From: an uncultured archaeon
Lineage (GTDB): Archaea > Thermoproteota > Nitrososphaeria > Nitrososphaerales > Gagatemarchaeaceae
Direction: 5' to 3'
NCBI GenBank assembly: GCA_963799775.1
Contig: CAWCYD010000003.1
Location: 32,001-96,000 of the forward strand
Length of the DNA: 64,000 nucleotides
How positions within the stretch are numbered: position 1 is the stretch's first letter; every line of letters begins with the position of its first letter. Positions 1 to 64,000 of this stretch are shown in pieces. Made by a program: the position numbers and the translations under genes. The notes under the pieces are model-generated. The model had not been told where the DNA came from. It saw nothing but the letters and a program-made list of their open reading frames with translations, and did not search any database.

Positions 1-305
1 TAGGCTACCTCGGTCTCTACAACGCGGGAGACACGCTGGTGGCGGGCCGTGGCTGGATTGCGATAGTGGTCGTCATCTTCGCGAGGTGGAGCCCCTACAA
101 AGCGATCGCCGGAAGCTGGCTCTTTGGTCTCGGGTATGCGATAGCAGCCATATTCATCGGTTCGAACATCTTCTCCGCCCTTGGGGCAGGGACGGGCTAC
201 TTCCTGCTGACCATTCCTTACATCTTCGCCATAGTCTTCATCCTTATCTTCCACAGAGGGACGAGACCGCCGTCTTCTCTTACGGTCCCTTACAAGCGAA
301 AGTGA
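1..305 (+). CDS. Nucleoside-type (BMP/CUT2) ABC transporter permease, 5'-truncated by window edge
   Basis: AGRGWIAIVVVIFARWSP motif, C-terminal LTIPYI...P.SL..PY.R; next to BMP and ATPase genes. Confidence 0.85.
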   Translation, partial: GYLGLYNAGDTLVAGRGWIAIVVVIFARWSPYKAIAGSWLFGLGYAIAAIFIGSNIFSALGAGTGYFLLTIPYIFAIVFILIFHRGTRPPSSLTVPYKRK

Positions 306-465
306 CCCACCGTCTGACCAGTAATTTCTATCTGAAGTTTACACGTGGATGGTAATTTCTACGATTTACAGACAACCATTCTTATATTCTGAAACGAGCT
401 TCATCGTTCTCACTCTTGAGAACCGCCTCCTGCACTTATATCCCTGCATCGGAGTTTGTTAAGCC

Positions 466-1584
466 ATGAGAACTGATCGGAGAGGAGTGTCAACTTCTGT
501 AATAGCAGCAGTCGTAGTCGTAGTTCTGATTCTGGTCGTAGCAGCCGCGGTCTATTCGTCTTCGGGTTCCAAGACAGTCACGTCGACGATAACGACCGGC
601 GCAGGCTCGTCTAGCTCGACTGTGACGACCTCAACCGCTCCGCAATCCAACATCAAGATGGCCGTCGTCCTAGGCGGTGACGCGACCGACGACGGATTCA
701 ACGACAACGGGATTCAGGTAGCAAACTGGGTCCACGACACCTACGGCTGGAACGTCTCCATCTCTCAGGACGTCCAATACGCTGACCAGAACACGGTCAT
801 TACCAGCTACGCCCAAGAAGGTTACAACGTCATCTGGACTGACGGCAACCAGTTCATCGGGGCCACCGAGGCAATTGCGGCCCAGTATCCCAAGGTCGAC
901 TTCGTGATGACTCCGACCTACACGGGAGACAACGTCACGAAGAACCTAGTAGCTGTCAGCGCCGGCTATCAGGCCACAGGCTACTATCTTGCTGGCGTCC
1001 TCGCAGGCAAGATGACAAAGACCGGCGCCACTGGCGTCATACTCGGACAATGGGTGGCAGCAACGGCGCTCGAGTTCTACGCTTACGCTGCCGGGGTCAA
1101 CTCATCGAACCCGCAAGCTCAGGTCTACCTCACCGTCCCCGGGACTTGGTCCGACCCAACTATCGGTTACACGGATGCGACGACCATGATCAGCACCGAC
1201 CATGTGGACATCCTCGTTCCAATCGCTGACGCGACGGGTCGAGGCGTAATCGCCGCGGCCACTGTCGCCAATGCTACCCTCATAGGGACAGTAGAGGACC
1301 AAGTGGACCTGGCTCCTAGCAACATGATGACCAGCGTCTTGCTCAACACGACGGCGTTCATCCAGATGGTCGTCCAGCACGTCAACGCCGGCACCTTCAG
1401 CCAGATAGGGGGTCAGATCATCAACATGAACCTCGGCTATCTGTCTCCATACCACTCGTACTCGACCATAATCCCGACCTCAGTTCAGCAACTCGTCAAC
1501 CAGACAGCCGCCGGAATAAACTCCGGCAAGGTCAACGTCCCGTTCACCTACACAGCGAACCCACCAACGACACCGATGCCTTAG
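466..1584 (+). CDS. BMP family ABC transporter substrate-binding protein (membrane-anchored)
   Basis: N-terminal TM plus Thr/Ser linker; DDGFN, GYYLAGVLAGKMTKTG, GTWSDP motifs. Confidence 0.9.
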   Translation: MRTDRRGVSTSVIAAVVVVVLILVVAAAVYSSSGSKTVTSTITTGAGSSSSTVTTSTAPQSNIKMAVVLGGDATDDGFNDNGIQVANWVHDTYGWNVSISQDVQYADQNTVITSYAQEGYNVIWTDGNQFIGATEAIAAQYPKVDFVMTPTYTGDNVTKNLVAVSAGYQATGYYLAGVLAGKMTKTGATGVILGQWVAATALEFYAYAAGVNSSNPQAQVYLTVPGTWSDPTIGYTDATTMISTDHVDILVPIADATGRGVIAAATVANATLIGTVEDQVDLAPSNMMTSVLLNTTAFIQMVVQHVNAGTFSQIGGQIINMNLGYLSPYHSYSTIIPTSVQQLVNQTAAGINSGKVNVPFTYTANPPTTPMP

Positions 1585-1658
1585 CCTGATTCGAAGGGGC
1601 ACCTTTTTGGGGCATCTTCGTTCTCCACTTTGTTGCTCGGGATAATCGTTGCTGAACA

Positions 1659-3213
1659 GTGACCGTGAACACTGAATTGCAACCCGCCGCTTCGCCGACC
1701 CCGCTCGTCGAGATGAGGGGGATATCGAAGAATTTCGGCCGGGTCGTCGCGAACGACGCGGTCAATCTCAAGATCTATCCTGGAGAGGTGCACGCGCTGC
1801 TTGGCGAGAACGGGGCGGGCAAGACCACCCTCATGAACATCCTCTACGGCCTTTACAGGGCAGATTCTGGCGAGATCCTGATCCGCGGCAAACCGGTCTC
1901 TATCCGTTCTCCAAAGGACGCGATAGCCTCCAAGATAGCGATGGTCCACCAGCATTTCGAATTGGTCACGACACTGACGGTGGCGGAGAATATCGGTCTT
2001 GGACTGCGCGCTAGAAGGGAACCACTACTCGACCTCGGCACCGTCGCCCAAAGAACGAGCCAGCTCGCCAAAGAATACGGGCTGAGCGTAAATCCCGAGG
2101 CAAAAGTGGAGCAACTCTCTGTCGGAGAGAGACAGAGGGTGGAGATAATCAAGGCACTCTATCGCGACGCCGATGTCCTGATCCTAGACGAGCCGACGTC
2201 GGTCCTCACGCCCCAAGAAGCCGAAGGCCTCTTCAAGTTCATCAGGTCCATGGCAGCAGAGGGAAGGGCTGTCGTCGTCATCACACACAAGCTCCCCGAA
2301 GTGATGCAGGTGAGCGACAGGGTGACAGTTCTCCGCCACGGGGCGGTCGTCGCCGACCTGGACACCAGGCTCACGAACCCAGACGAACTTGCCGGGATGA
2401 TGGTCGGGAGGGAGCTTCACAGCGGCTCCAGTGGCGGGGCAACTTCACCCGAGGGCACGGAGGCCGTCCTAGAGTTCATCGACGTATCGGCCTACAACGA
2501 CAAGGGCTCGCTCGCCTTGGACCACATTTCTTTCGCGGTGCGCAGCGGCGAGATCCTGGGGATAGCGGGCGTGGCGGGGAACGGTCAGACCGAGCTAGAG
2601 GAGGTCTTGGCCGGGATGAGGCGTGTGAGAGGCGGGAAGATAACAATCAGGGGCAAAGACATGACCAATGCCTCCCCCCGCGAGTTCATAGAGATGGGAG
2701 TAGGTTGCATCCCAGAAGACAGGATGGGGACCGCGCTCGTCCTGGACATGTCGATAGCGGAGAACTTGATCCTGGAGACGAGGAACGACCCTCGATTCAA
2801 GTCTAGAGAGATGCTAAATTCTCAAGGCATCCGGGAGAACGCGACGAAAATCGTCGACCAGTATTCCATCGCATGTGGGAGCATAGACTCACCTGCAAGA
2901 ACCCTCTCTGGCGGAAACATGCAGAAGCTGGTCCTCGCCAAGCGTCCTATCCAGGGATCCGAGAGTCTTGGTCGCCGCTCAGCCAACAGCGGGCCTGGAC
3001 GTGGGAGCGGCAAACTTCATCACCGAGAAGCTGAGGGAGCAAAGGAGAAACGGCGTCGGCGTGCTCCTGATCTCGGGAGACCTGGCAGAGATCACCTCTC
3101 TCAGTGACCGGGTGGCTTGTATCTACGAGGGGAAGATAATGGGGATACTCCCCGCTGACAAGGCAGAGACGAAGGAGCTGGGACTCATGATGGGTGGAGT
3201 GGCCAGGCAATGA
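1659..3213 (+). CDS. CUT2 ABC transporter ATP-binding protein (two NBDs; frameshift near 2940)
   Basis: GENGAGKTT, LSVGERQ, ILDEPT; second NBD LSGGNMQK continues in 2968..3213 frame (AQPTAGLDVG). Confidence 0.9.
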
Positions 3214-4175
3214 TGCAAGGAGCACTGGATTCACAAGCGCTCACCCTCGACGCCCTCTCTATAGGGACCTCGGCCGAAGGGATGCTCCGAAAAGGGCGGG
3301 TCGGAAAGATACACAGCGTCTTCCCGCGTGCACTGAACGTGATCTCCGAGGTGGGGATGTTCTGCATCGTGAGAAGAGACGTAGGCGGCGGTCCCATGAA
3401 CGTCGTCGTCGCCCTCGAGAAGAGAGGGCTTGACGAGACGTGCTCCCCTGGCATGGACGTTCGCAACGACGCAGGCGTCCTCAACATAGGCGCAGGCGCC
3501 CTGTCCATCCGTCTGAACACAGCACACCGTCATCCGAAGAAGAGCGCGCGAAGAGTCCTGCTCGGGCCTCTAGCGATAACAAGGAACCTGGCGATCCTTG
3601 CAGACCAGATCTCCTCAGCGGGAGACCCCGAAGGCCTGGGTGGACTACTGCCCTTTCTGAAGGGCAGCACAGATGCGATTGGCCGCGACCTAGGCGTGAG
3701 CCGGGCCGGGGCGATGGCACTGGGGCCATTGTCGTCGCTCGTCAGAGCGCTCGTCACGGGTCAAGCTCAGAGCGTGGGCAAGGCCGCACGCGGTCTTATC
3801 GGCTTGGGTCCGGGACTCACCCCCGCAGCGGACGACCTGCTGGCGGGTTTGATGATAGCCTTTCAGCACACGGCAAATGCTCTCGAAGACGACGATGACC
3901 CGTTCGTGAGAGACTCCAACCTTACCATCTCGTTGATGGCAGAAGGAAGAACAACGTTGCTCAGCAAGGAATTCCTCTTGAATGCAGCCCAAGGGCTAGG
4001 AAGCGAGCACGTCGAGGCGTTGGTCGGCGCTGTGCTCTTCGGGAGCGCGAAGGAGGTCGAACGCGCCGCGCTCAAGGAGATCGCCGTGGGCGCCACTTCC
4101 GGGACGGATACGGCTCTCGGCGTCTATCTGGGTGTGGGAATCGGCTTGGACAGGCATCGGAGGCGGCGGCAGTGA
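3210..4175 (+). CDS. DUF2877 (YlbF/AllH-like) protein
   Basis: LIGLGPGLTPAADDLLAG, RTTLLS and VGATSGTD motifs; adjacent to fdrA. Confidence 0.85.
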   Translation: MMQGALDSQALTLDALSIGTSAEGMLRKGRVGKIHSVFPRALNVISEVGMFCIVRRDVGGGPMNVVVALEKRGLDETCSPGMDVRNDAGVLNIGAGALSIRLNTAHRHPKKSARRVLLGPLAITRNLAILADQISSAGDPEGLGGLLPFLKGSTDAIGRDLGVSRAGAMALGPLSSLVRALVTGQAQSVGKAARGLIGLGPGLTPAADDLLAGLMIAFQHTANALEDDDDPFVRDSNLTISLMAEGRTTLLSKEFLLNAAQGLGSEHVEALVGAVLFGSAKEVERAALKEIAVGATSGTDTALGVYLGVGIGLDRHRRRRQ

Positions 4176-5980
4176 GCTTGAGACAGGTCGTAGTGGAGAA
4201 AGGGAGTTACAGAGACTCGATCACCCTCATGAAGATCTCGAATGAGGTAGCCGTGCTGAAGGGGATCAAGCAAGCCGCAGCTGCGATGGCGACTCCACTC
4301 AACAAGCGCCTTCTTGGAGACATCGGATTCAAGGGGAAGGAAGTCCAAGAAGCGGCGCCTGAAGACCTCATCCTCGCGGTCGAAGCAGAGGATTCCTCCA
4401 GCCTCAAGGCCGGGATGCAGAGAATCCAGGAGCTTCTCGAGGCCAAAGATACGGCCCCACACGAGGCGAACGCGGTGATGCCCACGACCTTGGACGAGGC
4501 CCTGGCGCAGATGAAGGACGCCAACCTGGCGCTCATCTCGGTCCCCGGCGAGTTCGCGGGAAGAGAGGCCTCGAGGGCATTGGAGAGGGGATTGAACGTG
4601 TTCCTGTTCAGCAGCAATGTGCCCGTCGAAAAGGAGGTCGAGCTGAAGAAGAGCGCAGCCGAGAAGGGGCTTCTGATGATGGGACCTGACTGCGGGACCG
4701 CTATCGTAAACGGGATCGTCCTAGGGTTCGGAAACGTTGTGAAGGGCGGCTCAGTGGGACTCATCTCTGCCTCTGGGACCGGTCTTCAGCAGGTCTCGAC
4801 CCTCGTCGACGAGGCGGGCTTGGGAGTCTCGCAAGCAATCGGGACAGGCGGGAGGGGCACTGTCTGACGAGGTCGGCGCGGCGACGACCATCCAAGCATT
4901 GAGACTCCTTGCCTCGGACCCGAAGACAAAGACGATCGTCATGATCTCGAAACCCCCGGCCGAGAAGACGATGGCCAAGGTTCCTCGTTAACGCTGGAAA
5001 GGCGGGGAAGCCGGTCGTCATCAACTTTCTTGGAGGGAAGCCGGATTCAGTGCCCAAGAACGCCACCGTGGCGTCAACCCTGGAGGAAGCAGCGATTATC
5101 GCTAGCTACATGAGCTCTCAAAAGTCTCAGCTTGCCTTGACCATCGCAAGGGCGCGGAAGGAAGCGCCCGTACTGGCCGCCAAAGAAGCTGCAGAGCTCT
5201 CGCCCTCGCAGAGGTTCGTAAGGGGCCTCTTCTCGGGTGGTACGCTATGCTACGAGGCGCAAGTGGTCATGCGCCCGATCCTGGGAGACATCGCCTCGAA
5301 TGCCCCTCTCTCGTCCGACTCGAAGCTCAAGAGCGCCGATAGGAGCGTGGGGCACACGTGCGTCGACCTTGGGGCCGAGGAGTTCGTAGTTGGCCGCGCC
5401 CACCCGATGATGGACTACACGGTGCGCAAACTGCGAATACTCCAAGAAGCTAGGGACTCTGGCACAGCGGTAATCCTGTTGGACGTCGTTCTCGGTTACG
5501 GCTCGAACCCCGACCCTGCCGGACAGCTCATTCCCGCCATCAAGGAAGCGTTCTCCATCGCTTCCAAGACAAGAAGAAAGCTATGTTTCGTGGCAAGCAT
5601 CGTCGGGACGGAGGGGGCACCCGCAGCGTATCGAGGAGCAGTCAAGGCGGTTGACGGAGGCTGGGGTGACTCTGCTTCCGACCAACGCCCAGGCGTCCCT
5701 CCTCTCCGCGCTCATCGCCACAAGAGGCAAAGGGGCCGAACGCGTCGAATCTGACTCCAGGTCTTTCGCGGCCGAGCCCTCTCAGCAGAGGTCCGGTTCC
5801 ACTCTGGGGCCTGCGCCCAAGTCCAGCCTGCTCGGAAGACCACTGAAGGTTATCAACTTGGGTGTTGGGACATTCGCCGATGACCTCAGGACCCAGAACG
5901 TCCCCGTTCTCAGCGTCGACTGGAGGCCTCCAGCCGGAGGAGACGTCGAAGTGATGGACCTTCTTGACAAGCTCCGATGA
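4172..5980 (+). CDS. fdrA: FdrA/AllF acyl-CoA-synthetase-like protein (about 3 frameshifts), with C-terminal VINLG...DWRPPAGGD extension
   Basis: YRDSITLM, ALISVPG, MMGPDCGTA, SASGTGLQ, GLFSGGTLCYEA, GRAHPMMD, LLDVVLGYG spread over ORFs 4172, 5050 and 5651. Confidence 0.85.
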
Positions 5981-6885
5981 GAAAGGCCCTGCATTCACGA
6001 TCTAGAGGCATGAGTCAAGTGCGACGCACGCGAATGAAGACGGTCCCGAGAGACCAGCAGGGCCGTTCTGAAGTCTCGGCCCGCCTTGAGCGGGACTACA
6101 CGGATTTCAAGAAGTCTCGGACTTTCCGCTTCCCCGAGTGGCTCTACGGCAAACCGAAAGGGAAGATCATCGCCCTGAGGGTGGAAGACTGTCCTCGTCC
6201 CGGGGAGACGGCATACTTGGAGATGGACTCGGGGAGGACAGCTTTCCTTAGCGTTGACATGCAGACAGACTTCTGTGGCCCCGGTGGCTACGTCGAGGTA
6301 ATGGGCTACGACCTTCGTCTCACCGCGGCTCCAATACCGCGGATTTCAGCCATGATGGGATACCTGCGAAAAGAGACGGACGTCAAGATAATCCACACGA
6401 GGGAGGGCCACGTCCCAGACCTTGCCGACGCCCCCTACAACAAGCTGCTGAGGAGCAAGGTCGTAGGAGATGGCGTAGGCATAGGCGACGTCCCTCCCAA
6501 GGGGATGGGGAGGCTGCTCGTAAGAGGACAGGAGAACTGGGAGATCGTCGACGCGCTCCGCCCTAGACCAGGGGAGGCCGTGATTGACAAGCCCACTAAG
6601 GGAGCCTTCGGCTCCAGCTCCATCGAGACGGTGCTGGCAGATTCAGACATCAGATACCTCATCATCGGCGGAGTGACGACCGACGTCTGCGTCCACAGCG
6701 TGATGAGGGAGGCGAACGACAGAGGATATTGGTGTGTCCTCCTGAAGGACTGCACCGCTGCGACGGACAGAGGAAACTATCTGGCTGCCATCAAGCAGAT
6801 CAAGATGTCAGGAGGGATTTTCGGCTGGGTGTCGGATTCGAAGGAGTTCATCCGCGCAGCCAAGCGCGCGTTCGCGTCGTCCTGA
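5977..6885 (+). CDS. Isochorismatase-family cysteine hydrolase, biuret amidohydrolase-like
   Basis: DMQTDFCGPGGYV..MGYDL, HTREGH.PDLAD, IDKPTK, GVTTDVCVH, REANDRG; true start may be downstream. Confidence 0.85.
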   Translation: MRKALHSRSRGMSQVRRTRMKTVPRDQQGRSEVSARLERDYTDFKKSRTFRFPEWLYGKPKGKIIALRVEDCPRPGETAYLEMDSGRTAFLSVDMQTDFCGPGGYVEVMGYDLRLTAAPIPRISAMMGYLRKETDVKIIHTREGHVPDLADAPYNKLLRSKVVGDGVGIGDVPPKGMGRLLVRGQENWEIVDALRPRPGEAVIDKPTKGAFGSSSIETVLADSDIRYLIIGGVTTDVCVHSVMREANDRGYWCVLLKDCTAATDRGNYLAAIKQIKMSGGIFGWVSDSKEFIRAAKRAFASS

Positions 6886-7197
6886 CTCGCTCTTCACATC
6901 CTCTCTTGCATCAGCCTGCAATTGGGGCGAAATGGGAGAAGCGCCGCTAATTTCACCGAAATCGAAGCGGTCAACGGCTCCGGAGATTCGGGTCAGCGCC
7001 CCTTAGCGAGCTTCCCAGAGTCTGACTTCCAGGCGTCCAAACAGCCGATTGATGGAATAAACAACAATTCCAACTCGCGAATCCAAGATAATTCCCGAAT
7101 TCCAATCAAAAACGAAGGAATTCCAATTCCACGAACCGCGTCTAGATTAGCGGTCACAGACCAACCTGAAACCCAGGAAAGGGGGTGAAACTGACAC

Positions 7198-7632
7198 TTG
7201 AAAATTGAAAGGATCGCCGGGATCGCTGCCTTGGCGGCCGTGCTCCTCATGGCCGGGTCATCTGCGGTTCCCTTGTACGCCGACACTGCCTCTATCGCAT
7301 CGACCGGGGGAGCATCTCCCCGGGTCAGCATGGTCGGACAGGCCTGGATGAACTACACAGGCCCAGCGCCCACCCTGCTCGCCACCTATACCGACCAATC
7401 CAGCAACCAGACAGCCCCAATGAACGCCACCGCAATAGCCACAGTCCACAACGTCATCGGCCAGACCATCGCGATCGAGTCGGTCTCGATCATAGGCCTC
7501 AGCGATGGCCAGAATGCGACAATCGGGTTCGCCCTGAACCTCCCCTACGACGCGTACACAGTGAACCTGTTCGTCGTTGACGCCTCGGGCGCAGCGGTCT
7601 CGGCAAACACCAACAGCACGGTGATAGCTTGA
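7198..7632 (+). CDS. Secreted protein with a single Ig-like beta domain
   Basis: Signal peptide ending PLYA; beta-rich domain similar to the C-terminus of the phosphoesterase at 51698..53164. Confidence 0.7.
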   Translation: MKIERIAGIAALAAVLLMAGSSAVPLYADTASIASTGGASPRVSMVGQAWMNYTGPAPTLLATYTDQSSNQTAPMNATAIATVHNVIGQTIAIESVSIIGLSDGQNATIGFALNLPYDAYTVNLFVVDASGAAVSANTNSTVIA

Positions 7633-7853
7633 ACCCCAAGACGGCCGGAGGCGAGACGCGAGCGGAGAGCAGAGGAAACTGTGACACAGAATCTGCTCCC
7701 CTCGTGGCTTTTCTGCCTTGCAGGCTGAGGGACCTGGGCGATAATCAACGATCGCGCTCGCTCTCCGTGGAAGGGCTAGACGAGTTCCGACTCTGCGGTA
7801 ACTATAGTCATTCTGTCAACTCTTTACGAATTGGTCTAGAACTCTAGAGTTCG

Positions 7854-8934
7854 ATGTCTCTCTACTCACTTCTGCTCCTCTTCGTAATGTCCAGGAGAAT
7901 CACACTAATCAGGCACATGTCAAGGGAGGACCTCGAGTCGAGGTGCCGGAAGGAGAAGGACGGGCGGGTGAAGGAGAGGGCGCTGGCAATACTCCGGCTC
8001 TACGATGGCGTCACTGAGGAGGAGACAGCGAAAGCCGTCGCGAGATGCGAGAAGTCCGTCAGGAACTGGCTCAAGAGGTGGAACGAGAAGAGGTACGTCG
8101 GCCTCGCACCAGAGTTCGACGGAGGGCCGAAGCCCAAGATGGATAGCGGCGAGTGGGACAAGATAGTCAAGGAGATCGAGGGCAAGGGCATGACCATCAA
8201 GGATGTCGAGGTCTACGTCAAGGACACCAGGGGGGTCCACTACGCCTACAAGACCGTCTGGGAGGTCACTCAGGAAGGAAAAGAAGGTGAGGTACGGGAA
8301 GGCGTACAAGATGAACGCGAAGAGGCCTCCCGACGCAGAAGGGATTCTGAAAAAAACCTAGACGAGGCTCTCTCTGAGATCAAGGACGAGTACGGCGACG
8401 CCGTCAAACCGATAATGGGGTTCACCGACGAGAGCTCGCTCAGGGTCGACCCGACGAAGAGAAGGGTCATCAACACGCCCGTCATCCGCTTCAAAGACAA
8501 GGGCGAGAGGTATGCCGCGCGCTCGATGACAATCTTCGGCTTCATGTCGCTGAACGGGAAGGACGTCGTCATGGCATCGCAGCAGGCCAAGGCCGTCGAT
8601 ATGGTTTCCTTCCTCGAGGCGGTGAGAGATGCGAACGGCAGAAGGAGGCCGATGCTCATCGTCGTCGACAACGCGAGGATCCACACTGCGAGGGTCAAAA
8701 GATGACTGCCGGCGACCTCTCCATCTACCTCGTGTTCCTCCCGCCGTACTCACCAGACCTCCAGCCCATCGAGTTCGGCTGGAAGGACCTCAAGAGGGAG
8801 CTGGCAGCGAGGCTGGACTTCGATGGCATGATAGATGCGAGCGGCCCGACAGCGCTGAGACTCTTCGAGGAGAGGAAGAGGCAGCCTATTCGGCAAGCTG
8901 GATCAAGTCATTCATTATGAAAAGAAGTACATAG
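7854..8934 (+). CDS. IS630 transposase (HTH + DDE), frameshifted; A7 slippery run at 8350-8356
   Basis: VRNWLKRWN HTH, FTDES, VVDNARIH, FLPPYSPDLQPIEFGWK motifs. Confidence 0.9.
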
Positions 8935-9016
8935 CGGTGAAGCAGAATAATTTTGGGTAACGCACTGCCTGAGTTCTTTAATACTTCTCTAGAACATTTG
9001 AATATCAGGTCGTTTT

Positions 9017-9704
9017 TTGGGCAAGTCAAGAATCGGAATCGTAGGAGTCGTCGTGCCTTATCCTCCTGATATCGATGAGGGTCTCTTCCACCCAAGCTTG
9101 GCAGCTGGGATGGCAAACAAGCGACTCGGATTGGGGATATGGAGTGGAGAGTTGGCAAGAAGTTGTGGGCGAGGCCAATTTCGCCGCCGTCACTGGTTTC
9201 ACCGATTACCCAAACGGGTGCTGGAATACGATAGAAACGGCACTCTACGACGATGGGTCGTATGGATACATCGCCTTTGAGAACATATGTAGTACCTACC
9301 AAGTTACTGGAAATCTTTGCAACACAGCCTCTCAATGGACGTCGTATGCGCAATCGATCTACTGGGGTGGTTACGGCGGCTGGACTTTCTCTAGCGGCTG
9401 CGGAGGCTCATACACACCATCTGAGACCCCTGGAGAATCCGAAAATGGTGCCATGAGCGTTGACATGATGGAGGCAGGCAGCGGCGACTTCGGAAGTGGC
9501 AAAGCCTTCGTTGAGTTTAACCCGTCCTTACACTATCTCGATACCTCCTGGGCCTGGGAACCTGCGGAGTACGTAGTGACCTACAACAATGGCTACGCAG
9601 CCCCTTCAACACTGGGAGCAGACTACTCTTGCTCTACCCCCTGGCTAGCCATCGACTCGGACTACGCGCCGCCTTGGTACTCTGGGAGCTGGGTATGCCC
9701 GTGA
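9017..9704 (+). CDS. Secreted Cys/Trp/Tyr-rich beta protein (IS cargo 1; one indel near 9055)
   Basis: Removing one C gives signal peptide MGKSRIGIVGVVVLILLISMRVSSTQA fused to ORF 9075..9704. Confidence 0.65.
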
Positions 9705-9714
9705 CGGTGAGACA

Positions 9715-10377
9715 ATGAAGAGCATCGTTCTAGCTGTGTTTGTAATCGCTATAGTTGGAGTCGCGGCGTTCTCCATCTACAGTCTGTCCAATTCGGCAAA
9801 TCCAGCAAGCACTAGCACTGCTCCCTTGACTGCATCTGAGACCATGTCGAATACCGCGTCAGGGCCTGGTTTGACCTTCAATTCGACCAGTCATCTGCCT
9901 AACGGGTGCAATGCTGCAGCCCAAACATCCTCAAGTGACGGTTACGCATTGACCATCTACATCAACTCAACCGCTGTCAAGCTCGGCAACACGATGTGCA
10001 TCACCGCCTACCTCAAGAACATGAATTCAACCGTTACTCTAGATCAAGCCACCGCCTACAAGGCGAACTTCAACTTCAGCGTGATTGACTCCTCAGGAAG
10101 GACCGTCCTCGTGGTATTCTGCACAGGTACGCAACCACCACCGGCCTCAGTTTCCGGATCGGAGTTTACCAAGCCTGTGACGAATTTCATATGTTCGGAC
10201 CTATGGAACACTAGGGCATCTTATGTGACCTCGCCTAACACGACGCCTAGCCCAGGAGCGTACCAGATCATTGCATTAGCAAGCTTTCCGACTTGGAACG
10301 GGGTCACACAGCAAAACTCAACCGGACACATCACAATGACGACCAACGTTCAGGTACAGGCTGCAGCCTCTGGCTGA
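9715..10377 (+). CDS. Membrane-anchored Ig-like protein, BsuPI-like pattern (IS cargo 2)
   Basis: N-terminal TM, Ser/Thr linker, then FNFSVIDSSG...LWN...PGAYQI pattern. Confidence 0.7.
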   Translation: MKSIVLAVFVIAIVGVAAFSIYSLSNSANPASTSTAPLTASETMSNTASGPGLTFNSTSHLPNGCNAAAQTSSSDGYALTIYINSTAVKLGNTMCITAYLKNMNSTVTLDQATAYKANFNFSVIDSSGRTVLVVFCTGTQPPPASVSGSEFTKPVTNFICSDLWNTRASYVTSPNTTPSPGAYQIIALASFPTWNGVTQQNSTGHITMTTNVQVQAAASG

Positions 10378-10695
10378 GGGATGGTTGCTGACTTTGAGAT
10401 ATTTGGTTGTGTCAGGCCAAATTGCAGCAAACTGCGCATCCTTGTTGGTTTGTTAGTACGGGGACCAGAAGATTGCACGACGGCAACTGACATTCGCACG
10501 TCAGAGCTTCGCTTCTGGGTTCCAGCATCTCAACCCCATTCGTCAGCGGGGGCTCGTCCCAGAGGGAGTGGCAGTAGGTTGTTCTTGTCGAGTTTGAGGT
10601 CAGGCGACGGACAAGGAAGATGGGGCAGTTCACCTGACCATTCATAACGGAAAGAAGTTGACAGAATGACTATAGTTACTGCGTGCAGCGGCTGG

Positions 10696-11514
10696 TCATC
10701 GCAGGGCCCGTCTGCTCAAGAACGCCGGCCCGTACTTTTCCGCAAGGACCGCGAGAAGCTCATCCTTGTGCTCGCGCATGACATGCTCAAGGAACTGCTC
10801 GGCGACCGCCGCGCCCTTGGTGGCACCCAACTCGAACGCCTTGTCCGCTAGGTCTATGCACATGGGACACTCGGGTATCGTGTCGCCCTTGGCTGCGCTC
10901 TTCAGGTCGCCTAGCTGCTTCTCAAAGAGCTTGTTGATCTTCCCCAGCCTCTCGTTGGGGTCTAGCGTCCTCAAGAGGTCCAACCTCTCCTGAAGAGTGA
11001 GAAACGGCGAGTAGGCGCACATGTCCGCAAGCCTGCCCGGGGTCTCTATCGTCTTCAGGAAGCTGATGATCTCGACCGGCACCCCCGGGAGGAGCCTACC
11101 GAACTCGTCGATTTGCTGAAGGACAGTTTCCATTATCGTGGACTTGTCCGCCGAATCCGATTCTGCGCCTCCCGCCCGCGTGAACCTGACGCGCATGTAC
11201 GGTTGCTCCTGCGTTACTTGCTGTATTCGAACCCTCCAGAGGCCTCTCGAGAAAGATTCCCCGACCTTCCCCGACGGTTGTGCGGCGCGGACCATCGCCA
11301 GAGTCCCGACCGAGCCGACCAGCCCCTCAGGTCCCGGCACTGGGACGAGCACGGCGAGGCTCTTCTCCTTGAAGGCTTGCGCGAGCGCCGCGATGTTCTT
11401 GGAGTCCCTCACGGTGATGTTGACCTCCATCTCGGGGAACACTATCGCGTCCTCCGCTATCAGTGCGGGAGCCTCGAACGACTCATCTCCCTCGGAGGCA
11501 GGCGCTTTTGTCAT
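10696..11514 (-). CDS. Stand-alone Lon N-terminal substrate-binding domain protein with C-terminal CxxC..HxxxxH motif
   Basis: IVFPEMEV, VGTLA, RGLWRVRI, PY, PGRLAD, ERLDLL..LDPNERL; ATG at 11514 chosen as start. Confidence 0.75.
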   Translation of the reverse strand: MTKAPASEGDESFEAPALIAEDAIVFPEMEVNITVRDSKNIAALAQAFKEKSLAVLVPVPGPEGLVGSVGTLAMVRAAQPSGKVGESFSRGLWRVRIQQVTQEQPYMRVRFTRAGGAESDSADKSTIMETVLQQIDEFGRLLPGVPVEIISFLKTIETPGRLADMCAYSPFLTLQERLDLLRTLDPNERLGKINKLFEKQLGDLKSAAKGDTIPECPMCIDLADKAFELGATKGAAVAEQFLEHVMREHKDELLAVLAEKYGPAFLSRRALR

Positions 11515-11563
11515 CGAATCATCATGCCCCTTGCGGAATCCCGTGGACGGCATCTGGCGATAA

Positions 11564-11903
11564 TCACGCTCTCCCTCTTCGGCTCTCTTGCACTGTAAGG
11601 GTCGAGTCGAAGATCTCGCCGAAGGCCTTCTTGAAGTAGACAAGCGCCTCCTCGAGGCCGGCGCTCCCGCGCTGGGTGAGGCGATAGACGCTGTTGCGAC
11701 CTTCCAGATGCGACTCGATTATCCCGCGGCTTGCCAGGCTCCTTCAGAGCCGGATAAATGGTGCCAGGGTTGGGCTTGTCCCCTCGACGTTTTCCTATCT
11801 CGACTGCAAGCTCCTGCCCGTACATGGGGCGCTTTGACAGCAGCCAAAGAATCATGAAAGATAGCATCCCACGCATGTCACAGGCTCCGCCCTCTTCTTC
11901 CAA
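11564..11903 (-). CDS. PadR family transcriptional regulator (frameshift near 11740)
   Basis: ILWLLSKRPMYGQEL...PGTIYPAL, continuing in another frame as VYRLTQRG...FKKAFGEIF. Confidence 0.8.
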
Positions 11904-12033
11904 GCTTGGACGACAGTCGTTCGGCCCGGCCTATAAGAATATCGGGCGCCCAATACCATCCTGCTGGTGAAAATCGTCCCTTTCTATTTGAAAGACGACT
12001 TAGGAATTAAATACGCAACAGCGACGGGCAGTT

Positions 12034-13665
12034 TTGATGGCTGAAAGGTCGAGCTCACATACCCTTGAAGGACAGGCGCCGACTCCATCGAAGCCTCCGA
12101 GCGCGCGGTTCGAGCTGCTCGTCTCCGTCGGGATTCTGCTCGCGCTCCTCATGGGGGCGCTGGACAATTTCGTCGCCCTGACCGCCCTCCCGGTCATCCT
12201 GAAGCAGTTCGGCCAACCGAACAGCGGCACATTCGTGATCAGCGCGTATGTGATCGCCTCGACGGCGAGCATCCCGATCTTCGCGAAGCTCTCGGACCTC
12301 TGGAGCCGAAGAAACGTCTTCCTCGGGGGCCTAGTGGTTTTCATGATTGGTTCCGCCCTCTCAGGCCAGAGCCAGAACCTCACAGAGCTCATCCTCTTCC
12401 GCGCCATCCAGGGCTTTGGGAGCGGAGGCTTCTTCCCAGTCGGCATCGCGATAGTTGCGGTCGTCTTCCCGCCAAAGACCAGGGCGAGGGTAATCGGCGC
12501 GCTCTCGGGAGTCTTCGGCATCGCGGTCGTCGCCGGGCCGCTCATCGGGAGCGCCATCGTCCAGTTCACGACCTGGCGCTGGGTCTTCTACGTCAACATT
12601 CCCGTAGGCATCGCGGGCTTCGCGCTCATTGCGAGCACCCTCGGGCCGCTGCGGCCTGAACACGTGCGCAAGTTCGACCTCCCGGGTGCAGGGCTTCTGG
12701 TCGGGTGGGTAGCCTCGATAATGTACCCGCTCTACCAGATAGTCGACAGCGGGTGGGCGTGGACGGACTCTCGAACGCTGGGATTCCTCGGCGTCGGGGT
12801 TGCTCTCGTGGTCGTCTTCATACTTTGGGAACTCAGGGCCGAGAACGCCCTGGTTCCGATTCGTCTCTTCAAAATTCGAGTCATGGCTGCCGGCGGGGGC
12901 GCGACCTTCTTCATCGGAATGGTCTTCTTCCCCGTCGCGACGTTCTTAGCTTTGGTAGTGGGCGTAGTCTTGGCCCCAGGGTCCGGCGGGTCTTCGAACA
13001 CTGTGAGAGACATCCTTTACTTCCTGGTCATCCCACTTGTGATTGGGGCCGCGCTGGGAGGCCAGATGCTCACCCGTCGGTCCTACAGGTTTGTCACGGT
13101 CATTGGTCTCATCGTCGGCAGCATCGGGATGGCCGTCCTGAGCGGACTTTCGACCACGACTCCCCTTTGGAAGTTCGCGTTCGGCGTCATCCCTGTCGGT
13201 GGCATCATTCTGCCCTTGATCCCATTGGGCTTTGGAATAGGTCTGACATTCCCGGTCTTCCTCCTCGCCGCCCAGAACCAAGTGAGCACGGAGGATGTGG
13301 GCGAGGCCGGAGGGTTGATCCAATTCCTCCAATCCCTTGGAGGTGCGATCGGACTCTCCGTACTTGCATCCTTCCAGGCTACGCGGTTCGCGGCACTCGA
13401 CCCGCCTCCAAACGCTGCCTGCCTCTCCGCCACTCCGCCCATGCCGACATGCGCGTCGTACCTTGGCTCTCTTGAAACCTCACTGGTCAGCTCCTATGAC
13501 CAGACGTTCATGGTGATGCTTGGGCTACTTGCGGTGGCATTTGTCTTCGTGTTGTTCCTAAGAGGACGCCTACCGAAGGGAACCCCACAGGCTCAAGGCG
13601 GCTCGGAGGTCGTCACTCAGGAAAATACCTCCATTCCCAATGCCTCGACGACGCGACCTCTCTAG
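12034..13665 (+). CDS. MFS DHA2 (EmrB/QacA-like) efflux transporter
   Basis: LDNFVALTALP, KLSDLWSRR, FRAIQGFG, WRWVFYVNIPVG; about 14 hydrophobic segments. Confidence 0.92.
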   Translation: MMAERSSSHTLEGQAPTPSKPPSARFELLVSVGILLALLMGALDNFVALTALPVILKQFGQPNSGTFVISAYVIASTASIPIFAKLSDLWSRRNVFLGGLVVFMIGSALSGQSQNLTELILFRAIQGFGSGGFFPVGIAIVAVVFPPKTRARVIGALSGVFGIAVVAGPLIGSAIVQFTTWRWVFYVNIPVGIAGFALIASTLGPLRPEHVRKFDLPGAGLLVGWVASIMYPLYQIVDSGWAWTDSRTLGFLGVGVALVVVFILWELRAENALVPIRLFKIRVMAAGGGATFFIGMVFFPVATFLALVVGVVLAPGSGGSSNTVRDILYFLVIPLVIGAALGGQMLTRRSYRFVTVIGLIVGSIGMAVLSGLSTTTPLWKFAFGVIPVGGIILPLIPLGFGIGLTFPVFLLAAQNQVSTEDVGEAGGLIQFLQSLGGAIGLSVLASFQATRFAALDPPPNAACLSATPPMPTCASYLGSLETSLVSSYDQTFMVMLGLLAVAFVFVLFLRGRLPKGTPQAQGGSEVVTQENTSIPNASTTRPL

Positions 13666-14178
13666 TCAGGGCTGTTGCCGTCTCTTCGCCCCAAACGCTC
13701 TGCGAGACCGAAGAAATCGAAATGAGGAGTGCCCTCTAGCGAAGAAATAACTCCTTCTTCTAGGTGAGCTTGCCGTGAATGTAGCAAGCCGTAAGATAAG
13801 CTATGATCGCGATGCACCAACCTACCGCGATGGCTTGCTGAATGTCCAAGCTGACCTTTCCAGCGCTTATTTGCGGTAATCGGGAATTAAACCTTACGAA
13901 CCTCTCATGCATGGCTGCTGTTAGTCTGAGTTAGCCTCGAAGACAATCCCTGTCCGCGAATTGCCGTTTACTCCTACGAACACATCCTCAGGTGAATGAC
14001 CGCTGAAGAGGTTTGGCGAGCCCGGTGGGATGTGAACACCGTAGAAATGTACGAATTGGCGAGGCGAAAATCGACTTTGCAAGCATGAATCCGGATGAAA
14101 TCGTCGACCTCAATGGCAAAGAAGGCTAGTCATCGCACGCAGGATCTGAGACCTGTGCAGCGCAAATCCGAGTCGCAT

Positions 14179-14886
14179 TCAAGCGTTTAGTTTTGCAATT
14201 TCGCCGTCCCAAGTCGCGGTGAGCGATCCCTCTCTGCTCAAGCAAAAAACTATGCCGTCTAGATATGGTATCCACTTGATCTCCTTGAATCGTCCGCCAA
14301 AAATGGTCTCTATCAGGAGTATCAGCCCGTAGTCGTGCCCCACCCACAACCGCAGGAGCGGGGCTCGACGGGCCTTCAAGTCCGTGCTAACGCTCCTCAC
14401 GACGAACTGCTTTACCTCCGAAGGGGATTTCATCATCCCGACAGGAAGACTCCCGTCCAGCCACTCTCTCAGGAATGGCAGTCCTCCCACCTTTTCCCTG
14501 TATGACTCCATCGCATTTCTGTCCTTCGCGAAAAAGTGGGTCACGGCCAAGGAGTCGTCTATTCCAATATCTGATATGCTACCAGAATTCACGTGTGAGT
14601 AGCCGTTCATGATGCCGGTCGCCGTCTCTACACAGCGGGGGACGGGACTATAGCCCACGACGAGGTTGAAGCCTCTAGGGAGCGACTGGCCAAACCTTTT
14701 CGATTCGCCGTGCCCGTGAGGGGTCAACCCTGCGACCATATTCGGATTGGCGACCTCGCCTCTTAGACCTTGATCCCTGACGGAGTGTCTGAGGATGACT
14801 CCAATCCGATCACACTCCATGGATTTGATGACGCCAATAAGTCGGTCTCCGTAAGAGATTTCTTCCCCGGGCTTCTCAGGTTCCAA
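14179..14886 (-). CDS. Histidine phosphatase superfamily protein
   Basis: LRHS, LTPHG, SPVPRCVETA and VGHD motifs. Confidence 0.7.
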   Translation of the reverse strand: MEPEKPGEEISYGDRLIGVIKSMECDRIGVILRHSVRDQGLRGEVANPNMVAGLTPHGHGESKRFGQSLPRGFNLVVGYSPVPRCVETATGIMNGYSHVNSGSISDIGIDDSLAVTHFFAKDRNAMESYREKVGGLPFLREWLDGSLPVGMMKSPSEVKQFVVRSVSTDLKARRAPLLRLWVGHDYGLILLIETIFGGRFKEIKWIPYLDGIVFCLSREGSLTATWDGEIAKLNA

Positions 14887-14979
14887 CTCTCAAACGTCCG
14901 ATAGGGCATGAATATGAATCATGTTCAATTTCCTCTACCATGCTCAAGAAGTTCGAATCCATTTCTGGGGAAGTGTCGG

Positions 14980-14996
14980 TGGCGGGCCCGGTGGGA
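14980..14996 (-). repeat. att-site copy of tRNA-Arg 3' end
   Basis: Identical to 19617-19633. Confidence 0.8.
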
Positions 14997-15111
14997 CTCG
15001 CCCACTGGCTGGCGCACACCAAACAACTTTGGAGCCACAGGCTGGACAATCTCGACAAATTGTTAAAAGCGGAAAGAGAGAAAGAACGCTGAAACGAAAC
15101 TGGGTGACATT

Positions 15112-15810
15112 ATGGCAACAGCAAAAGCAACATTAGAAAGGAAAAGAAATGAATTAGGATTTCATGAAATTGGAAAGGCCCATGGAATACCAATATACAT
15201 TTTAAATGAAAAAGCAAGTGCTTCACAGTCGGCAAAGCGCATAGTAGAGCCTAAATTGGCGCTGCCTGCTTACCAGTTTATGCTTTCTGCTTTTGGCTCA
15301 GAAAGTTCACTCAAAGACAAATTCAATGACACTGGAAAAAGCGATTACTCTTTTTGGATTGCGGGCATCGGTAAAGACACAAATCATCTAATAGACGAAT
15401 CCCAAGAGTCAGAAATTACACCTGCTCAGGAAGCAGAGGCCATGAAGCTTGCCGAATCAGGCATGAATTATAGGGATATAGCTAAGAAGTTAGGCGTGAC
15501 TGCTTTGAGCGTATATTACGCACTGAAGAAAAAAGGGAAAACCAAAGCAAAAAAGTCAATAAAGCCAAGAAGCTCGGCTCTTTGCACTTTTGATAAGAAA
15601 GGAAATCTTAACGTAGGTAAAGGAGCCTCCTTAGAAAGTACAGTTCGTGTTTCCAGAGGCTCGGATGACATGCCTCTTCTATTCTTCGTTCTTCGTGACA
15701 GCTACTCCAGGATTGGCGGTGCGCGTTTCGTCATTACTGCATGCAATGGCAGACAGTTTACTCCTCTTACTGCTGCTAGGGTGGTAGTAGAAGTAGAAGT
15801 GAACCCTTGA
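15112..15810 (+). CDS. AT-rich hypothetical protein with central HTH
   Basis: AMKLAESGMNYRDIAKKLGVTALSVYYALKK HTH. Confidence 0.65.
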   Translation: MATAKATLERKRNELGFHEIGKAHGIPIYILNEKASASQSAKRIVEPKLALPAYQFMLSAFGSESSLKDKFNDTGKSDYSFWIAGIGKDTNHLIDESQESEITPAQEAEAMKLAESGMNYRDIAKKLGVTALSVYYALKKKGKTKAKKSIKPRSSALCTFDKKGNLNVGKGASLESTVRVSRGSDDMPLLFFVLRDSYSRIGGARFVITACNGRQFTPLTAARVVVEVEVNP

Positions 15811-15913
15811 ATTTCAAGCCCTAGTCCAACACCAAGAATGGTGCGAATCCCTTCCGGCCCACTTAAACTCTTAAGAGAATCCCTTATTAGAAGCGTTCTC
15901 CCGAGGCAGAAAC

Positions 15914-17203
15914 ATGCCCTTTGGGAACAAGTACAGACACCTTCTCGACGACCAGGACGTCCGCAGATGGTTTGAGAACCTCGAAGCCAAGTCGATCATA
16001 ACCGCCACCGTCTATCTCCGGACGATGGGGCTCTATTGCGCTCTCGAGGGGACGACCCCAAAGAAGATACTCGCTGAAGCCAAGTCCAAGAGATTTCGCG
16101 ACGAGTTCACGGACTTTATCCGGAGGATGGAGAAAGAGGGGAAGGCAGGCTCCTACATCGAGCGGTTCAAGAAGGTCGTCCTCTCCTGGGCCTTCTACAA
16201 CAACCTCGACGTGAAGCTGAAGGTGAACATCAAGGGCACGTCCGAGACCCCCACAATAGCCAACGAAAGGGTGCCGAGCAAGGACGAGCTTTCGAGGATC
16301 CTCCGGATGGCGTCGCCTCGTGGAAGGGTCTCCGTCGCGATGATGGCGTTCAGCGGTCTTAGGCCGGAGAGCCTTGGCGACTACCTCGGAACTGACGGCA
16401 TCAGGCTCGCGGACTTTACGGAGGCGAAGATATCGAGCGGTCGAGTGGAATTCGAGAAGGTTCCCACAGCCCTCCTCGTAAGGAGAGCGCTGAGCAAGGC
16501 GAGGCACCCATACCTCTCGTTCGTGGGTGAAGAGGCGATAACCTACATCCAGGAGCATATCCAAGATAGAGTGAAGTCGGGAGAGAAGCTATCACCTCAG
16601 AGCCCGATGCTGGCCTTCGACCCCAGGGGAGTGAGGAAGAACGCCTTCCTCAGGACCATCCTTGTGACCCGGGACATCAAGGAGGCGATAACCAAGGCAG
16701 GGTTTACGTGGAGGCCCTACGTCCTCAGGGCGTACTGCGACACAGGAATGATCGTGGCCGAGTCCAAAGGCTTGATCTCTCACCCATACCTGCAGTTCCT
16801 GATGGGGCACAAGGGAGACATCGAGGCTAGGTATTCGACCAACAAAGGCAGGCTCCCACCAACGATGATTGAGGAGCTGAGGGGCGCCTACAAGAAATGC
16901 GAGCCCCTTCTCTCGACGAAGGCAGAGACGGCGAGCGAGGAGCAGATCAAGAAGGCGTTGAGGGAGCAGTTCCTCGCGGTCGCAGGCTTCAAGAAGGATG
17001 AGGTCGAGAAGATGAACCTCGACGAGATGGGCGACGAGGAGCTCCAGAACGCTGTGAGGCAGAGGCTGGTCGGCATGATGACGGGCAACGGCTCAAGGCA
17101 GAAGGTCATCCCGATCCAAGAGGTCAAGTCGTATATCGGTCAAGGCTACGAATACGTCGCCTCTCTTCCCGACGCGGAGGCCATAGTCAAGATCCCATTC
17201 TGA
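15914..17203 (+). CDS. Tyrosine recombinase/integrase
   Basis: FSGLRPES (R), PYVLRAY (YxxR in place of HxxR), LMGH, ARY (catalytic Tyr). Confidence 0.92.
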   Translation: MPFGNKYRHLLDDQDVRRWFENLEAKSIITATVYLRTMGLYCALEGTTPKKILAEAKSKRFRDEFTDFIRRMEKEGKAGSYIERFKKVVLSWAFYNNLDVKLKVNIKGTSETPTIANERVPSKDELSRILRMASPRGRVSVAMMAFSGLRPESLGDYLGTDGIRLADFTEAKISSGRVEFEKVPTALLVRRALSKARHPYLSFVGEEAITYIQEHIQDRVKSGEKLSPQSPMLAFDPRGVRKNAFLRTILVTRDIKEAITKAGFTWRPYVLRAYCDTGMIVAESKGLISHPYLQFLMGHKGDIEARYSTNKGRLPPTMIEELRGAYKKCEPLLSTKAETASEEQIKKALREQFLAVAGFKKDEVEKMNLDEMGDEELQNAVRQRLVGMMTGNGSRQKVIPIQEVKSYIGQGYEYVASLPDAEAIVKIPF

Positions 17204-17212
17204 GTGTCGCTC

Positions 17213-17456
17213 GCCCATAGCATGCAACCCCCTTCAGGCTCGCCCTTCGCTCCGAGCAAAATTCACCCCCTCGCTTCGCTCGCCGCGTCCGTCGCTCCCT
17301 TCGGTCGCTTCTCGCGGCCTTGCGCCCCTTCGGGGCTCCCTCCCCCCTCTTTTGCTCTCCGCTCGGTCTTCGCCTTCACCCCGCCTTGAAGCGGGGCCGC
17401 GCAACTTCGCTCCTCCGAAAGGAGCTCGTTTCGCGGGGGTGTTGCATGCTATGGGC
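17213..17456. repeat. Multi-hairpin structured element closed by a perfect 16-bp inverted repeat
   Basis: GCCCATAGCATGCAAC (17213-17228) / GTTGCATGCTATGGGC (17441-17456), with internal hairpins. Confidence 0.8.
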
Positions 17457-17497
17457 TCGCGTGAAGGGGGAGGGAAAGGGGGAAGAATTGAACTGAT

Positions 17498-18502
17498 TTG
17501 GAGAAAAGAGGGTTGATCCCCCTTATACCCTTCAAAGGGGTGCCCCACAATCCTGTCGAATCAACGAAAAAGTTTCTGAAACCATCGTACGGAAGCTTCG
17601 CACCCAGGGTTCAAATACATGAAAGTCGCCTAACAAAAGCAATGAGAAGTGGTCGCGCCTCGCTCCTGCTTAGTGTGGCGACCATGTTGAAATTGCCTTC
17701 CGCGTCACCCAAGTGGTCTGTTCAATATTATACTCGGTTTCAATCGAGAAGCGGAATCGGCCGAGTAGTCGCTGTCTCTGTAGTTCTTGCTGTAGTGGCA
17801 ATCGCCGCCGTGTCTTCGCTTTTCCTTCTTTCGTCATCGCCGTCTCCAAGCAACGGGAGTGCTAGTGAGCCTTCGATTACGACATGTGCTTCGGCCACCC
17901 CGGTAGCCAACTACCGTTTTCTTTCACCTCCGCCTAACAAGCAAGTGTTGCTGCTACAGCCTGGCAAGACCGTTGAGGTCTGCGTGACCTACACGACAGA
18001 ATGGAACTCAACAAGCTTCCAGACCTACAAGAGCTCGTTCTTTGACAACGGTACACTGACTATCCCAGTCCAAATACTAAACGATGTACCGATACAGTCG
18101 AATTACTCCGATCAGACTCCAAGCGGGAGCGGTAGCAATTCTACATCAGCCGCTTCTTCAACGACGGTCACATACACGACCGGTACGGCTTATCACGCGA
18201 AGGCATACACCGGTTCGTTCGACACAGCGGTTCTGCCAAGTTCTATCACGCCCACCCCTACTGTCTCCTCTTTCACGATTCTCTACACAATCACCCCACT
18301 GAGCAACTCGACAGGTTTCTACAGTGAGTTCGATCCTGCCCCGGGATTGCTGCTGGCTGTAGGTTACACTGCGTCTCAAGTCCAAGCCTCTGACTTTCCC
18401 GCCGCCGGCCTCGTCCATGGCACTTTCGCATCTCCTTACACCGCCAGCAGTGTGAGCGTTATTGGTGGCACGGTAGTTGATTTGACGATTTCGGGGCGAT
18501 AG
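17498..18502 (+). CDS. Membrane-anchored Ser/Thr-rich surface protein (true start probably near 17680)
   Basis: TM segment VVAVSVVLAVVAIAAVSSLFLL, then Ser/Thr-rich beta domain with two Cys. Confidence 0.65.
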   Translation: MEKRGLIPLIPFKGVPHNPVESTKKFLKPSYGSFAPRVQIHESRLTKAMRSGRASLLLSVATMLKLPSASPKWSVQYYTRFQSRSGIGRVVAVSVVLAVVAIAAVSSLFLLSSSPSPSNGSASEPSITTCASATPVANYRFLSPPPNKQVLLLQPGKTVEVCVTYTTEWNSTSFQTYKSSFFDNGTLTIPVQILNDVPIQSNYSDQTPSGSGSNSTSAASSTTVTYTTGTAYHAKAYTGSFDTAVLPSSITPTPTVSSFTILYTITPLSNSTGFYSEFDPAPGLLLAVGYTASQVQASDFPAAGLVHGTFASPYTASSVSVIGGTVVDLTISGR

Positions 18503-18503
18503 A

Positions 18504-19317
18504 ATGAGACAGAGTCGAGGCAGGAGTCTTTCAAAAATTATCATTGCATCGTCACTATTTGCATTGCTTTTGGCTGCTCCTATTCACGTCATCTTTGCAA
18601 CAACATACGACTCAACCATTACGATTTCGCCTTCCGACACTGGTGCTCTCACGTGGTTCAGGTTCGACGAACTCGGTGATGTCAACGATTCCACTGGTGA
18701 CTGCGGCGTAGAATCGCCATGTTTCTCTTTTCAGTTGAACACCGATACGTCCACAACAAGCGGTGCTAACTTCTATCAGGCGCTAATGTACGTGTACCCT
18801 GATCACGTCTATTGGAACTGGGCCATTGGCTGTGATCCGACTTGCAGTTACGAAGGAAGCGGCAGCTCAAACTTCAATCCATCACTCCTCAACAACAGCG
18901 AGAATGTCTTCATTATGGCCATTAACGACGGCTCAAGTTCAATCGGATGGGGTGCGACTTCCTGCGACACGTCGATAGACGAAGCAGCCTATTCGTTCCA
19001 ATTTCTAGTGGTGAACCTATCTTCATGCGGTACATCAGATGGCTGGAGCGGTAATCCTGGTTCTAGTGAGATGGCCGCAGGTGCACCTCAGCTATATTCA
19101 GAGCGTCCCGGTTTCTCAGTGTTGCGGCGACAATTCAACCTTTCATGGAACGCAGGTCAGTGGAGAGCTATTCAACGGAAACCTTGGAACCTACGGTAGC
19201 AACGCGGGGAGCCTAACAAAGGAGGAAAACAACATGGATCTCAATTTCGGGACATACGGAACCGTTGTCCCTCTCTGCTACCACTCTCCAGATGTGAGCG
19301 AGCCTTCCTGCCCGTAG
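18504..19317 (+). CDS. Secreted Cys-rich protein with thermopsin-like motifs (frameshift near 19070)
   Basis: Signal peptide; FSFQLNT...FYQAL; continues in 19039..19317 frame with TKEENN and ends in SCP. Confidence 0.6.
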
Positions 19318-19616
19318 TATAAATTGTGGCATATGTTCGCCTAGAGTAATTCGCGCAAGGCCCCCTACCGTAGACAAACCAACCTGAAGTCGAATTTTTC
19401 GCCTCGAGCTATTTTATATAGGATTCGCTTAAATAATTAATTGCATCCCTCATGGCCCATCCCAAGATCCGTTTGGAACCTGCTATTCTTGTGCACACAG
19501 CCTTGATTAACGCAATGATTTCGGGGAGTTACATCCAAAGACCCGTAATCGAGGCATGTGGGGTGGACACGCCATTCTGACGAAGATTCGGGTGAAACGG
19601 AGTCGAAATTGAAGTT

Positions 19617-19694
19617 TGGCGGGCCCGGTGGGATTTGAACCCTCGGCCTAACGCTTAGGAGGCGTTCGCTCTGTCCATACTGAGCTACGGGCCC
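19617..19694 (-). tRNA. tRNA-Arg(CCT), CCA encoded
   Basis: GGGCCCGTAGCTCAG...AACGC-CTCCTAA-GCGTT...GGTTCAAATCCC...GGGCCCGCCA cloverleaf. Confidence 0.95.
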
Positions 19695-19751
19695 GAATCC
19701 AAGGGCGTCTGAGTCACCAATATACTGTTTTGGTCGGAGATTCCTGGTTCG

Positions 19752-20255
19752 TCAGAGCAAGTGGAACTTGAGCTCCAGCTCTTTCGCCTTCTCGTCGAAG
19801 GAACACGCGTCGACCCTAATCGCCCCTATCGACCCTGTGCTCTCTGTGTGCGATTTGTCGCAGCAACTCGCCCCCCAATCAGGGATCCTCACTATCCTGA
19901 GAAGGGTTTCGTTCTGCGGCGCAGGGCAGAGGTCGTAGATACCTGTCCCGAAGTGCCCCTCCGCCTCCCCCTTGTCCATACTGAACTCCACAATCTCCGC
20001 GTCCTCTTCGACTTTTCTGTTGGCGGCGGCCTCTATCTTGCCGACCTCCTGCGCTGACAGAGGGGCCTCGCTCCTGAACTTCAGCACCCGTGCGTTAGCG
20101 AACGTGAACCTTCGCGGGCCCAGGACGTTGGTGACCGCCCCAGTGAGCACATGGATCGCTGAGTGGGCGCGAGATTCGCCCGAGTTCCCCGGTTTAGACG
20201 TTGACGACCTTGAGGATGTCCCTGAGATGGGTCTCGAGGCCATATCTCCTTTCAT
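19752..20255 (-). CDS. alaX: AlaX-S type alanyl-tRNA editing protein
   Basis: HSAIH (HxxxH) and CDKSH (CxxxH) Zn motifs; start uncertain, overlaps upstream gene. Confidence 0.75.
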   Translation of the reverse strand: MKGDMASRPISGTSSRSSTSKPGNSGESRAHSAIHVLTGAVTNVLGPRRFTFANARVLKFRSEAPLSAQEVGKIEAAANRKVEEDAEIVEFSMDKGEAEGHFGTGIYDLCPAPQNETLLRIVRIPDWGASCCDKSHTESTGSIGAIRVDACSFDEKAKELELKFHLL

Positions 20256-21411
20256 TGGTCCTCATGTGCCAGTAGATAGACCAGAGGTCAGGGAACTGGC
20301 TGAGCATCGAAAAGCTGCCGTCAATCTTCGCCTTGATGAACCTGTAGACCTTCGCGTAGATGTCATAGTGCTTGAGGACGGCCTGAGAGTACGCCTCCAT
20401 GTCGTCCATGTGCTCGACGAACATGTTCACGCACTGCATGCTCGGGATTATCCCCTCTCCGAGGAGAGGGTAGACTGTCCCAATGCTCTCACCCACGCCG
20501 ACCACCAGCGGTCCGTCTGGCCTCGGCGTCGAGCACGCGCACGAGCCGTGACCGTTGGTCGGAGAGGCTCCGCTCGCTCCCGAGATGCCTCTCTCAGCGA
20601 ACGTGGTGGCCTGAGCCTTCGAACTCATGTTTGCGTTTGCGGTCTGGACTGCTCCTTCCTTGATGCTCCCCAAGAGCTTCCTCTGGTTGACCGTGCCTCC
20701 GCACGCGAGGCACTTGGGCTCCTTGTAGAACGGTCCCATGTACGCCGGAGCGAGAATCCTCACGGGCCTTCCAATACGCCTCACGACCTTCCAGTCGTAC
20801 TTCTTGACCATCGCCTCTATCTCCCCCCTGTACTGGGCCTTGAAGTCGCCCGCCCCAACGTGCCCCCTGCCAGGGCCGAGCGGGAAGTACCAGAAGTAGC
20901 CGCTCAGGCCGGGATACGGTCTGATGTAGAAATCGTCCCACGGGAACTTCCCCTCCACCTCCACCTCGAAGCAAGGTATCGCCGCATCGTGCTCCAGCTT
21001 GCCCAGCATCGACCTATGGAACCCGGTCGCGTCGATGACCATGTCAAACCCCTTGAGGTCGTTCACGTCTGTGATATGGGAGCCCCACTGCACGTTCTTC
21101 CCCTTCTTCATGTCCCCGAACAGCCTCGTCTTGTCGAACGTGACCAGCCCGTTGAGCTTGATGTTGAAGGCCTCTTTCCCGTTGCCAGGGTCGACTATCA
21201 TGCTCTTGCCGCGGAAGAGGATGTAGTCCTCGAAGTTCAACCCGGCCTTGCTCACCAACTCAGAGATGAACGGGGCGCTCGTCCCCCACGCGCAGACGGC
21301 CCACCATTTTTCCTTCTCTCGCATCTCGAACGCCGTTACCTCGTGCTCCGGAGGAATCCTGTTCAGCAGGTATGATCCCGCCACGCCCGTTCCGACTATC
21401 GCGATGCGCAT
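20194..21411 (-). CDS. Geranylgeranyl reductase-family FAD oxidoreductase with Cys-bounded insertion
   Basis: IAIVGTGVAG, VCAWG, IDATG, GYFWYFP, VGESIG.VYPLLGEGI. Confidence 0.85.
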   Translation of the reverse strand: MRIAIVGTGVAGSYLLNRIPPEHEVTAFEMREKEKWWAVCAWGTSAPFISELVSKAGLNFEDYILFRGKSMIVDPGNGKEAFNIKLNGLVTFDKTRLFGDMKKGKNVQWGSHITDVNDLKGFDMVIDATGFHRSMLGKLEHDAAIPCFEVEVEGKFPWDDFYIRPYPGLSGYFWYFPLGPGRGHVGAGDFKAQYRGEIEAMVKKYDWKVVRRIGRPVRILAPAYMGPFYKEPKCLACGGTVNQRKLLGSIKEGAVQTANANMSSKAQATTFAERGISGASGASPTNGHGSCACSTPRPDGPLVVGVGESIGTVYPLLGEGIIPSMQCVNMFVEHMDDMEAYSQAVLKHYDIYAKVYRFIKAKIDGSFSMLSQFPDLWSIYWHMRTNERRYGLETHLRDILKVVNV

Positions 21412-21556
21412 TCTGTCTTGTGGCGAGCGGAGGCGTTTCTAAATGTGTTTCGCTTCGCCCTTGGGGGGCCTCGCCCGGACGCCCTGGACTTGTTTTTCGC
21501 TCCTCAAGCTTTAATACGCGCATTCGGTCGCGAAAATTCTGCGAGGCCATACAGGG

Positions 21557-21928
21557 TTGGCAATCTTTGGCGACGTCGCATCCGTCTTCATGATGGGTGT
21601 GGTGGGTGTTCTCTTCACCTCGATAATGCTCATCGTGCCCCGCATCCTGGGCCCTAAGCACCCCAACCCCATCAAGGGCCTTCCTTTCGAGGCCGGGCAG
21701 GTGCCAAGAGGCAGGGGCAAGATGCATTTCATGATGCAATACTACGCCTACCTCCTCATGTTCGTCGTCTTCGACGTCATGGCGATGTTCCTCTTCGCAT
21801 GGGCCGCCGCGTATCAGCCGCTCGCGCTCGGACCGTTGTCCAGTTGGATGATCCTGATCTTCGTGGGGGCGCTCCTCGTCCCGATGGGCCTCACGGTGCA
21901 CATGGCGGGGAAGAGAGAGATTTGGTAG
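21557..21928 (+). CDS. nuoA: Complex I subunit A
   Basis: PFEAGQ, QYYAYLLMFVVFDV; three TM segments. Confidence 0.92.
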   Translation: MAIFGDVASVFMMGVVGVLFTSIMLIVPRILGPKHPNPIKGLPFEAGQVPRGRGKMHFMMQYYAYLLMFVVFDVMAMFLFAWAAAYQPLALGPLSSWMILIFVGALLVPMGLTVHMAGKREIW

Positions 21929-23679
21929 CGGCCGCGCCCGTTCCGAAGACCGGCGAGACCAACGTCCTCGTCGGCAAGGTCAATGAGATCCTCCAAGATG
22001 CCATAGGGGCGCCGCTGCGCTACGTGGCGAACTGGGGGCGCCTCTACAGCCTGTGGCCCGTGCACCTTGAAACTGCATGCTGTAGTGTTGAAGTCGGGGC
22101 CGCCGCTGGCTCGAGGTTCGACGCCGAGCGCTTCGGGGTCTTGGAGGCTTTTGGTTCCCTCCGGCAGTGCGACCTGATCATTGTGATGGGGACCGTGACC
22201 AGGAAGCTCGCTCCCAGGCTCAAGCTGATCTACGACCAGATGGCTGAACCGAAGTGGGTAGTGGCAATGGGAGCTTGTAAACGGGGTGACTCGATGGTCT
22301 ACACGCCTACGGGCCTACGCAGAATTGACGAGATTCAACCCGGTGAGACGGTCTTCTCATACGATGAAGCCGCGAAGCAAGTAGTCAATGCAAAAGTCGC
22401 AGCCAGAAAGGACCAGGGAGTGCGACCGGTCTTCAGAGTCCGCGCTGGTTCTTATGAATCGGTGGCTACAGAAAATCATCCGTTCGCCGTATACGAGCGA
22501 ACTTTGTCGAGGAAATGGGTGGCCTACAAGTCAATGCTCGGCATGGTCGAAGAAGGCTTTACCCTGAAAGAGCTCTCGCCTCTTCTAGGAATTGGTGCAA
22601 GGAGTCTCTCCTATTGGAAGAAACACCCACCTTCAATGTATGGACTAGATCTAAACTGGAAGCACGTTTGCGAACTCAAGGAAGGAGACCTTCTTGTTAC
22701 CTATTCTCAAGCAGTGGAGGGAGCGCCGTTTCCGATTCAATATCACCACGAAGGCAGGTTTCGAAAGCATGTCAGAATACCCGATTCCGTTGATGACGCT
22801 CTCGCATGGCTAGTCGGTCTTTATCTTGGAGATGGCTGGAAGGACAGTCATCGAATAGGCTTCTCGCTCATGGAGAAGGATCCTTCGAGAGCTGAGCTTG
22901 TTAGGGTAATCAAGGAACTCTTCGGGATATCGCCTCACGAAGGCAGACAAGTGTCCGTTTGGTCAAGTGTGATTGCGGGGATGTTCAGAGAATCGCTCCA
23001 ACTCGAAGGTGATGTTTACACAAAGAGAATACCGAGTTGGGTCTATACCTTACCATTGTCATCTGTCTTGAGTTTCCTCACTGGTATGATCGAGTCAGAC
23101 GGGTATGTTCAAGAGCAAGGTTTCGCCCAAATCTCGTCTGCCAACAAAGAGTTGATGCTTGATTTGGTGGAGCTTTGTCATTATCGTGGACTCCACGTTG
23201 GCGGTGTCTTCGAGAAAGAAAAGGAGAACGTCTTAGAAGGAAGACAACTAAAGACGGTCGAATATGTCGTGAGCTTCCCGATGTCGCTGATTGCACGACT
23301 TCCTCTTCATAGGTCTGACTACCTGCGGAGGGTTAAGACTGCGGTTCGGGTATTCGACGGAACATCCTTGCTTAAGACAAGTCATGCGGGAATTGGACTG
23401 CGACGTCTAACGTCAATAGTCCCGAGAGGGCGCGATTCAGTCTATGACATAGAAGTCGAGGGCCATCACAACTTCTTCGCCAACGGACAGCTCGTCCACA
23501 ATTGCGCCATCACCGGCGGACTATACTACGACTCGTACAACGTCCTGAGGGGCATAGACGACATCATCCCCGTCGACGTCTACGTGCCCGGTTGCCCTCC
23601 GCGCGCAGAGGCCCTGATGCAGGGCATCGCGCTGCTCCAAGAGAAGATCCGGCACTCGACGAGCCTCCGCGGGACATGA
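21922..23679 (+). CDS. nuoB: Complex I subunit B containing an intein
   Basis: ETACCSVE, AMGA|intein|CAITGG, YVPGCPP; TTG start overlaps nuoA end. Confidence 0.95.
   Translation: MVAAAPVPKTGETNVLVGKVNEILQDAIGAPLRYVANWGRLYSLWPVHLETACCSVEVGAAAGSRFDAERFGVLEAFGSLRQCDLIIVMGTVTRKLAPRLKLIYDQMAEPKWVVAMGACKRGDSMVYTPTGLRRIDEIQPGETVFSYDEAAKQVVNAKVAARKDQGVRPVFRVRAGSYESVATENHPFAVYERTLSRKWVAYKSMLGMVEEGFTLKELSPLLGIGARSLSYWKKHPPSMYGLDLNWKHVCELKEGDLLVTYSQAVEGAPFPIQYHHEGRFRKHVRIPDSVDDALAWLVGLYLGDGWKDSHRIGFSLMEKDPSRAELVRVIKELFGISPHEGRQVSVWSSVIAGMFRESLQLEGDVYTKRIPSWVYTLPLSSVLSFLTGMIESDGYVQEQGFAQISSANKELMLDLVELCHYRGLHVGGVFEKEKENVLEGRQLKTVEYVVSFPMSLIARLPLHRSDYLRRVKTAVRVFDGTSLLKTSHAGIGLRRLTSIVPRGRDSVYDIEVEGHHNFFANGQLVHNCAITGGLYYDSYNVLRGIDDIIPVDVYVPGCPPRAEALMQGIALLQEKIRHSTSLRGT
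22276..23502 (+). mobile_element. 409-aa intein with LAGLIDADG homing endonuclease and HTH insert
   Basis: Starts CKRGDSMV; block B TENHPF; LVGLYLGDG and FLTGMIESDG; block F VYDIEV..HNFFANG; ends VHN followed by Cys+1. Confidence 0.95.
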
Positions 23680-23709
23680 TCGCCCGACCGTCAAGGGAGA
23701 GAATCTCTA

Positions 23710-24300
23710 TTGCAGCCCAATAACTCCGAGAAGAAGGATAGCGCCCTAGACAAGCAGCCCGTCCCGCGCGCCTCGTCACCGATCGGTGCGAGCACAGCCA
23801 TCCCAGCCAGGGGGGCGGCACCTGCGCAACCCGAAAACAGCAGGGCCTTGGACTTGGCCGACGAGATCGCCGCCAGGTTCCTGCTCGCGAAGGTCGACTA
23901 CGCGAGGCCACGAAGGGTCAAGGTGACCGTCCCACCGGACAAGATAAAGGCGGTCGCGCTCTACGTCAGGGACGTCCTCGGCTTCGACCACATCGAGGTC
24001 GTCGGAGGGACCGACTATCCGCAGCAGAACGAGTTCGAGGTGATCTACTTCGTCGGATGCGTCTCCAACCCCGGGCAAGAAGACATCGTGCTCCAAATCG
24101 CAGAGCGCGTGAAGAAGGACGACGCCGTCGTGCCTTCGCTCGTCGACGTCTGGACCGGGACAGAGTACCACGAGCGTGAGACGTTCGAGATGCTCGGGAT
24201 CAGATTCGAGGGCCACCCTGACCTTAGGAAGATACTCCTGCCGGAGGACTGGAACGACATCCCTCCCCTGCGGAAGGACTACACGAACCCGGGTCATTGA
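23710..24300 (+). CDS. nuoC: Complex I subunit C
   Basis: YHERETFEMLGIRFEGHPDLRKILLPEDW..PPLRKD. Confidence 0.92.
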   Translation: MQPNNSEKKDSALDKQPVPRASSPIGASTAIPARGAAPAQPENSRALDLADEIAARFLLAKVDYARPRRVKVTVPPDKIKAVALYVRDVLGFDHIEVVGGTDYPQQNEFEVIYFVGCVSNPGQEDIVLQIAERVKKDDAVVPSLVDVWTGTEYHERETFEMLGIRFEGHPDLRKILLPEDWNDIPPLRKDYTNPGH

Positions 24301-24362
24301 TTGGGTGAGGTAATAGACAAACGTCAGCCACTTACGAGTACTCTCCCGACTCCGACCGGGTC

Positions 24363-25439
24363 ATGGCCGTCTCGCTGGGCCCTCAGCATCCGGGCGCGGG
24401 GCACTTCCGGATCAGGCTCTGGCTGGACGGCGACTACTGCGTGAAGGCCGACCCCGATCCCGGCTATGTCCACAGGGGCGAAGAGAAGATGTGCGAGTAC
24501 AAGAACTACATCCAGAACGTCCCGCACCTGGAGAGGCCCGTCATCCTCGACAGCTCGGGCATCTTGTTCGCCTACTCCCTCGCGGTCGACCAGCTCATGA
24601 ACAACAAGCTCCCCCCTCGGGCGGAGTACCTTCGCGTCATCGCCGCGGAGCTGGACAGGATAATCTCCCACGAGTACTACCTCGGGATCCTGGGGCTCTT
24701 CGCGGGCCACACGACTATGATCACTTGGGCCATGGGCGACAGAGACTTCTTCATCGACATCGCGGAGAGGCTCACCGGGGCGCGCGTCACCCACGCCTAC
24801 ATCATCCCCGGCGGGGTCAGGAACGACATGCCAGAGCACCTCCCGGAGAAGGCATTCCAGACCTTCGACTGGTTCGAGAAGAGGATGGACGACTACGAGA
24901 AGATCTTCTTCAGGAACCCGATCTGGGAGGAGAGGTCGAAAGGGATCGGCGTCCTGACCAAGGAAGACGCGATAAGGCTGGGAGCCACCGGGGTCGTTCT
25001 GCGGGCGTCGGGGGTCGCCCACGACACGAGGCGAGCCGAGCCATACAGCGCGTATCCGGACTTTGACTTTGGGGTCGCCTCTCTGAAGGAGGGAGACGTC
25101 TGGTCGAGAGCGTACACGGCTCTCACTGAGATGAGGGAGTCGGTGAAGATACTGAGGCAGGCCTTCAAGAACCTGCCCCCGGGGCCGGTGAGGTTGAAGC
25201 TGGGGCCCCAGCCGCGCGTCCCCCCAGGTGAGACTTACGCGCGCACAGAAGCCGCCCACGGCGCGATGAGCTTCTTCGTTGTCAGCGACGGCACCCCGCG
25301 GCCTTACCGGGTGAAGATAGGGACCGGCTCCTTCAGGAACATGCGGGTGATCCCCCACCTGCTCAAGGGCGTCCACATCGCGGACATCCCTGTCGTCTAT
25401 TGGGGCCTGAATTATTGGCCAGTCGAAGCGGACCACTAA
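24363..25439 (+). CDS. nuoD: Complex I subunit D
   Basis: GPQHPGAG, GYVHRGEEK, AELDRIISH, TGARVT; no NiFe CxxC ligands. Confidence 0.93.
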   Translation: MAVSLGPQHPGAGHFRIRLWLDGDYCVKADPDPGYVHRGEEKMCEYKNYIQNVPHLERPVILDSSGILFAYSLAVDQLMNNKLPPRAEYLRVIAAELDRIISHEYYLGILGLFAGHTTMITWAMGDRDFFIDIAERLTGARVTHAYIIPGGVRNDMPEHLPEKAFQTFDWFEKRMDDYEKIFFRNPIWEERSKGIGVLTKEDAIRLGATGVVLRASGVAHDTRRAEPYSAYPDFDFGVASLKEGDVWSRAYTALTEMRESVKILRQAFKNLPPGPVRLKLGPQPRVPPGETYARTEAAHGAMSFFVVSDGTPRPYRVKIGTGSFRNMRVIPHLLKGVHIADIPVVYWGLNYWPVEADH

Positions 25440-25465
25440 ATGAGCTTCATTCAGCAATCAATACC

Positions 25466-26647
25466 CTAATCAGGCTCTAAATGTAATTTAAGGTCTGCTT
25501 TGACCTCGTAAGCCGCTTTTGCCTGCGATATATATCTGTCCCTTTCGTCGCGAATTCGTCTAACAAGCTTGTCCCATTTCACTATTACGTCATATCGTCG
25601 CCTATGGCCAAAAAGCGAGTCGTACTTGAGCGCGAGCACAACCTTCCGCACTTTCTCGGGGTGCCTCAGCCGCATGAACTGCATCATTCGTTTACGTCAT
25701 CGAATCTCCAGACTGCTATTCGCCAAATGTGTTCGCCAGAATTGTACACACCTCTTTTGAGCGCATCTTCTCGGTTTACCTTCGTTCTCTGGAGATTTAC
25801 GGAGAATCCATACTGAGAGAGGCTGTGAGCGATTTGAGACAGCAAATTGAAATTTGTATTCGGAATCAGGCAGTTCAAATTCATCCGCATGCCGCTTTCG
25901 ATGCAAGTAAACGGTTCCCTCAGCATCGAAAAATCCGGCAAGAAAATCGAAGAACAAATCCTCATCTGCAATCATTTCCGTCGAGAGTCTGTTGACCTCC
26001 AGGAGGAACGAGTAAGTGTCATCCAGGTCACAGTCGAGAGCCCATTCAAATCCGGTCAGGGGTGACTTTCTGGGGTATTCATAGATTGGACCATGGGAAG
26101 CGAACAAGGTTCGGAACAACCTGCTCATTGAGGGGTGAGTTGTGCTCAGCCGAACCCTCACTGCGCGTCCATGCCTGATCGACCAAATGTCCCCTACGGC
26201 AAGACCAATTATGTAGGCCATCTCGTGCCGGTCACCGGAGAACGGCACCTTCTGGAATTTCGATACCGCCTTGATCTGAGCTTCCACCTTGTCCCTGATC
26301 TCGACCCGTCGCTCGCGAAGGTGGGCGAGGACAGTGTTTGGAGTCACTTTGCCTCCTGCAACTTTTTTCAGCGACTCGCCGTTCTGATATCTCCTTACCC
26401 ATTCGTCCACCATCGATGGCGTGACCTTCCTCACGTGCTCCGCGGGGTCCCTTCGAGCGATCCCGTTCCTCTTGAGATGATAGAGGACCGTCGATTCCGC
26501 GGTCTTCGGGCTCGAATATCTCAGTCCGTACACAACCGCTATCTTCGCCGCGGAGAGCTTCTGATCGACATAGAGGCGCTGCAAGTCTTCTCTGTTCGGC
26601 GGCCAACCCAGCGAAGTGCCGCCGCTTCCTTCGTCCCAATCGGCCAC
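25466..26647 (-). pseudogene. Free-standing LAGLIDADG endonuclease with N-terminal HTHs (two frameshifts)
   Basis: AYIIGLAVGD and FLAGFFDAEG; continues in 25684..25971 and 25466..25687 (LRHPEK) frames. Confidence 0.75.
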
Positions 26648-26944
26648 AAGAAACTAGCTGCATCGGCTATAAGAGCGTCAACATCTTAGCACAGGCTGAC
26701 GACGAATCTCGGAAAGTTCGGCGACCGACTATTTCCGAAAACCGAGCATCTCGCGGATCACTAGGCCGATCTTGGGCTCCGCTCGCTAATCAATGGTCAT
26801 CTTTGCCAGAGAGCCGGGCAGTCTTGGACGCGACGAAGGACCTTGCCATGAACCGATATCCTCCCCTGCTTGTGATCGGCCGTGCGGCCGGACCCCGGCC
26901 CGCGACGCAGCCTCCTCTTTAACCCCCTGCTTCGGGACAGATGA

Positions 26945-28440
26945 ATGTTGATTCCCCCGCAGCGGGCGACAGGAGTTCTGATGAGCATCACATCCCTCCC
27001 GTCGAAGTTCGGCATAGGCGACCTCGGACCGTCCGCGCTCAGGTTCGCCGACCTCCTCTCAGAGTCAAGACAGCGTTACTGGCAGGTTCTCCCCCTGACC
27101 CCGACGGGCCCGGGCAACTCTCCCTACAACCCGACGTCCGCGTTCGCGGGGAACACGCTCCTCATAAGCCCCGAGGTGCTCTACGCGGAGAGCCTCCTCG
27201 AGGAACTCCCTGGGGCACCAAGGAGCGAACAAGAACAGAGCCGGGTAGATTACACGGAAGTAATCGCCTTCAAGAGAGAGGTCTTGGACAGAGCATTCGA
27301 GCGATTCAAGGAGGCTCGGTCCAGCCAGTTCGAAGAGTTCTGCGCATTGAACTCCGGTTGGCTGGAATCCCACTCGCTCTACGTCGCCGTCAAGGAAGAA
27401 AGAGGTGGGAAGCCGTGGTACGAGTGGCCTCAGGGCCTTCGGGACGGGGAACAAGACGCCGTCGCGGAGGCGAGGTCGAGGCTTTCGGATCCCGTTGAAA
27501 GGGAGAAGTTCGCCCAGTTCGAGTTCTTCAAACAGTGGCAGGGACTGAAGGAATACTGTTCCGGACTCGGAATAAGGCTCGTGGGTGACGTCTCATTCTA
27601 CGTCGCCCTCGACAGCTCTGACGTCTGGTCGAACAGGCGCCTGTTCAAGCTCGGGAGCGAGGGTCGTCCTTCATTCGTTGGAGGCGTCCCCCCTGACTAC
27701 TTCAGCGAGACGGGCCAGCTTTGGGGGAACCCCGTCTATGACTGGGAGCGGCTGGAGGGCGAGGGCTTCGACTGGTGGATGAGGCGCCTGCAGCACACGC
27801 TCGACCTCTTCGACATCACCCGTCTAGACCACTTCAGGGGTTTCGTCGCCTTCTGGGAGGTACCTGGAGACGCGAAGACGGCGATTTCAGGACGATGGGT
27901 GGATGCGCCTACCGACGCGTTCTTCGAGAAGGTCAAGGCCCGCTTCCCTTCGATGCCGTTCATCGCCGAGCCAACCTGGGCGTCATCACCCCTGACGTGA
28001 GGGCCGTGATGAGAAGGCTGGACCTTCCTGGGATGTACGTGCTGCTCATGGCCTTCGACTCAGGCCCTGACAACCCGTACTTGCCCCGCAACTACTCCCC
28101 GAACTCCGTGGTCTACACAGGAACCCACGACACGAACACCGTCAGAGGTTGGTTCAGGGACGAAGCGAACGCCAGACAAAAGAAGAGGCTCCTCGAGGTC
28201 ATGGGGAGGGAACTCTTTGAGGAAGAAGCCAGCTGGGAGTTCATCTGCCTGGCGTTGAACTCCGCGGCAACACTGAGCATCGTCCCCACTCAGGACATCC
28301 TCTCGCTCGGATCCGAGGCGAGGATGAACCTTCCATCGACCTCCGAAGGCAACTGGGAATGGAAGGTGACGACGGATCAACTCTCGCCTGACGCCTTTCG
28401 AAAGCTGGGCGAAGAGACGCAGGCCGCCGGACGCCGTTGA
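26945..28440 (+). CDS. malQ: 4-alpha-glucanotransferase GH77 (frameshift near 27975)
   Basis: ITSLPSKFGIGDLG, WQVLPL, GVPPDYFSETGQLWGNP, RLDHFRG, YTGTHDT, RMNLPS. Confidence 0.93.
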
Positions 28441-28452
28441 GTTGGTACCCGC

Positions 28453-30989
28453 ATGAGCCGAGATAGCCGCGTGAGCCGACACCCCATCTACGGGCTCCTG
28501 CCCACCGACGTCGAGGGGTTCGACTCTCTTGCAGAGCTCGCACTGGACATGCGCTGGTCATGGAACCACGCCACAGACAAGGTCTGGCGAACGCTAGATC
28601 CAGCCCTGTGGCGCCTCACCCAGAACCCCTGGCTGATTCTCCAGACTGTCTCGCGAGACCTTCTGGAGCGCGTGCTCGCCGACCCCGATTTCCGGGAGAG
28701 CGTGGAAGACCTTCTGGAGGCGGAGCGCAAATCATCCACCCGCCAGGGTTGGTTCCAGAGTGCGCATCCGCAGAATCAAGTTTCATGCGTCGCATACTTC
28801 AGCATGGAGTTCATGCTGAGCGAAGCGCTCCCGATCTATTCCGGAGGGCTTGGGAACGTGGCGGGCGATCAGCTCAAGGCGGCGAGCGACCTCGGCGTGC
28901 CCGTCATCGGCGTGGGCTTGCTCTACCAGCAGGGCTATTTTCGGCAGACCCTCAACGAGGACGGGACGCAGGAGGCCCTGTACCCTTTCAACGACCCCGA
29001 CCAGCTCCCGATACTCCCCTTGCGCAAGCCTAGCGGGGACTGGCTGCGACTCGAGGTCGAGCTCCCGGGCCGCTCGATTTGGCTCCGCGCGTGGGAGGCC
29101 AAGGTAGGTCGAGCCAAGCTCTACCTCCTTGACAGCAACGATCCCGCGAACCTCCCGGTGGACAGGGCGAAAATCGGCGAGCTCTACGGAGGAGGGCCGG
29201 AGCTGCGCCTGCAGCAGGAGATCCTTCTCGGCCTCGGCGGCTGGCGTCTGCTACGCGCCTTGGGGATTAGGCCGGAGGTCTGCCACATGAACGAGGGGCA
29301 CGCCGCCTTCGCAGCCTTGGAGCGTGCCGGGGACTTCATGGAGGACACTGGACAGCCCTTCGCTGTCGCGCTCGCCGCGACCAGGGTCGGGAACGTCTTC
29401 ACCACGCACACGGCGGTGGAGGCGGGGTTCGACCGCTTCCTTCCTTCCTTGATACAAAGGTACCTGGGAGACTACGCCCAAAGACGGCTCGGTCTTGCGG
29501 CTCACGAACTGCTGGCGCTCGGCCGCGCCAACCCTGACGACTCTTCTGAGAGCTTCAACATGGCGTATATGGCCATCCGAGGCAGTGGGTCCACGAACGG
29601 GGTGAGCCGCCTGCACGGGAGGGTCAGCCGAGAACTCTTCGAGCCCCTCTTCCAGAGGTGGCCCCTGGAACAGATACCAATCGGGCACGTCTCCAACGGC
29701 GTCCACGTGCCGAGCTGGGAGTCGGACGAGGCTGACCTCCTGTGGACCGAAGCCTGCGGGACCGATCGCTGGAACGGACCGATGGACGCTCTGGAGAAGG
29801 GGCTCAGAGGTCTACCTGACTCGAGGCTCTGGAAGTTCCGCGCGGACGCGCGCAGATTGCTCGTAGAGTATGCGCGCGCACGGCTGTCGAGGCAGCTCGC
29901 TACGGCTGGGGCCCCGCCGGAGGAGGTAGCCCGGGCGAGGCATGTCCTCGACCCGGAGGCGTTGACGTTGGGCTTCGCACGACGCTTCGCGACCTACAAG
30001 AGGCCGAACCTGCTCCTGCACGATCCCGAGCGCCTGCTCAGGCTGTTGACTACGTCGGAGCGTCCGGTCCAGCTGATTCTCGCGGGCAAGGCCCATCCGG
30101 ACGACAGAGCGGGACAGGAACTGATCAAGGAATGGGTGAACTTCGTCCGCAGACCCGAGGCTCGCGCACACGCGATATTTCTCAGCGACTATGATGTGGT
30201 CCTCAGCGAGCGATTGGTCCAGGGCGTCGACCTCTGGATCAACACGCCTCGCCGCCCATGGGAGGCGTGCGGGACCAGCGGGATGAAGGTCCATCGCCAA
30301 CGGGGGGATCAACCTCTCGGAATTGGACGGCTGGTGGGCGGAGGCATACACCCCCGAAGTAGGCTGGGCCCTGGGGATGGGCGGGGGCACGCTGATGACT
30401 CGGGGTGGGACGGCGTCGAGGCAGCCAGCCTCTACGATCACCTCGAGAGCGAAGTTGTGCCCGAGTTCTACGCGCGGGGGCACGACGGGGTTCCCACGGC
30501 GTGGGTCGCCCGGATGCGGGAGAGCATGGCGAGGTTGACGGCGCGATATTCCGCCCACCGGGCCGTACGCGAGTACACTGAGAAGCACTACCTGCCCGCC
30601 GCCATCGCGTCCCGTTCCCGCGCCGCCGACGGGGGTGCCGAGAGCAAGGACATGCTCGAGTGGCGAGGAAACCTGGTAGAGAAATGGGGGAAGATCCGGT
30701 TCGGCCCCATGAAGTACGAGACAAGTGGCAAGAGATACGCTTTCGAGGTTCTGGTCACCCTTGAGGACGTAGGCCCTGAGTCCGTCCGCGTAGAGCTATA
30801 CGCTGGGGCTCCTGAAGGTGGTCATCCTGTGCTGCAGGAGATGAAGCGCGTTGGAAACGCGGCGACCGGCAACGGCGGATACCTCTACGCCGCGACCGTC
30901 CCTGCCGGAAGGCCCGCTTCGGATTACACCGCCCGGGTGATACCTTCCCGCCCAGGCGTCTCGGTCCCGCTTGAGCTCGACCTCATACT

Positions 30990-31002
<13 letters not shown>
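28453..31002 (+). CDS. glgP: Alpha-glucan phosphorylase GT35 (two compensating frameshifts, about 30290-30380)
   Basis: YFSMEF, YSGGLG.VAGD, HMNEGH, FARRFATYKR, EACGTSGMK; LDGWWAEAY lies in an alternative frame. Confidence 0.93.
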
Positions 31003-33180
<2,178 letters not shown>

Positions 33181-33184
<4 letters not shown>

Positions 33185-34407
33185 AAAGTCGACCCGCGGA
33201 GAGGTCCGTCCTTACGATAAACTGCGGTTCCTCGAGCATAAAGTTCGCTCTCTTCGACGTTGTCGCCGGCAGTCCATCACGCCGGATTATCGATGGCGAG
33301 ATCGCCAGGATAGGATTACGCGACACTACCTTGACCGTGAGAGACGTTGACCGGACGAAGAACCTCTCCCGACGAATCAGGGCGGCGGACCATGCTCAGG
33401 CGGCAGCGACTCTGACAGAACTGCTCGATAGGACGAGCCGAGACATGCCCCTAGGTGCCATCGGTCATCGTGTGGTGCAAGGGGGGCCGAAGTACCACGA
33501 GCCGCGGCTTATCACCAAGAAGGTGCTCTCCGACCTCCGAAGGCTCATCCCGTTGGATCCCGAGCATCTCCCCAGCGAGATACTGCTAATCGAGGTTCTT
33601 GGCAGGCGCCTCCCTGGCCTTCCCCAGGTAGCTTGTTTCGACACGGCCTTCCACCACGACCTGCCCCGCGTGGCCCGGATTCTGCCGATTCCTCGCCGTT
33701 TCGAGGCGCGAGGCGCGAGGAGGTACGGGTTCCATGGCATCTCCTATGCGTTTCTGATGGAGGAGCTGGCGCGGCTCGCAGACCCGTCGGCCGCTACCGG
33801 CAGGGTCATACTTTGCCATCTCGGGAACGGTGCAAGTCTTGCGGCTGTCCGCGCAGGCAAGTCCGTCGACACATCGATGTGCCTCACCCCGGCTGCGGGA
33901 CTGCCCATGAGCACGCGCTCGGGAGACATCGATCCCGGGCTCTTGTCCTATCTGGCGCGCACCGAGAAGATGAGCATCACAAAGTTCCAAGACATGGTCA
34001 ACTTCCGATCGGGTCTCATCGGGATCTCAGAGACGAGCTCTGACATGCGAGACCTTCTGGCCCTCGAGACGAAAGACACGCGGGCCGCCGAAGCTGTCGC
34101 ACTCTTCTGCTACCAGGTGAAGAAATGGATCGGGGCCTACGCAGCGGCGCTCGGTGGGCTGGACACCCTGGTGTTCGCCGGCGGCATAGGAGAGAACTCG
34201 GACGTCGTCCGTGCGAGGGTCTCTGAGGGTCTTGAGTTTCTGGGGATAGTTCTCGATCCAAAGCGCAACGAGGCCAACGAGGGCGTCATCTCCGGCGATT
34301 CGAGCCGTGTCACCGTGCGCGTCATCCACACGGACGAGGAGCTGATGATCGCGAGGACCGTTTATAGCATCCTCGGCATCGGCGGAGGAAACCGCCCGAG
34401 GGGATGA
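33181..34407 (+). CDS. ackA: Acetate kinase
   Basis: [47 protein letters not shown]. Confidence 0.95.
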
Positions 34408-36807
34408 TTCTGACGACAATGAAGACCAGCGCGCTTTCTCCCGATCTGCTGAAGCGGATCGACGCCTATTGGCGCGCGGCCAACTATCTCTCGGTCGGCC
34501 AGATCTACCTCTCAGACAACCCGCTGCTGAAGCAACCGCTCAAACTGGCGCACGTGAAACCGCTCGTGGTCGGACACTGGGGCACGGTGCCCGGGCAGAA
34601 TTTCATCTACGTGCACCTCAACCGCGTCATCAGAAACTTTGACCTCAACATGTTCTACATTTCGGGTCCGGGGCACGGCGGCCCCGCCGTGATGAGCAAC
34701 GTCTACCTCGAAGGCAGCTACAGCGAGGTCTATCCGAACATCAGCGAGGACGAAGCTGGGATGAAAGCGCTGTTCAAGCAGTTCTCATTCCCCGGCGGGG
34801 TCTCCAGCCATGTCGCCCCGACCACGCCCGGCTCGATACACGAAGGCGGCGAGCTAGGCTACTCTCTCAGCCATGCGTTCGGCGCGGTCTTCGACAACCC
34901 AGACCTGATCGTCGCGTGCGTCATCGGCGACGGGGAAGCGGAGACCGGCCCCCTCGCGACTGCATGGCACTCGAACAAGTTCCTAGATCCGGTCACCGAC
35001 GGGGTCGTGCTGCCTATACTGCACCTCAACGGTTACAAGATCTCCAATCCCACCGTCTTGGCCCGGATCAAGCAAGAGGAGTTGGAGGAGTTTCTCAGGG
35101 GCTGCGGGTGGGAGCCTCACTTCGTCGAAGGGGAAAGACCGGACAAGATGCACGAGCTCATGGCCGCCACCCTCGACGAGGTGATCCGAGACATCCTTCG
35201 AATCCAAAGGAACGCTCGAAGCAAGGATGACGCGTCCCGGCCACGGTGGCCCATGATCGTACTGAAGACGCCCAAGGGTTGGACTGGGCCGAAGGTCGTC
35301 GACGGCGTCCGAGTCGAAGGGACGTTCAGGTCGCATCAGGTGCCTCTCCTCGTCGGGGCAGAGCACCCCGACCATCTAAAACAGCTTGAAAGGTGGATGA
35401 AGAGCTACAGGCCGGAAGAGCTCTTCGATGAGCAGGGACGCCTCATGCCGGAGCTGGCTGAGCTCGCACCCGAGGGTGACAGGAGGATGGGGTCAAACCC
35501 CCACACGAACGGGGGGCTTCTGCTCCGGGCACCTCCGCATGCCAGACTTCCAGGACTACGCCGTGGATGTGCTCTCTCCCGGCTCCGTCACTGCCCAAGA
35601 CACTTCCGTGCTCGGCAGATTCCTGCGGGATGTGGTGAAGCTCAACCAAGACACGCGCAATTTCAGGATCTTCGGTCCCGACGAGACGCTCTCGAACCTG
35701 CTAGGGGCGGTCTTCGAGGCGACCAACCGTCAGTGGGACGCTAAGCTAGAGAGGGACGACGAGTTCCTCGCGCCCTCCGGGCGCGTCGTCGACTCGATGC
35801 TCAGCGAGCACCAGTGCGAGGGCTGGTTGGAGGGATATCTGCTCACAGGCAGACACGGCGTCTTCAACTGCTACGAGGCCTTCATTCACATCATCGACTC
35901 GATGTTCAACCAGCACGCCAAGTGGTTGAAAGTCACGTCGGAGCTCCCATGGCGCCGAAAGATCTCTTCGCTCAACTACCTGCTCAGTTCCCACGTCTGG
36001 CAGCAGGACCACAATGGCTTCACCCACCAGGACCCTGGCTTCCTCGACCACGTGATCAACAAGAAGGCTGACATCGTGCGCGTCTACCTTCCCCCGGACG
36101 CGAACTGCCTCCTCTCCATCTTCGATCATTGTCTTCGGAGCCGGAACTACGTGAACGTCGTCGTGGGTGGCAAGCACCCTCTCCCTCAATGGTTGAGCAT
36201 GGACGCGGCGATTGCCCATTGCACCGAGGGGATCGGCATCTGGCAGTGGGCGAGCAACGACCAGGGCACAGAGCCTGACGTCGTCCTAGCCTGTTGCGGA
36301 GACGTCCCCACGCTCGAGACACTTGCGGCAGCCTCGATCCTACGCGAACATCTCCCTCGCTTGAAGGTAAGGGTAGTCAACGTGGTCGACTTGATGAAGC
36401 TACAATCGCCCAGCGCGCATCCGCACGGCCTCAGCGACCCGGACTACGACTCTCTTTTCACGAAGAACAAGCACATCATCTTCGCCTTCCACGGCTATCC
36501 TTGGCTGATCCATCGCCTTACCTATCGTCGGACGAACCAAAGCCTGCACGTCCGCGGCTACAAAGAAGAAGGGACCATAACGACCCCGTTCGACATGAGG
36601 GTGCAAAACGACCTCGACCGTTTCCATCTCGTCCAAGACGTGATAGACCGAGTGCCCGACCTGGGTTCCCAAGGCGCCTACCTCAAACAGCAGATGCAGG
36701 ACAAGGTCATCGAGCACAAGCGGTACATCAGCAGTCACGGTCAGGACATGCCGGAGATCCGGAACTGGAAGTGGGATCCCCTGCAGTTGAAGCCTCCGTC
36801 AACTTGA
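34404..36807 (+). CDS. xfp: Xylulose-5-P/fructose-6-P phosphoketolase (frameshift near 35530)
   Basis: [50 protein letters not shown]. Confidence 0.95.
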
Positions 36808-36994
36808 AGATTCGATGCCCTACGCGCTGACCTGAGGGAGAGATGCCTGCCAGAGGTCAGCTTCGATATGGAGACCCGCTCTGGCTCGCCTCGAAAGACG
36901 GAGAGGTCGTATCAGTCGGTCTCGAAAGTCGAGCCATTTCCACAAAAGGCCGGATAATACATATATAAGCTCCCAAGAAGGCGAAACGGTTCAC

Positions 36995-38002
36995 GTGGAA
37001 ACCCTCAAGGACGGAAAGGAACCAACGAAGGAAGAATTTCCGCGGGTCTCCGTGGAAGAAGCCTACGACAACCTCAAGGCGATGCACGTTCACGGGGCGG
37101 GTCGCATCGCTAGGTATGCCGCACAGGCACTGAGAGACTACGCAGGCGAAGCCAAAGCAAAGACCTCGAGAGAGTATTGGGGCCTCGTCCTCAAGGCCGG
37201 CGAGAAGCTCAGGTCCGCGAGGCCTACGGCCGTCTCGCTCCCCAACGGAGTGAACTACGTGCTCTACGGCGGAAGGACCGCCTTCGAGTCCGGCGGGTCT
37301 GTCGAGGACGTCCGGACCGCGACTGTCAACACCGCCAACGACTTCCTGACCTCCAGCTTAGACGCCGTGAAGGTGATCGGAGAGATCGGCGCTAGGCGCG
37401 TGAAGAACGGCGACGTGATAATCACACACTGCAACAGCGAAGCGGCGATGAGCGTCCTGAAGAAGGCCTACGACATGGGCAAGGGGATCAAGGTCTACTG
37501 CGACGAGACCCGACCCAAGTTCCAGGGCCACAAGACTGCGGCCGCGCTCGCGAACTATGGCATCGACACCACCCTGATCTGCGACTCTGCGTGCAGGGTC
37601 TACATGTCGCACGCCGACAGAACGGTGGTGGGCTGCGACGCAATCGCAGTCAACGGGGCGTTGGTGAACAAGATAGGGACCTCCCAGGTGGCCACGATGG
37701 CCCACGAGGCGAGGGTGAACTTCATGGTGGCAGCAGAAACCTACAAGCTTGACTTCAAGACTTTGACCGGCGGATTAGTGGACATCGAGGAGCGCGACCA
37801 CACCGAGATCGCCTCGAAGGAGTGGATGAACCACAACCCCAAGGTAAAGTTCAGCAATCCCGTATTCGATGTCACTCCCCCAGAGTACATCGACTTCTAC
37901 GTCACCGAGAAGGGAATCGTCCCTCCGGGCGGCGTCTTCTCGCTGATGAAGGAGCTATACCAGTACACAGAAGGTGCCCAGGCCAAGCCGAGCACCGGTT
38001 GA
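36995..38002 (+). CDS. Ribose-1,5-bisphosphate isomerase (eIF2B alpha-like family)
   Basis: HGAGRIA, RPTAVSL, ITHCNS (catalytic Cys), GCDAI (Asp), NKIGT, NPVFDVTP. Confidence 0.88.
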   Translation: METLKDGKEPTKEEFPRVSVEEAYDNLKAMHVHGAGRIARYAAQALRDYAGEAKAKTSREYWGLVLKAGEKLRSARPTAVSLPNGVNYVLYGGRTAFESGGSVEDVRTATVNTANDFLTSSLDAVKVIGEIGARRVKNGDVIITHCNSEAAMSVLKKAYDMGKGIKVYCDETRPKFQGHKTAAALANYGIDTTLICDSACRVYMSHADRTVVGCDAIAVNGALVNKIGTSQVATMAHEARVNFMVAAETYKLDFKTLTGGLVDIEERDHTEIASKEWMNHNPKVKFSNPVFDVTPPEYIDFYVTEKGIVPPGGVFSLMKELYQYTEGAQAKPSTG

Positions 38003-38018
38003 TTGGAGAACGCGTAAC

Positions 38019-38912
38019 ATGATAATATTCGGCGGATCCGCAGGCGAGACCCTAGCAGTGAGGGTGTCGCTCCTCACAGGAGCGAAGCTCGGAAAGGTCA
38101 AGAGGCAGAGGTTCCCAGACGGGGAGCAATACCTCAAGATCGAAGAGGACATCAAGGGCCAGGACGTCGTCCTCATCCACCCTCTCGGCGGCAGGCCCGA
38201 CGAGCTGATCATGGAGTACCTCCTCACGATCGACGCGCTGAAGAGCGCCAGCCCAAAGACGATAACCGTAGTTATCCCATACTTCGCCTATGCAAGGCAG
38301 GACGCCAGGTTCCACCCGGGTGAGCCGCTGAGCTTCCACCTGGTGGCGAAGCTCCTCGAGGGGGCGGGGATCAACAGGCTGTTCACGATAGACGTCCATC
38401 TCCAGAGGGCCCCGTCCCTGAAGGAGGTCTTCAAGATCCCGGCCGTGAACCTGACGGCGGTCCCATACATCGCGGAATACATCAACAGGATATACCAGCC
38501 GAAGAACCCAATCATCATCGGTCCTGACGACGAGTCAGAGCAATGGGCCAAGGTCGCCGCAGCGAAGATCAAGACCGACTACGCCATCCTCTCGAAGACG
38601 AGGTTCTCGTCCACCGAGGTCAAGGTCAAGGTGAGGGCGGGCCAGGGCGTCAACGTAAAGGGAAGGGACGCAATCATCATCGACGACATCATCAGCACAG
38701 GGAACACCATAGTCGAGGCCGCGAACCTCGTCAGAAAGGAAGGAGCAAGGAAGATCTACGTCGGTTGCACTCACCCCGTACTGAGCCTCAACGCGCTCCC
38801 GTTGCTGTATAGCAACCACATCGAGGGAGTGGTGGGGACCGACACCTTCGCAGGGCCGGTAAGCTTCGTGAGCGTCGCCCCGGTGATTGCGGAAGCTCTC
38901 AAGAAGAAGTAG
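38019..38912 (+). CDS. prs: Ribose-phosphate pyrophosphokinase, atypical GPDDESEQW type
   Basis: FPDGE, PYFAYARQD, IDDIISTGNT, CTHP. Confidence 0.88.
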   Translation: MIIFGGSAGETLAVRVSLLTGAKLGKVKRQRFPDGEQYLKIEEDIKGQDVVLIHPLGGRPDELIMEYLLTIDALKSASPKTITVVIPYFAYARQDARFHPGEPLSFHLVAKLLEGAGINRLFTIDVHLQRAPSLKEVFKIPAVNLTAVPYIAEYINRIYQPKNPIIIGPDDESEQWAKVAAAKIKTDYAILSKTRFSSTEVKVKVRAGQGVNVKGRDAIIIDDIISTGNTIVEAANLVRKEGARKIYVGCTHPVLSLNALPLLYSNHIEGVVGTDTFAGPVSFVSVAPVIAEALKKK

Positions 38913-39060
38913 CTTCCAGATTTCGCCGACATTCATCGGGCCGACAAGAGCCTAGACTCAGTTCTCTCCCCCTTGCGACTTGCGTCAAGCACAACTGTGT
39001 CTAGGGCATTTGTCTCGAGACAGAAAACCCTCTACATCTTTGGGAAAAACAGAAAGGCGA

Positions 39061-39078
39061 AGGCCCGGCGCGGGGCCT
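39061..39078 (-). terminator. Putative terminator for the rbcL + small ORF transcript
   Basis: AGGCCC-N6-GGGCCT hairpin followed on the minus strand by a T-rich tract (TTTCTGTTTTT). Confidence 0.45.
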
Positions 39079-39100
39079 GCCCAAGTCGGGGAGGAATGAC

Positions 39101-39271
39101 TCAGAAGTTCTTAGCCGGTGCGCCCGAGTCCTTCAGGTAGTGGAGCTGGTAGGGCTTGCCCGACATCCCCGCTATGCAGCACGTGCATCCGTAGTCTGCG
39201 CACTGAAGCGAGTTGTCGTGAGAGCAAGACCCGCAGGAACAGAAGATGTCGCCCTGAGTATGGTTCTTCAT
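39101..39271 (-). CDS. 56-aa Cys-rich small protein downstream of RuBisCO (not in ORF track)
   Basis: MKNHTQGDIFCSCGSCSHDNSLQCADYGCTCCIAGMSGKPYQLHYLKDSGAPAKNF; AAAGGAG RBS 8 nt upstream; starts 15 nt after rbcL stop. Confidence 0.75.
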   Translation of the reverse strand: MKNHTQGDIFCSCGSCSHDNSLQCADYGCTCCIAGMSGKPYQLHYLKDSGAPAKNF

Positions 39272-39286
39272 GTTCTAGGCTCCTTT

Positions 39287-40714
39287 CTACTCCGAGCGGA
39301 ACATGTGCCGGTAGTCGCTCTCCTTCTTCCCTAGCTCCGGTACTGCGGTCATCGCGGAAGCCACCGCGTACTTTTGCCCGAAGAACTGGATTGCAGCCTC
39401 GAGCTCCGGGTGGGTCTTTGCGTACTCGTCGACGGGGATCTTCTTCATGTAGGCGTCGACTGCCTGCCTCGCAGCGGTCGCGCCGGCCTTGGTCCCCCAT
39501 GGGTGTCCGTGGACGCTCCCGCCGTTCTGCAGCACGATATCGAGCCCCATCAGGTCGATGGAGTAGTGGTAGTTCTGCGGAGTCAAGCCCCCCGAGGAGA
39601 CCCCCCATATCGGCTTGATGTGGCCCAGAGGACCTTGTATCGCGTCCATTACCTCTGGTATCTCGACGAACTTTATCGCGTCTCCTAGCTTACCCCTGGC
39701 CGTGCCGACGTGGATCGCGTCTCCCCCCGCGATCCTGCCTAGCGCAGCGATGACCTTGAAACTGATTCCGTGCCTAGGGTGTCGTGTGAGTGCGGCGTGC
39801 GAAGCCCTGTGCAGGTGGATGGGGACGTTTATGCTGGGGTCCTCCGCGAGCGCCCTCAGAGAGGGGTACCAACTGCACATGATGTTCAGCATGAGGCCCT
39901 TGGCGCCGTGCGCGATCATCTTGTCCGCAACCTCGAGCGTCCTCTCGGAGTCGGTAGTCACCTCGGGTGCGTACATGTAGTCGCCCTCCGGGTGGGCGCC
40001 CTCGGACTTGGCCTTGTCGAGCGCCTCGTTGACCTTGGCGACGCGGTCGAGTAGAGGAGAGCACCACTGGTTGTGGTATGTCTCGTCGTCCTTGAACGTG
40101 TCGACCCCTCCCATTGCTGCATCGTAGAACTGCTGGGCTGCTCCCACGTCGGTCACGCCCATCTTCGGCTTGATCGTTATTCCCACGTGCGGTCGCCTGC
40201 TCTTCTTCGTCCCGACGATCTCCCTCAACCCTTCTACGCCGAACTTCGAACCCTTGAAGAGCTTGAGGACGTCCTTGGGAAGTTGGAAATCGATCCATTT
40301 GCAGTTCGGAATCGGCGTGAAGCCCATCCAGTTCCCTGTCACGAAGGTGAACAGGTCGGGAATTCCCCTGTTGTCCATGTCTAGCAGGTATGTGGGAAAG
40401 GCCACCTTGACCCATCCCGAGTGCTTCAGCGAGCCTGAGGGATCCTCGTACTTCCAAGAATAGAGCTTGGCCGCTGTCTTCGTGGAAAGGTCTGTTGCGG
40501 TGGACACATCCGTGAAAGTCCCCACAGACTGTTCGGCGGCGATGATAACGCCCGCTTGGTCGATGGTGACGCGCGGATCGCACGTTATGAAGAACGTGGC
40601 AAGGACGTTCTTGTCGACGTCGACCTTCTCTGGAGTGGTAGAGAACAGGTCTCCTCTGTCGTGTTCTACGCTTGGGGCGCTCCATGTCCTTTCAATCATC
40701 GCTTCTTGTGTCAT
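39287..40714 (-). CDS. rbcL: RuBisCO large subunit, divergent form III-like
   Basis: AAEQSVGT, TGN, IKPKMG, FKDDE, HLHRA, HVGT..GKL, SSGG, GGSVHGHP. Confidence 0.9.
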   Translation of the reverse strand: MTQEAMIERTWSAPSVEHDRGDLFSTTPEKVDVDKNVLATFFITCDPRVTIDQAGVIIAAEQSVGTFTDVSTATDLSTKTAAKLYSWKYEDPSGSLKHSGWVKVAFPTYLLDMDNRGIPDLFTFVTGNWMGFTPIPNCKWIDFQLPKDVLKLFKGSKFGVEGLREIVGTKKSRRPHVGITIKPKMGVTDVGAAQQFYDAAMGGVDTFKDDETYHNQWCSPLLDRVAKVNEALDKAKSEGAHPEGDYMYAPEVTTDSERTLEVADKMIAHGAKGLMLNIMCSWYPSLRALAEDPSINVPIHLHRASHAALTRHPRHGISFKVIAALGRIAGGDAIHVGTARGKLGDAIKFVEIPEVMDAIQGPLGHIKPIWGVSSGGLTPQNYHYSIDLMGLDIVLQNGGSVHGHPWGTKAGATAARQAVDAYMKKIPVDEYAKTHPELEAAIQFFGQKYAVASAMTAVPELGKKESDYRHMFRSE

Positions 40715-40903
40715 GTAAACCTGAAATTTCAGCCTCCGCAGGTTATTTATGTCTTAGTCGTTATCTGGCGATTCGAGATCCCTGCGTAACGACAACAGTC
40801 GAAGAGATTCTCATGAGATGTCCTTCACAAAATCTCAAACGGGCGCTCGCGTCCTCGTTAAGCTTAAAACGGGGACGCGCTTTGGCGGCTTCGGATTCAG
40901 GAG

Positions 40904-41938
40904 TTGGCTAGTCTCTCCATCGAAAGCCTGACCGTACTCCTAAACAAGTTTCAGGGCAAGCGCATGCTTGTCGTCGGCGATTTTCTCGTTAGCAGGTTCG
41001 TCGAAGTCTCAGCAAGGAAGCTCGCACGCGAAGCCCCCGTCCCGGCTGGCGACTACGTCGGCGAGACGCTGCTCCCAGGGGGCGCAGCTAACCTCGCGAA
41101 CGAGGTCGCATCGCTCGGAGGCCAGGTCTCCGTCATAGGCTCCATCGGGGAAGACAACTACGGAATCTGGCTGAAGGAGGGCCTGACAAGGAACGGCGTC
41201 GCGACGGAAGGCATAGTCGCGGACAAGCTGAGGCCGACGTCTTTGCGGACCTGGATCATGGTAAACAGACTACACTACCTTCGCATCGACCAGGAAGTCA
41301 GGAAGGAGGTATCGATAGCGGTCACAAAGTCTCTCGCTGCAGCGGCGGAGGTCATGATTCCAAACGTCGACGCGGTGGTGTTCTCCGACTATGACAGAGG
41401 GGTCGTCACTTCTTCTCTCATCAGCTCGGTCGTCGCTTCTGCGCGAAAGGCAGGCAAGATCGTGGTCGCACAGCCAAAGGACAGGCACTACATGGACTAC
41501 TCTGGCGTGACCTACGTGAAGTCCAACCTTGGGGAGGCGACCCACGCCACCGGCATGGCGATGGTCAATGAGACGAGTTTGAGGAACATGGGTGTAAACC
41601 TTATGGGCAGGTTGGACTGCAAGGGCCTAGTGATCACCCGTGGTGAGGAGGGCATGACGGTTTTCGATAGAGAGCAGATAACGAGCTTCCCACTTCCGTT
41701 CGGGAGGAAGAGCTTCTTCAACAAGGTCGGGGTCCGCGATGCCATGACGGGCGTGTTCGCCCTCGCCGTCGCGGCGGGCGGCTCGATATCGGAGGCGGCA
41801 TGCCTGAGCAACATAGCGGGGACGGTGAGGAGTGAGAAGCCCAGGACCTCGACTCTGACTGCTGAAGACCTCCACAAGAAGCTCGAATCGATGGGAGACT
41901 TCCTCAGCCGCGTCTCCCAGATGCCGGTGAGGCGTTAG
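40904..41938 (+). CDS. PfkB-family kinase, HldE/RfaE-kinase-like, with altered anion hole
   Basis: VVGDF, REAPVP, PGGAANLA, LRID.E, FSDY.RGV, ITRGEEGM; GVRD replaces GAGD. Confidence 0.8.
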   Translation: MASLSIESLTVLLNKFQGKRMLVVGDFLVSRFVEVSARKLAREAPVPAGDYVGETLLPGGAANLANEVASLGGQVSVIGSIGEDNYGIWLKEGLTRNGVATEGIVADKLRPTSLRTWIMVNRLHYLRIDQEVRKEVSIAVTKSLAAAAEVMIPNVDAVVFSDYDRGVVTSSLISSVVASARKAGKIVVAQPKDRHYMDYSGVTYVKSNLGEATHATGMAMVNETSLRNMGVNLMGRLDCKGLVITRGEEGMTVFDREQITSFPLPFGRKSFFNKVGVRDAMTGVFALAVAAGGSISEAACLSNIAGTVRSEKPRTSTLTAEDLHKKLESMGDFLSRVSQMPVRR

Positions 41939-41943
41939 AGATC

Positions 41944-42773
41944 ATGGGAATGGCCCCCACCTCCCAGGAGATTACGAGGCTCCAGGACATGGCAAGGAAC
42001 ACCAGGAAGCTCATCCTCGAGACGCTCGCAGAAGCCGGCTCGGGGCACCCAGGAGGGTCGCTCTCGGCAGTGGAACTCCTGGTCACGCTCTACTTCTACA
42101 AGCTCCGTCACGACCCAAAGAACCCAAAGTGGCCGGAAAGGGACAGGTTCATCCTAAGCAAGGGACACGGGGCGCCTCTCCTCTATTCGATCCTCGCTCA
42201 AGCTGGATATTTCCCGCTCGCTGAGCTCAAGTCCTTGAGGAAGCTCGGGGCCTTGCTCCAGGGTCACCCTGACATGGACATCCCTGGAGTCGAGATGCCC
42301 GCCGGCTCCGAGGGCATCGGTCTCTCCGTCGGCGTGGGACAGGCCCTCGCGGCAAGGCTAGACAACAGACCCACGAGGACCAGTACGTCCTGATGGGCGA
42401 CGGAGAGCAGGGTGAGGGCGAGGTGTGGGAGGCGGCGATGTCAGCTTCCAAGTTCAAGCTTGACAACCTCGTCGGGATGATCGACAGGAACGGCATCCAG
42501 CAGGACGGTCTCACCGAGCAGATCATGCCCCTCGAGCCTCTGGCCGCAAAGTGGAGGGCTTTCAACTGGAACGTCATCGAGGTCGACGGCTACGACTACC
42601 TCCAGCTGATAGAGGCCTTCGACACGGCCGAGATGGTCAAGAACAGGCCCACGATGATCATCGCCCACACGGTCAAGGGCAAGGGAATCTCCTTCATGGA
42701 GTGGTCCCCGACCTATCACGGGACCGCGCCGACGAAGGAGAGGATGGAAGACATCTACAAGGAGCTAAAGTAA
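41944..42773 (+). CDS. Transketolase N-terminal subunit (frameshift near 42380)
   Basis: SGHPGGSLS, RDRFILSKGH, LQGHP, GDGE..EG.VWEA, HTVKGKG. Confidence 0.92.
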
Positions 42774-42779
42774 GTAGGG

Positions 42780-43508
42780 ATGATGTTGGAGACGACGATC
42801 CCTCCGAGAGAGATAAAGCGCGTCATCAAGATCGCTCCATCGATCCTGGGCGGCGACCAGTCCAACTTCGCAGCAGCATTGGATATCGCGGTCAAGGGCG
42901 GGGCTGACCAGATCCACCTCGACGTCATCGACGGACACTTCGCGCCGAACATAACCTTCGGGCCTGGGACCGTGAAGGCCCTGAGGAAGAAGACCGATTT
43001 GAAGTTCGACACGCACTTGATGATCGACCAGCCTGAGAACTTCGTCGACAAGTTCCTGGACGCGGGCTCTGACCTGTTCTGCTTCCACGCGGAGGCACTG
43101 ACCGGGGAGCGATTCGACGCGATATACTCCAAAGTCCATGCAAAGGGCAAGGTGATGGGCCTGGCGCTCAAGCCCTCGACCGAGATGCCAAAGTGGGTCG
43201 AGCAGAGGCTGGACAAGCTCGACACGCTGTGCGTGATGACGGTGAACCCAGGTTTCAGCGGCCAATCGATGATGATGGACGTGATGCCTAAGCTAGAGAA
43301 GATAACGCAGATGCTGAACGACAAGGGGCTCCCCATCGACATCGAGATAGACGGCGGGGTGGAGCTGGAGACCCTGGAGAACGTCGTGCGACGCGGAGGA
43401 AACGTCCTCGTCGCAGGCGCAGGAGTCTATTACAAGCCAGACCCGATCAAGGCCGTGGGGATACTGCGAGAAAAGGCGAAGCAGGCGTTAACGGTGGGGG
43501 CCAATTAA
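42780..43508 (+). CDS. rpe: Ribulose-phosphate 3-epimerase
   Basis: IAPSIL, HLDVIDGHFAPN, DTHLM, MTVNPGFSGQ, IDGGV. Confidence 0.95.
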   Translation: MMLETTIPPREIKRVIKIAPSILGGDQSNFAAALDIAVKGGADQIHLDVIDGHFAPNITFGPGTVKALRKKTDLKFDTHLMIDQPENFVDKFLDAGSDLFCFHAEALTGERFDAIYSKVHAKGKVMGLALKPSTEMPKWVEQRLDKLDTLCVMTVNPGFSGQSMMMDVMPKLEKITQMLNDKGLPIDIEIDGGVELETLENVVRRGGNVLVAGAGVYYKPDPIKAVGILREKAKQALTVGAN

Positions 43509-43509
43509 G

Positions 43510-44469
43510 ATGCTAGAGAAAATGGGAGCGATGCGGAATGCCTACGGCGAGGCTCTCGTCGAGCTGGGCGCCAACAACCAGCGGATAGTGGTCCTGGGCG
43601 CCGACACCACAGATTCTATGAAGTCCGGGATGTTCGGGGTCAAGTATCCTGACAGGTTCTTCAACCTCGGAATCGCGGAGCAGAACCTCGTCGGCGTCGC
43701 CGCGGGGCTCGCCTTCGGAGGGAAGATCGCCTACGCAGGCACCTACGCCATCTTCGTCCCCGGAAAGTGCGTCGACCAGATACGGAACATGCTCTGCTAT
43801 GCCGACCTCGACGTCAAGATAGTCTGTTCCCACGCGGGGATCACGGTAGGCCCCGACGGAGGCTCGCACGAGCAGGTCGAGGACATAGCTCTGATGCGGT
43901 GCATACCTCACATGAGGGTCGTCGTCCCCGCGGACGCCGTGGCCGTCAAGGGCATAGTCAAGGCGATCGCGGACATCCCCGGACCGTTCTACGTGAGGAT
44001 CACCAGGGGAGTGATCAAGGGCTCGAACACCCCCATCGTGTACGAGAACGGCTTCGAGTACAAGCTGGGCAAGGTGAACGTGATCAGGGAAGGGAGCGAC
44101 GTCGCGCTCTTCGCGTGCGGGATAATGGTCCCGGAGGCGATGAGGGCCGCCGAGTCGCTGGCGAAGAAAGGGGTGCAGGCCAGCGTCATCGACGTCCACA
44201 CGGTAAAGCCGATAGACGAGGAGACGGTAATCAAATACGCAAGGAAGTGCGGCGCAGCCGTGAGCGCAGAGGAGCACAACGTCCTAGGGGGGATGGGCTC
44301 AGCCCTCGCGGAGGTCTTCACCGACCAGTATCCGATCCCGTTGAAGAGGGTCGGAGTGATGGACACCTTCGGGGAGAGCGGCGAGGCACAGGAACTTCTC
44401 AACAAATACGGGCTGACGGCCGCACACATCGAGGAGGCAGCCTCGCAGTCTGTAGCGATGAAACGATAG
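43510..44469 (+). CDS. Transketolase C-terminal subunit
   Basis: GIAEQNL, GPDGGSHE..ED, EEHNVLGGMG, DTFGESG. Confidence 0.93.
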   Translation: MLEKMGAMRNAYGEALVELGANNQRIVVLGADTTDSMKSGMFGVKYPDRFFNLGIAEQNLVGVAAGLAFGGKIAYAGTYAIFVPGKCVDQIRNMLCYADLDVKIVCSHAGITVGPDGGSHEQVEDIALMRCIPHMRVVVPADAVAVKGIVKAIADIPGPFYVRITRGVIKGSNTPIVYENGFEYKLGKVNVIREGSDVALFACGIMVPEAMRAAESLAKKGVQASVIDVHTVKPIDEETVIKYARKCGAAVSAEEHNVLGGMGSALAEVFTDQYPIPLKRVGVMDTFGESGEAQELLNKYGLTAAHIEEAASQSVAMKR

Positions 44470-44503
44470 GCTTATTAAAAGAAATCCGACCCAAAACTTC
44501 GCC

Positions 44504-45178
44504 ATGATGAAGTTCTACCTGGACACCGCGAACTTAGCATCCATCAAGAAGTACAACGCGATGGGCCTCGTCGACGGGGTGACGACAAACCCCACTTTGA
44601 TCGTAAAGGAGGGCGCAGACTTTGAAGAGACGATCAAGGCGATATGCAAGGAGGTCTACCCGAACCCTGTCAGCGCAGAAGTGACCGCGACCGACTACGA
44701 GGGGATGGTCTCCGAGGGCAAGCGCAACAAGGCCTTCGCCGAGAACGTCGTGGTGAAGATCCCAATGATCCCAGAGGGCCTAAAGGCGACGAAGACGCTC
44801 AGCAAGATGGGCATCCCGATCAACATGACGCTCATCTTCTCCGCCAACCAGGCTCTCGCTGCGGCCAAGGCCGGCGCCTCCTACCTCAGCCCGTTCATCG
44901 GGAGGCTGGACGACATCGGACAGGACGGGATGGGCATGATCCGCGACCTAGTCGCGATCAAAAGGGCTTATCCGGGGACTTTCAAGGCGGAGATACTTGT
45001 AGCCAGCATCAGGCACCCCATACATGTGATGGAGGCTGCCAAGTTGGGCGCCGACATCGGCACGATGCCCGCTGAGGTCATGGACAAGCTGCTCCTGCAT
45101 CCTCTCACAGAAATCGGGTTGAAGCGCTTCTTGGACGACTGGAACAAGGCCAAGAAGGAAAAGCCGCTCACAGTCTAG
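44504..45178 (+). CDS. tal: Transaldolase (TalC/FSA family)
   Basis: GVTTNP, SAEV, VVKIP (Schiff-base Lys), SPFIGR; Glu/Phe pattern indicates transaldolase rather than FSA. Confidence 0.9.
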   Translation: MMKFYLDTANLASIKKYNAMGLVDGVTTNPTLIVKEGADFEETIKAICKEVYPNPVSAEVTATDYEGMVSEGKRNKAFAENVVVKIPMIPEGLKATKTLSKMGIPINMTLIFSANQALAAAKAGASYLSPFIGRLDDIGQDGMGMIRDLVAIKRAYPGTFKAEILVASIRHPIHVMEAAKLGADIGTMPAEVMDKLLLHPLTEIGLKRFLDDWNKAKKEKPLTV

Positions 45179-45278
45179 AGTCAGAGAGCCGTTCTGACGG
45201 CGCGACCGGATTGCGCATCATCTGGATGAAAACCTGAAGGAGATTTCGCTCGTCGCGAGAGAGTCTTGAACGCTAGAG

Positions 45279-45753
45279 CTACTTCTTCGTGACGGCGCCC
45301 TTGACGTCTGCCATGTAGACACCGAGCCTGCCTATCTCGTACGTTAGCATCTCGAGGTCCATCGAGCTGTAGTAGTTCTGGTTGTTCCTGAGGTAGTTCG
45401 TCAGCGCCCCGTACCGGTCGTAGAAGTGCTTGGAAGCCAACTCTGGCCATTTTGCGTCGATCTCCCTGAGCGCGAGCCTGCGTTCATAGTTCCCCTTTGG
45501 GACCTTGTGAAGGAGCTTGTCGACAAGAATGTCTGTGACCTGAGTAAGAACGATCCATGACTTTTCAGAAGCCTCTCTGAACGGAAGCACGCCACCGGGG
45601 CCTCCTCGGGCATAGGTGAAGGTCCATTCCCTCGTAGGAGGTGTTCTCCGCCGCCTTGAGAAGGGCCGGCAGGTCTCCGAAGAGCTTCTCTGAGTTCGCC
45701 CAGAGCTCAGTCATGCTCATAGAGTATTTCTGGGTGTTTAGTATCTTGTTCAC
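45279..45753 (-). CDS. Hypothetical helical protein, HEPN/PaREP1-like (frameshift near 45600)
   Basis: REASEKSW resembles the PaREP1 QASEK.W motif; split over two ORFs. Confidence 0.4.
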
Positions 45754-45881
45754 GAGAATATTCCGCTCTCTCGTGTCGTTTAAGAAGATTGCGACGAAGC
45801 GAGAAGCCTTCTCTCCGACGGCTGTCGAATTTGGAACTCGCTAGCATTTAAAGCGCCGCGGCTTGGCGAAAGGGCGAAGCA

Positions 45882-46491
45882 ATGCAGAGACCTACCGGGG
45901 CTCAGGACAAGACTTCGACGGTCCTTGAGGACTTCCTCGCCGCCCTCCGGGACACTCCACGTCCAAGGTCATGTGGTCAAGAGCGAGCCCGAGACGACCA
46001 AGGCGCTGAAGGGCATCCTCTCGGAAGCCGGCTCCCGGTCTGTCGTGGCGGCTGGGATACCGAGCCGCTACAGGAAAGCGGTCGACGCAGCGCTCGCCGG
46101 CCTGAGGTCGGACCATGTGGAAGAGATGAAAGGCACAACTCCAGAGAAGGCGGTAGGCGTCCTGGCCTCTGCCGACGCAGGCATCACGTGGGCCGTGAAC
46201 GGCCTAGCGATGGAGGGCGCAATGCTCGAAGTCGTTTACGACGATTCCCTGAAGCTCGCCTCCTCCTTGCCGATCCTCCATGTGGCCCTGCTCGAATCGT
46301 CGAGCATCCTGCGCGACCTCTCCGAGGCGATGCCCCTAGTGAAGGAATACGTCGCAGGCGCGCCTCCAGACAAAAAGCCGGTGATCTCCTTCATCGCAGG
46401 CCCCAGCAAGACCGGCGACATCGAGATGAGGTTGCTCTACGGAGTCCACGGGCCCCACACAGTGCATGCCATAATCCTCGACTGGGAGTGA
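45882..46491 (+). CDS. lutC: LutC/LUD-domain protein (frameshift near 45950)
   Basis: ADAGIT, LASSLPILHV, ISFIAGPSKTGDIE..L.YGVHGP. Confidence 0.85.
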
Positions 46492-46501
46492 AGAACCGAG
46501 C

Positions 46502-48609
46502 ATGACGAACAACCGGCAGGTTCATCCTCGCCAAGCTGAAACGCGCCCTCAAGGACAAGGACTCCTCGGAGAAGTTCTGGGCCGCCATGACCAAGGCGAG
46601 GGCGAACCGCGAGGCCCTACTCGCCCAGGGCAAGCTGGACATCCACGCCATCAAAGAGTCGAACCGGGCTCTGAAGATGTCCGCGGTGGCCGACACCAGC
46701 CTGGTCCAGGAGTTCGCCGACAACATCACCAAGAACGGCGGGAAGGTCTTCATCGCCAAGACAGGCGCCGAGGCCATCCACTACGTGGAGGAGGTCTCGA
46801 AGAGGGTCGGCGCGAAGCTCATAGTCAAGGCCAAGTCGCTCACTTCAGACGAGATAGACTTTACACATGAGCTGGAGAAGTCGGGGGTCAAGGCGGTCGA
46901 GACCGACCTCGGAGAGCTGATCATACAAGTTGCCGGCGAGACCCCGGTCCATCTCGTCATGCCCGCCGCACACAAGTCGGTGCAAGAGATCGCTCAACTT
47001 GTCTCCAGCGCGGTGGGGAGGGAGATCCCCCCGGAAGACCAGGCGATACTGAGCGCGGTGAGGGCGTACCTCAGGCAGCTCTTCTTGACTGCAGAGATCG
47101 GCGTCACAGGGGCGAACATCGGGATAGCGGAGACCGGCTCCATCGTGATAGAGACGAACGAGGGCAACGGCCGTCTGGTCACCGCGATCCCGAAGGTGCA
47201 CCTCGTCATCATCGGGATGGAGAAGATAGTGCCAAAGTGGGCGGACGCGACCTACCTCGTGAAGGGGCACAGCGCGAGCGCCACTGGGCAGAACATGACG
47301 GTCTACGTCTCCGTTATCACGCAACACGCGCCCTTGGCGGGCTCCACGGACGGGAGGGAATACCACGTGATCATCCTCGACAACGGCAGGAGCAAGATGA
47401 GGGACGACCCCTGGTTCTCTGACGCTCTCAACTGCATCAGGTGCGGGGCGTGTATGAACATCTGCCCCACGTACGGAGTCGCCGGCGGGCACACCTTCGG
47501 CTACATCTATCCCGGCCCCATCGGGATCCCATGGACTGCGGAGGTCCACGGCCTGGACAAGGCCACCTTCGCCCACCTCTGCGTCTCGTGCGGCCTATGC
47601 AAGGAGATCTGCCCCGTGGACATCAACATCCCCATGATGATCGCAAAGGTCAAGGAGGAAGAGGTCCGGGAGAACGGACAGCTCACGGTAAACAGCTTCT
47701 TCATGTCCTCGGAGTCCCTCGCGAAGCTCGCGAGCGCGACGGCTCCCGCCTCGAACTGGCTCCTCAGAAGGAGCGCGACGAGGGCGGTGATGGAGTCCCT
47801 GGTCGGCGTCGACAAGAGAAGGACGCTCCCAAGCTTCTCCAGGAAGAGGTTGCGCAAGCGGATCGAAGGCCTGAGCAACGGAGAGGGGAACGCCGGGAAG
47901 GTCGTCTTCTTCCCGGACGTCTACGCCGACTACAACGACCCCGAACTCGGGGTGAGGGCCTTCAAGATCCTGGTCTCCCTGGGCTACAAGGTCGAGTGTC
48001 CCCAACCTTCATTGGAGCGGGATGCCATACATCTCGTATGGCGACATCGCAAAGGCGACCTCTGTTGCGAAGACCAACCTCGAGTCGCTCAAGAAGTATC
48101 TTGACGACGGCTATTCGGTCGTCTCCACCGAGCCCACGGCGATCTACATGTTCAAGGAGGTCTACCCAACCCTCGTCCCCGGCGCCCTCGCAGAGAAGGC
48201 CCGGACCGCGAGCTTCCCGTTCTTCGGCTTCATCCAGGAGGGACTCGGACAGCTCGAGCTCGACCCGGTCTATCCTACCCAAAAGCCGATAGGCTTCCAC
48301 ATCCCGTGCCACGACCGGGCCGTCTCGTCCGGAGGGCCCGCGATGGCCTTCCTCCGCGCGGCCGGGTACGACGTAAAGGTCGTCGAGGACGGCACTTGCT
48401 GCGGGATGGCAGGGACCTTCGGCATGAAGAAGGGGGACCTGGGCTACAACCTCTCGATGGAGGTGGGCGACCACCTCTTCAGGCTCTTCAGAGGCTCGGG
48501 CCTTGACCTTGTGGCCACGGAGAGCAGCGTCTGCTCGATGCAGATCTCGGACGGAGTGGGGCTGAAGGTCGTCCACCCGCTCTTGACGGCGAACCACGGC
48601 TCGAATTGA
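46502..48609 (+). CDS. lutB: LutB/LldF-type Fe-S oxidoreductase with C-terminal CCG (GlcF-like) domains (frameshifts near 46520 and 48005)
   Basis: ETDLGELIIQ, PVH.VMPA.H, NEGNGRL, CIRCGACMNICP, CVSCGLCKEICP, HIPCH, CCGMAG. Confidence 0.88.
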
Positions 48610-48692
48610 GTCGCGGGCCTACCCAAGATTCCCGCGCACGAGCAACCGAGGGGCTCTACGGCTTAAGAATGGCTCTCCGCCCGGGATAAGCG

Positions 48693-49778
48693 ATGACAGA
48701 GAAGCTCCTGATGGTCCCAGGCCCGACGAACCTCTCGAAGAAGGTGCGGGAGGTCATCTCGCAGGCGCAGGTGGGCCACACAGACCCAGACTTTGTCAAG
48801 AACTTCACCGAGACGCTGGAGCTCGCAAGGAAGGTCTTCAAGAACAGCAAGGGCCACCAGTTCGTCTTCACCGGCACGGGAACCGTCGGCATGGAGGCCG
48901 CCGTTGCCGCAACGGTAGAGCCTGGGGACAAGGCCCTCGTCCTCAACACAGGATACTTCGGCCAGAGGATGGCGGACATCAACCGGGTCTACGGGGCGAA
49001 AGTGGAGGAGCTGACCACCGGGTTCGGTCAGCACGCCGACCCTGGAGACGTCCGCAAGAAGCTGACCGGAGGGTCGTTCAAAGCCCTCTATGTCACCCAC
49101 GTGGACACAGGCACGACGGTCTGCAACCCGATAGCGGAGATCGTCGCCGAGGCCAAGAAGGCCGGACTCATCGCAGTCGTGGACGGAGTGTGCTCGGTGG
49201 GAGGGCTCGAGCTCGACTTCGACAGACTAGGCGCAGACGTCGCATTCACCGGCTCCCAGAAGGCGCTCGCGGCCCCGCCAGGAGCCGTCCTGATCGCCAC
49301 GTCCAGGGAGTTCTTCACCAGGCTCGAGGCGAGGAGGGAGAGCGTCATGACGTATTACGCGAACCTGCTGAGATGGAAGATGGTGATGGACGACCCGAAG
49401 ACGTACTTCGCGACCCACGCCGTGCAGCTGCTCCAGGCCCTGAACCAGGCCTTGAAGGAGGTCCAGGAAGAAGGGATGGAGAAGCGCTGGCAGAGGCACA
49501 AGGCCAACGCCAGAATAATCCGCGACGGGATCGAGGTCACCAACAGCAAGCTCGTCGTAGAGCAGGGCTACAGGGCGGACACCGTGACGGGCCTCTGGAC
49601 AGAGCCTGGGGCGGCACCCGTCATCCAGAAATCCCTGCGGGAAGAGCACGGGATAGACGTCGCGAGGGGCCTGGGCGAGAACAACTCGAAGATGCTCAGG
49701 GTCGGCCACTTTGGGAACCTCACCGAGCAGCAGTCGAGGTTCTTCGTGGACTCGTTCAAGGCTTCGCTTCAAAAGTGA
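48693..49778 (+). CDS. Class V aminotransferase (alanine/serine-glyoxylate type)
   Basis: LMVPGPT, GTGT.GMEA, HVDTGT, DGVCS, GSQKALAAPPG. Confidence 0.9.
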   Translation: MTEKLLMVPGPTNLSKKVREVISQAQVGHTDPDFVKNFTETLELARKVFKNSKGHQFVFTGTGTVGMEAAVAATVEPGDKALVLNTGYFGQRMADINRVYGAKVEELTTGFGQHADPGDVRKKLTGGSFKALYVTHVDTGTTVCNPIAEIVAEAKKAGLIAVVDGVCSVGGLELDFDRLGADVAFTGSQKALAAPPGAVLIATSREFFTRLEARRESVMTYYANLLRWKMVMDDPKTYFATHAVQLLQALNQALKEVQEEGMEKRWQRHKANARIIRDGIEVTNSKLVVEQGYRADTVTGLWTEPGAAPVIQKSLREEHGIDVARGLGENNSKMLRVGHFGNLTEQQSRFFVDSFKASLQK

Positions 49779-49895
49779 GGCGTAAGAGCCCCTACTCCGT
49801 TTCGCAGCCGCCGAAGGCTCCTCCGAGGAAACGCCAAGAGTCGAAGAAAATCTGGATGAGGTTTTATACCTCCGAGAGGTCGCGTGGTGAACTCG

Positions 49896-51695
49896 ATGGC
49901 GAGCTCCGAGCAAGAGAAGATCCTTGGCATCGACCTCGGGACGACCAACTCCGCCGCGGCCGTCTACGAGGGGTCTGGCGCCATCTCCATCCCTAGCCAG
50001 GACGGCGAGGCCGTCGGGGGGAAGATGTTCCCCTCCGTGGTCGCGTTCATGGCGGACGGGAGCGTTGTGGTCGGGGAGAAGGCGAAGCGTCAGATGTCGC
50101 TCAACCCGAAGGGAACCATCCTCGAGATCAAGCGGAAGATGGGCACCGAGTACAGGGTCGAGGTCAACGGGAAGAAGTACACCCCTGAAGAGATATCCTC
50201 GTTCATCCTGCGCAAGATAAAGACAGAGTCCGAGGCCTACCTAGGGGCGACCGCCAGGAAGGCGGTCATCACGGTCCCGGCGCACTTCAACGACAACCAG
50301 AGGCAGGCGACGATGGAAGCGGGCGCGATGGCAGGCCTCGAGGTCATCAGGATAATCAACGAGCCGACCGCAGCGTGCCTCGCCTACGGCCTGGACCGGG
50401 CCGCGCAGGGAGCGGAGGGGACGAAGCTGCGGATCATGGTCTTCAGCTTCGGCGGTGGGGCCCACGACGTGACGACGATGGAGATCGAGGGGGAGACCTA
50501 CAAGGTCCTGGCGACAAGCGGAGACACGCTGACCGGCGGCGCCGACATCGACAACGCCATAGTCGAGAGGCTGGCGAACCAGTTCTACAACGAGACAGGC
50601 GTCAACCTGCGAAGCAATCCGTCCGCGATGGTCAGGCTCAAGGAGGCGGCAGAGAAGGCCAAGATCGAGCTCTCGACGGAGCTCTCCGTCGAGGTGGGCG
50701 TCCCGTTCCTCGCGAACGTCAGCGGCGTCCCGAAGCACCTGAAGTACGAGCTGACCCAGGCGGAGCTGGAGCAGATAGCGCTCCCGATAGTCAAGAAGGT
50801 GGAGTCGACGATAAAGACGGTCCTCATCGACTCCCGTCTCGCCCCCGAGGACGTCGACAGGCTCATCCTCATCGGAGGGCAGACCAAGATGCCGCTCGTC
50901 AGGAGGGTCGTCGAGAAATATATGGGGAAGGACGCAGAAGAGGGCGTCGACCCGATGCAGTGCGTCGCGATCGGAGCCGCCTATCAGGGAGCGGTGCTCG
51001 CTGGGAAGCTGAACTACAAGCTCCTCGACGTGACCCCGCTCACTCTGGGGGTCGAGGACGCGGCAGGGACGGTGCAGAAGGTCATCTACAGGAACACCCC
51101 GATCCCCGTCTCAAAGAGCCAATCTTTCACGACGGCGGAGGACGACCAGACGGAGGTAAGCATCCATGTCCTCCAGGGAGAGCGCCCCATGGCGGCCGAC
51201 TGCGTCTCGATAGGGCGGTTCGACCTGGAGGGGTTCGCCCCCAGGGCAAGAGGCGCGACCCAGATCATTATCGGCTTCGAGATAGACGCCAACGGGATCC
51301 TGCACGTCTCGGCACGGGAGCTCGCGAGCGGTGTCGAGCAGAAGGTCAAGATCACGGGCAGGATGAAGATCCCAGAAGACGAACGGAGGCGCCTTATCGA
51401 GGAGAGCCACATGTTCTCGGGCATCGACCGCGCGAGGAGGGAAGAGGCCCTGCTCCAGGCGAACGGCGACCAGCTCATCTACAAGGCGAGGAAGATTCAG
51501 GGGGCACTCCTTCTCCCACGGGAGAGGATCGAGAAGCTGAACAAGGTGTGCGCGGAGCTGAAGGCGACGATGGCCTCCCCCCTCGACTACGAGGGCGAGA
51601 ACATCAAGCTGGAGAACCTAAAGGCCAAGATGGTGGAGCTCGCCGACCTCATAAACGACACGATAGACGTCTACGAGATGGGCGAAGCCGCCTAG
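49896..51695 (+). CDS. Atypical Hsp70/DnaK paralog
   Basis: GIDLGTTNS, ITVPAHF, INEPTAA, LLDVTPLTLG; phosphate-2 loop reads SFGGGAHD. Confidence 0.9.
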   Translation: MASSEQEKILGIDLGTTNSAAAVYEGSGAISIPSQDGEAVGGKMFPSVVAFMADGSVVVGEKAKRQMSLNPKGTILEIKRKMGTEYRVEVNGKKYTPEEISSFILRKIKTESEAYLGATARKAVITVPAHFNDNQRQATMEAGAMAGLEVIRIINEPTAACLAYGLDRAAQGAEGTKLRIMVFSFGGGAHDVTTMEIEGETYKVLATSGDTLTGGADIDNAIVERLANQFYNETGVNLRSNPSAMVRLKEAAEKAKIELSTELSVEVGVPFLANVSGVPKHLKYELTQAELEQIALPIVKKVESTIKTVLIDSRLAPEDVDRLILIGGQTKMPLVRRVVEKYMGKDAEEGVDPMQCVAIGAAYQGAVLAGKLNYKLLDVTPLTLGVEDAAGTVQKVIYRNTPIPVSKSQSFTTAEDDQTEVSIHVLQGERPMAADCVSIGRFDLEGFAPRARGATQIIIGFEIDANGILHVSARELASGVEQKVKITGRMKIPEDERRRLIEESHMFSGIDRARREEALLQANGDQLIYKARKIQGALLLPRERIEKLNKVCAELKATMASPLDYEGENIKLENLKAKMVELADLINDTIDVYEMGEAA

Positions 51696-51697
51696 AG

Positions 51698-53164
51698 TCA
51701 GCCCTTGGGAGAGGAGTGGCTGGTTATCTGCTCTATGACGTCGGTCGACTCGACGAGCAACCTGAACGGCGTCGAAAGGGGGACCCCCTTCGCGGTGGTC
51801 GCCAATACAGTGATCGTGTAAGACCCGTCAGGCTGGTTGCTAAAGGCGAAGTCCATCTCGGTCGTCTTGTCGGGGGCGAGCGTCGCCCTCGTCTTGATTA
51901 TCTGGATTGTCTGGTTCGCCGCGTTCTTCAGCGTCGCGTAGAAGACGGTCTGCTGGGCGACGTTCTGGTCGTTCAAGAAGCTGAAGCTGACGCTGGGCGC
52001 GTTGGCGTACGAGTCGAGGACAGGGGCGTCCGCATAGTTCCCGTAGGTCGGCGTCCCTTGCATGACGAGCGAGTCGTCCGTGAACGGCGCCGCCTGTGCG
52101 GTGTAACTCGGGTTCATCGCCTCCATCAGGTCTGACGCCGACGCGTCCCTCTGGTTGATAGCCGGCAGGTCGAAGACTCTCTCGATGAACTTCAGTATGG
52201 ACACGTGGTCCGAGAGAGTGTGGTCGATGTATCCCTGCTTCGCGAAAGGCGAGATTAGCAAGAGCGGGACGCGGAATCCCAGGCCATAGTTGTCGATCTG
52301 GGGCGGCGCCACGTGGTCATACCATCCGCCGTAGTCGTCCCAAGTCAGAAGGATCGCCGTAGAGCCCCAATAGCTGCTAGACTGGACAGCTTCTATTATG
52401 CCCTGGACCCACGCCTGCCCTATAGCGACGTCGTAGGGCGGGTGCTCGTTCTGGCCGTCCGACGCTGTGATGTAGGTGACGGCGGGCAGGTTCCCGTTCT
52501 GGAGGTCCGTCATGAAGTTCTGGCTCAGCCTAAGGTTGCTCGACATCGTGTAGTTGTCAATTATCGAAGGGATTAGGCCCAGTGCGTTCTCGTTGCCTAG
52601 CTGGTAGGGGGAATAGTAGGCCCAAGAGTCTCCGGCGGCTTGCAGCTCGTTCGCGATCGTGTTGATGTTCAGAGGCGTCGTCCCCTGCGTCACCGAGTCC
52701 GGAACACCGTCGTCCTGAGCTGCCACGATGTAGAGGTGGTTCGGGAGGGAGGGCCCCATCTCCGAGGTGAAGTAGTTGTCGAAGAGAGTGTAGTTCTTCG
52801 CGAGGCTCCAGTAATAGGGGATGTCTCTCTGGTCATAGTAGCCAAAGGTGTCGTTCGAGCCTTCGGCTTGGAGGAAGCCGTCCATCTTCCCGTTGTCGTA
52901 GTCCGCGCGCGCGCAATCTGTTGAATGGCAGAGGTCGACCTGTGAGTTCACAAGGTGGTACGGATGGACGTTGGGAGGGTCATTCTTGATTCCGTTGGCG
53001 CCAGGGAACGTCCCGAAATAGTTGTCGAAGGTGTGGTTCTCCTGGACGATCACGATTATGTGCTTGATGGGGTTCCCGGAGACCACGTTCGGGGAGGCGA
53101 AGTACGGCTGGACAAGCGGCACGAACACGAGAAGGAACAGCGGGACGAGGGTCAGTAGCTTCAT
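51698..53164 (-). CDS. Secreted phosphoesterase (phospholipase C/acid phosphatase family) with C-terminal Ig-like domain
   Basis: [53 protein letters not shown]. Confidence 0.9.
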
Positions 53165-53365
53165 GCTATCCAGTTATTCTCTTGTCGCGAATCTCCCCAT
53201 TCCCTCAAGATGCTCGGCGGACGAACCAAATTTGGACCGCTCCGAACATAGATTACCGGTATAGAACAAAGTTCTGTATATTTATGTCTCGCGACGTCGC
53301 CAAATTGTCACATTTGTGCTAACTCCGGACAAAAGGATTTAGCGTCTTCGTGCCTTCGAACGGCC

Positions 53366-54139
53366 GTGTCGAAGCCTCCACAGGACTTTAGGAGCGAGGA
53401 GAGGCTCATCCCTCTCATCCGAGCGCGGCTCGCAGAACGGCTCGTGCAAGAGGGGTTCAGGCCGAAGCAGGTGGCCTCTGCCCTCAACGTGACGCAGGCC
53501 GCGGTGACCCAGTACCTGAAGCGCAAACGCGGAGGAAACCCGTCGATGCTGGTCTCGATCGACCGCCTCATCGACCCTCTTGCGGAGAAGCTCGCTAAGA
53601 GGATCCGCAGCGGTCTCGGCGGGGTAGAGACGACCGAGCTCGTCGAGGCGGCGAGGCAGGTCATGGTGATGAACAGGGGCATGCTCGTGGTCCAGCAGCA
53701 CGCGGACCGGCCCGAGCGCGACAAGGCCCTGAAGATCCTGAGGGAGCGGCTCAAACTAGAGCTCACCGCCGCCGAGAGGTATCTGGAGCTCTCGAACAAG
53801 ACGGCGGACGACTACTCCAAGATGCTCCTGCGGATGATAGCCGCGGACAGCATCAGACACGGCGACGTCGTCTCACAGGTGATCTCCTGGTTCGAGGCCG
53901 GCAGGGAGACAGATGTGGAGATGCCTGGCAAGGCCATCCTGGAGAGCCTGATCGAATTGGAGGACTCTGCACACGAGGCGAGCCTCACCCAGAGCATCCG
54001 GATAGGCCACCCCATAGCCCAGCTCCTCTTCCAGTGGATCGACGCCGACGAGGAGAAGCACGAGAAGATCGTCTCGAAGATGCTGAAGCTGGAGCAGGAG
54101 CGCGACCGAAAGAGAGGGCGACCCGGCGGCGCGAAGTAA
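53366..54139 (+). CDS. HTH transcriptional regulator fused to a ferritin-like domain
   Basis: QVASALNVTQAAVTQYL..KRG HTH; E...DSIRH and E...DEEKH helix pairs. Confidence 0.75.
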   Translation: MSKPPQDFRSEERLIPLIRARLAERLVQEGFRPKQVASALNVTQAAVTQYLKRKRGGNPSMLVSIDRLIDPLAEKLAKRIRSGLGGVETTELVEAARQVMVMNRGMLVVQQHADRPERDKALKILRERLKLELTAAERYLELSNKTADDYSKMLLRMIAADSIRHGDVVSQVISWFEAGRETDVEMPGKAILESLIELEDSAHEASLTQSIRIGHPIAQLLFQWIDADEEKHEKIVSKMLKLEQERDRKRGRPGGAK

Positions 54140-54190
54140 ACCAAACTTAATAGACTAAATCTGGGCGGTTAAAAAGGAATGTCGAATCAC

Positions 54191-54808
54191 TCAAGGAGCC
54201 AACTCATCAAAGCGACACGTGGCCGCGGAGGAGGAACTACTGACAGCCGTCGATGAACTACTTGTCGTTGTCGTCGAACTTGACGGAGTGCCAATCGTCC
54301 CTACCAAGAGTGTCAGATTGGCGTTCTGGGTCACTCCGACACCGGTAACTACGAAATGAGCCTTCACAGTGTCCAAAGGCCATGCGGTCGAATTCACAGG
54401 GATCCCGAACTCAATCCCTTGACCCGGAGCCAAAGTTGCGTTTGCCGTCGGAACAGGAAATGATTCGAACGCGGACGACGTGACGTTTGTGGACATGGAC
54501 ACAGCAGTAAGATAAACTGGAGCGTTTCCATTGTTAATCGCCGTGACGTCGATTTCGTTCATCCCCCTGAGAAAGGGCACCTCGCAGGCACGACCCGGAA
54601 TCGGCGTCGCTGTGCAGTTTCCATTCGAGAAGTTGAACTCTACCAAGTTGGTTGGTCCCAGACTCGGTATGACTTCTAACGACTCTGTCTTCGGGGGATT
54701 CAATGCATCGTAATGCGCTAGTCCTATGCCACCAACTACGACGAGGAGGGCAATGATAGCAACGACCAAAGCGTAAAACGCAAGTCGGTCGCTAAATTTC
54801 ATCAGCAC
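54191..54808 (-). CDS. Membrane-anchored hypothetical surface protein
   Basis: N-terminal TM, Ig-like beta domain, Ser/Thr-rich tail. Confidence 0.6.
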   Translation of the reverse strand: MLMKFSDRLAFYALVVAIIALLVVVGGIGLAHYDALNPPKTESLEVIPSLGPTNLVEFNFSNGNCTATPIPGRACEVPFLRGMNEIDVTAINNGNAPVYLTAVSMSTNVTSSAFESFPVPTANATLAPGQGIEFGIPVNSTAWPLDTVKAHFVVTGVGVTQNANLTLLVGTIGTPSSSTTTTSSSSTAVSSSSSAATCRFDELAP

Positions 54809-54870
54809 GCCAATGGCGCAGGTTGGATATTAGACCTGCGCTCCGGAATTCCTGTAATTGTTTCTGCCGA

Positions 54871-55242
54871 CTATTCGCCGTAAAGATGGCTGCACCTAGT
54901 GCACCATCCGTTTGTCATCAGCCCTCCGCAGTTCTGGCACAAATTTGGAGGAAACCAAAGGAAAGACTGAGAGCCATCCAGTGAGGTTCCGGAGGCTATC
55001 ACCGGAGGGTTGGAGCGGAGATAATCCTGTGGGGAAGCATTGACTACATGGGGTTCCAGAACTACCACATCTGGCGCGGTGTATTTTATGAGTCGAACGT
55101 CAATCACTGTCGTCTTCAATCCGTCCAAGCTGGAAGGCAGCGTGCTGCTTGGAGGGAAAAGGTATGTCTGTTTGCATTTGGGGCAACTCTGGATTCCGGG
55201 CGACGTCTCGACGGTTTCTTCGTCGCAATCCGGGCACTTCAA
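54871..55242 (-). CDS. Small double zinc-ribbon protein
   Basis: CPDC..CPKC at the N-terminus, CQNC..CTRC at the C-terminus. Confidence 0.55.
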   Translation of the reverse strand: MKCPDCDEETVETSPGIQSCPKCKQTYLFPPSSTLPSSLDGLKTTVIDVRLIKYTAPDVVVLEPHVVNASPQDYLRSNPPVIASGTSLDGSQSFLWFPPNLCQNCGGLMTNGWCTRCSHLYGE

Positions 55243-55415
55243 TTTGCCTCAGTTTGAGATGTGAGGATTAAGTAATTAAGTTTGCACCCAAAAAGGCATG
55301 AGCGCCACTTGGACATTGACTATGGTCTTCTTGTGCAGATTCTCATTCTCATCGTCCTCATCGTCATCCCCTTTTCATCTACCGGCGCGACTCTGAGAGC
55401 AAGACCACCGACGTC

Positions 55416-55763
55416 TTGAGGCCGTATTTCGCCCAGCTAAAGCAGGGTTTGGAGGAAACTTCGGGGTCCGAAGACGCTCCTGCCTTTCACCATCGCATCT
55501 CAGACGTAACAGGCCCGTTCGCTGAAATGAAGAAAAAATCACTAGACCTAACTCTAAGGAAGAAGGCTCCGAAAGTCTGGTCGGACCTCAGCGGGATACA
55601 AGGCAAGATTGACGCAATCGCTAAGGCGTCTGACCCACACACGAACACGCCAGAGGGCTATTGGACGTTCTACGGTGACCTCCTAAAGAAGGAAGGGAAT
55701 CTCAAAACAGAACGAGACGAGCTGTATCGTGATGTAATGAGTTGGCTCGACAAGCATTCCTGA
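55416..55763 (+). CDS. Hypothetical helical protein (5' end uncertain)
   Basis: Open frame with amphipathic helices; no recognised motif. Confidence 0.4.
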   Translation: MRPYFAQLKQGLEETSGSEDAPAFHHRISDVTGPFAEMKKKSLDLTLRKKAPKVWSDLSGIQGKIDAIAKASDPHTNTPEGYWTFYGDLLKKEGNLKTERDELYRDVMSWLDKHS

Positions 55764-56028
55764 ATTTGTAAAACACTCTGACTCGCAGGTGTTCTCAGGA
55801 CCGGCGCTTTCTGCGGGAATCAGGCTCCGATGCCGATGGAGACGGTCACCTTGCTGCCCGGCGCTCACATCTTTTGGGGCTCTTCGAGTAGGTCTAGCAG
55901 TTGAATAGGCATGACCTCAAACCCTTCCGTCAAGGCACTAAGGTCGAGGATGAAACCTTCTGAGTCAACAGATGGCATGTCAGACATCGGGGTGCTCGCT
56001 CAGCATGGGCTAACTCTGGAGTTCCTTA

Positions 56029-56871
56029 TTAGGGCTTCTGAATTTGGGGTGCAGGGTCCGGAGTGGGATTGACATATTTCATTATATCGAGCTTCGAAAT
56101 CATACCCTCGACCTCTGACGTTGCCTTTCTTTCTTGTTCGAGCTTCTTCTGATACATTGATTCCAACTCGGTAACGACACTTTGCGGTAGGTGAATTATG
56201 TTGTCCTTTGTTACGACATACATGTCGGTCTCCAAGCCCACACCGGGCGCTTTCTCACTCCTTTTCTTTGCTTCAAACGCTATGGCCAGACCCTTGTTCA
56301 GAGAAACGTCTGAAGCGTGATTGTTTGCTATGAAAGCACTCGTGGCGTGGATCTCTCCCGACCCGACCGCGAGATATCCGATTGAGTCGAAATTGAACAC
56401 CTTGCCGGGGTTCTCCATTCGATAGATGTGACACCCCTTTTCGTCCACTCCTGCGATTATCATTGATAGGCGATAATCATACTTTGCCATATTCTGGATG
56501 ATGACGTTGACTAGGTTCGCATTGAGACCTTGTTGGGCTTGGTAGAAGTTCTGTAACGTAATCCCGAACGGGAATAGAACCTCCTCCTCTAGTTTCTTGT
56601 TCCTTGCGTTGAGATAAGCGGTGCGGGTGAATTCGACAATCTTGTCAATCTCCTTAGTTGGGTTGGTGACGATAGCGTTCCCCACCTCCTGAACTATGGG
56701 AGTAATTGCGAGCGCCGACCCTGCTGACGCAAACATGCAGTTTTTTGTTATTTGTTTAGCCTTTGGAAAAGGTGCCTCATATTCGATGTTGGGAGGCGAG
56801 ACGGTAACCATCCTATCAGTAATCAAAACGACATACTTGTTCTCGCATATTCCCGCGACGCAAATTGTCAA
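56029..56871 (-). CDS. Proteasome beta-like Ntn protease
   Basis: TTG start gives (M)TICVAG with N-terminal Thr; TDRMVT, AGS, IIAGVD, AVGSG, PGVG. Confidence 0.7.
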   Translation of the reverse strand: MTICVAGICENKYVVLITDRMVTVSPPNIEYEAPFPKAKQITKNCMFASAGSALAITPIVQEVGNAIVTNPTKEIDKIVEFTRTAYLNARNKKLEEEVLFPFGITLQNFYQAQQGLNANLVNVIIQNMAKYDYRLSMIIAGVDEKGCHIYRMENPGKVFNFDSIGYLAVGSGEIHATSAFIANNHASDVSLNKGLAIAFEAKKRSEKAPGVGLETDMYVVTKDNIIHLPQSVVTELESMYQKKLEQERKATSEVEGMISKLDIMKYVNPTPDPAPQIQKP

Positions 56872-57334
56872 GGTTGTTGTGACACCAAAGGAAGCGAGAC
56901 GAGAATGCCACCTCGCTATAGGTTTTGCCGAGCAACCGTCATGTGTCGTTTGAGGCGTCCCCAACCTCAATGTCGAAAGGGTAGGTATCTCGACTGCAAA
57001 GAGACTTGTTCATTCAAAAAGAAGGGGTGCCGGTGTCCTCAGCACAGGCACTTAGTCTTCGAGGATTCTCGATGCGCTGTCCAAGCCAGCCCCGAGGTTG
57101 TAGCCTCCGGTGAAGAAGCTCGAGCCAAACAGCCCATCGAGGCTTCTGAACGACCACTTCGGCTTGGGCTTGGGTTGGATCCACGACCGCCGCTTAATGC
57201 AAGAAAGGCGCGCGCTCCCGCAAGGCTGAAGGCATAACCTCGGCCAAGTCAGTCTTTGAGGTCGGCACCTGCCGAACAGCAGTCCGCGGCTTTCGTGCAA
57301 AATGCTTAATGGAATCCTCTCGCGTTAAACAACC

Positions 57335-57520
57335 ATGGGAAGAGCCGAGGTATTCGTTGCCGGTCTGACGATGTTCCTAGTCGGCTACGGGTTCTTCACT
57401 CGATTCTTCCCCAACGCGGCATACTCGTATTGACTGGCCGAAATAGTTGCCAATGGCACATTCTTCATGGGTCTAGGCGTGGTCTTCATGGCTTTGAGTG
57501 TGCTAGGTAAGGGACGATAA
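57335..57520 (+). pseudogene. Small two-TM protein with in-frame TGA at 57431
   Basis: MGRAEVFVAGLTMFLVGYGFF...SY*LAEIVANGTFFMGLGVVFMALSVLGKGR. Confidence 0.45.
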
Positions 57521-57527
57521 GCCAAAC

Positions 57528-57890
57528 TTGGGGGCAGCAGCAGAAGCCGCCTGCACCTCTTCGCTTTTTGCAGGCATTGTTTACGGAATCTATTTCGTCT
57601 CAGGCGTGGGAGTAGACCCGCAGGACCTCGCCGGAATGGTCTTTCAGGACATGGTAGGTCAACTCGCGCCACAGTATGACTCAGTTGTCGAGATTGCGCT
57701 GGTTCTCCTCCTAGTAGTGGGAGTCTGGCAAACAATTACACTGGTGGTTTCTGGCAGTGCCTTGGGCCCCGGGGGTCTTGCAATGACTCTACTGGCATTC
57801 TTCGGAGGAATAGCAATCTTCTTTCACACAACTCAAGAAGCTGGAGCTTTTATGATTCTTGCCGCCTTTATTCTGGGTGCGGTGCTCTAG
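57528..57890 (+). CDS. Small multi-pass membrane protein
   Basis: About four hydrophobic segments. Confidence 0.55.
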   Translation: MGAAAEAACTSSLFAGIVYGIYFVSGVGVDPQDLAGMVFQDMVGQLAPQYDSVVEIALVLLLVVGVWQTITLVVSGSALGPGGLAMTLLAFFGGIAIFFHTTQEAGAFMILAAFILGAVL

Positions 57891-57942
57891 TTACAACCGT
57901 TGCCCCGGATAGCGGAAAACACTTCTCGGTGGATTCATCACT

Positions 57943-58182
57943 TCACCTATGGGAGGCATGAGCCCCATGTGCTCCTTCACAGTAGGTGCGCTTGTCGGTC
58001 GCCAAGTCTTTGAGATATCGCGGAGCAAGAGTCTCCGCGTCTCCCTTCGGTCCGTAGACAGAGGCCAAGAAATGAGTCACTTCGCTCTTGTAGACCTTTG
58101 CTGTGCCGGGGCTGTCCTGTCGGAGACCCTCCATCCATTCGTCGTAGGTCTTCGACTTCCCCACGGCCTGAATCCTGCTCAT
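57943..58182 (-). pseudogene. Remnant of an integrase N-terminal (SAM-like) domain
   Basis: EWMEGL..SPGTAKVYKSEVTHFL pattern; no catalytic domain follows. Confidence 0.5.
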
Positions 58183-58331
58183 AAAACCGCAGAGGACTCA
58201 TTGAACACTTGTGTCCTTCTGTTATTAACCTAGATTTAGAAGGTTTACCAAACTTTACCACACCATCAAACCTTGTTGTCTGGGCTCGGTATCTCCGCAT
58301 CGTAGCGTATCGTGTGTCAAGAGATCACGAC

Positions 58332-59075
58332 ATGAGCAAATTCGAGAAGAACTGGAAACCGGCGGCATCGTCGGGAAGCTTCGGACAAAAGACCCGGGAT
58401 ACCATCAGAGGCCCGCAGCCCCTGAAGCCCCAGATCCAAAAGGCAACTGGCCAACTCAACCAGGAGGTCCATCGCTTGGACGGCGCCCTCGGCCGCCTGA
58501 AGCAGAGGGAGACATCGATCTTCAAGAAGACGGTCGCGGCGGTCCAGCACCACGACGAGGCCACGAGCAAGGCCTACTCGAACGAGCTCGCCGAGATCAA
58601 GAAGATGACGAAGATCGTCACCCAATCAAAGATAGCTCTTGAGCAGATAACAATGCGACTGCAGACCGTCACCGAGTTCGGCGACTTCACCGCAGTCCTC
58701 GCACCGGCAATCGGCGTGATCAGGAACGTCCGCGCGTCGCTCTCGACAGCGCTACCAGACGCCCAAGGTGCGCTAGGAGATATCGGCACCGAACTGAGCA
58801 CAATGATGACGGACGTCGGCGGACTCACGGGCGCGAACTTCTTCCAGAGCGGCGAGTCCTCGGAAGAGGCGGACAAGATCATGGCAGAGGCTGCCGCGAT
58901 CGCCGAGAAGCGCATGGGCGAGACCTTCCCAGAGGTTGCCCGTCGGCGCAAGACGAGTCCATCTTCAGCAGCGGAAGCTAGCCAAGTTAGTAGAGTGCTA
59001 GAGGCGTCATCCGGTCGCCATCTTAGGCGGCCGGGTGAACCCCTTAAATTTTCGGGCGGAAAGGAAAGGGAATAA
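58332..59075 (+). CDS. ESCRT-III/Snf7 cell division protein, CdvB-like
   Basis: PLKPQI...YSNELAEIKK...ALEQITMRLQTV.EFGD...EEADKIMAEA; C-terminus possibly frameshifted. Confidence 0.88.
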   Translation: MSKFEKNWKPAASSGSFGQKTRDTIRGPQPLKPQIQKATGQLNQEVHRLDGALGRLKQRETSIFKKTVAAVQHHDEATSKAYSNELAEIKKMTKIVTQSKIALEQITMRLQTVTEFGDFTAVLAPAIGVIRNVRASLSTALPDAQGALGDIGTELSTMMTDVGGLTGANFFQSGESSEEADKIMAEAAAIAEKRMGETFPEVARRRKTSPSSAAEASQVSRVLEASSGRHLRRPGEPLKFSGGKERE

Positions 59076-59198
59076 ATTCAGAATACCTGTATCTTTTGCA
59101 AAAGATTACTGGGTGTTTGAGACCCTATTCAGAGTAAGGATTTACGGACCTTGATGGTGTTCCATAGGTGATTATATTCTCTAAGAGTGTTATAGGCC

Positions 59199-62087
59199 GT
59201 GGTTACCTTGGTCGGAGAGAAGAGAAGCCTCAAGCTTCTCAGTATGATCTTGCCGATGGTTCTTCTGATGCAACCGTTCACTGCTCTTAGCCCATCGTTC
59301 TTCTCCTCAACTCCTTACCCGAGCACTCCTTCCCCGAGCACTCCTTCCCCGAGCAATGCCTTGTCACCCTCAAACATTGCGGCGGTTCCGGCTCAGGGCG
59401 CTACTTCTCCGATGGTGGTGCAAACCCAGGATTACAACTTCAGGACTTCTACTCATGAGACATCTACGGGTGGAGACTACATCTTTGTGACGCCGGCAGG
59501 GAATTACTCTTTCTCAACACAGCTTCCTTGGGCGATGGGTTATCTTTCCCGATGGGGAAACAAGACTGACTTTTCGACATATGGGATTCGGAACGGAGAC
59601 GGAACATTCCTCACCCCTGGGACTTTCGCGGTTCATGTCACCCAGACTACTATCACGGTCAATTCGACAGAGTTGAATTCTGATGCATCCCTGCGCGGTT
59701 ACCTTGCTTGCAAATACGATTTCGCCCAGACGCCCGAAAAGACTTCGTGCAACTATAGTCCAGTTAAGGGAGTCATCGCCGACTTCAACATTGCATGGTT
59801 TACAAGCGCGGACTACGTCAGCGTCGGTGGTGGAACAACGGGGTCAGCTGCCCAAAACGGGCTGACGAGCGTTGGCAACTTCACACATGCTATAGTAGGT
59901 TCTCAATCAGAAGCCTCAAACTGGAGAATGGTGCTGTCCTTGAACTGGGGAGATTACGGACCTGCTTCGGTACAAGTCGGCCCATTTACCTACGCAGGCT
60001 CCGCTCACAACGGCGTCCTAGTACAATTTGCTCGGAACACGTCAGCCGTAGACCCTAGCCTCGTCCAGCATTACGAGGGGACGGGTAGTTGTACGCTGGG
60101 AAGCGTCTCAAGTGGAGATGTCCTCATCCTAGTAACAACCAAGACAGCAACGCCGACAGATACTCGCTCGACTTCATTCTCCCAACAGGCAGGCGTAAGC
60201 ACGACAGGAAGTTATGGCACTTCGTACGCCTACATCTTCTCGGGTAACCTGCCTTCTAGCGGAAGCGGAGATACGATATCTCAAACCGGAGGAAGCGCTC
60301 CGCCTGATGGCACCAACTCGGAGTGTTTCGAGGTCTCAGGAATTGCGGCGACTGCGAACCACGTACCATCGAATTACGGGAATCTTGTGTCCAACACGCC
60401 CGGCACCTCATCAGTCTCATCATTCACGCCCGCATCTTCAGAGTTTGTCATCGCCATCGTCGATGGCCTAACCTGCAACGAAGATGGCACCTTCGGTAGC
60501 GGCACGTCCGGTTGGACGGTCGGTTCTTTCAGCGCAGGCTATAGCCAACAAATCGACCCGAACGGATGCTATCATGGCTGGCTGGACACTTCAGACAACA
60601 TCTTTGACGAATATCTGACCTCATGGGGTAGCGGTTCAACGACAGCCGGCATATCCAATGGTGGCGATGGCCTTTGCGGTGGGTGTGGAAGTGTTTGGGA
60701 TGAGGCTGTGGCGGCATTCCCAATAACCGTCACACAGCCGCTGACGGGAACACTGAGCAGCACTTATGGAGGATCAACGCAAACCGTTACCACCTCAGGA
60801 TGTTCTGCCTTCCCATCAACCTTCTCAGGCGATAACACGCAGCACAATATTGCAATGTTGCCTAGCTGCGTCTACACTCTCAGCATTCCTAGCGGGTATC
60901 AGTGGACTGGTTCAAGTTCTGGCACCACGTGTTCCTCAGGCACCTGCAGTTCCTTTGGCTATACTTACGAGAAAAGCCCTGTCACACAGCCTATCAACGC
61001 AACTCTAGTTACGGATGAGGCAGGTGGGGCTATACAAGACATCACGCTATCGGGATGCGGCACGAATGTTTCCAATTTCAGCGGAAATAGCGCCGACCAC
61101 AATGTCACGATGGCTGCGTCCTGCTCGCTGACGGCTGGTGTTCCGACCGGATACACGTGGATGGGAAATGCGACCACCATGCCCCTCACTCCCTCCTGTC
61201 CTTCCGGTTCATGTGGAGTCAACGCGGTTCAGTACCTCAAAATCATTCCCTTCATCGCAGGTTTCGCATCTGGTATTTCGTCTAGCGGCAGCAATTACAC
61301 AAGAGTAAACGCTGTTCAGGTGACAGCTAGCCTCCGCGGAACCACGGCGTCAGATCTTCAGAGCAACAATACTCTTTTCGCGGGGATGTGGGCCACTGGC
61401 TTCTCATCTTCCGTCGATTATAGAGACTATGGGTTCCAAGCCTACATGAAGCTTGAAGGTTCGGGAACGAAGGTGCTCGCTGCAGAGGTCGACCGGATAT
61501 GCGAAGGGGTCCCACCGTTGTCAGGAGCGTCCTGTGGGCACAATAACAGTTGGGTGGACCATCTGTTTGTTAGCCAACCAACAGCCTCCTTCTCCTCGAC
61601 TGACAACGTGACATTGGAAATGAAATGGTCGGGCTCAACTGTGAATTGGTACTACCAAATAAACGGAGGTACCAACAGTTCCTATGCTTCGTACAACATG
61701 AACACCTTTGCCTCTGATGCCAATCATTATTTCGTAGTCGGAACAATCTGTTGCCATCCCGCTGGCGGTAGCATTACGTATCGTCATATCGCAAAATATT
61801 TCGAGTTCGGAATAGGGAGTGCGCGCAACATAGGGAATACGGGTTGGAAAGCCGGAATCTACAATCCTCGCTACAACAACGGTTCAGGATGGACTTCCAT
61901 TGCGCAAGCAACCTCCGTGATGGGGAGTAATGCGTATCTCGACTTTGCAGTTAGATGGGGGGGAGGAGATTACACAGGAGTCAGCGTTTGTTACGCAGAC
62001 AATTCGAGTTGCTCTTTGCCGAGCGACGACATTACGTTTAGTTCTTCCACGACGACTCTTTCCGATGGAACCAGGTTGTGGGGATAG
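59199..62087 (+). CDS. Large secreted multidomain Ser/Thr/Gly/Cys-rich protein
   Basis: Signal-like N-terminus, two tandem ~85-aa 4-Cys repeats, distinct C-terminal beta domain. Confidence 0.8.
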   Translation: MVTLVGEKRSLKLLSMILPMVLLMQPFTALSPSFFSSTPYPSTPSPSTPSPSNALSPSNIAAVPAQGATSPMVVQTQDYNFRTSTHETSTGGDYIFVTPAGNYSFSTQLPWAMGYLSRWGNKTDFSTYGIRNGDGTFLTPGTFAVHVTQTTITVNSTELNSDASLRGYLACKYDFAQTPEKTSCNYSPVKGVIADFNIAWFTSADYVSVGGGTTGSAAQNGLTSVGNFTHAIVGSQSEASNWRMVLSLNWGDYGPASVQVGPFTYAGSAHNGVLVQFARNTSAVDPSLVQHYEGTGSCTLGSVSSGDVLILVTTKTATPTDTRSTSFSQQAGVSTTGSYGTSYAYIFSGNLPSSGSGDTISQTGGSAPPDGTNSECFEVSGIAATANHVPSNYGNLVSNTPGTSSVSSFTPASSEFVIAIVDGLTCNEDGTFGSGTSGWTVGSFSAGYSQQIDPNGCYHGWLDTSDNIFDEYLTSWGSGSTTAGISNGGDGLCGGCGSVWDEAVAAFPITVTQPLTGTLSSTYGGSTQTVTTSGCSAFPSTFSGDNTQHNIAMLPSCVYTLSIPSGYQWTGSSSGTTCSSGTCSSFGYTYEKSPVTQPINATLVTDEAGGAIQDITLSGCGTNVSNFSGNSADHNVTMAASCSLTAGVPTGYTWMGNATTMPLTPSCPSGSCGVNAVQYLKIIPFIAGFASGISSSGSNYTRVNAVQVTASLRGTTASDLQSNNTLFAGMWATGFSSSVDYRDYGFQAYMKLEGSGTKVLAAEVDRICEGVPPLSGASCGHNNSWVDHLFVSQPTASFSSTDNVTLEMKWSGSTVNWYYQINGGTNSSYASYNMNTFASDANHYFVVGTICCHPAGGSITYRHIAKYFEFGIGSARNIGNTGWKAGIYNPRYNNGSGWTSIAQATSVMGSNAYLDFAVRWGGGDYTGVSVCYADNSSCSLPSDDITFSSSTTTLSDGTRLWG
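59310..59354 (+). repeat. 3 x 15-bp tandem repeat encoding TP(Y/S)PS
   Basis: ACTCCTTACCCGAGC followed by ACTCCTTCCCCGAGC twice. Confidence 0.85.
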
Positions 62088-62509
62088 TAAGAAATAGGAG
62101 CGGGCTTGGATTGGCAGGGACTGGAATGACATCGAGAATCTGGATCTTCAGGTCCCTCGCATTGGTAGGTTTGTTATTGCCTATTCTCACCGTTGGAATG
62201 TCCGGATTGGGTATTCTTTCTCCTGTTCCTGTTGAACCATGGGCAGACATATGGTACTGGATAGCGATTCTCACTCTCTTCGTGTCTCCATTCCTTGTCT
62301 TTCTTTACTTTCTCGGAACTGCTGGTCTGAGGCACACTGTTACGAAGATAATTTTGGCCGCCCTTGAAGTTGCTTTATATTCGATATACTGGGAGTTCTT
62401 CTACGTCGATGCGGGTTTCTTCCCTATGCTTTTCCCGCCACTCTTGACTTTCCTAGCTGGGATGGGTTTGAAAGCGTTCGAATCGACGTCATCTTCAAGA
62501 TTCAATTAG
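62078..62509 (+). CDS. Four-TM membrane protein, paralog 1
   Basis: LGILSPVPVEPWADI motif shared with the next gene. Confidence 0.7.
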   Translation: MGIVRNRSGLGLAGTGMTSRIWIFRSLALVGLLLPILTVGMSGLGILSPVPVEPWADIWYWIAILTLFVSPFLVFLYFLGTAGLRHTVTKIILAALEVALYSIYWEFFYVDAGFFPMLFPPLLTFLAGMGLKAFESTSSSRFN

Positions 62510-62637
62510 GCGATATCTGCCTGCGTTTTCGCATCGCGACGAAGTTAGCCTGTCATCTTTCTTCCACAAACGACCCTTGCGGATTTGACCAGATTGCGGG
62601 AATGGGCAATGCATAAAGAAAAGGAAGGAGTCTAACC

Positions 62638-63069
62638 TTGGCAGAGGGACGTTTGACCCTTCTCAAGCAAGAAGGACAACCCCGATTCCCCAGTCCACTT
62701 CTACTATTGGGACTGGTCGCCTCATTTGTGGCGGCAGTACTTTACGCTGTTTTTGCTTTGCTCGGATTCATGAGTCCCGTCTTTGTGGACCCTTGGGCCG
62801 AGGTGCTTGCGCTCTTCATGTTGCTTGCTATTAGTATCACACCCGTATCAATACCAGTCTATTTCTTCAACTACAGGAGAATCACGGCGACAAGAGACAA
62901 GATTGTTCTTATCGCTGTCGACGTGCTTTTTTATGCAGCGGCGCTAGTAGTTCCCCTCGGACTTTATTTCCCCGTTTTTCCCGTTGCTCTGTGGATTCTA
63001 GCGCCTATGGGAGTAATATCTTTTGGCCTATTGCTTCAGCGAAGTGGATTCAGAGTCCGCGCGACATAG
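62638..63069 (+). CDS. Four-TM membrane protein, paralog 2
   Basis: LGFMSPVFVDPWAEV motif. Confidence 0.7.
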   Translation: MAEGRLTLLKQEGQPRFPSPLLLLGLVASFVAAVLYAVFALLGFMSPVFVDPWAEVLALFMLLAISITPVSIPVYFFNYRRITATRDKIVLIAVDVLFYAAALVVPLGLYFPVFPVALWILAPMGVISFGLLLQRSGFRVRAT

Positions 63070-63269
63070 CTCGCCAATGTCGTGACCAACTATCGTATCA
63101 GAGCATAACATAACCTTAAGTAAATTTCATCCCATTCCTCCGTCATGAGCAACCCAATCAGACAGGCTGCCAAGAATCAGAAGAGCCCGAAGATTGGGGC
63201 GGATTCACCTTCAGGCATCTTAGGCGGCCGGGTGGCTCCTTCACCACCGTTCCAAGCTTGGTCATTACT

Positions 63270-63980
63270 TCATTTGTTCGCACTCCATAGCAGTTCGAGG
63301 AACTGCATGAAGTGACTCGCGACCGCGCTGCTCTCCACCCAGCCAGCCGCGGATAGGTCTGGCAGGCCTATGAGCGCTGTGCTGTCGTCCACCAAGAGGT
63401 CGAAGGCGACTATGTTGCCGGTCCTTGCCTCTATCCTCGGAGGCAGCCCCTTCACGTCCTTCTGGTCGGTCATCAAGCGAATCTTCACGCCGCGTGACAC
63501 CGCCTTGCGGATCTCCTCCAGGAGCGCCTCGGACCCTTCGATCGTCTCAGCCGGGGTGACGAGCATCATGCTCTCTCTCGCCCCTTTGATCATCTCCACG
63601 AGCTTGGAGAGGACGCGGTCCCTGCCCCTGAGAGTATAGACCAACTCGGCCTGGTCAGTCGGCGTGGACTTGTACATCTCCTCCAGAGACTGGAAGGTCT
63701 CCTTCAGCTTGGACTGGATCTCCCCGAATATCGTCTCGGGGTCTCTTGCCCTATACACGACAGGCCTTCGGGTGACGAGCTCTACCCACCCGAGGTCGGC
63801 AAGTCGACGCAGGGCCTCGTATGCGCTTGGATACGGCACCGATGCCTTGGAGGCGACCTTTCTCGGGTCGCTCGGGCCCATCTTCACCAGGAACACGTAG
63901 CATTTCGCCTCGTAGCTGGTGAGCCCAAGTTTCCTCAGCTCCTTCGAGAGTCCGTCTTCCTTCTCAGGCAAGGCGCGCAA
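63270..63980 (-). CDS. TrmB family transcriptional regulator
   Basis: LRKLGLTSYEAKCY...VPYPSAYEALRRL..LGWV...RPVVYRA; C-terminal effector domain. Confidence 0.9.
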   Translation of the reverse strand: MRALPEKEDGLSKELRKLGLTSYEAKCYVFLVKMGPSDPRKVASKASVPYPSAYEALRRLADLGWVELVTRRPVVYRARDPETIFGEIQSKLKETFQSLEEMYKSTPTDQAELVYTLRGRDRVLSKLVEMIKGARESMMLVTPAETIEGSEALLEEIRKAVSRGVKIRLMTDQKDVKGLPPRIEARTGNIVAFDLLVDDSTALIGLPDLSAAGWVESSAVASHFMQFLELLWSANK

Positions 63981-64000
63981 GACCTCGAAGTGTCACCGTA

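Follow-up and report, generated by a model that had tools for sequence, protein, structure and literature searches.

The locus raises a simple question: why does the gene for subunit NuoB of respiratory complex I in a Nitrososphaerales archaeon encode a protein of 585 residues, and what is the segment that separates its two NuoB-like parts? The stretch of DNA analyzed (64,000 nucleotides, hereafter the window) carries nuoA (21557-21928; Pfam Oxidored_q4, 6.8e-20), the nuoB precursor (21922-23679), nuoC (23710-24300; Complex1_30kDa, 5.4e-34) and nuoD (24363-25439; Complex1_49kDa, 1.7e-78) contiguously on the plus strand, with nuoH located 49 kb away along that contig. nuoA, nuoC, nuoD and nuoH are intact. 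The likely start of nuoB is the TTG at 21922, which overlaps the stop codon of nuoA; the reading frame is open from 21799. An identical protein of 585 residues is present in the protein database (P0002). The NuoB profiles each matched in two stretches (NCBIfam nuoB_fam, 188.2 bits against a cut-off of 142.7; PRK06411, 192.5 against 116), and the best solved relatives were NDUFS7/NuoB chains (1e-41 to 1e-33). The genome, rated 81.67% complete, contains one complex-I nuoB. The sole other NuoB-like match, on contig 2, is frameshifted and adjoins a hydrogenase-type large subunit; it is not a complex-I spare. Several neighboring genes within the window are split by frameshifts.

The intervening segment is an intein. 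The first-pass annotation of this DNA had claimed a complete, in-frame intein of 409 residues, and its coordinates proved exact: 22276-23502 (plus strand) is free of stops within the nuoB ORF and runs from Cys1 (TGT) to His408-Asn409 (AAT). The translation starts with CKRGDSMV and ends with GQLVHN, and it is flanked in the single ORF by VVAMGA upstream and CAITGG downstream. The N-extein (21922-22275, plus strand, 118 residues) harbors the tandem N2 cysteines (LETACCSVE), and the C-extein (23503-23679, plus strand, stop codon included) starts with Cys+1 and contains the cysteine of PGCPP. Pfam split Oxidored_q6 in two on the precursor (6.2e-22) and matched Intein_splicing (5.4e-11), as well as two endonuclease families above their cut-offs (LAGLIDADG_3, 4.3e-6; Hom_end, 7.6e-5) over intein residues 264-314. 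The two LAGLIDADG motifs that had been noticed earlier were both found, with aspartates at the catalytic positions: motif 1 (LAWLVGLYLGDGW, Asp186) at 22801-22839 (plus strand, intein residues 176-188) and motif 2 (LSFLTGMIESDGY, Asp275) at 23068-23106 (plus strand, residues 265-277). The C-terminal lobe of the Hint domain, with blocks F and G (VYDIEVEGHHNFFANGQLVHN), occupies 23392-23502 (plus strand) and is identified by its conserved residues and by a match of NCBIfam intein_Cterm to the C-terminal end of the intein. A free-standing LAGLIDADG-like ORF at 25697-26647 (minus strand), considered as a relative, matched with an E value of 0.004 over 52 residues, with Pfam below its cut-off, and was judged not to be intein-derived.

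Residue conservation was scored in a 36-row alignment of inteins at the same site, which are 46-66% identical to this one. Cys1 (the block A nucleophile), His68, Asp391, His398, Asn399, His408 and Asn409 are invariant in all 36 rows. Block B reads T65-E-N-H68, with Thr65 present in 35 of the 36. Cys+1 follows the terminal His-Asn in 35 rows, and the last row is gapped there. Counting rows in which the column is present, Asp186 is retained in 32 of 33 and Asp275 in 32 of 34. Two positions depart from the consensus, as residue 2 is Lys here and Leu in 29/36 sequences, whereas residue 67 is Asn here and Asp in 33/36. By its sequence, the insert is a true class-1 intein that carries a LAGLIDADG homing endonuclease, and its conserved residues predict both splicing and DNA cleavage. 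The identification is not due to chance, since known families, a fold and hundreds of homologues all match the segment.

The AF2 model of the intein had a mean pLDDT of 89.4. Its best Foldseek match was the TliVMA intein (7qsu, 1e-23), followed by the bifunctional inteins PI-PfuI (2.7e-17) and PI-SceI (7e-17). The Hint fold was recovered also in matches to inteins and mini-inteins that include NpuDnaB and Mtu RecA, and the endonuclease fold in matches to I-DmoI, I-Tsp061I and I-AniI at approximately 1e-4. The N-terminal lobe of the Hint domain is predicted to carry a three-helix insert at 22510-22623 (plus strand, intein residues 79-116), with helices at residues 79-92, 97-104 and 108-116, all at pLDDT > 90. 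A 49-residue insert folded by itself gave a pLDDT of 93.5, and the insert is kept in all three mini-inteins of the alignment. The earlier description of this element as an extra helix-turn-helix (HTH) holds for the three-helix fold, but its assignment to an HTH family was weak: Pfam HTH_23 matched at E 0.041, under its cut-off, and Foldseek on the lone insert, which gave no match better than E 0.26, returned HTH domains for the most part (HipB, Hin, IstA). The model is therefore only suggestive of an HTH identity.

The residue at the downstream splice junction is of note. The cysteine of CAITGG stands directly after the His-Asn of the intein, and the +1 nucleophile is indeed the cysteine of the MGAC motif, as the first-pass annotation had it. 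All four conserved cysteines of NuoB (CC...C...CP) are present, in ACC, at MGA-C (the hyphen here and below marks an insertion point) and in PGCPP. Cys53 and Cys54 of this NuoB align with residues 85 and 86 of the Yarrowia lipolytica NUKM chain (6gcs_K). Four cysteines of NDUFS7, the tandem pair 85/86 included, are reported to bind cluster N2 (PMC8042128). When this NuoB is aligned to solved complex I, four cysteines are conserved; Cys+1 is the third and belongs to the four that bind N2. Because the residue that acts as splice nucleophile also ligates an Fe-S cluster, splicing must precede insertion of the cofactor, and by inference NuoB should be unable to bind N2 until it is spliced. The insertion site obeys the usual rules for inteins, namely that the DNA target is conserved and that a cysteine is required at +1.

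The composition of the intein sets it apart from its host gene. It had been described as AT-richer than its exteins, and the values agree: the intein has a GC content of 0.498 and a GC3 of 0.516, compared to 0.625 and 0.773 for the N-extein and 0.649 and 0.877 for the C-extein. The intein GC3 in three other genomes (G164, G393 and G097) is 0.69-0.75, and of the four genomes compared, this is the one in which the GC of the intein is lowest when set against that of the host. The closest extein among the matches listed (P0070, 95.5% identical) has no intein at this site, whereas the closest intein among them (P0003, 85.6%) sits in an extein that is 90.9% identical; hosts with 92.6-94.3% extein identity bear inteins that are just 53% identical. 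As the extein is short (176 residues), this mismatch, a comparison of identities, rests on 8-16 differing extein residues. Mini-inteins of 185-248 residues, with differing deletion edges, occur in six clusters, and the endonuclease regions of the inteins in G393 and G465 are garbled. The low GC3, the lack of a tie between intein and extein identities and the decay or loss of the endonuclease point to a selfish homing element. Its arrival in this lineage was probably recent, from a donor of lower GC, although weaker codon selection on the intein could account for part of the low GC3.

The distribution of the element is patchy. A NuoB match above the family cut-off was found in 371 of the 401 species genomes sampled in the class, and this intein in 4 of the 401. 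Within the host family (12 genomes), three genomes have this intein, three have a different, unrelated one between the two cysteines of the CC pair (site a, as opposed to site b at MGA-C) and six have neither; for one genus of nine genomes (g2) the corresponding numbers are two, three and four. The six empty alleles of the host family read AMGA-C(A/S)ITGG. Among 401 genomes sampled across the phylum, inteins at the same site were present in two of other families (G551, 46% identity; G465, 34%). Among the matches listed in the protein searches, 62 of the 120 protein clusters have the site-b intein and 75 the site-a intein, and the named sources of intein-bearing NuoB are all Nitrososphaerales/Thaumarchaeota. 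Patchy presence within one genus, together with frequent endonuclease decay or loss, is typical of a selfish homing element and not of a conserved regulator. The genome of the present archaeon also has an intein in the beta subunit of 2-oxoacid:ferredoxin oxidoreductase, at WCPG-CGDFG. Separately, SufB of G575 harbors an intein whose endonuclease is related.

Our reading, argued from sequence comparison and given a probability of roughly 0.88, is that a class-1 LAGLIDADG intein resides as a selfish mobile element in the sole complex-I nuoB of this archaeon. Translation of nuoB would give the 585-residue precursor, in which Cys1 would undergo an N-S acyl shift. The resulting thioester would be attacked by Cys+1 through its thiol, which is later to serve as an N2 ligand, cyclization of Asn409 would free the intein, and an S-N shift would then produce the ordinary NuoB of 176 residues, joined as VVAMGA-CAITGG. 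The spliced protein alone would be able to fold, acquire N2 as its [4Fe-4S] cluster and assemble with NuoC and NuoD. Once released, the intein would probably be a site-specific endonuclease, whose two-motif LAGLIDADG domain may be aided by the HTH-like insert. Its target would be the intein-less nuoB at the conserved ATGGGnGCn-TGYkCnATHACnGG, which would be cut, after which the intein would be copied in by repair. No RNA dataset with this sequence was listed among the public reads. One soil study contained the organism at approximately 2x in run X1, with exact contigs that include one within the intein (23269-23419); at this depth, the study gave no contig across an intein-extein junction and no joint that skipped the intein.

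A different role for the same chemistry, proposed in outline by the first-pass annotation, deserves consideration. The intein could serve as a conditional-splicing checkpoint, whereby a disulfide between Cys1 and Cys+1, or a metal bound by the junction cysteines and the block B histidine, would retain the NuoB precursor and tie the maturation of complex I to redox state or to iron/zinc. Both residues are cysteines, and Cys+1 is needed as a free thiol until splicing. Some other inteins are documented to splice in a redox- or zinc-sensitive manner, in that the mycobacterial DnaB intein is reported as an oxidative-stress sensor (PMC6195587) and zinc is reported to inhibit intein splicing (PMC7360933); a third source describes SufB, of the Fe-S assembly system, as an intein host tied to Fe-S metabolism (PMC8891592). 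The persistence of mini-inteins without an endonuclease fits the checkpoint too, but it is also expected where precise deletion is difficult at an essential site. A Cys1/Cys+1 pair is shared by many inteins and in no way particular to this one, and a conserved regulator would be expected to be fixed in a clade, whereas this element is sporadic in both the genus and the class. We consider the checkpoint improbable for this intein. NuoB of soil Nitrososphaerota does appear to be a recurrent target, with two unrelated inteins that use different N2-ligand cysteines as +1, and it is a long shot that these, together with the intein in 2-oxoacid:ferredoxin oxidoreductase, constitute oxidative- or metal-stress checkpoints on the maturation of Fe-S enzymes. 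Were oxidation, or metal bound prematurely, to slow splicing at the thiols, it would amount to an as yet undescribed post-translational control of respiration. Least probable is that the intein is a splicing-defective or endonuclease-dead relic, in a nuoB pseudogene or as a tolerated, immobile element: endonuclease decay is seen in relatives and the frameshift-split neighbors indicate that gene decay or assembly errors occur in this genome, but the 585-codon frame is intact and retains every splicing residue as well as the two LAGLIDADG aspartates, the complex-I partner genes are intact around the only nuoB of their kind found, and the unameliorated GC3 favors recent arrival over an old relic.

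The novelty of the element had been over-rated, as inteins at this site abound in public metagenome proteins, some of them already annotated by JGI as intein/homing endonuclease. Site-b relatives such as P0003, P0006 and P0041 bear the database title 'MAG TPA: LAGLIDADG family homing endonuclease [Nitrososphaerales archaeon]'. NuoB is an unusual intein host, but the element itself is of an ordinary kind, and related soil archaea commonly carry it. Inteins are described as concentrated in proteins of replication, repair and recombination (PMC5874633), and Thermoproteus tenax is reported to be intein-free. Searches that combined inteins with NuoB, NADH-quinone oxidoreductase/NADH dehydrogenase, respiratory complex I, Thaumarchaeota and Nitrososphaer-, judged mainly by title and abstract, gave no description of a NuoB intein; 'NADH', 'respirat', 'iron-sulfur' and 'Thaumarchaeota' do not occur in the body text of Novikova et al. 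2016, whose supplementary tables may include hosts of this type. Respiratory complex I joins the list of intein hosts, as a clean natural illustration of the rule by which inteins occupy indispensable residues within conserved sites. The site is found in nature as empty, with site a only, with site b only, with both sites occupied, with a mini-intein and with a decayed endonuclease, and because all these states exist, the family is suited to the study of the homing cycle and to an experimental redox/metal test of splicing at a metal-ligand cysteine. For genome annotation, inteins explain the over-long 'NuoB' proteins of 550-960 residues in Nitrososphaerota bins.

Among the nearest systems are the other site-b NuoB inteins from Nitrososphaerota metagenome genomes (for example P0003, P0006 and P0041), which share the insertion point (MGA-C...HN-C(A/S)ITGG), the length (403-411 residues) and the order of domains, at 53-87% identity over the whole precursor. 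In the present host, site a is empty. The site-a NuoB intein (for example P0070 and P0085; LETAC-C...VVHN-CSVEVGA) occupies the same host protein, likewise has an N2-ligand cysteine at +1 and a LAGLIDADG endonuclease, but it is a different intein of 375-379 residues and is absent from this genome. A single family for the two was rejected, as their endonuclease domains alone align (27% identity over 132 residues, E 4e-7). The mycobacterial DnaB and SufB inteins resemble this one in their junction cysteine nucleophiles, and SufB is also Fe-S-linked; stress sensitivity was measured for those, whereas the NuoB intein is known here from its sequence.

Among solved inteins, those of archaea and yeast, namely TliVMA/PhoVMA (7qsu, 7qss, 7qst), PI-PfuI (1dq3), PI-SceI (1vde, 1lws) and PI-TkoII (2cw7), have the same architecture of a Hint domain split by a two-motif LAGLIDADG endonuclease. 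They share Cys1, TxxH, His-Asn and the +1 nucleophile (Foldseek 1e-23 to 3e-14), yet the sequence identity is merely 14-17%. The host in the present case is NuoB of complex I and not an ATPase, a polymerase or a ribonucleotide reductase. The DNA-binding-like module also differs, as it is here the small three-helix insert of residues 79-116, in place of what we take to be the accessory domains of PI-SceI and PI-PfuI.

The open frame at 21799-23679 (+), as listed among the ORFs of the window, is a nuoB gene interrupted by an intein at 22276-23502 (+). Translation of the intein gave 409 stop-free residues, the first being CKRGDSMVYTPTG and the last GQLVHN, between ...EPKWVVAMGA upstream and CAITGGLYYDSYNVL...PGCPP downstream. 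The Pfam NuoB domain Oxidored_q6 was matched (6.2e-22) in two stretches that enclose Intein_splicing, LAGLIDADG_3 and Hom_end, and NCBIfam nuoB_fam was likewise matched in two stretches, at 188 bits (cut-off 142.7 bits), along with intein_Cterm. The coordinates and description in the first-pass annotation proved exact. The start of nuoB is likely TTG 21922, overlapping the nuoA stop; this start gives a precursor of 585 aa, identical to a database protein of the same length, and a mature NuoB of 176 aa. The intein is markedly poorer in GC (0.498; GC3 0.516) than both the N-extein (0.625; 0.773) and the C-extein (0.649; 0.877), which bears out the AT-richness noted at first reading.

We aligned 36 sequences from the same site, 46-66% identical to this intein. 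The residues Cys1, His68 (TxxH block), Asp391, His398, Asn399, His408 and Asn409 were unchanged in all 36, and Cys+1 was present in 35, the remaining row being gapped. The Asp of each LAGLIDADG motif is kept in this intein; the column reads D in 32 of the 33 rows that have it for motif 1 (residues 176-188) and in 32 of 34 for motif 2 (residues 265-277). With this alignment as input, the AlphaFold2 model reached a mean pLDDT of 89.4. Its top structural matches were bifunctional inteins, namely TliVMA (7qsu, 1e-23), PI-PfuI (1dq3, 2.7e-17) and PI-SceI (7e-17), followed by mini-inteins and endonucleases of the I-DmoI type. The model places three helices at residues 79-116, as an insert within the N-terminal Hint lobe; modeled in isolation, the insert scored a pLDDT of 93.5. 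The first-pass annotation had called an extra HTH here. The three-helix insert itself is borne out by the model, and its assignment as an HTH domain is plausible and not proven, since the closest folds, mainly HTH DNA-binding domains (HipB, Hin/serine recombinase, IstA), all had E values of 0.26 or higher, and Pfam HTH_23 matched at 0.041. The insert is kept in all three mini-inteins of the alignment, each of which is devoid of the endonuclease domain.

Together, the two exteins align as a single NuoB/NDUFS7 against the solved structures of complex I. In the Yarrowia NUKM chain, the counterparts of the tandem Cys53/Cys54 are residues 85/86. According to a passage of PMC8042128, cluster N2 is bound by four cysteines of NDUFS7, with C85 and C86 forming the tandem pair. 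Four cysteines are conserved across the alignment to the solved structures, Cys+1 (MG[AS]C) being the third; a fifth in the NuoB of this genome (LRQCDL) is not conserved. The tandem-pair mapping, that passage and the position of Cys+1 support the earlier proposal that the nucleophile of the C-extein is an N2 ligand.

The neighbors of nuoB are nuoA, nuoC and nuoD; nuoH, beyond the window, is found on the same contig 49 kb downstream (G000:C3:105983-106870). Judged by these five genes, the nuo set of this genome (G000; three contigs, 2.47 Mb, 81.67% complete) is split, with nuoA-B-C-D standing by themselves and sugar-metabolism genes next. No second complex-I nuoB was found in these three contigs. 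The sole other NuoB-like match, at about 846-1713 (+) of locus L003 (G000:C2:364754-367936), is a small subunit fused to a ferredoxin-like part, with another NuoH-like gene close by. It was rejected as a spare nuoB, being broken by a frameshift around 1435-1604 and adjoining a hydrogenase-type large subunit. Directly past nuoD, in a patch of low GC (0.44-0.50), a free-standing ORF of 316 aa (25697-26647, -) contains a pair of LAGLIDADG-like motifs (YIIGLAVGD..., DFLAGFFDAEG...) and, at its N terminus, a weak match to HTH. Its Pfam match was under the cut-off (E 0.01) and its similarity to the intein endonuclease marginal (E 0.004). The ORF may represent a homing-endonuclease-like gene in its own right. 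Three further genes each appear as two overlapping ORFs with a frameshift-like split: a 4-alpha-glucanotransferase (GH77; 26945-28440, +), an isoamylase/GlgX-like gene (30990-33096, +) and a phosphoketolase (XFP N, then XFP plus C; 34404-36807, +). Considering the contig number and completeness of the assembly, indel errors are a likely cause, real decay being possible.

The NuoB intein is not a singular case. Searching 5.8 billion proteins yielded 195 long relatives of NuoB, the best 120 of which were classified. In 36 clusters an intein occupies only the site described here (site b, MGA^C, with ^ marking the junction), in 51 only site a, between the tandem cysteines (LETAC^C...HN^CSVEVGA), and in 22 both; 11 were fragmentary or unclear. 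Among these 120, site b is occupied in 62 clusters if four incomplete entries are counted, and site a in 75 if two entries whose site b is unclear are counted. Mini-inteins account for six of the site-b inteins; they span 185-248 aa and differ in their deletion edges. Among the matches listed, all named sources are Nitrososphaerales, Nitrososphaerota or Thaumarchaeota, and some relatives already bear the JGI label "NuoB-like Fe-S oxidoreductase/intein/homing endonuclease". The NuoB intein is widespread in soil Nitrososphaerota. The site-a intein was rejected as the same element, its alignment with the site-b intein being limited to the endonuclease domains (27%).

Of 401 genomes sampled from the class (a tally that includes five flagged as unpublished, G327, G231, G365, G132 and G283, on which no specific claim rests), 371 had a NuoB match above the family cut-off and four a full-length relative of the intein: G000 itself, G164 and G393 (55% identical) and G097 (40%). 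The NuoB of G097, a genome only 59% complete, carries both inteins (L020, G097:C27; database protein P0061), yet its PGRPPGP, in place of the PGCPPR(A/P) of others, lacks the fourth N2 cysteine; the protein could be a divergent paralogue or a NuoB devoid of N2. Within the host family (12 genomes), site b is occupied in three, site a in three (frames of 579 aa) and neither in six, the latter reading ...AMGA^C(A/S)ITGG across site b. A phylum-wide sample of 401 genomes added two from other families with a same-site intein, G551 (46%) and G465 (34%). The third match was an intein of SufB whose endonuclease is related. This SufB-like protein (L037, G575:C26) reads ...GAQYE^CLTGDT...VIVHN^SEVVYHN..., and its endonuclease half is 32% identical to that of the NuoB intein.

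The intein of G000 has a GC3 of 0.516, compared to 0.69-0.75 in G164, G393 and G097, whose hosts are similar in GC; its composition gap to the host is the largest of the four. Extein and intein identities to database proteins were not in step (correlation 0.50 over 51 full-length pairs). Among the matches listed, the closest extein (P0070, 95.5%) has site b empty and site a occupied, and P0003, which has the closest intein (85.6%), shows 90.9% identity in the extein. For P0039, P0041 and P0042, exteins of 92.6-94.3% identity accompany inteins of just 53%. The inteins of L019 (G393:C11) and L036 (G465:C1) show garbled, low-complexity sequence at the expected first LAGLIDADG domain, despite an open frame and intact splicing blocks, as would be expected if compensated frameshifts had eroded the endonuclease. 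In the classic homing cycle, invasion is followed by fixation, endonuclease decay, and loss or re-invasion. Judged from a short extein and pairwise identities, the composition gap, the mismatched identities and the decay series would fit such a cycle, and the NuoB intein appears to behave as a selfish mobile element. Three contigs of X1, a public soil-metagenome run in which this organism is present, match the N-extein from window position 22086, and the preceding letters translate to ...SNAVVHN^CS. This reads as the end of a site-a intein, which would place site-a carriers in the same soil sample.

The Intein_splicing profile matched 16 stretches in G000 (contigs C1 and C3; loci L005-L016). 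By NCBIfam, the hosts include a 2-oxoacid:ferredoxin oxidoreductase beta subunit, a FlaI-like ATPase, a family-B DNA polymerase, aIF2-gamma and aIF5B/IF-2, the last apparently split across two frames; for two further intein proteins, of 845-851 aa, the exteins received no host assignment. The oxidoreductase gene (L006:1345-3420, +; about G000:C3:1857451-1859526) carries its intein at WCPG^CVTGDT...VGACGN^CGDFG, within the N-terminal CxxC motif, and its intein ends in Gly-Asn, not His-Asn. We take this motif to bind a [4Fe-4S] cluster, so that the oxidoreductase intein would join that of NuoB as the second in this genome to sit at a probable Fe-S ligand cysteine. Among metabolic or Fe-S proteins, inteins of G000 are thus not confined to NuoB.

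Splicing of class-1 inteins runs through four standard steps. Here, an N-S shift at Cys1 would be followed by attack of the Cys+1 thiol, cyclization of Asn409 and an S-N shift. As the thiol that attacks is later to bind N2, and as the insert splits the fold between two ligand-bearing segments, splicing would necessarily precede cluster insertion and assembly with NuoD; NuoB maturation would in this trivial sense be gated by it. That splicing is in addition regulated by redox state or metals is very unlikely. Such sensitivity is documented for other inteins, to redox in PMC6195587 and to zinc in PMC7360933, but the NuoB intein offers just the generic prerequisite of two junction cysteines, and its patchy distribution disfavors a conserved regulatory role. 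Keyword searches of the literature turned up no report of a NuoB or complex-I intein; in the intein census of Novikova et al., no matching term occurs in the main text, and the supplementary tables could hold such entries. The NuoB intein is a real, complete LAGLIDADG intein of the textbook type, very probably competent in splicing and inserted on an N2-ligand cysteine; NuoB is an unusual intein host, and apparently one not yet published.

What the first reader, a model, noticed from the sequence alone, without database searches (positions are those of the whole stretch)
36995..49778. Candidate PRK-independent RuBisCO cycle: form III-like rbcL clustered with non-oxidative PPP, R15P isomerase, PRS and a C1 sugar-phosphate kinase
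Seen: R15P isomerase and prs lie on one side of rbcL. A divergent operon of kinase-tktN-rpe-tktC-tal lies on the other, followed by lutC-lutB and an aminotransferase. No phosphoribulokinase or AMP phosphorylase is in the window. Established: archaeal form III RuBisCO normally serves nucleoside salvage (AMP phosphorylase or R1P kinase, then R15P isomerase). A transaldolase variant of the Calvin cycle using form III RuBisCO is known in Thermodesulfobium, but it uses PRK. Inference: here transketolase, transaldolase and Rpe regenerate pentose phosphates, and RuBP is made via R5P to R15P (through the kinase or PRPP) and the isomerase. That would be a cyclic CO2-fixing or electron-balancing route in an archaeon.
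Basis: partly seen in the sequence, partly recalled or inferred. Interest (0 to 1): 0.92.

Follow-up and report, generated by a model that had tools for sequence, protein, structure and literature searches.

The report
Thaumarchaeal RuBisCO module with partner protein
A non-ammonia-oxidising soil-type archaeon carries an already described PRK-free RuBisCO gene set beside its pentose-phosphate genes, and this RuBisCO appears to come with a small partner protein that had gone unnoticed.

Summary
No PRK and no AMP phosphorylase above cut-off were found in any of 23 genus genomes.

The idea is not new. The same PRK-free, AMPase-free route (PPP, PRPP, R15P, RuBP, RuBisCO) is published for marine relatives. 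The rbcL/R15P-isomerase/prs adjacency is published for this soil family.

The kinase is not part of it. It heads the PPP operon in four families, mostly RuBisCO-less, and was not found in the marine RuBisCO lineage.

A closed cycle is unsupported. No FBPase of classes I, II or V was found, only an IMPase-family candidate.

New here:
- The prs is a dedicated paralogue.
- A HEPN/PaREP1-like 143-178 aa protein (window 45279-45753, minus strand) occurs in exactly the genomes with this RuBisCO clade.
- That protein is predicted to bind the RbcL dimer: score 0.86, best control 0.01.
- A stand-alone Hsp70 paralogue is also linked.

Best reading: a CO2-incorporating pentose-to-3-PGA shunt in a heterotroph.

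The parts
36995..38002 (+). Ribose-1,5-bisphosphate isomerase (e2b2)
   Evidence: TIGR00511 380 bits, cut-off 314. In the order sample it exceeds the cut-off in 16 of 121 genomes, 14 of which also carry RuBisCO.
38019..38912 (+). Dedicated ribose-phosphate diphosphokinase paralogue (Prs2). The ORF as listed starts at 37974.
   Evidence: TIGR01251 288.5 bits. G000 also has a housekeeping prs on contig C2 and a third divergent copy. RuBisCO-less genus members have one prs. Prs motifs are kept.
39287..40714 (-). Divergent form III-A-like RuBisCO large subunit
   Evidence: PF00016 and PF02788 match. The type III equivalog scores 286 bits, below its cut-off of 497. Catalytic motifs are kept. It sits on a long branch apart from type III-b. 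It is 73-77% identical to the RuBisCO of marine heterotrophic Thaumarchaeota.
40904..41938 (+). HldE/RfaE-domain-I-like PfkB kinase, first gene of the PPP operon. Neighbour of the RuBisCO module, not a member.
   Evidence: TIGR02198 230 bits, below cut-off 345. Best PDB match is HldA 4e84, 118 bits. Its phyletic pattern is independent of RuBisCO. The kin-tktN-rpe operon is kept in 10 of 10 RuBisCO-less f1 loci and 10 of 10 loci of f4, f7 and f9. G[VIL]RD replaces GAGD.
41944..42773 (+). Transketolase N-terminal subunit, split into two ORFs by a +2 nt difference near 42381
   Evidence: PF00456 covers model positions 4-130 and 151-268 on two ORFs. Relatives are in frame. DNA alignment with L121.
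42780..43508 (+). Ribulose-phosphate 3-epimerase
   Evidence: PF00834 196 bits. NF004076 202 bits, cut-off 165.
43510..44469 (+). Transketolase C-terminal subunit
   Evidence: PF02779 and PF02780 match.
44504..45178 (+). Short transaldolase / fructose-6-phosphate aldolase family protein
   Evidence: TIGR00875 282 bits, cut-off 246.
45279..45753 (-). HEPN/PaREP1-like small protein ('orf175' family, alignment A2), predicted RuBisCO partner. Frameshifted near 45627 in this assembly.
   Evidence: Homologue of the gene directly downstream of rbcL in marine loci.
Strong matches occur in exactly the 14 genomes of 121 that carry this RuBisCO clade.
In the genus, 8 of 8 RuBisCO-positive genomes have it.
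No direct Pfam or NCBIfam hit.
Distant homologues hit PF05942.
The fold search and the Atlas both point to HEPN.
Complex score 0.86, best control 0.01.
49884..51695 (+). Stand-alone divergent Hsp70/DnaK paralogue linked to rbcL
   Evidence: TIGR02350 622 bits, below cut-off 822. The housekeeping dnaK lies in a grpE-dnaK-dnaJ operon elsewhere. An hsp70 lies within about 10 kb of rbcL in 14 of 14 genomes with this RuBisCO clade, and within about 1.1 kb in 12 of 14.

Best explanation
The window holds one more copy of the thaumarchaeal 'divergent form III-A' RuBisCO module. The host is a non-ammonia-oxidising archaeon whose nearest named relatives are Group I.1c (Gagatemarchaeaceae) MAGs.

The module is R15P isomerase + a dedicated Prs paralogue + RuBisCO. 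It is parked next to the family's native kinase-tkt-rpe-tkt-tal operon.

Proposed flow:
1. Pentose phosphates from the non-oxidative PPP give R5P. The genes are shown; the flux is inferred.
2. Prs2 makes PRPP. Family membership and conserved linkage are shown; activity is inferred.
3. PRPP loses a phosphate to give R15P. No enzyme is assigned. Candidates are a Nudix hydrolase, of which the genome gave 14 matches, or spontaneous decay. This step is inferred.
4. The isomerase makes RuBP.
5. RuBisCO adds CO2 to give two 3-PGA.

In a heterotroph this works as a CO2-incorporating pentose-to-3-PGA shunt that tops up carbon, rather than as an autotrophic cycle.

Two further genes belong to the module. 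One is a clade-specific HEPN/PaREP1-like protein predicted to sit across the RbcL dimer. The other is a stand-alone Hsp70 paralogue. The PfkB kinase belongs to the PPP operon, not to RuBP supply.
For: Gene identities.

RuBisCO keeps the KPK, KDDE, HRAxHA, IHVG..GKL, SGG and GGxxHGHP motifs.

Alternative RuBP sources: PRK in 0 of 23 genus genomes, and AMP phosphorylase above cut-off in 0 of 23.

Linkage of prs and the isomerase:
- The prs-isomerase pair is adjacent in the window, L006, L007, L009, L121, 8 marine loci (L012-L017, L020, L021) and the 52% sister clade L022.
- Four of 4 marine genomes examined, two of them about 1 Mb or smaller, have a prs beside the isomerase plus a further prs match elsewhere. 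Two of those second matches are partial, and one is below the cut-off.
- A genome with canonical form III RuBisCO has one prs, and it is not adjacent.

The isomerase above cut-off tracks RuBisCO in 14 of 16 genomes.

In marine loci pgk follows prs in the same operon.

Partner protein:
- In the order sample, 14 of 14 genomes with this RuBisCO clade have it.
- 0 of 6 genomes with canonical form III have it.
- 2 weak partial hits occur in the other 101 genomes.
- In the genus, 8 of 8 RuBisCO-positive genomes have it, plus 1 of 15 RuBisCO-negative genomes, that one only 59% complete.
- A 2-nt gap separates rbcL from this gene in L014.
- Complex prediction scored 0.86, best of 3 controls 0.01. That mark was reached by 58 of 80 solved complexes and 2 of 110 mismatched pairs. 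The runs share at least 67% of contacts, and partner pLDDT is at least 84.

Hsp70 linkage: 14 of 14.

The published proposals agree with this reading.
Against: - No enzyme is assigned to PRPP to R15P, and nothing here measures activity.
- The genome is 81.7% complete and carries many frameshifted genes, including tktN and the partner gene in this very cluster. These may be assembly errors or real decay. If real, the PPP link is broken in this strain.
- RuBisCO scores below the NCBIfam type III cut-off, and the residue recalled as W66 is F in this clade.
- The co-occurrence counts rest on about 2 to 4 independent lineages, because relatives are not independent.
- Clade-specific RbcL substitutions are not significantly enriched at the predicted interface: 8 of 29 against 62 of 392, p = 0.12.
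- The complex job differs from the tool's calibration. It used my own alignments and a dimer plus partner.
- Fold hits to HEPN are not significant on their own (best E = 0.03).
Confidence: 0.6

Rival explanations
1. One reading: a complete, PRK-independent autotrophic (or electron-balancing) RuBisCO cycle. 3-PGA is taken through gluconeogenesis and the adjacent tkt/tal/rpe genes back to R5P and RuBP.
For: PPP genes flank the module in both lineages, and pgk is in the marine operon. rpiA is present. The same cyclisation was proposed in print for marine relatives.
Against: - FBPase: none of class V, none of class II, and only a 20-bit class I match. That match is an IMPase-family ORF.
- There is no amoA and no evident lithotrophic energy source. 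The family is described as organoheterotrophic.
- RuBP via PRPP costs two ATP equivalents. This is established biochemistry, recalled.
- The module is confined to a subclade: 8 of 23 genus genomes, and 1 of 14 sampled family genomes.
Confidence: 0.12
2. The PfkB kinase supplies RuBisCO directly. It would phosphorylate C1 of R5P to give R15P, or C1 of Ru5P to give RuBP as a PRK analogue.
For: It is HldE-like, a family that phosphorylates the anomeric C1 of a sugar phosphate (the chemistry is recalled). It is divergently transcribed from rbcL in the window, 189 nt apart.
Against: - It is present in f1 14/14, f4 9/9, f7 12/13 and f9 11/11, of which only genus g1 has RuBisCO.
- It was found in 0 of 14 genomes of the marine RuBisCO family, and 0 of 10 marine loci had a hit.
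- The kin-tktN-rpe operon is intact in 10 of 10 RuBisCO-less f1 loci and in 10 of 10 loci of f4, f7 and f9. Two of those families are ammonia oxidisers.
- None of the 13 RuBisCO-less f1 genomes has an R15P isomerase above cut-off.
Confidence: 0.05
3. This is classical nucleotide or nucleoside salvage (a pentose bisphosphate pathway). R15P comes from nucleosides via R1P and an unrecognised R1P kinase or a non-homologous AMP phosphorylase. The prs is linked only because it shares the R5P pool.
For: Form III RuBisCO plus R15P isomerase is the signature of that pathway (recalled; summarised). The kinase has a weak 30-bit match to the haloarchaeal ATP-dependent R1P kinase model.
Against: - AMP phosphorylase is above cut-off in 0 of 23 genus genomes.
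- The dedicated prs paralogue stays glued to the isomerase in three diverged lineages, including reduced genomes.
- The marine lineage was not found to have the kinase.
- I did not search for nucleoside phosphorylases or ADP-dependent kinases.
Confidence: 0.13
4. The small HEPN-like gene and the Hsp70 paralogue are passengers, for example a toxin-antitoxin remnant and a spare chaperone. They have no functional tie to RuBisCO, and the predicted complex is a false pass.
For: - HEPN/PaREP1 proteins are usually toxins or CRISPR-associated.
- In the window the gene is 4.5 kb from rbcL, on the far side of the PPP operon.
- There is no significant enrichment of clade-specific residues at the interface.
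- 2 of 110 mismatched pairs reach the mark.
Against: - Co-occurrence is exact across the order and genus samples.
- Linkage is kept despite rearranged gene order in g1 and in three marine genera.
- No MNT-type antitoxin was seen beside it.
- The recalled HEPN Rx4-6H histidine is an invariant tyrosine.
- Invariant partner residues (W53, Y76, R109-N111, Y114, D119) lie in the predicted interface.
Confidence: 0.3

Closest known systems
PRPP-fed, PRK-free and AMPase-free RuBisCO route proposed for marine pSL12-like / heterotrophic marine Thaumarchaeota (Reji & Francis, bioRxiv 10.1101/2019.12.22.886556; Aylward & Santoro, PMC7300363)
   Same: Same RuBisCO clade, 73-77% identity. Same set: R15P isomerase, prs, non-oxidative PPP, with no PRK and no AMPase. 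Same proposed PRPP to R15P step by Nudix or abiotic decay, and the same cyclisation idea.
   Different: The host here is a terrestrial-type lineage with a 2.47 Mb genome, split tkt, and the PPP operon headed by a kinase that the marine lineage was not found to have. In what I read, those papers mention neither a dedicated prs paralogue, nor the HEPN-like neighbour, nor the Hsp70 paralogue. Supplements were not seen.
rbcL + R15P isomerase + prs adjacency in three topsoil Gagatemarchaeaceae (Group I.1c) genomes (Sheridan et al., PMC10640624; passages only)
   Same: Same three adjacent genes, and the same patchy presence within the family. palsa_1368, listed in that family, is locus L007 with 91% RbcL identity and the same gene order.
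   Different: That paper reads it as carbon fixation without discussing RuBP supply, the kinase or the accessory genes, in the passages I saw.
Archaeal AMP / pentose bisphosphate pathway of Thermococcus kodakarensis (recalled; summarised)
   Same: R15P isomerase feeding a form III-type RuBisCO.
   Different: AMP phosphorylase, the R15P-forming enzyme of that pathway, is not present above cut-off. A prs paralogue is linked instead.
Reductive hexulose-phosphate pathway of methanogens with form III-a RuBisCO (recalled; summarised) and the transaldolase variant of the Calvin cycle in Thermodesulfobium
   Same: A form III-type RuBisCO placed in a regenerating sugar-phosphate network.
   Different: Both use PRK, and no PRK was found here.
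Form I RuBisCO small subunit RbcS
   Same: A small non-catalytic protein, encoded next to rbcL in the marine loci, and predicted to contact two large subunits.
   Different: The fold is unrelated: an all-helical HEPN-like bundle. Archaeal form III enzymes are described as lacking any small subunit. Binding is predicted, not shown.
HldE/HldA D-glycero-beta-D-manno-heptose-7-phosphate kinase
   Same: Best family and structure match of the kinase.
   Different: It scores below the equivalog cut-off. It carries G[VIL]RD where PfkB kinases have GAGD (the canonical motif is recalled). Its conserved partners are tkt, rpe and tal, not heptose genes.

Membership tests
Bona fide RuBisCO (carboxylating forms I-III) | Catalytic and RuBP-binding residues: the KPK pair, the carbamylated Lys in KDDE, HRxxH, the H and K of loop 6, SGG and GG (residue list recalled) | tested here: met
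   All motifs align with solved form III enzymes and are invariant in alignment A1. The one deviation is GTF in place of GTW in this clade.
Type III RuBisCO (NCBIfam TIGR03326 equivalog) | Score above the curated cut-off of 497.45 bits | tested here: not met
   286.3 bits. In the tree it lies on a long branch, apart from sequences named type III / III-b.
Form III-a as in methanogens | Co-occurrence with PRK (RHP pathway) | tested here: not met
   PF00485 found in 0 of 23 genus genomes. Published trees call the marine homologues divergent III-a. My tree held only one named methanogen III-a-type sequence and no form I or II outgroup.
Ribose-1,5-bisphosphate isomerase | TIGR00511 above cut-off 314.1 | tested here: met
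   380 bits.
Ribose-phosphate diphosphokinase | TIGR01251 above cut-off 113, with the R5P loop and flexible-loop motifs (motifs recalled) | tested here: met
   288.5 bits. The DD(I/M)IS(T/S)G.T and K.R motifs are kept in the Prs2 copies. The archaeal equivalog NF002095 scores 290.7, just below its cut-off of 296.
AMP / pentose bisphosphate pathway | AMP phosphorylase (TIGR03327, cut-off 535) | tested here: not met
   Best match is 38.4 bits in G000. It is above cut-off in 0 of 23 genus genomes.
Calvin-Benson-Bassham cycle or a closed variant | PRK, and an FBPase/SBPase to return triose phosphate to F6P | tested here: not met
   No PRK. PF01950: none. PF03320: none. PF00316: 20 bits only. An IMPase-family ORF (PF00459, 133 bits) remains an untested candidate.
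HldE-type heptose-7-phosphate kinase | TIGR02198 above cut-off 345, and the PfkB GAGD anion-hole motif (recalled) | tested here: not met
   230 bits. G[VIL]RD appears in 10 of 10 sequences from four families. I did not search for gmhA or hldC.
HEPN superfamily (PaREP1 branch) | Four-helix up-down bundle, the Rx4-6H motif (recalled), and a Pfam match | tested here: inconclusive
   The model is helical, pLDDT 87.
The best PDB folds are HEPN, but E = 0.03 and TM about 0.5.
There is no direct Pfam hit.
Seven of 10 distant homologues match PF05942 at E <= 0.01, 6 of them above its cut-off.
The Atlas first hit is HEPN/PaREP1 at 0.91.
The motif Arg is kept, but the His position is an invariant Tyr.
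DnaK (TIGR02350 equivalog) | Score above cut-off 822.55, and a grpE-dnaK-dnaJ context | tested here: not met
   The window copy scores 622.5 bits and stands alone. The canonical operon is at C3:191.6-195.3 kb.

The most novel reading that the evidence does not exclude
This thaumarchaeal RuBisCO clade may be a two-component enzyme. A HEPN/PaREP1-derived protein of about 150 aa, with its nuclease histidine replaced, would bind across the L2 dimer as an obligate accessory subunit. It would act either as a structural analogue of RbcS or as an adaptor for the rbcL-linked Hsp70 paralogue. In the second case that Hsp70 would serve as an assembly or remodelling chaperone (an activase-like role) for RuBisCO. 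This would be the first accessory subunit reported for an archaeal form III-type RuBisCO.
Probability: 0.3. Interest if true: 0.8.

Novelty: new variant of a known kind. Interest (0 to 1): 0.55.

Why it matters
The pathway idea itself is already in the literature, so the window adds a further terrestrial genome carrying the module rather than a new cycle.

What matters is that comparative genomics now sorts the parts.

- The kinase can be set aside.
- The prs is a dedicated paralogue. This is the strongest genomic argument so far that PRPP, not AMP or Ru5P, feeds this RuBisCO.
- Two overlooked genes travel with this RuBisCO clade in both marine and soil lineages.

If the small HEPN-like protein really binds RbcL, then form III-type RuBisCOs are not always subunit-free. 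Attempts to express or kinetically survey this abundant dark-ocean and peat-soil RuBisCO without its partner could mislead.

It also leaves a sharply defined open question: which enzyme, if any, turns PRPP into R15P. That can be tested with four or five purified proteins.

Tried and rejected
- **Kinase as the R15P/RuBP source.** Rejected on phyletic pattern and operon conservation.
- **ack-phosphoketolase as part of the module.** Rejected. XFP is in 1 of 23 genus genomes and lies in a 10.3 kb island absent from L121, L007 and L009.
- **A changed chemistry for Prs2 (for example R5P 1-kinase).** The alignment shows the usual Prs motifs, so there is no support.
- **Prs3.** This third, divergent prs-like gene occurs in 4 of 4 RuBisCO-positive and 0 of 9 RuBisCO-negative genus genomes. 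Its neighbours (ThiI, a nucleotidyltransferase, an ABC transporter) give no link, and none of the 4 marine genomes searched gave a third prs match. Left open.
- **A second module around the extra IF-2B-family gene at C3:1928.4-1929.4 kb.** The neighbours are unrelated, and the gene is frameshifted.
- **orf128 of the marine e2b2-prs-pgk operon as the missing enzyme.** It has no homologue in G000.
- **The partner gene in the 52% sister clade.** Not found in the 3.9 kb downstream of rbcL in L022.
- **Enrichment of clade-specific RbcL residues at the predicted interface.** Not significant.
- **Fold search of the partner.** No hit at E <= 0.001.
- **Not searched.** Nucleoside phosphorylases, ADP-dependent kinases, PhnN, APRT, gmhA/hldC, class IV FBPase activity, GAPDH, and FBP aldolase in G000.
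- **Not seen.** Supplements of the three key papers (Fig. S1 of Reji & Francis; Data Sets S1, S3 and S4 of Aylward & Santoro; Supplementary Data 10-11 of Sheridan et al.). They may already list the neighbours discussed here.

Full report
**What is there**

- R15P isomerase, 36995-38002: TIGR00511 380 bits, cut-off 314.
- prs, 37974-38912: TIGR01251 288.5 bits.
- RuBisCO large chain on the minus strand, 39287-40714.
- On the plus strand, a PfkB kinase at 40904-41938. Its best model is RfaE domain I at 230 bits, below the cut-off of 345.
- tktN, rpe, tktC and a short transaldolase, ending at 45178.
- LUD-type genes and a class V aminotransferase follow.

The genome is 2.47 Mb in 3 contigs, 59% G+C and 81.7% complete. 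It is archaeal: the SSU models score 1474 bits (archaeal) against 1091 (bacterial).

**RuBisCO**

The RuBisCO matches solved form III enzymes best (8dht 221 bits, 2cwx 219 bits). It keeps every catalytic motif I could align: KPK, KDDE, HRAxHA, IHVG..GKL, SGG and GGxxHGHP. The residue list is recalled. The one deviation is GTF where other forms have GTW. It falls below the NCBIfam type III cut-off, 286 against 497 bits. In a 41-row tree without form I or II outgroups it sits on a long branch (0.61 plus a 0.47 stem), apart from sequences named type III / III-b.

- PRK (PF00485): none in G000 and none in any of 23 genomes of the genus.
- AMP phosphorylase (TIGR03327, cut-off 535): best match 38 bits in G000, above cut-off in 0 of 23. 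The weak matches occur in RuBisCO-less genomes too.
- RuBisCO: one copy.
- rpiA: present at C3:1162074-1162553.
- FBPase: class V none, GlpX none, class I only a 20-bit match. That match is an IMPase-family ORF with PF00459 at 133 bits.
- amoA: absent from G000 and from 0 of 14 sampled genomes of its family.

**Who the relatives are, and what is in print**

The closest RbcL homologues are in MAGs labelled Thaumarchaeota or Nitrososphaerales. At 89-91% identity these include palsa_1368. At 73-77% they include the marine MAGs UBA223, SAT139, ASW2/ASW8, ALOHA and ATL.

- Reji & Francis (bioRxiv 10.1101/2019.12.22.886556; I read abstract passages and sections 12 and 13 whole) describe, for the marine pSL12-like lineage, a form III-a-like RuBisCO with R15P isomerase but no PRK and no AMPase. 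They propose R5P to PRPP (prs), then R15P (abiotic or Nudix), then RuBP, then 3-PGA, cyclised through gluconeogenesis and the non-oxidative PPP.
- Aylward & Santoro (PMC7300363; passages) report the same for heterotrophic marine Thaumarchaeota. They find 17 of 19 key residues conserved and report high expression.
- Sheridan et al. (PMC10640624; passages) state that three topsoil Gagatemarchaeaceae genomes carry rbcL, R15P isomerase and prs adjacent to each other. These genes are absent from the rest of the family, and the family lacks phosphofructokinase. palsa-1368 is listed in that family.

**Synteny**

- L006, L007 and L121 keep e2b2-prs-rbcL-kin-tktN-rpe-tktC-tal. L008 and L009 break at a contig end. 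In L007 rbcL is inverted relative to the window.
- Eight marine loci (L012-L017, L020, L021) hold prs-e2b2, rpe, a fused tkt, tal, rbcL and hsp70 within about 10 kb. L018 and L019 are shorter and hold tkt, tal, rbcL and hsp70. None of the 10 marine loci has a kinase hit.
- In L014 the order is e2b2-prs-pgk-orf128 on one strand.
- The 52% sister clade (L022) keeps e2b2, prs and rbcL.

**The kinase is not part of the RuBisCO module**

In an even sample of 121 genomes of the order, the kinase is in f1 14/14, f4 9/9, f7 12/13 and f9 11/11, and in none of the other 16 sampled families. That includes 0 of 14 in f14, the marine RuBisCO family. RuBisCO is in f1 1/14 (only the window's genus), f14 12/14, and a few others with canonical form III.

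- kin lies next to tktN in 10 of 10 loci from RuBisCO-less f1 genomes. rpe is seen in 9 of 10; one locus ends early.
- kin-tktN-rpe-tktC is intact in 10 of 10 loci from f4, f7 and f9, with tal in 9 of 10, down to 37% kinase identity.
- f4 and f9 are ammonia oxidisers: amoA 9/9 and 11/11.
- A bona fide R15P isomerase is above cut-off in 16 of 121 genomes, 14 of them with RuBisCO, and in none of the 13 RuBisCO-less f1 genomes.

The kinase is therefore an old PPP-operon gene whose role cannot be RuBP supply in most of its hosts. It is HldE-like (PDB 4e84 118 bits; Atlas 0.97) but carries G[VIL]RD where PfkB kinases have GAGD, in 10 of 10 sequences. The canonical motif is recalled. Its substrate is unknown.

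**The prs is a dedicated paralogue**

G000 has three prs-family genes:
- the module copy, 288.6 bits;
- a housekeeping copy on C2, split by a frameshift and next to the best Nudix match;
- a divergent third copy, 156 bits.

Of the 13 genus genomes, the 9 without RuBisCO have one prs. G118 and G126 have all three types. G130 shows a partial module copy, the third type and a fragment.

In the marine family, 4 of 4 genomes examined have a prs abutting the isomerase plus a second prs elsewhere. Two of these genomes are about 1 Mb or smaller. Two of the second copies are partial, and one of those is below the cut-off. A genome with canonical form III and an adjacent isomerase has a single, unlinked prs. 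Prs2 keeps the usual Prs motifs.

This is good comparative evidence that PRPP feeds this RuBisCO. The enzyme for PRPP to R15P remains unassigned. The genome gave 14 Nudix matches.

**An overlooked partner gene**

In marine loci a gene of 175-178 aa follows rbcL, 2 nt after its stop in L014. Its homologue lies in the window at 45279-45753 on the minus strand, between tal and the LUD genes. It is broken by one extra base near 45627. It is intact in L006, L008 and L121.

It has no Pfam or NCBIfam hit.

*Wider homologues*
- A wide search found 131 homologues at E <= 0.001 among 2401 scored candidates. The 120 best were listed; every named one is 'hypothetical', and the few carrying an organism label are thaumarchaeal.
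- A scan of 1.84 billion representatives found 55 proteins. Only two are full-length clusters.
- Of 10 distant ones scanned, 7 match PF05942 (PaREP1, a HEPN-type family) at E <= 0.01, and 6 are above its cut-off.

*Fold*
- The AlphaFold model (pLDDT 87) is a helical bundle.
- Its best PDB matches are HEPN domains, but none reaches E <= 0.001.
- The Atlas first hit is HEPN/PaREP1 at 0.91.
- The motif Arg is kept, but the His position of the recalled Rx4-6H motif is an invariant Tyr.

*Distribution*
- In the order sample, strong matches occur in exactly the 14 genomes that carry this RuBisCO clade.
- None occurs in the 6 genomes with canonical form III.
- Only two weak partial hits occur elsewhere.
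- In the genus it is in 8 of 8 RuBisCO-positive genomes, and in 1 of 15 RuBisCO-negative ones; that one is 59% complete.
- These counts rest on perhaps 2 to 4 independent lineages.

*Predicted complex*

A complex prediction of an RbcL dimer (residues 25-445) with this protein scored 0.86. The best of 3 controls scored 0.01. That mark was reached by 58 of 80 solved complexes and 2 of 110 mismatched pairs. The runs agree in at least 67% of contacts, and partner pLDDT is at least 84.

The partner touches both RbcL copies, and invariant partner residues lie in the interface. This supports binding but does not show it. The job also differs from the calibration. Clade-specific RbcL substitutions are not significantly enriched at the interface: 8 of 29 against 62 of 392, p = 0.12.

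**A linked Hsp70**

- The window's hsp70 (49884-51695) is below the DnaK equivalog cut-off, 622 against 822 bits, and stands alone. The canonical grpE-dnaK-dnaJ operon lies at C3:191.6-195.3 kb.
- An hsp70 lies within about 10 kb of rbcL in 14 of 14 genomes with this RuBisCO clade, and within about 1.1 kb in 12 of 14.
- Thirteen of the 14 show a second hsp70 elsewhere.
- The 6 canonical form III genomes have one hsp70 each.

I found no mention of DnaK, Hsp70 or an accessory subunit in the main texts I searched. A 2026 preprint states that form III lacks any small subunit. Supplements were closed.

**Assembly quality and surroundings**

Several genes are frameshifted in this assembly:
- tktN (+2 nt);
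- the partner gene (+1 nt);
- the LdhH-like gene;
- phosphoketolase;
- the housekeeping prs and dnaK;
- two IF-2B paralogues.

ack plus phosphoketolase, directly upstream of the isomerase, lie in a 10.3 kb stretch (about 26.6-36.9 kb). That stretch is missing from three relatives, and XFP is in 1 of 23 genus genomes.

**Verdict**

The kinase route is disfavoured, and a closed cycle lacks an identified FBPase and an energy source. The most likely function is a PRPP-fed, CO2-incorporating pentose-to-3-PGA shunt in a heterotroph.

The new and testable points are the dedicated Prs paralogue and the RuBisCO-linked HEPN-like protein and Hsp70 paralogue.

Noticed in passing
window 26600-36950 (ack 33181-34407; phosphoketolase 34404-36807, split into two ORFs): A stretch of about 10.3 kb is absent from relatives L121, L007 and L009. 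It carries acetate kinase and a phosphoketolase, and XFP_N is found in only 1 of 23 genus genomes. G+C is slightly raised (0.61-0.64). It is likely a laterally acquired island. Together with tkt, tal and rpe it would allow a bifid-shunt-like route to acetyl phosphate.
   Followed up: partly
window 40904-41938 and loci L088-L097, L110-L119: An HldE-like PfkB kinase heads a kin-tktN-rpe-tktC-tal operon in four Nitrososphaerales families, two of them ammonia oxidisers. Identity to the window's kinase falls as low as 37%. It carries an invariant G[VIL]RD in place of the PfkB GAGD motif and a conserved C-terminal Q.P[VIL].[RK] tail. Its substrate is unknown. The family is reported to lack phosphofructokinase.
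   Followed up: partly
G000 C2:164685-166351 (locus L131): The housekeeping prs, split by a frameshift, sits directly downstream of the genome's best Nudix match (85 bits). It is a candidate PRPP or ADP-ribose pyrophosphatase.
   Followed up: partly
G000 C3:786549-787457 (locus L133:5047-6066): A third, divergent prs-like gene (156 bits, with insertions) is found in 4 of 4 RuBisCO-positive and 0 of 9 RuBisCO-negative genus genomes. None of the 4 marine genomes searched gave a third prs match. Its neighbours are ThiI, a nucleotidyltransferase and an ABC transporter.
   Followed up: partly
window 41944-42773, 45279-45753, 46587-48609 and 34404-36807; also C2:164685-165559, C3:192250-193597, C3:1239824-1240753 and C3:1928400-1929400: There are many frameshifted or stop-interrupted genes in a 3-contig assembly, and completeness is only 81.7%. 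The two indels examined (+2 nt and +1 nt) are not in long homopolymers. Whether they are assembly error or real decay is unresolved.
   Followed up: partly
L014:1864-5379 (minus strand): The marine operon is e2b2-prs-pgk followed by a conserved 128-aa ORF with no family hit. That ORF is found in 8 marine loci and has no homologue in G000.
   Followed up: partly
L007:9913-11616: In palsa_1368 rbcL is inverted relative to the window, so all module and PPP genes read in one direction.
   Followed up: no
G000, whole genome: ARAGORN in bacterial mode finds only 18 tRNAs. Several have lengths of 94-97 nt or unreadable anticodons, which suggests intron-bearing archaeal tRNAs.
   Followed up: no
window 45882-46505: The LutC-like ORF gives no Pfam hit in the window, whereas its L006 counterpart matches the LUD domain at 86 bits. 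It may be another frame problem.
   Followed up: no
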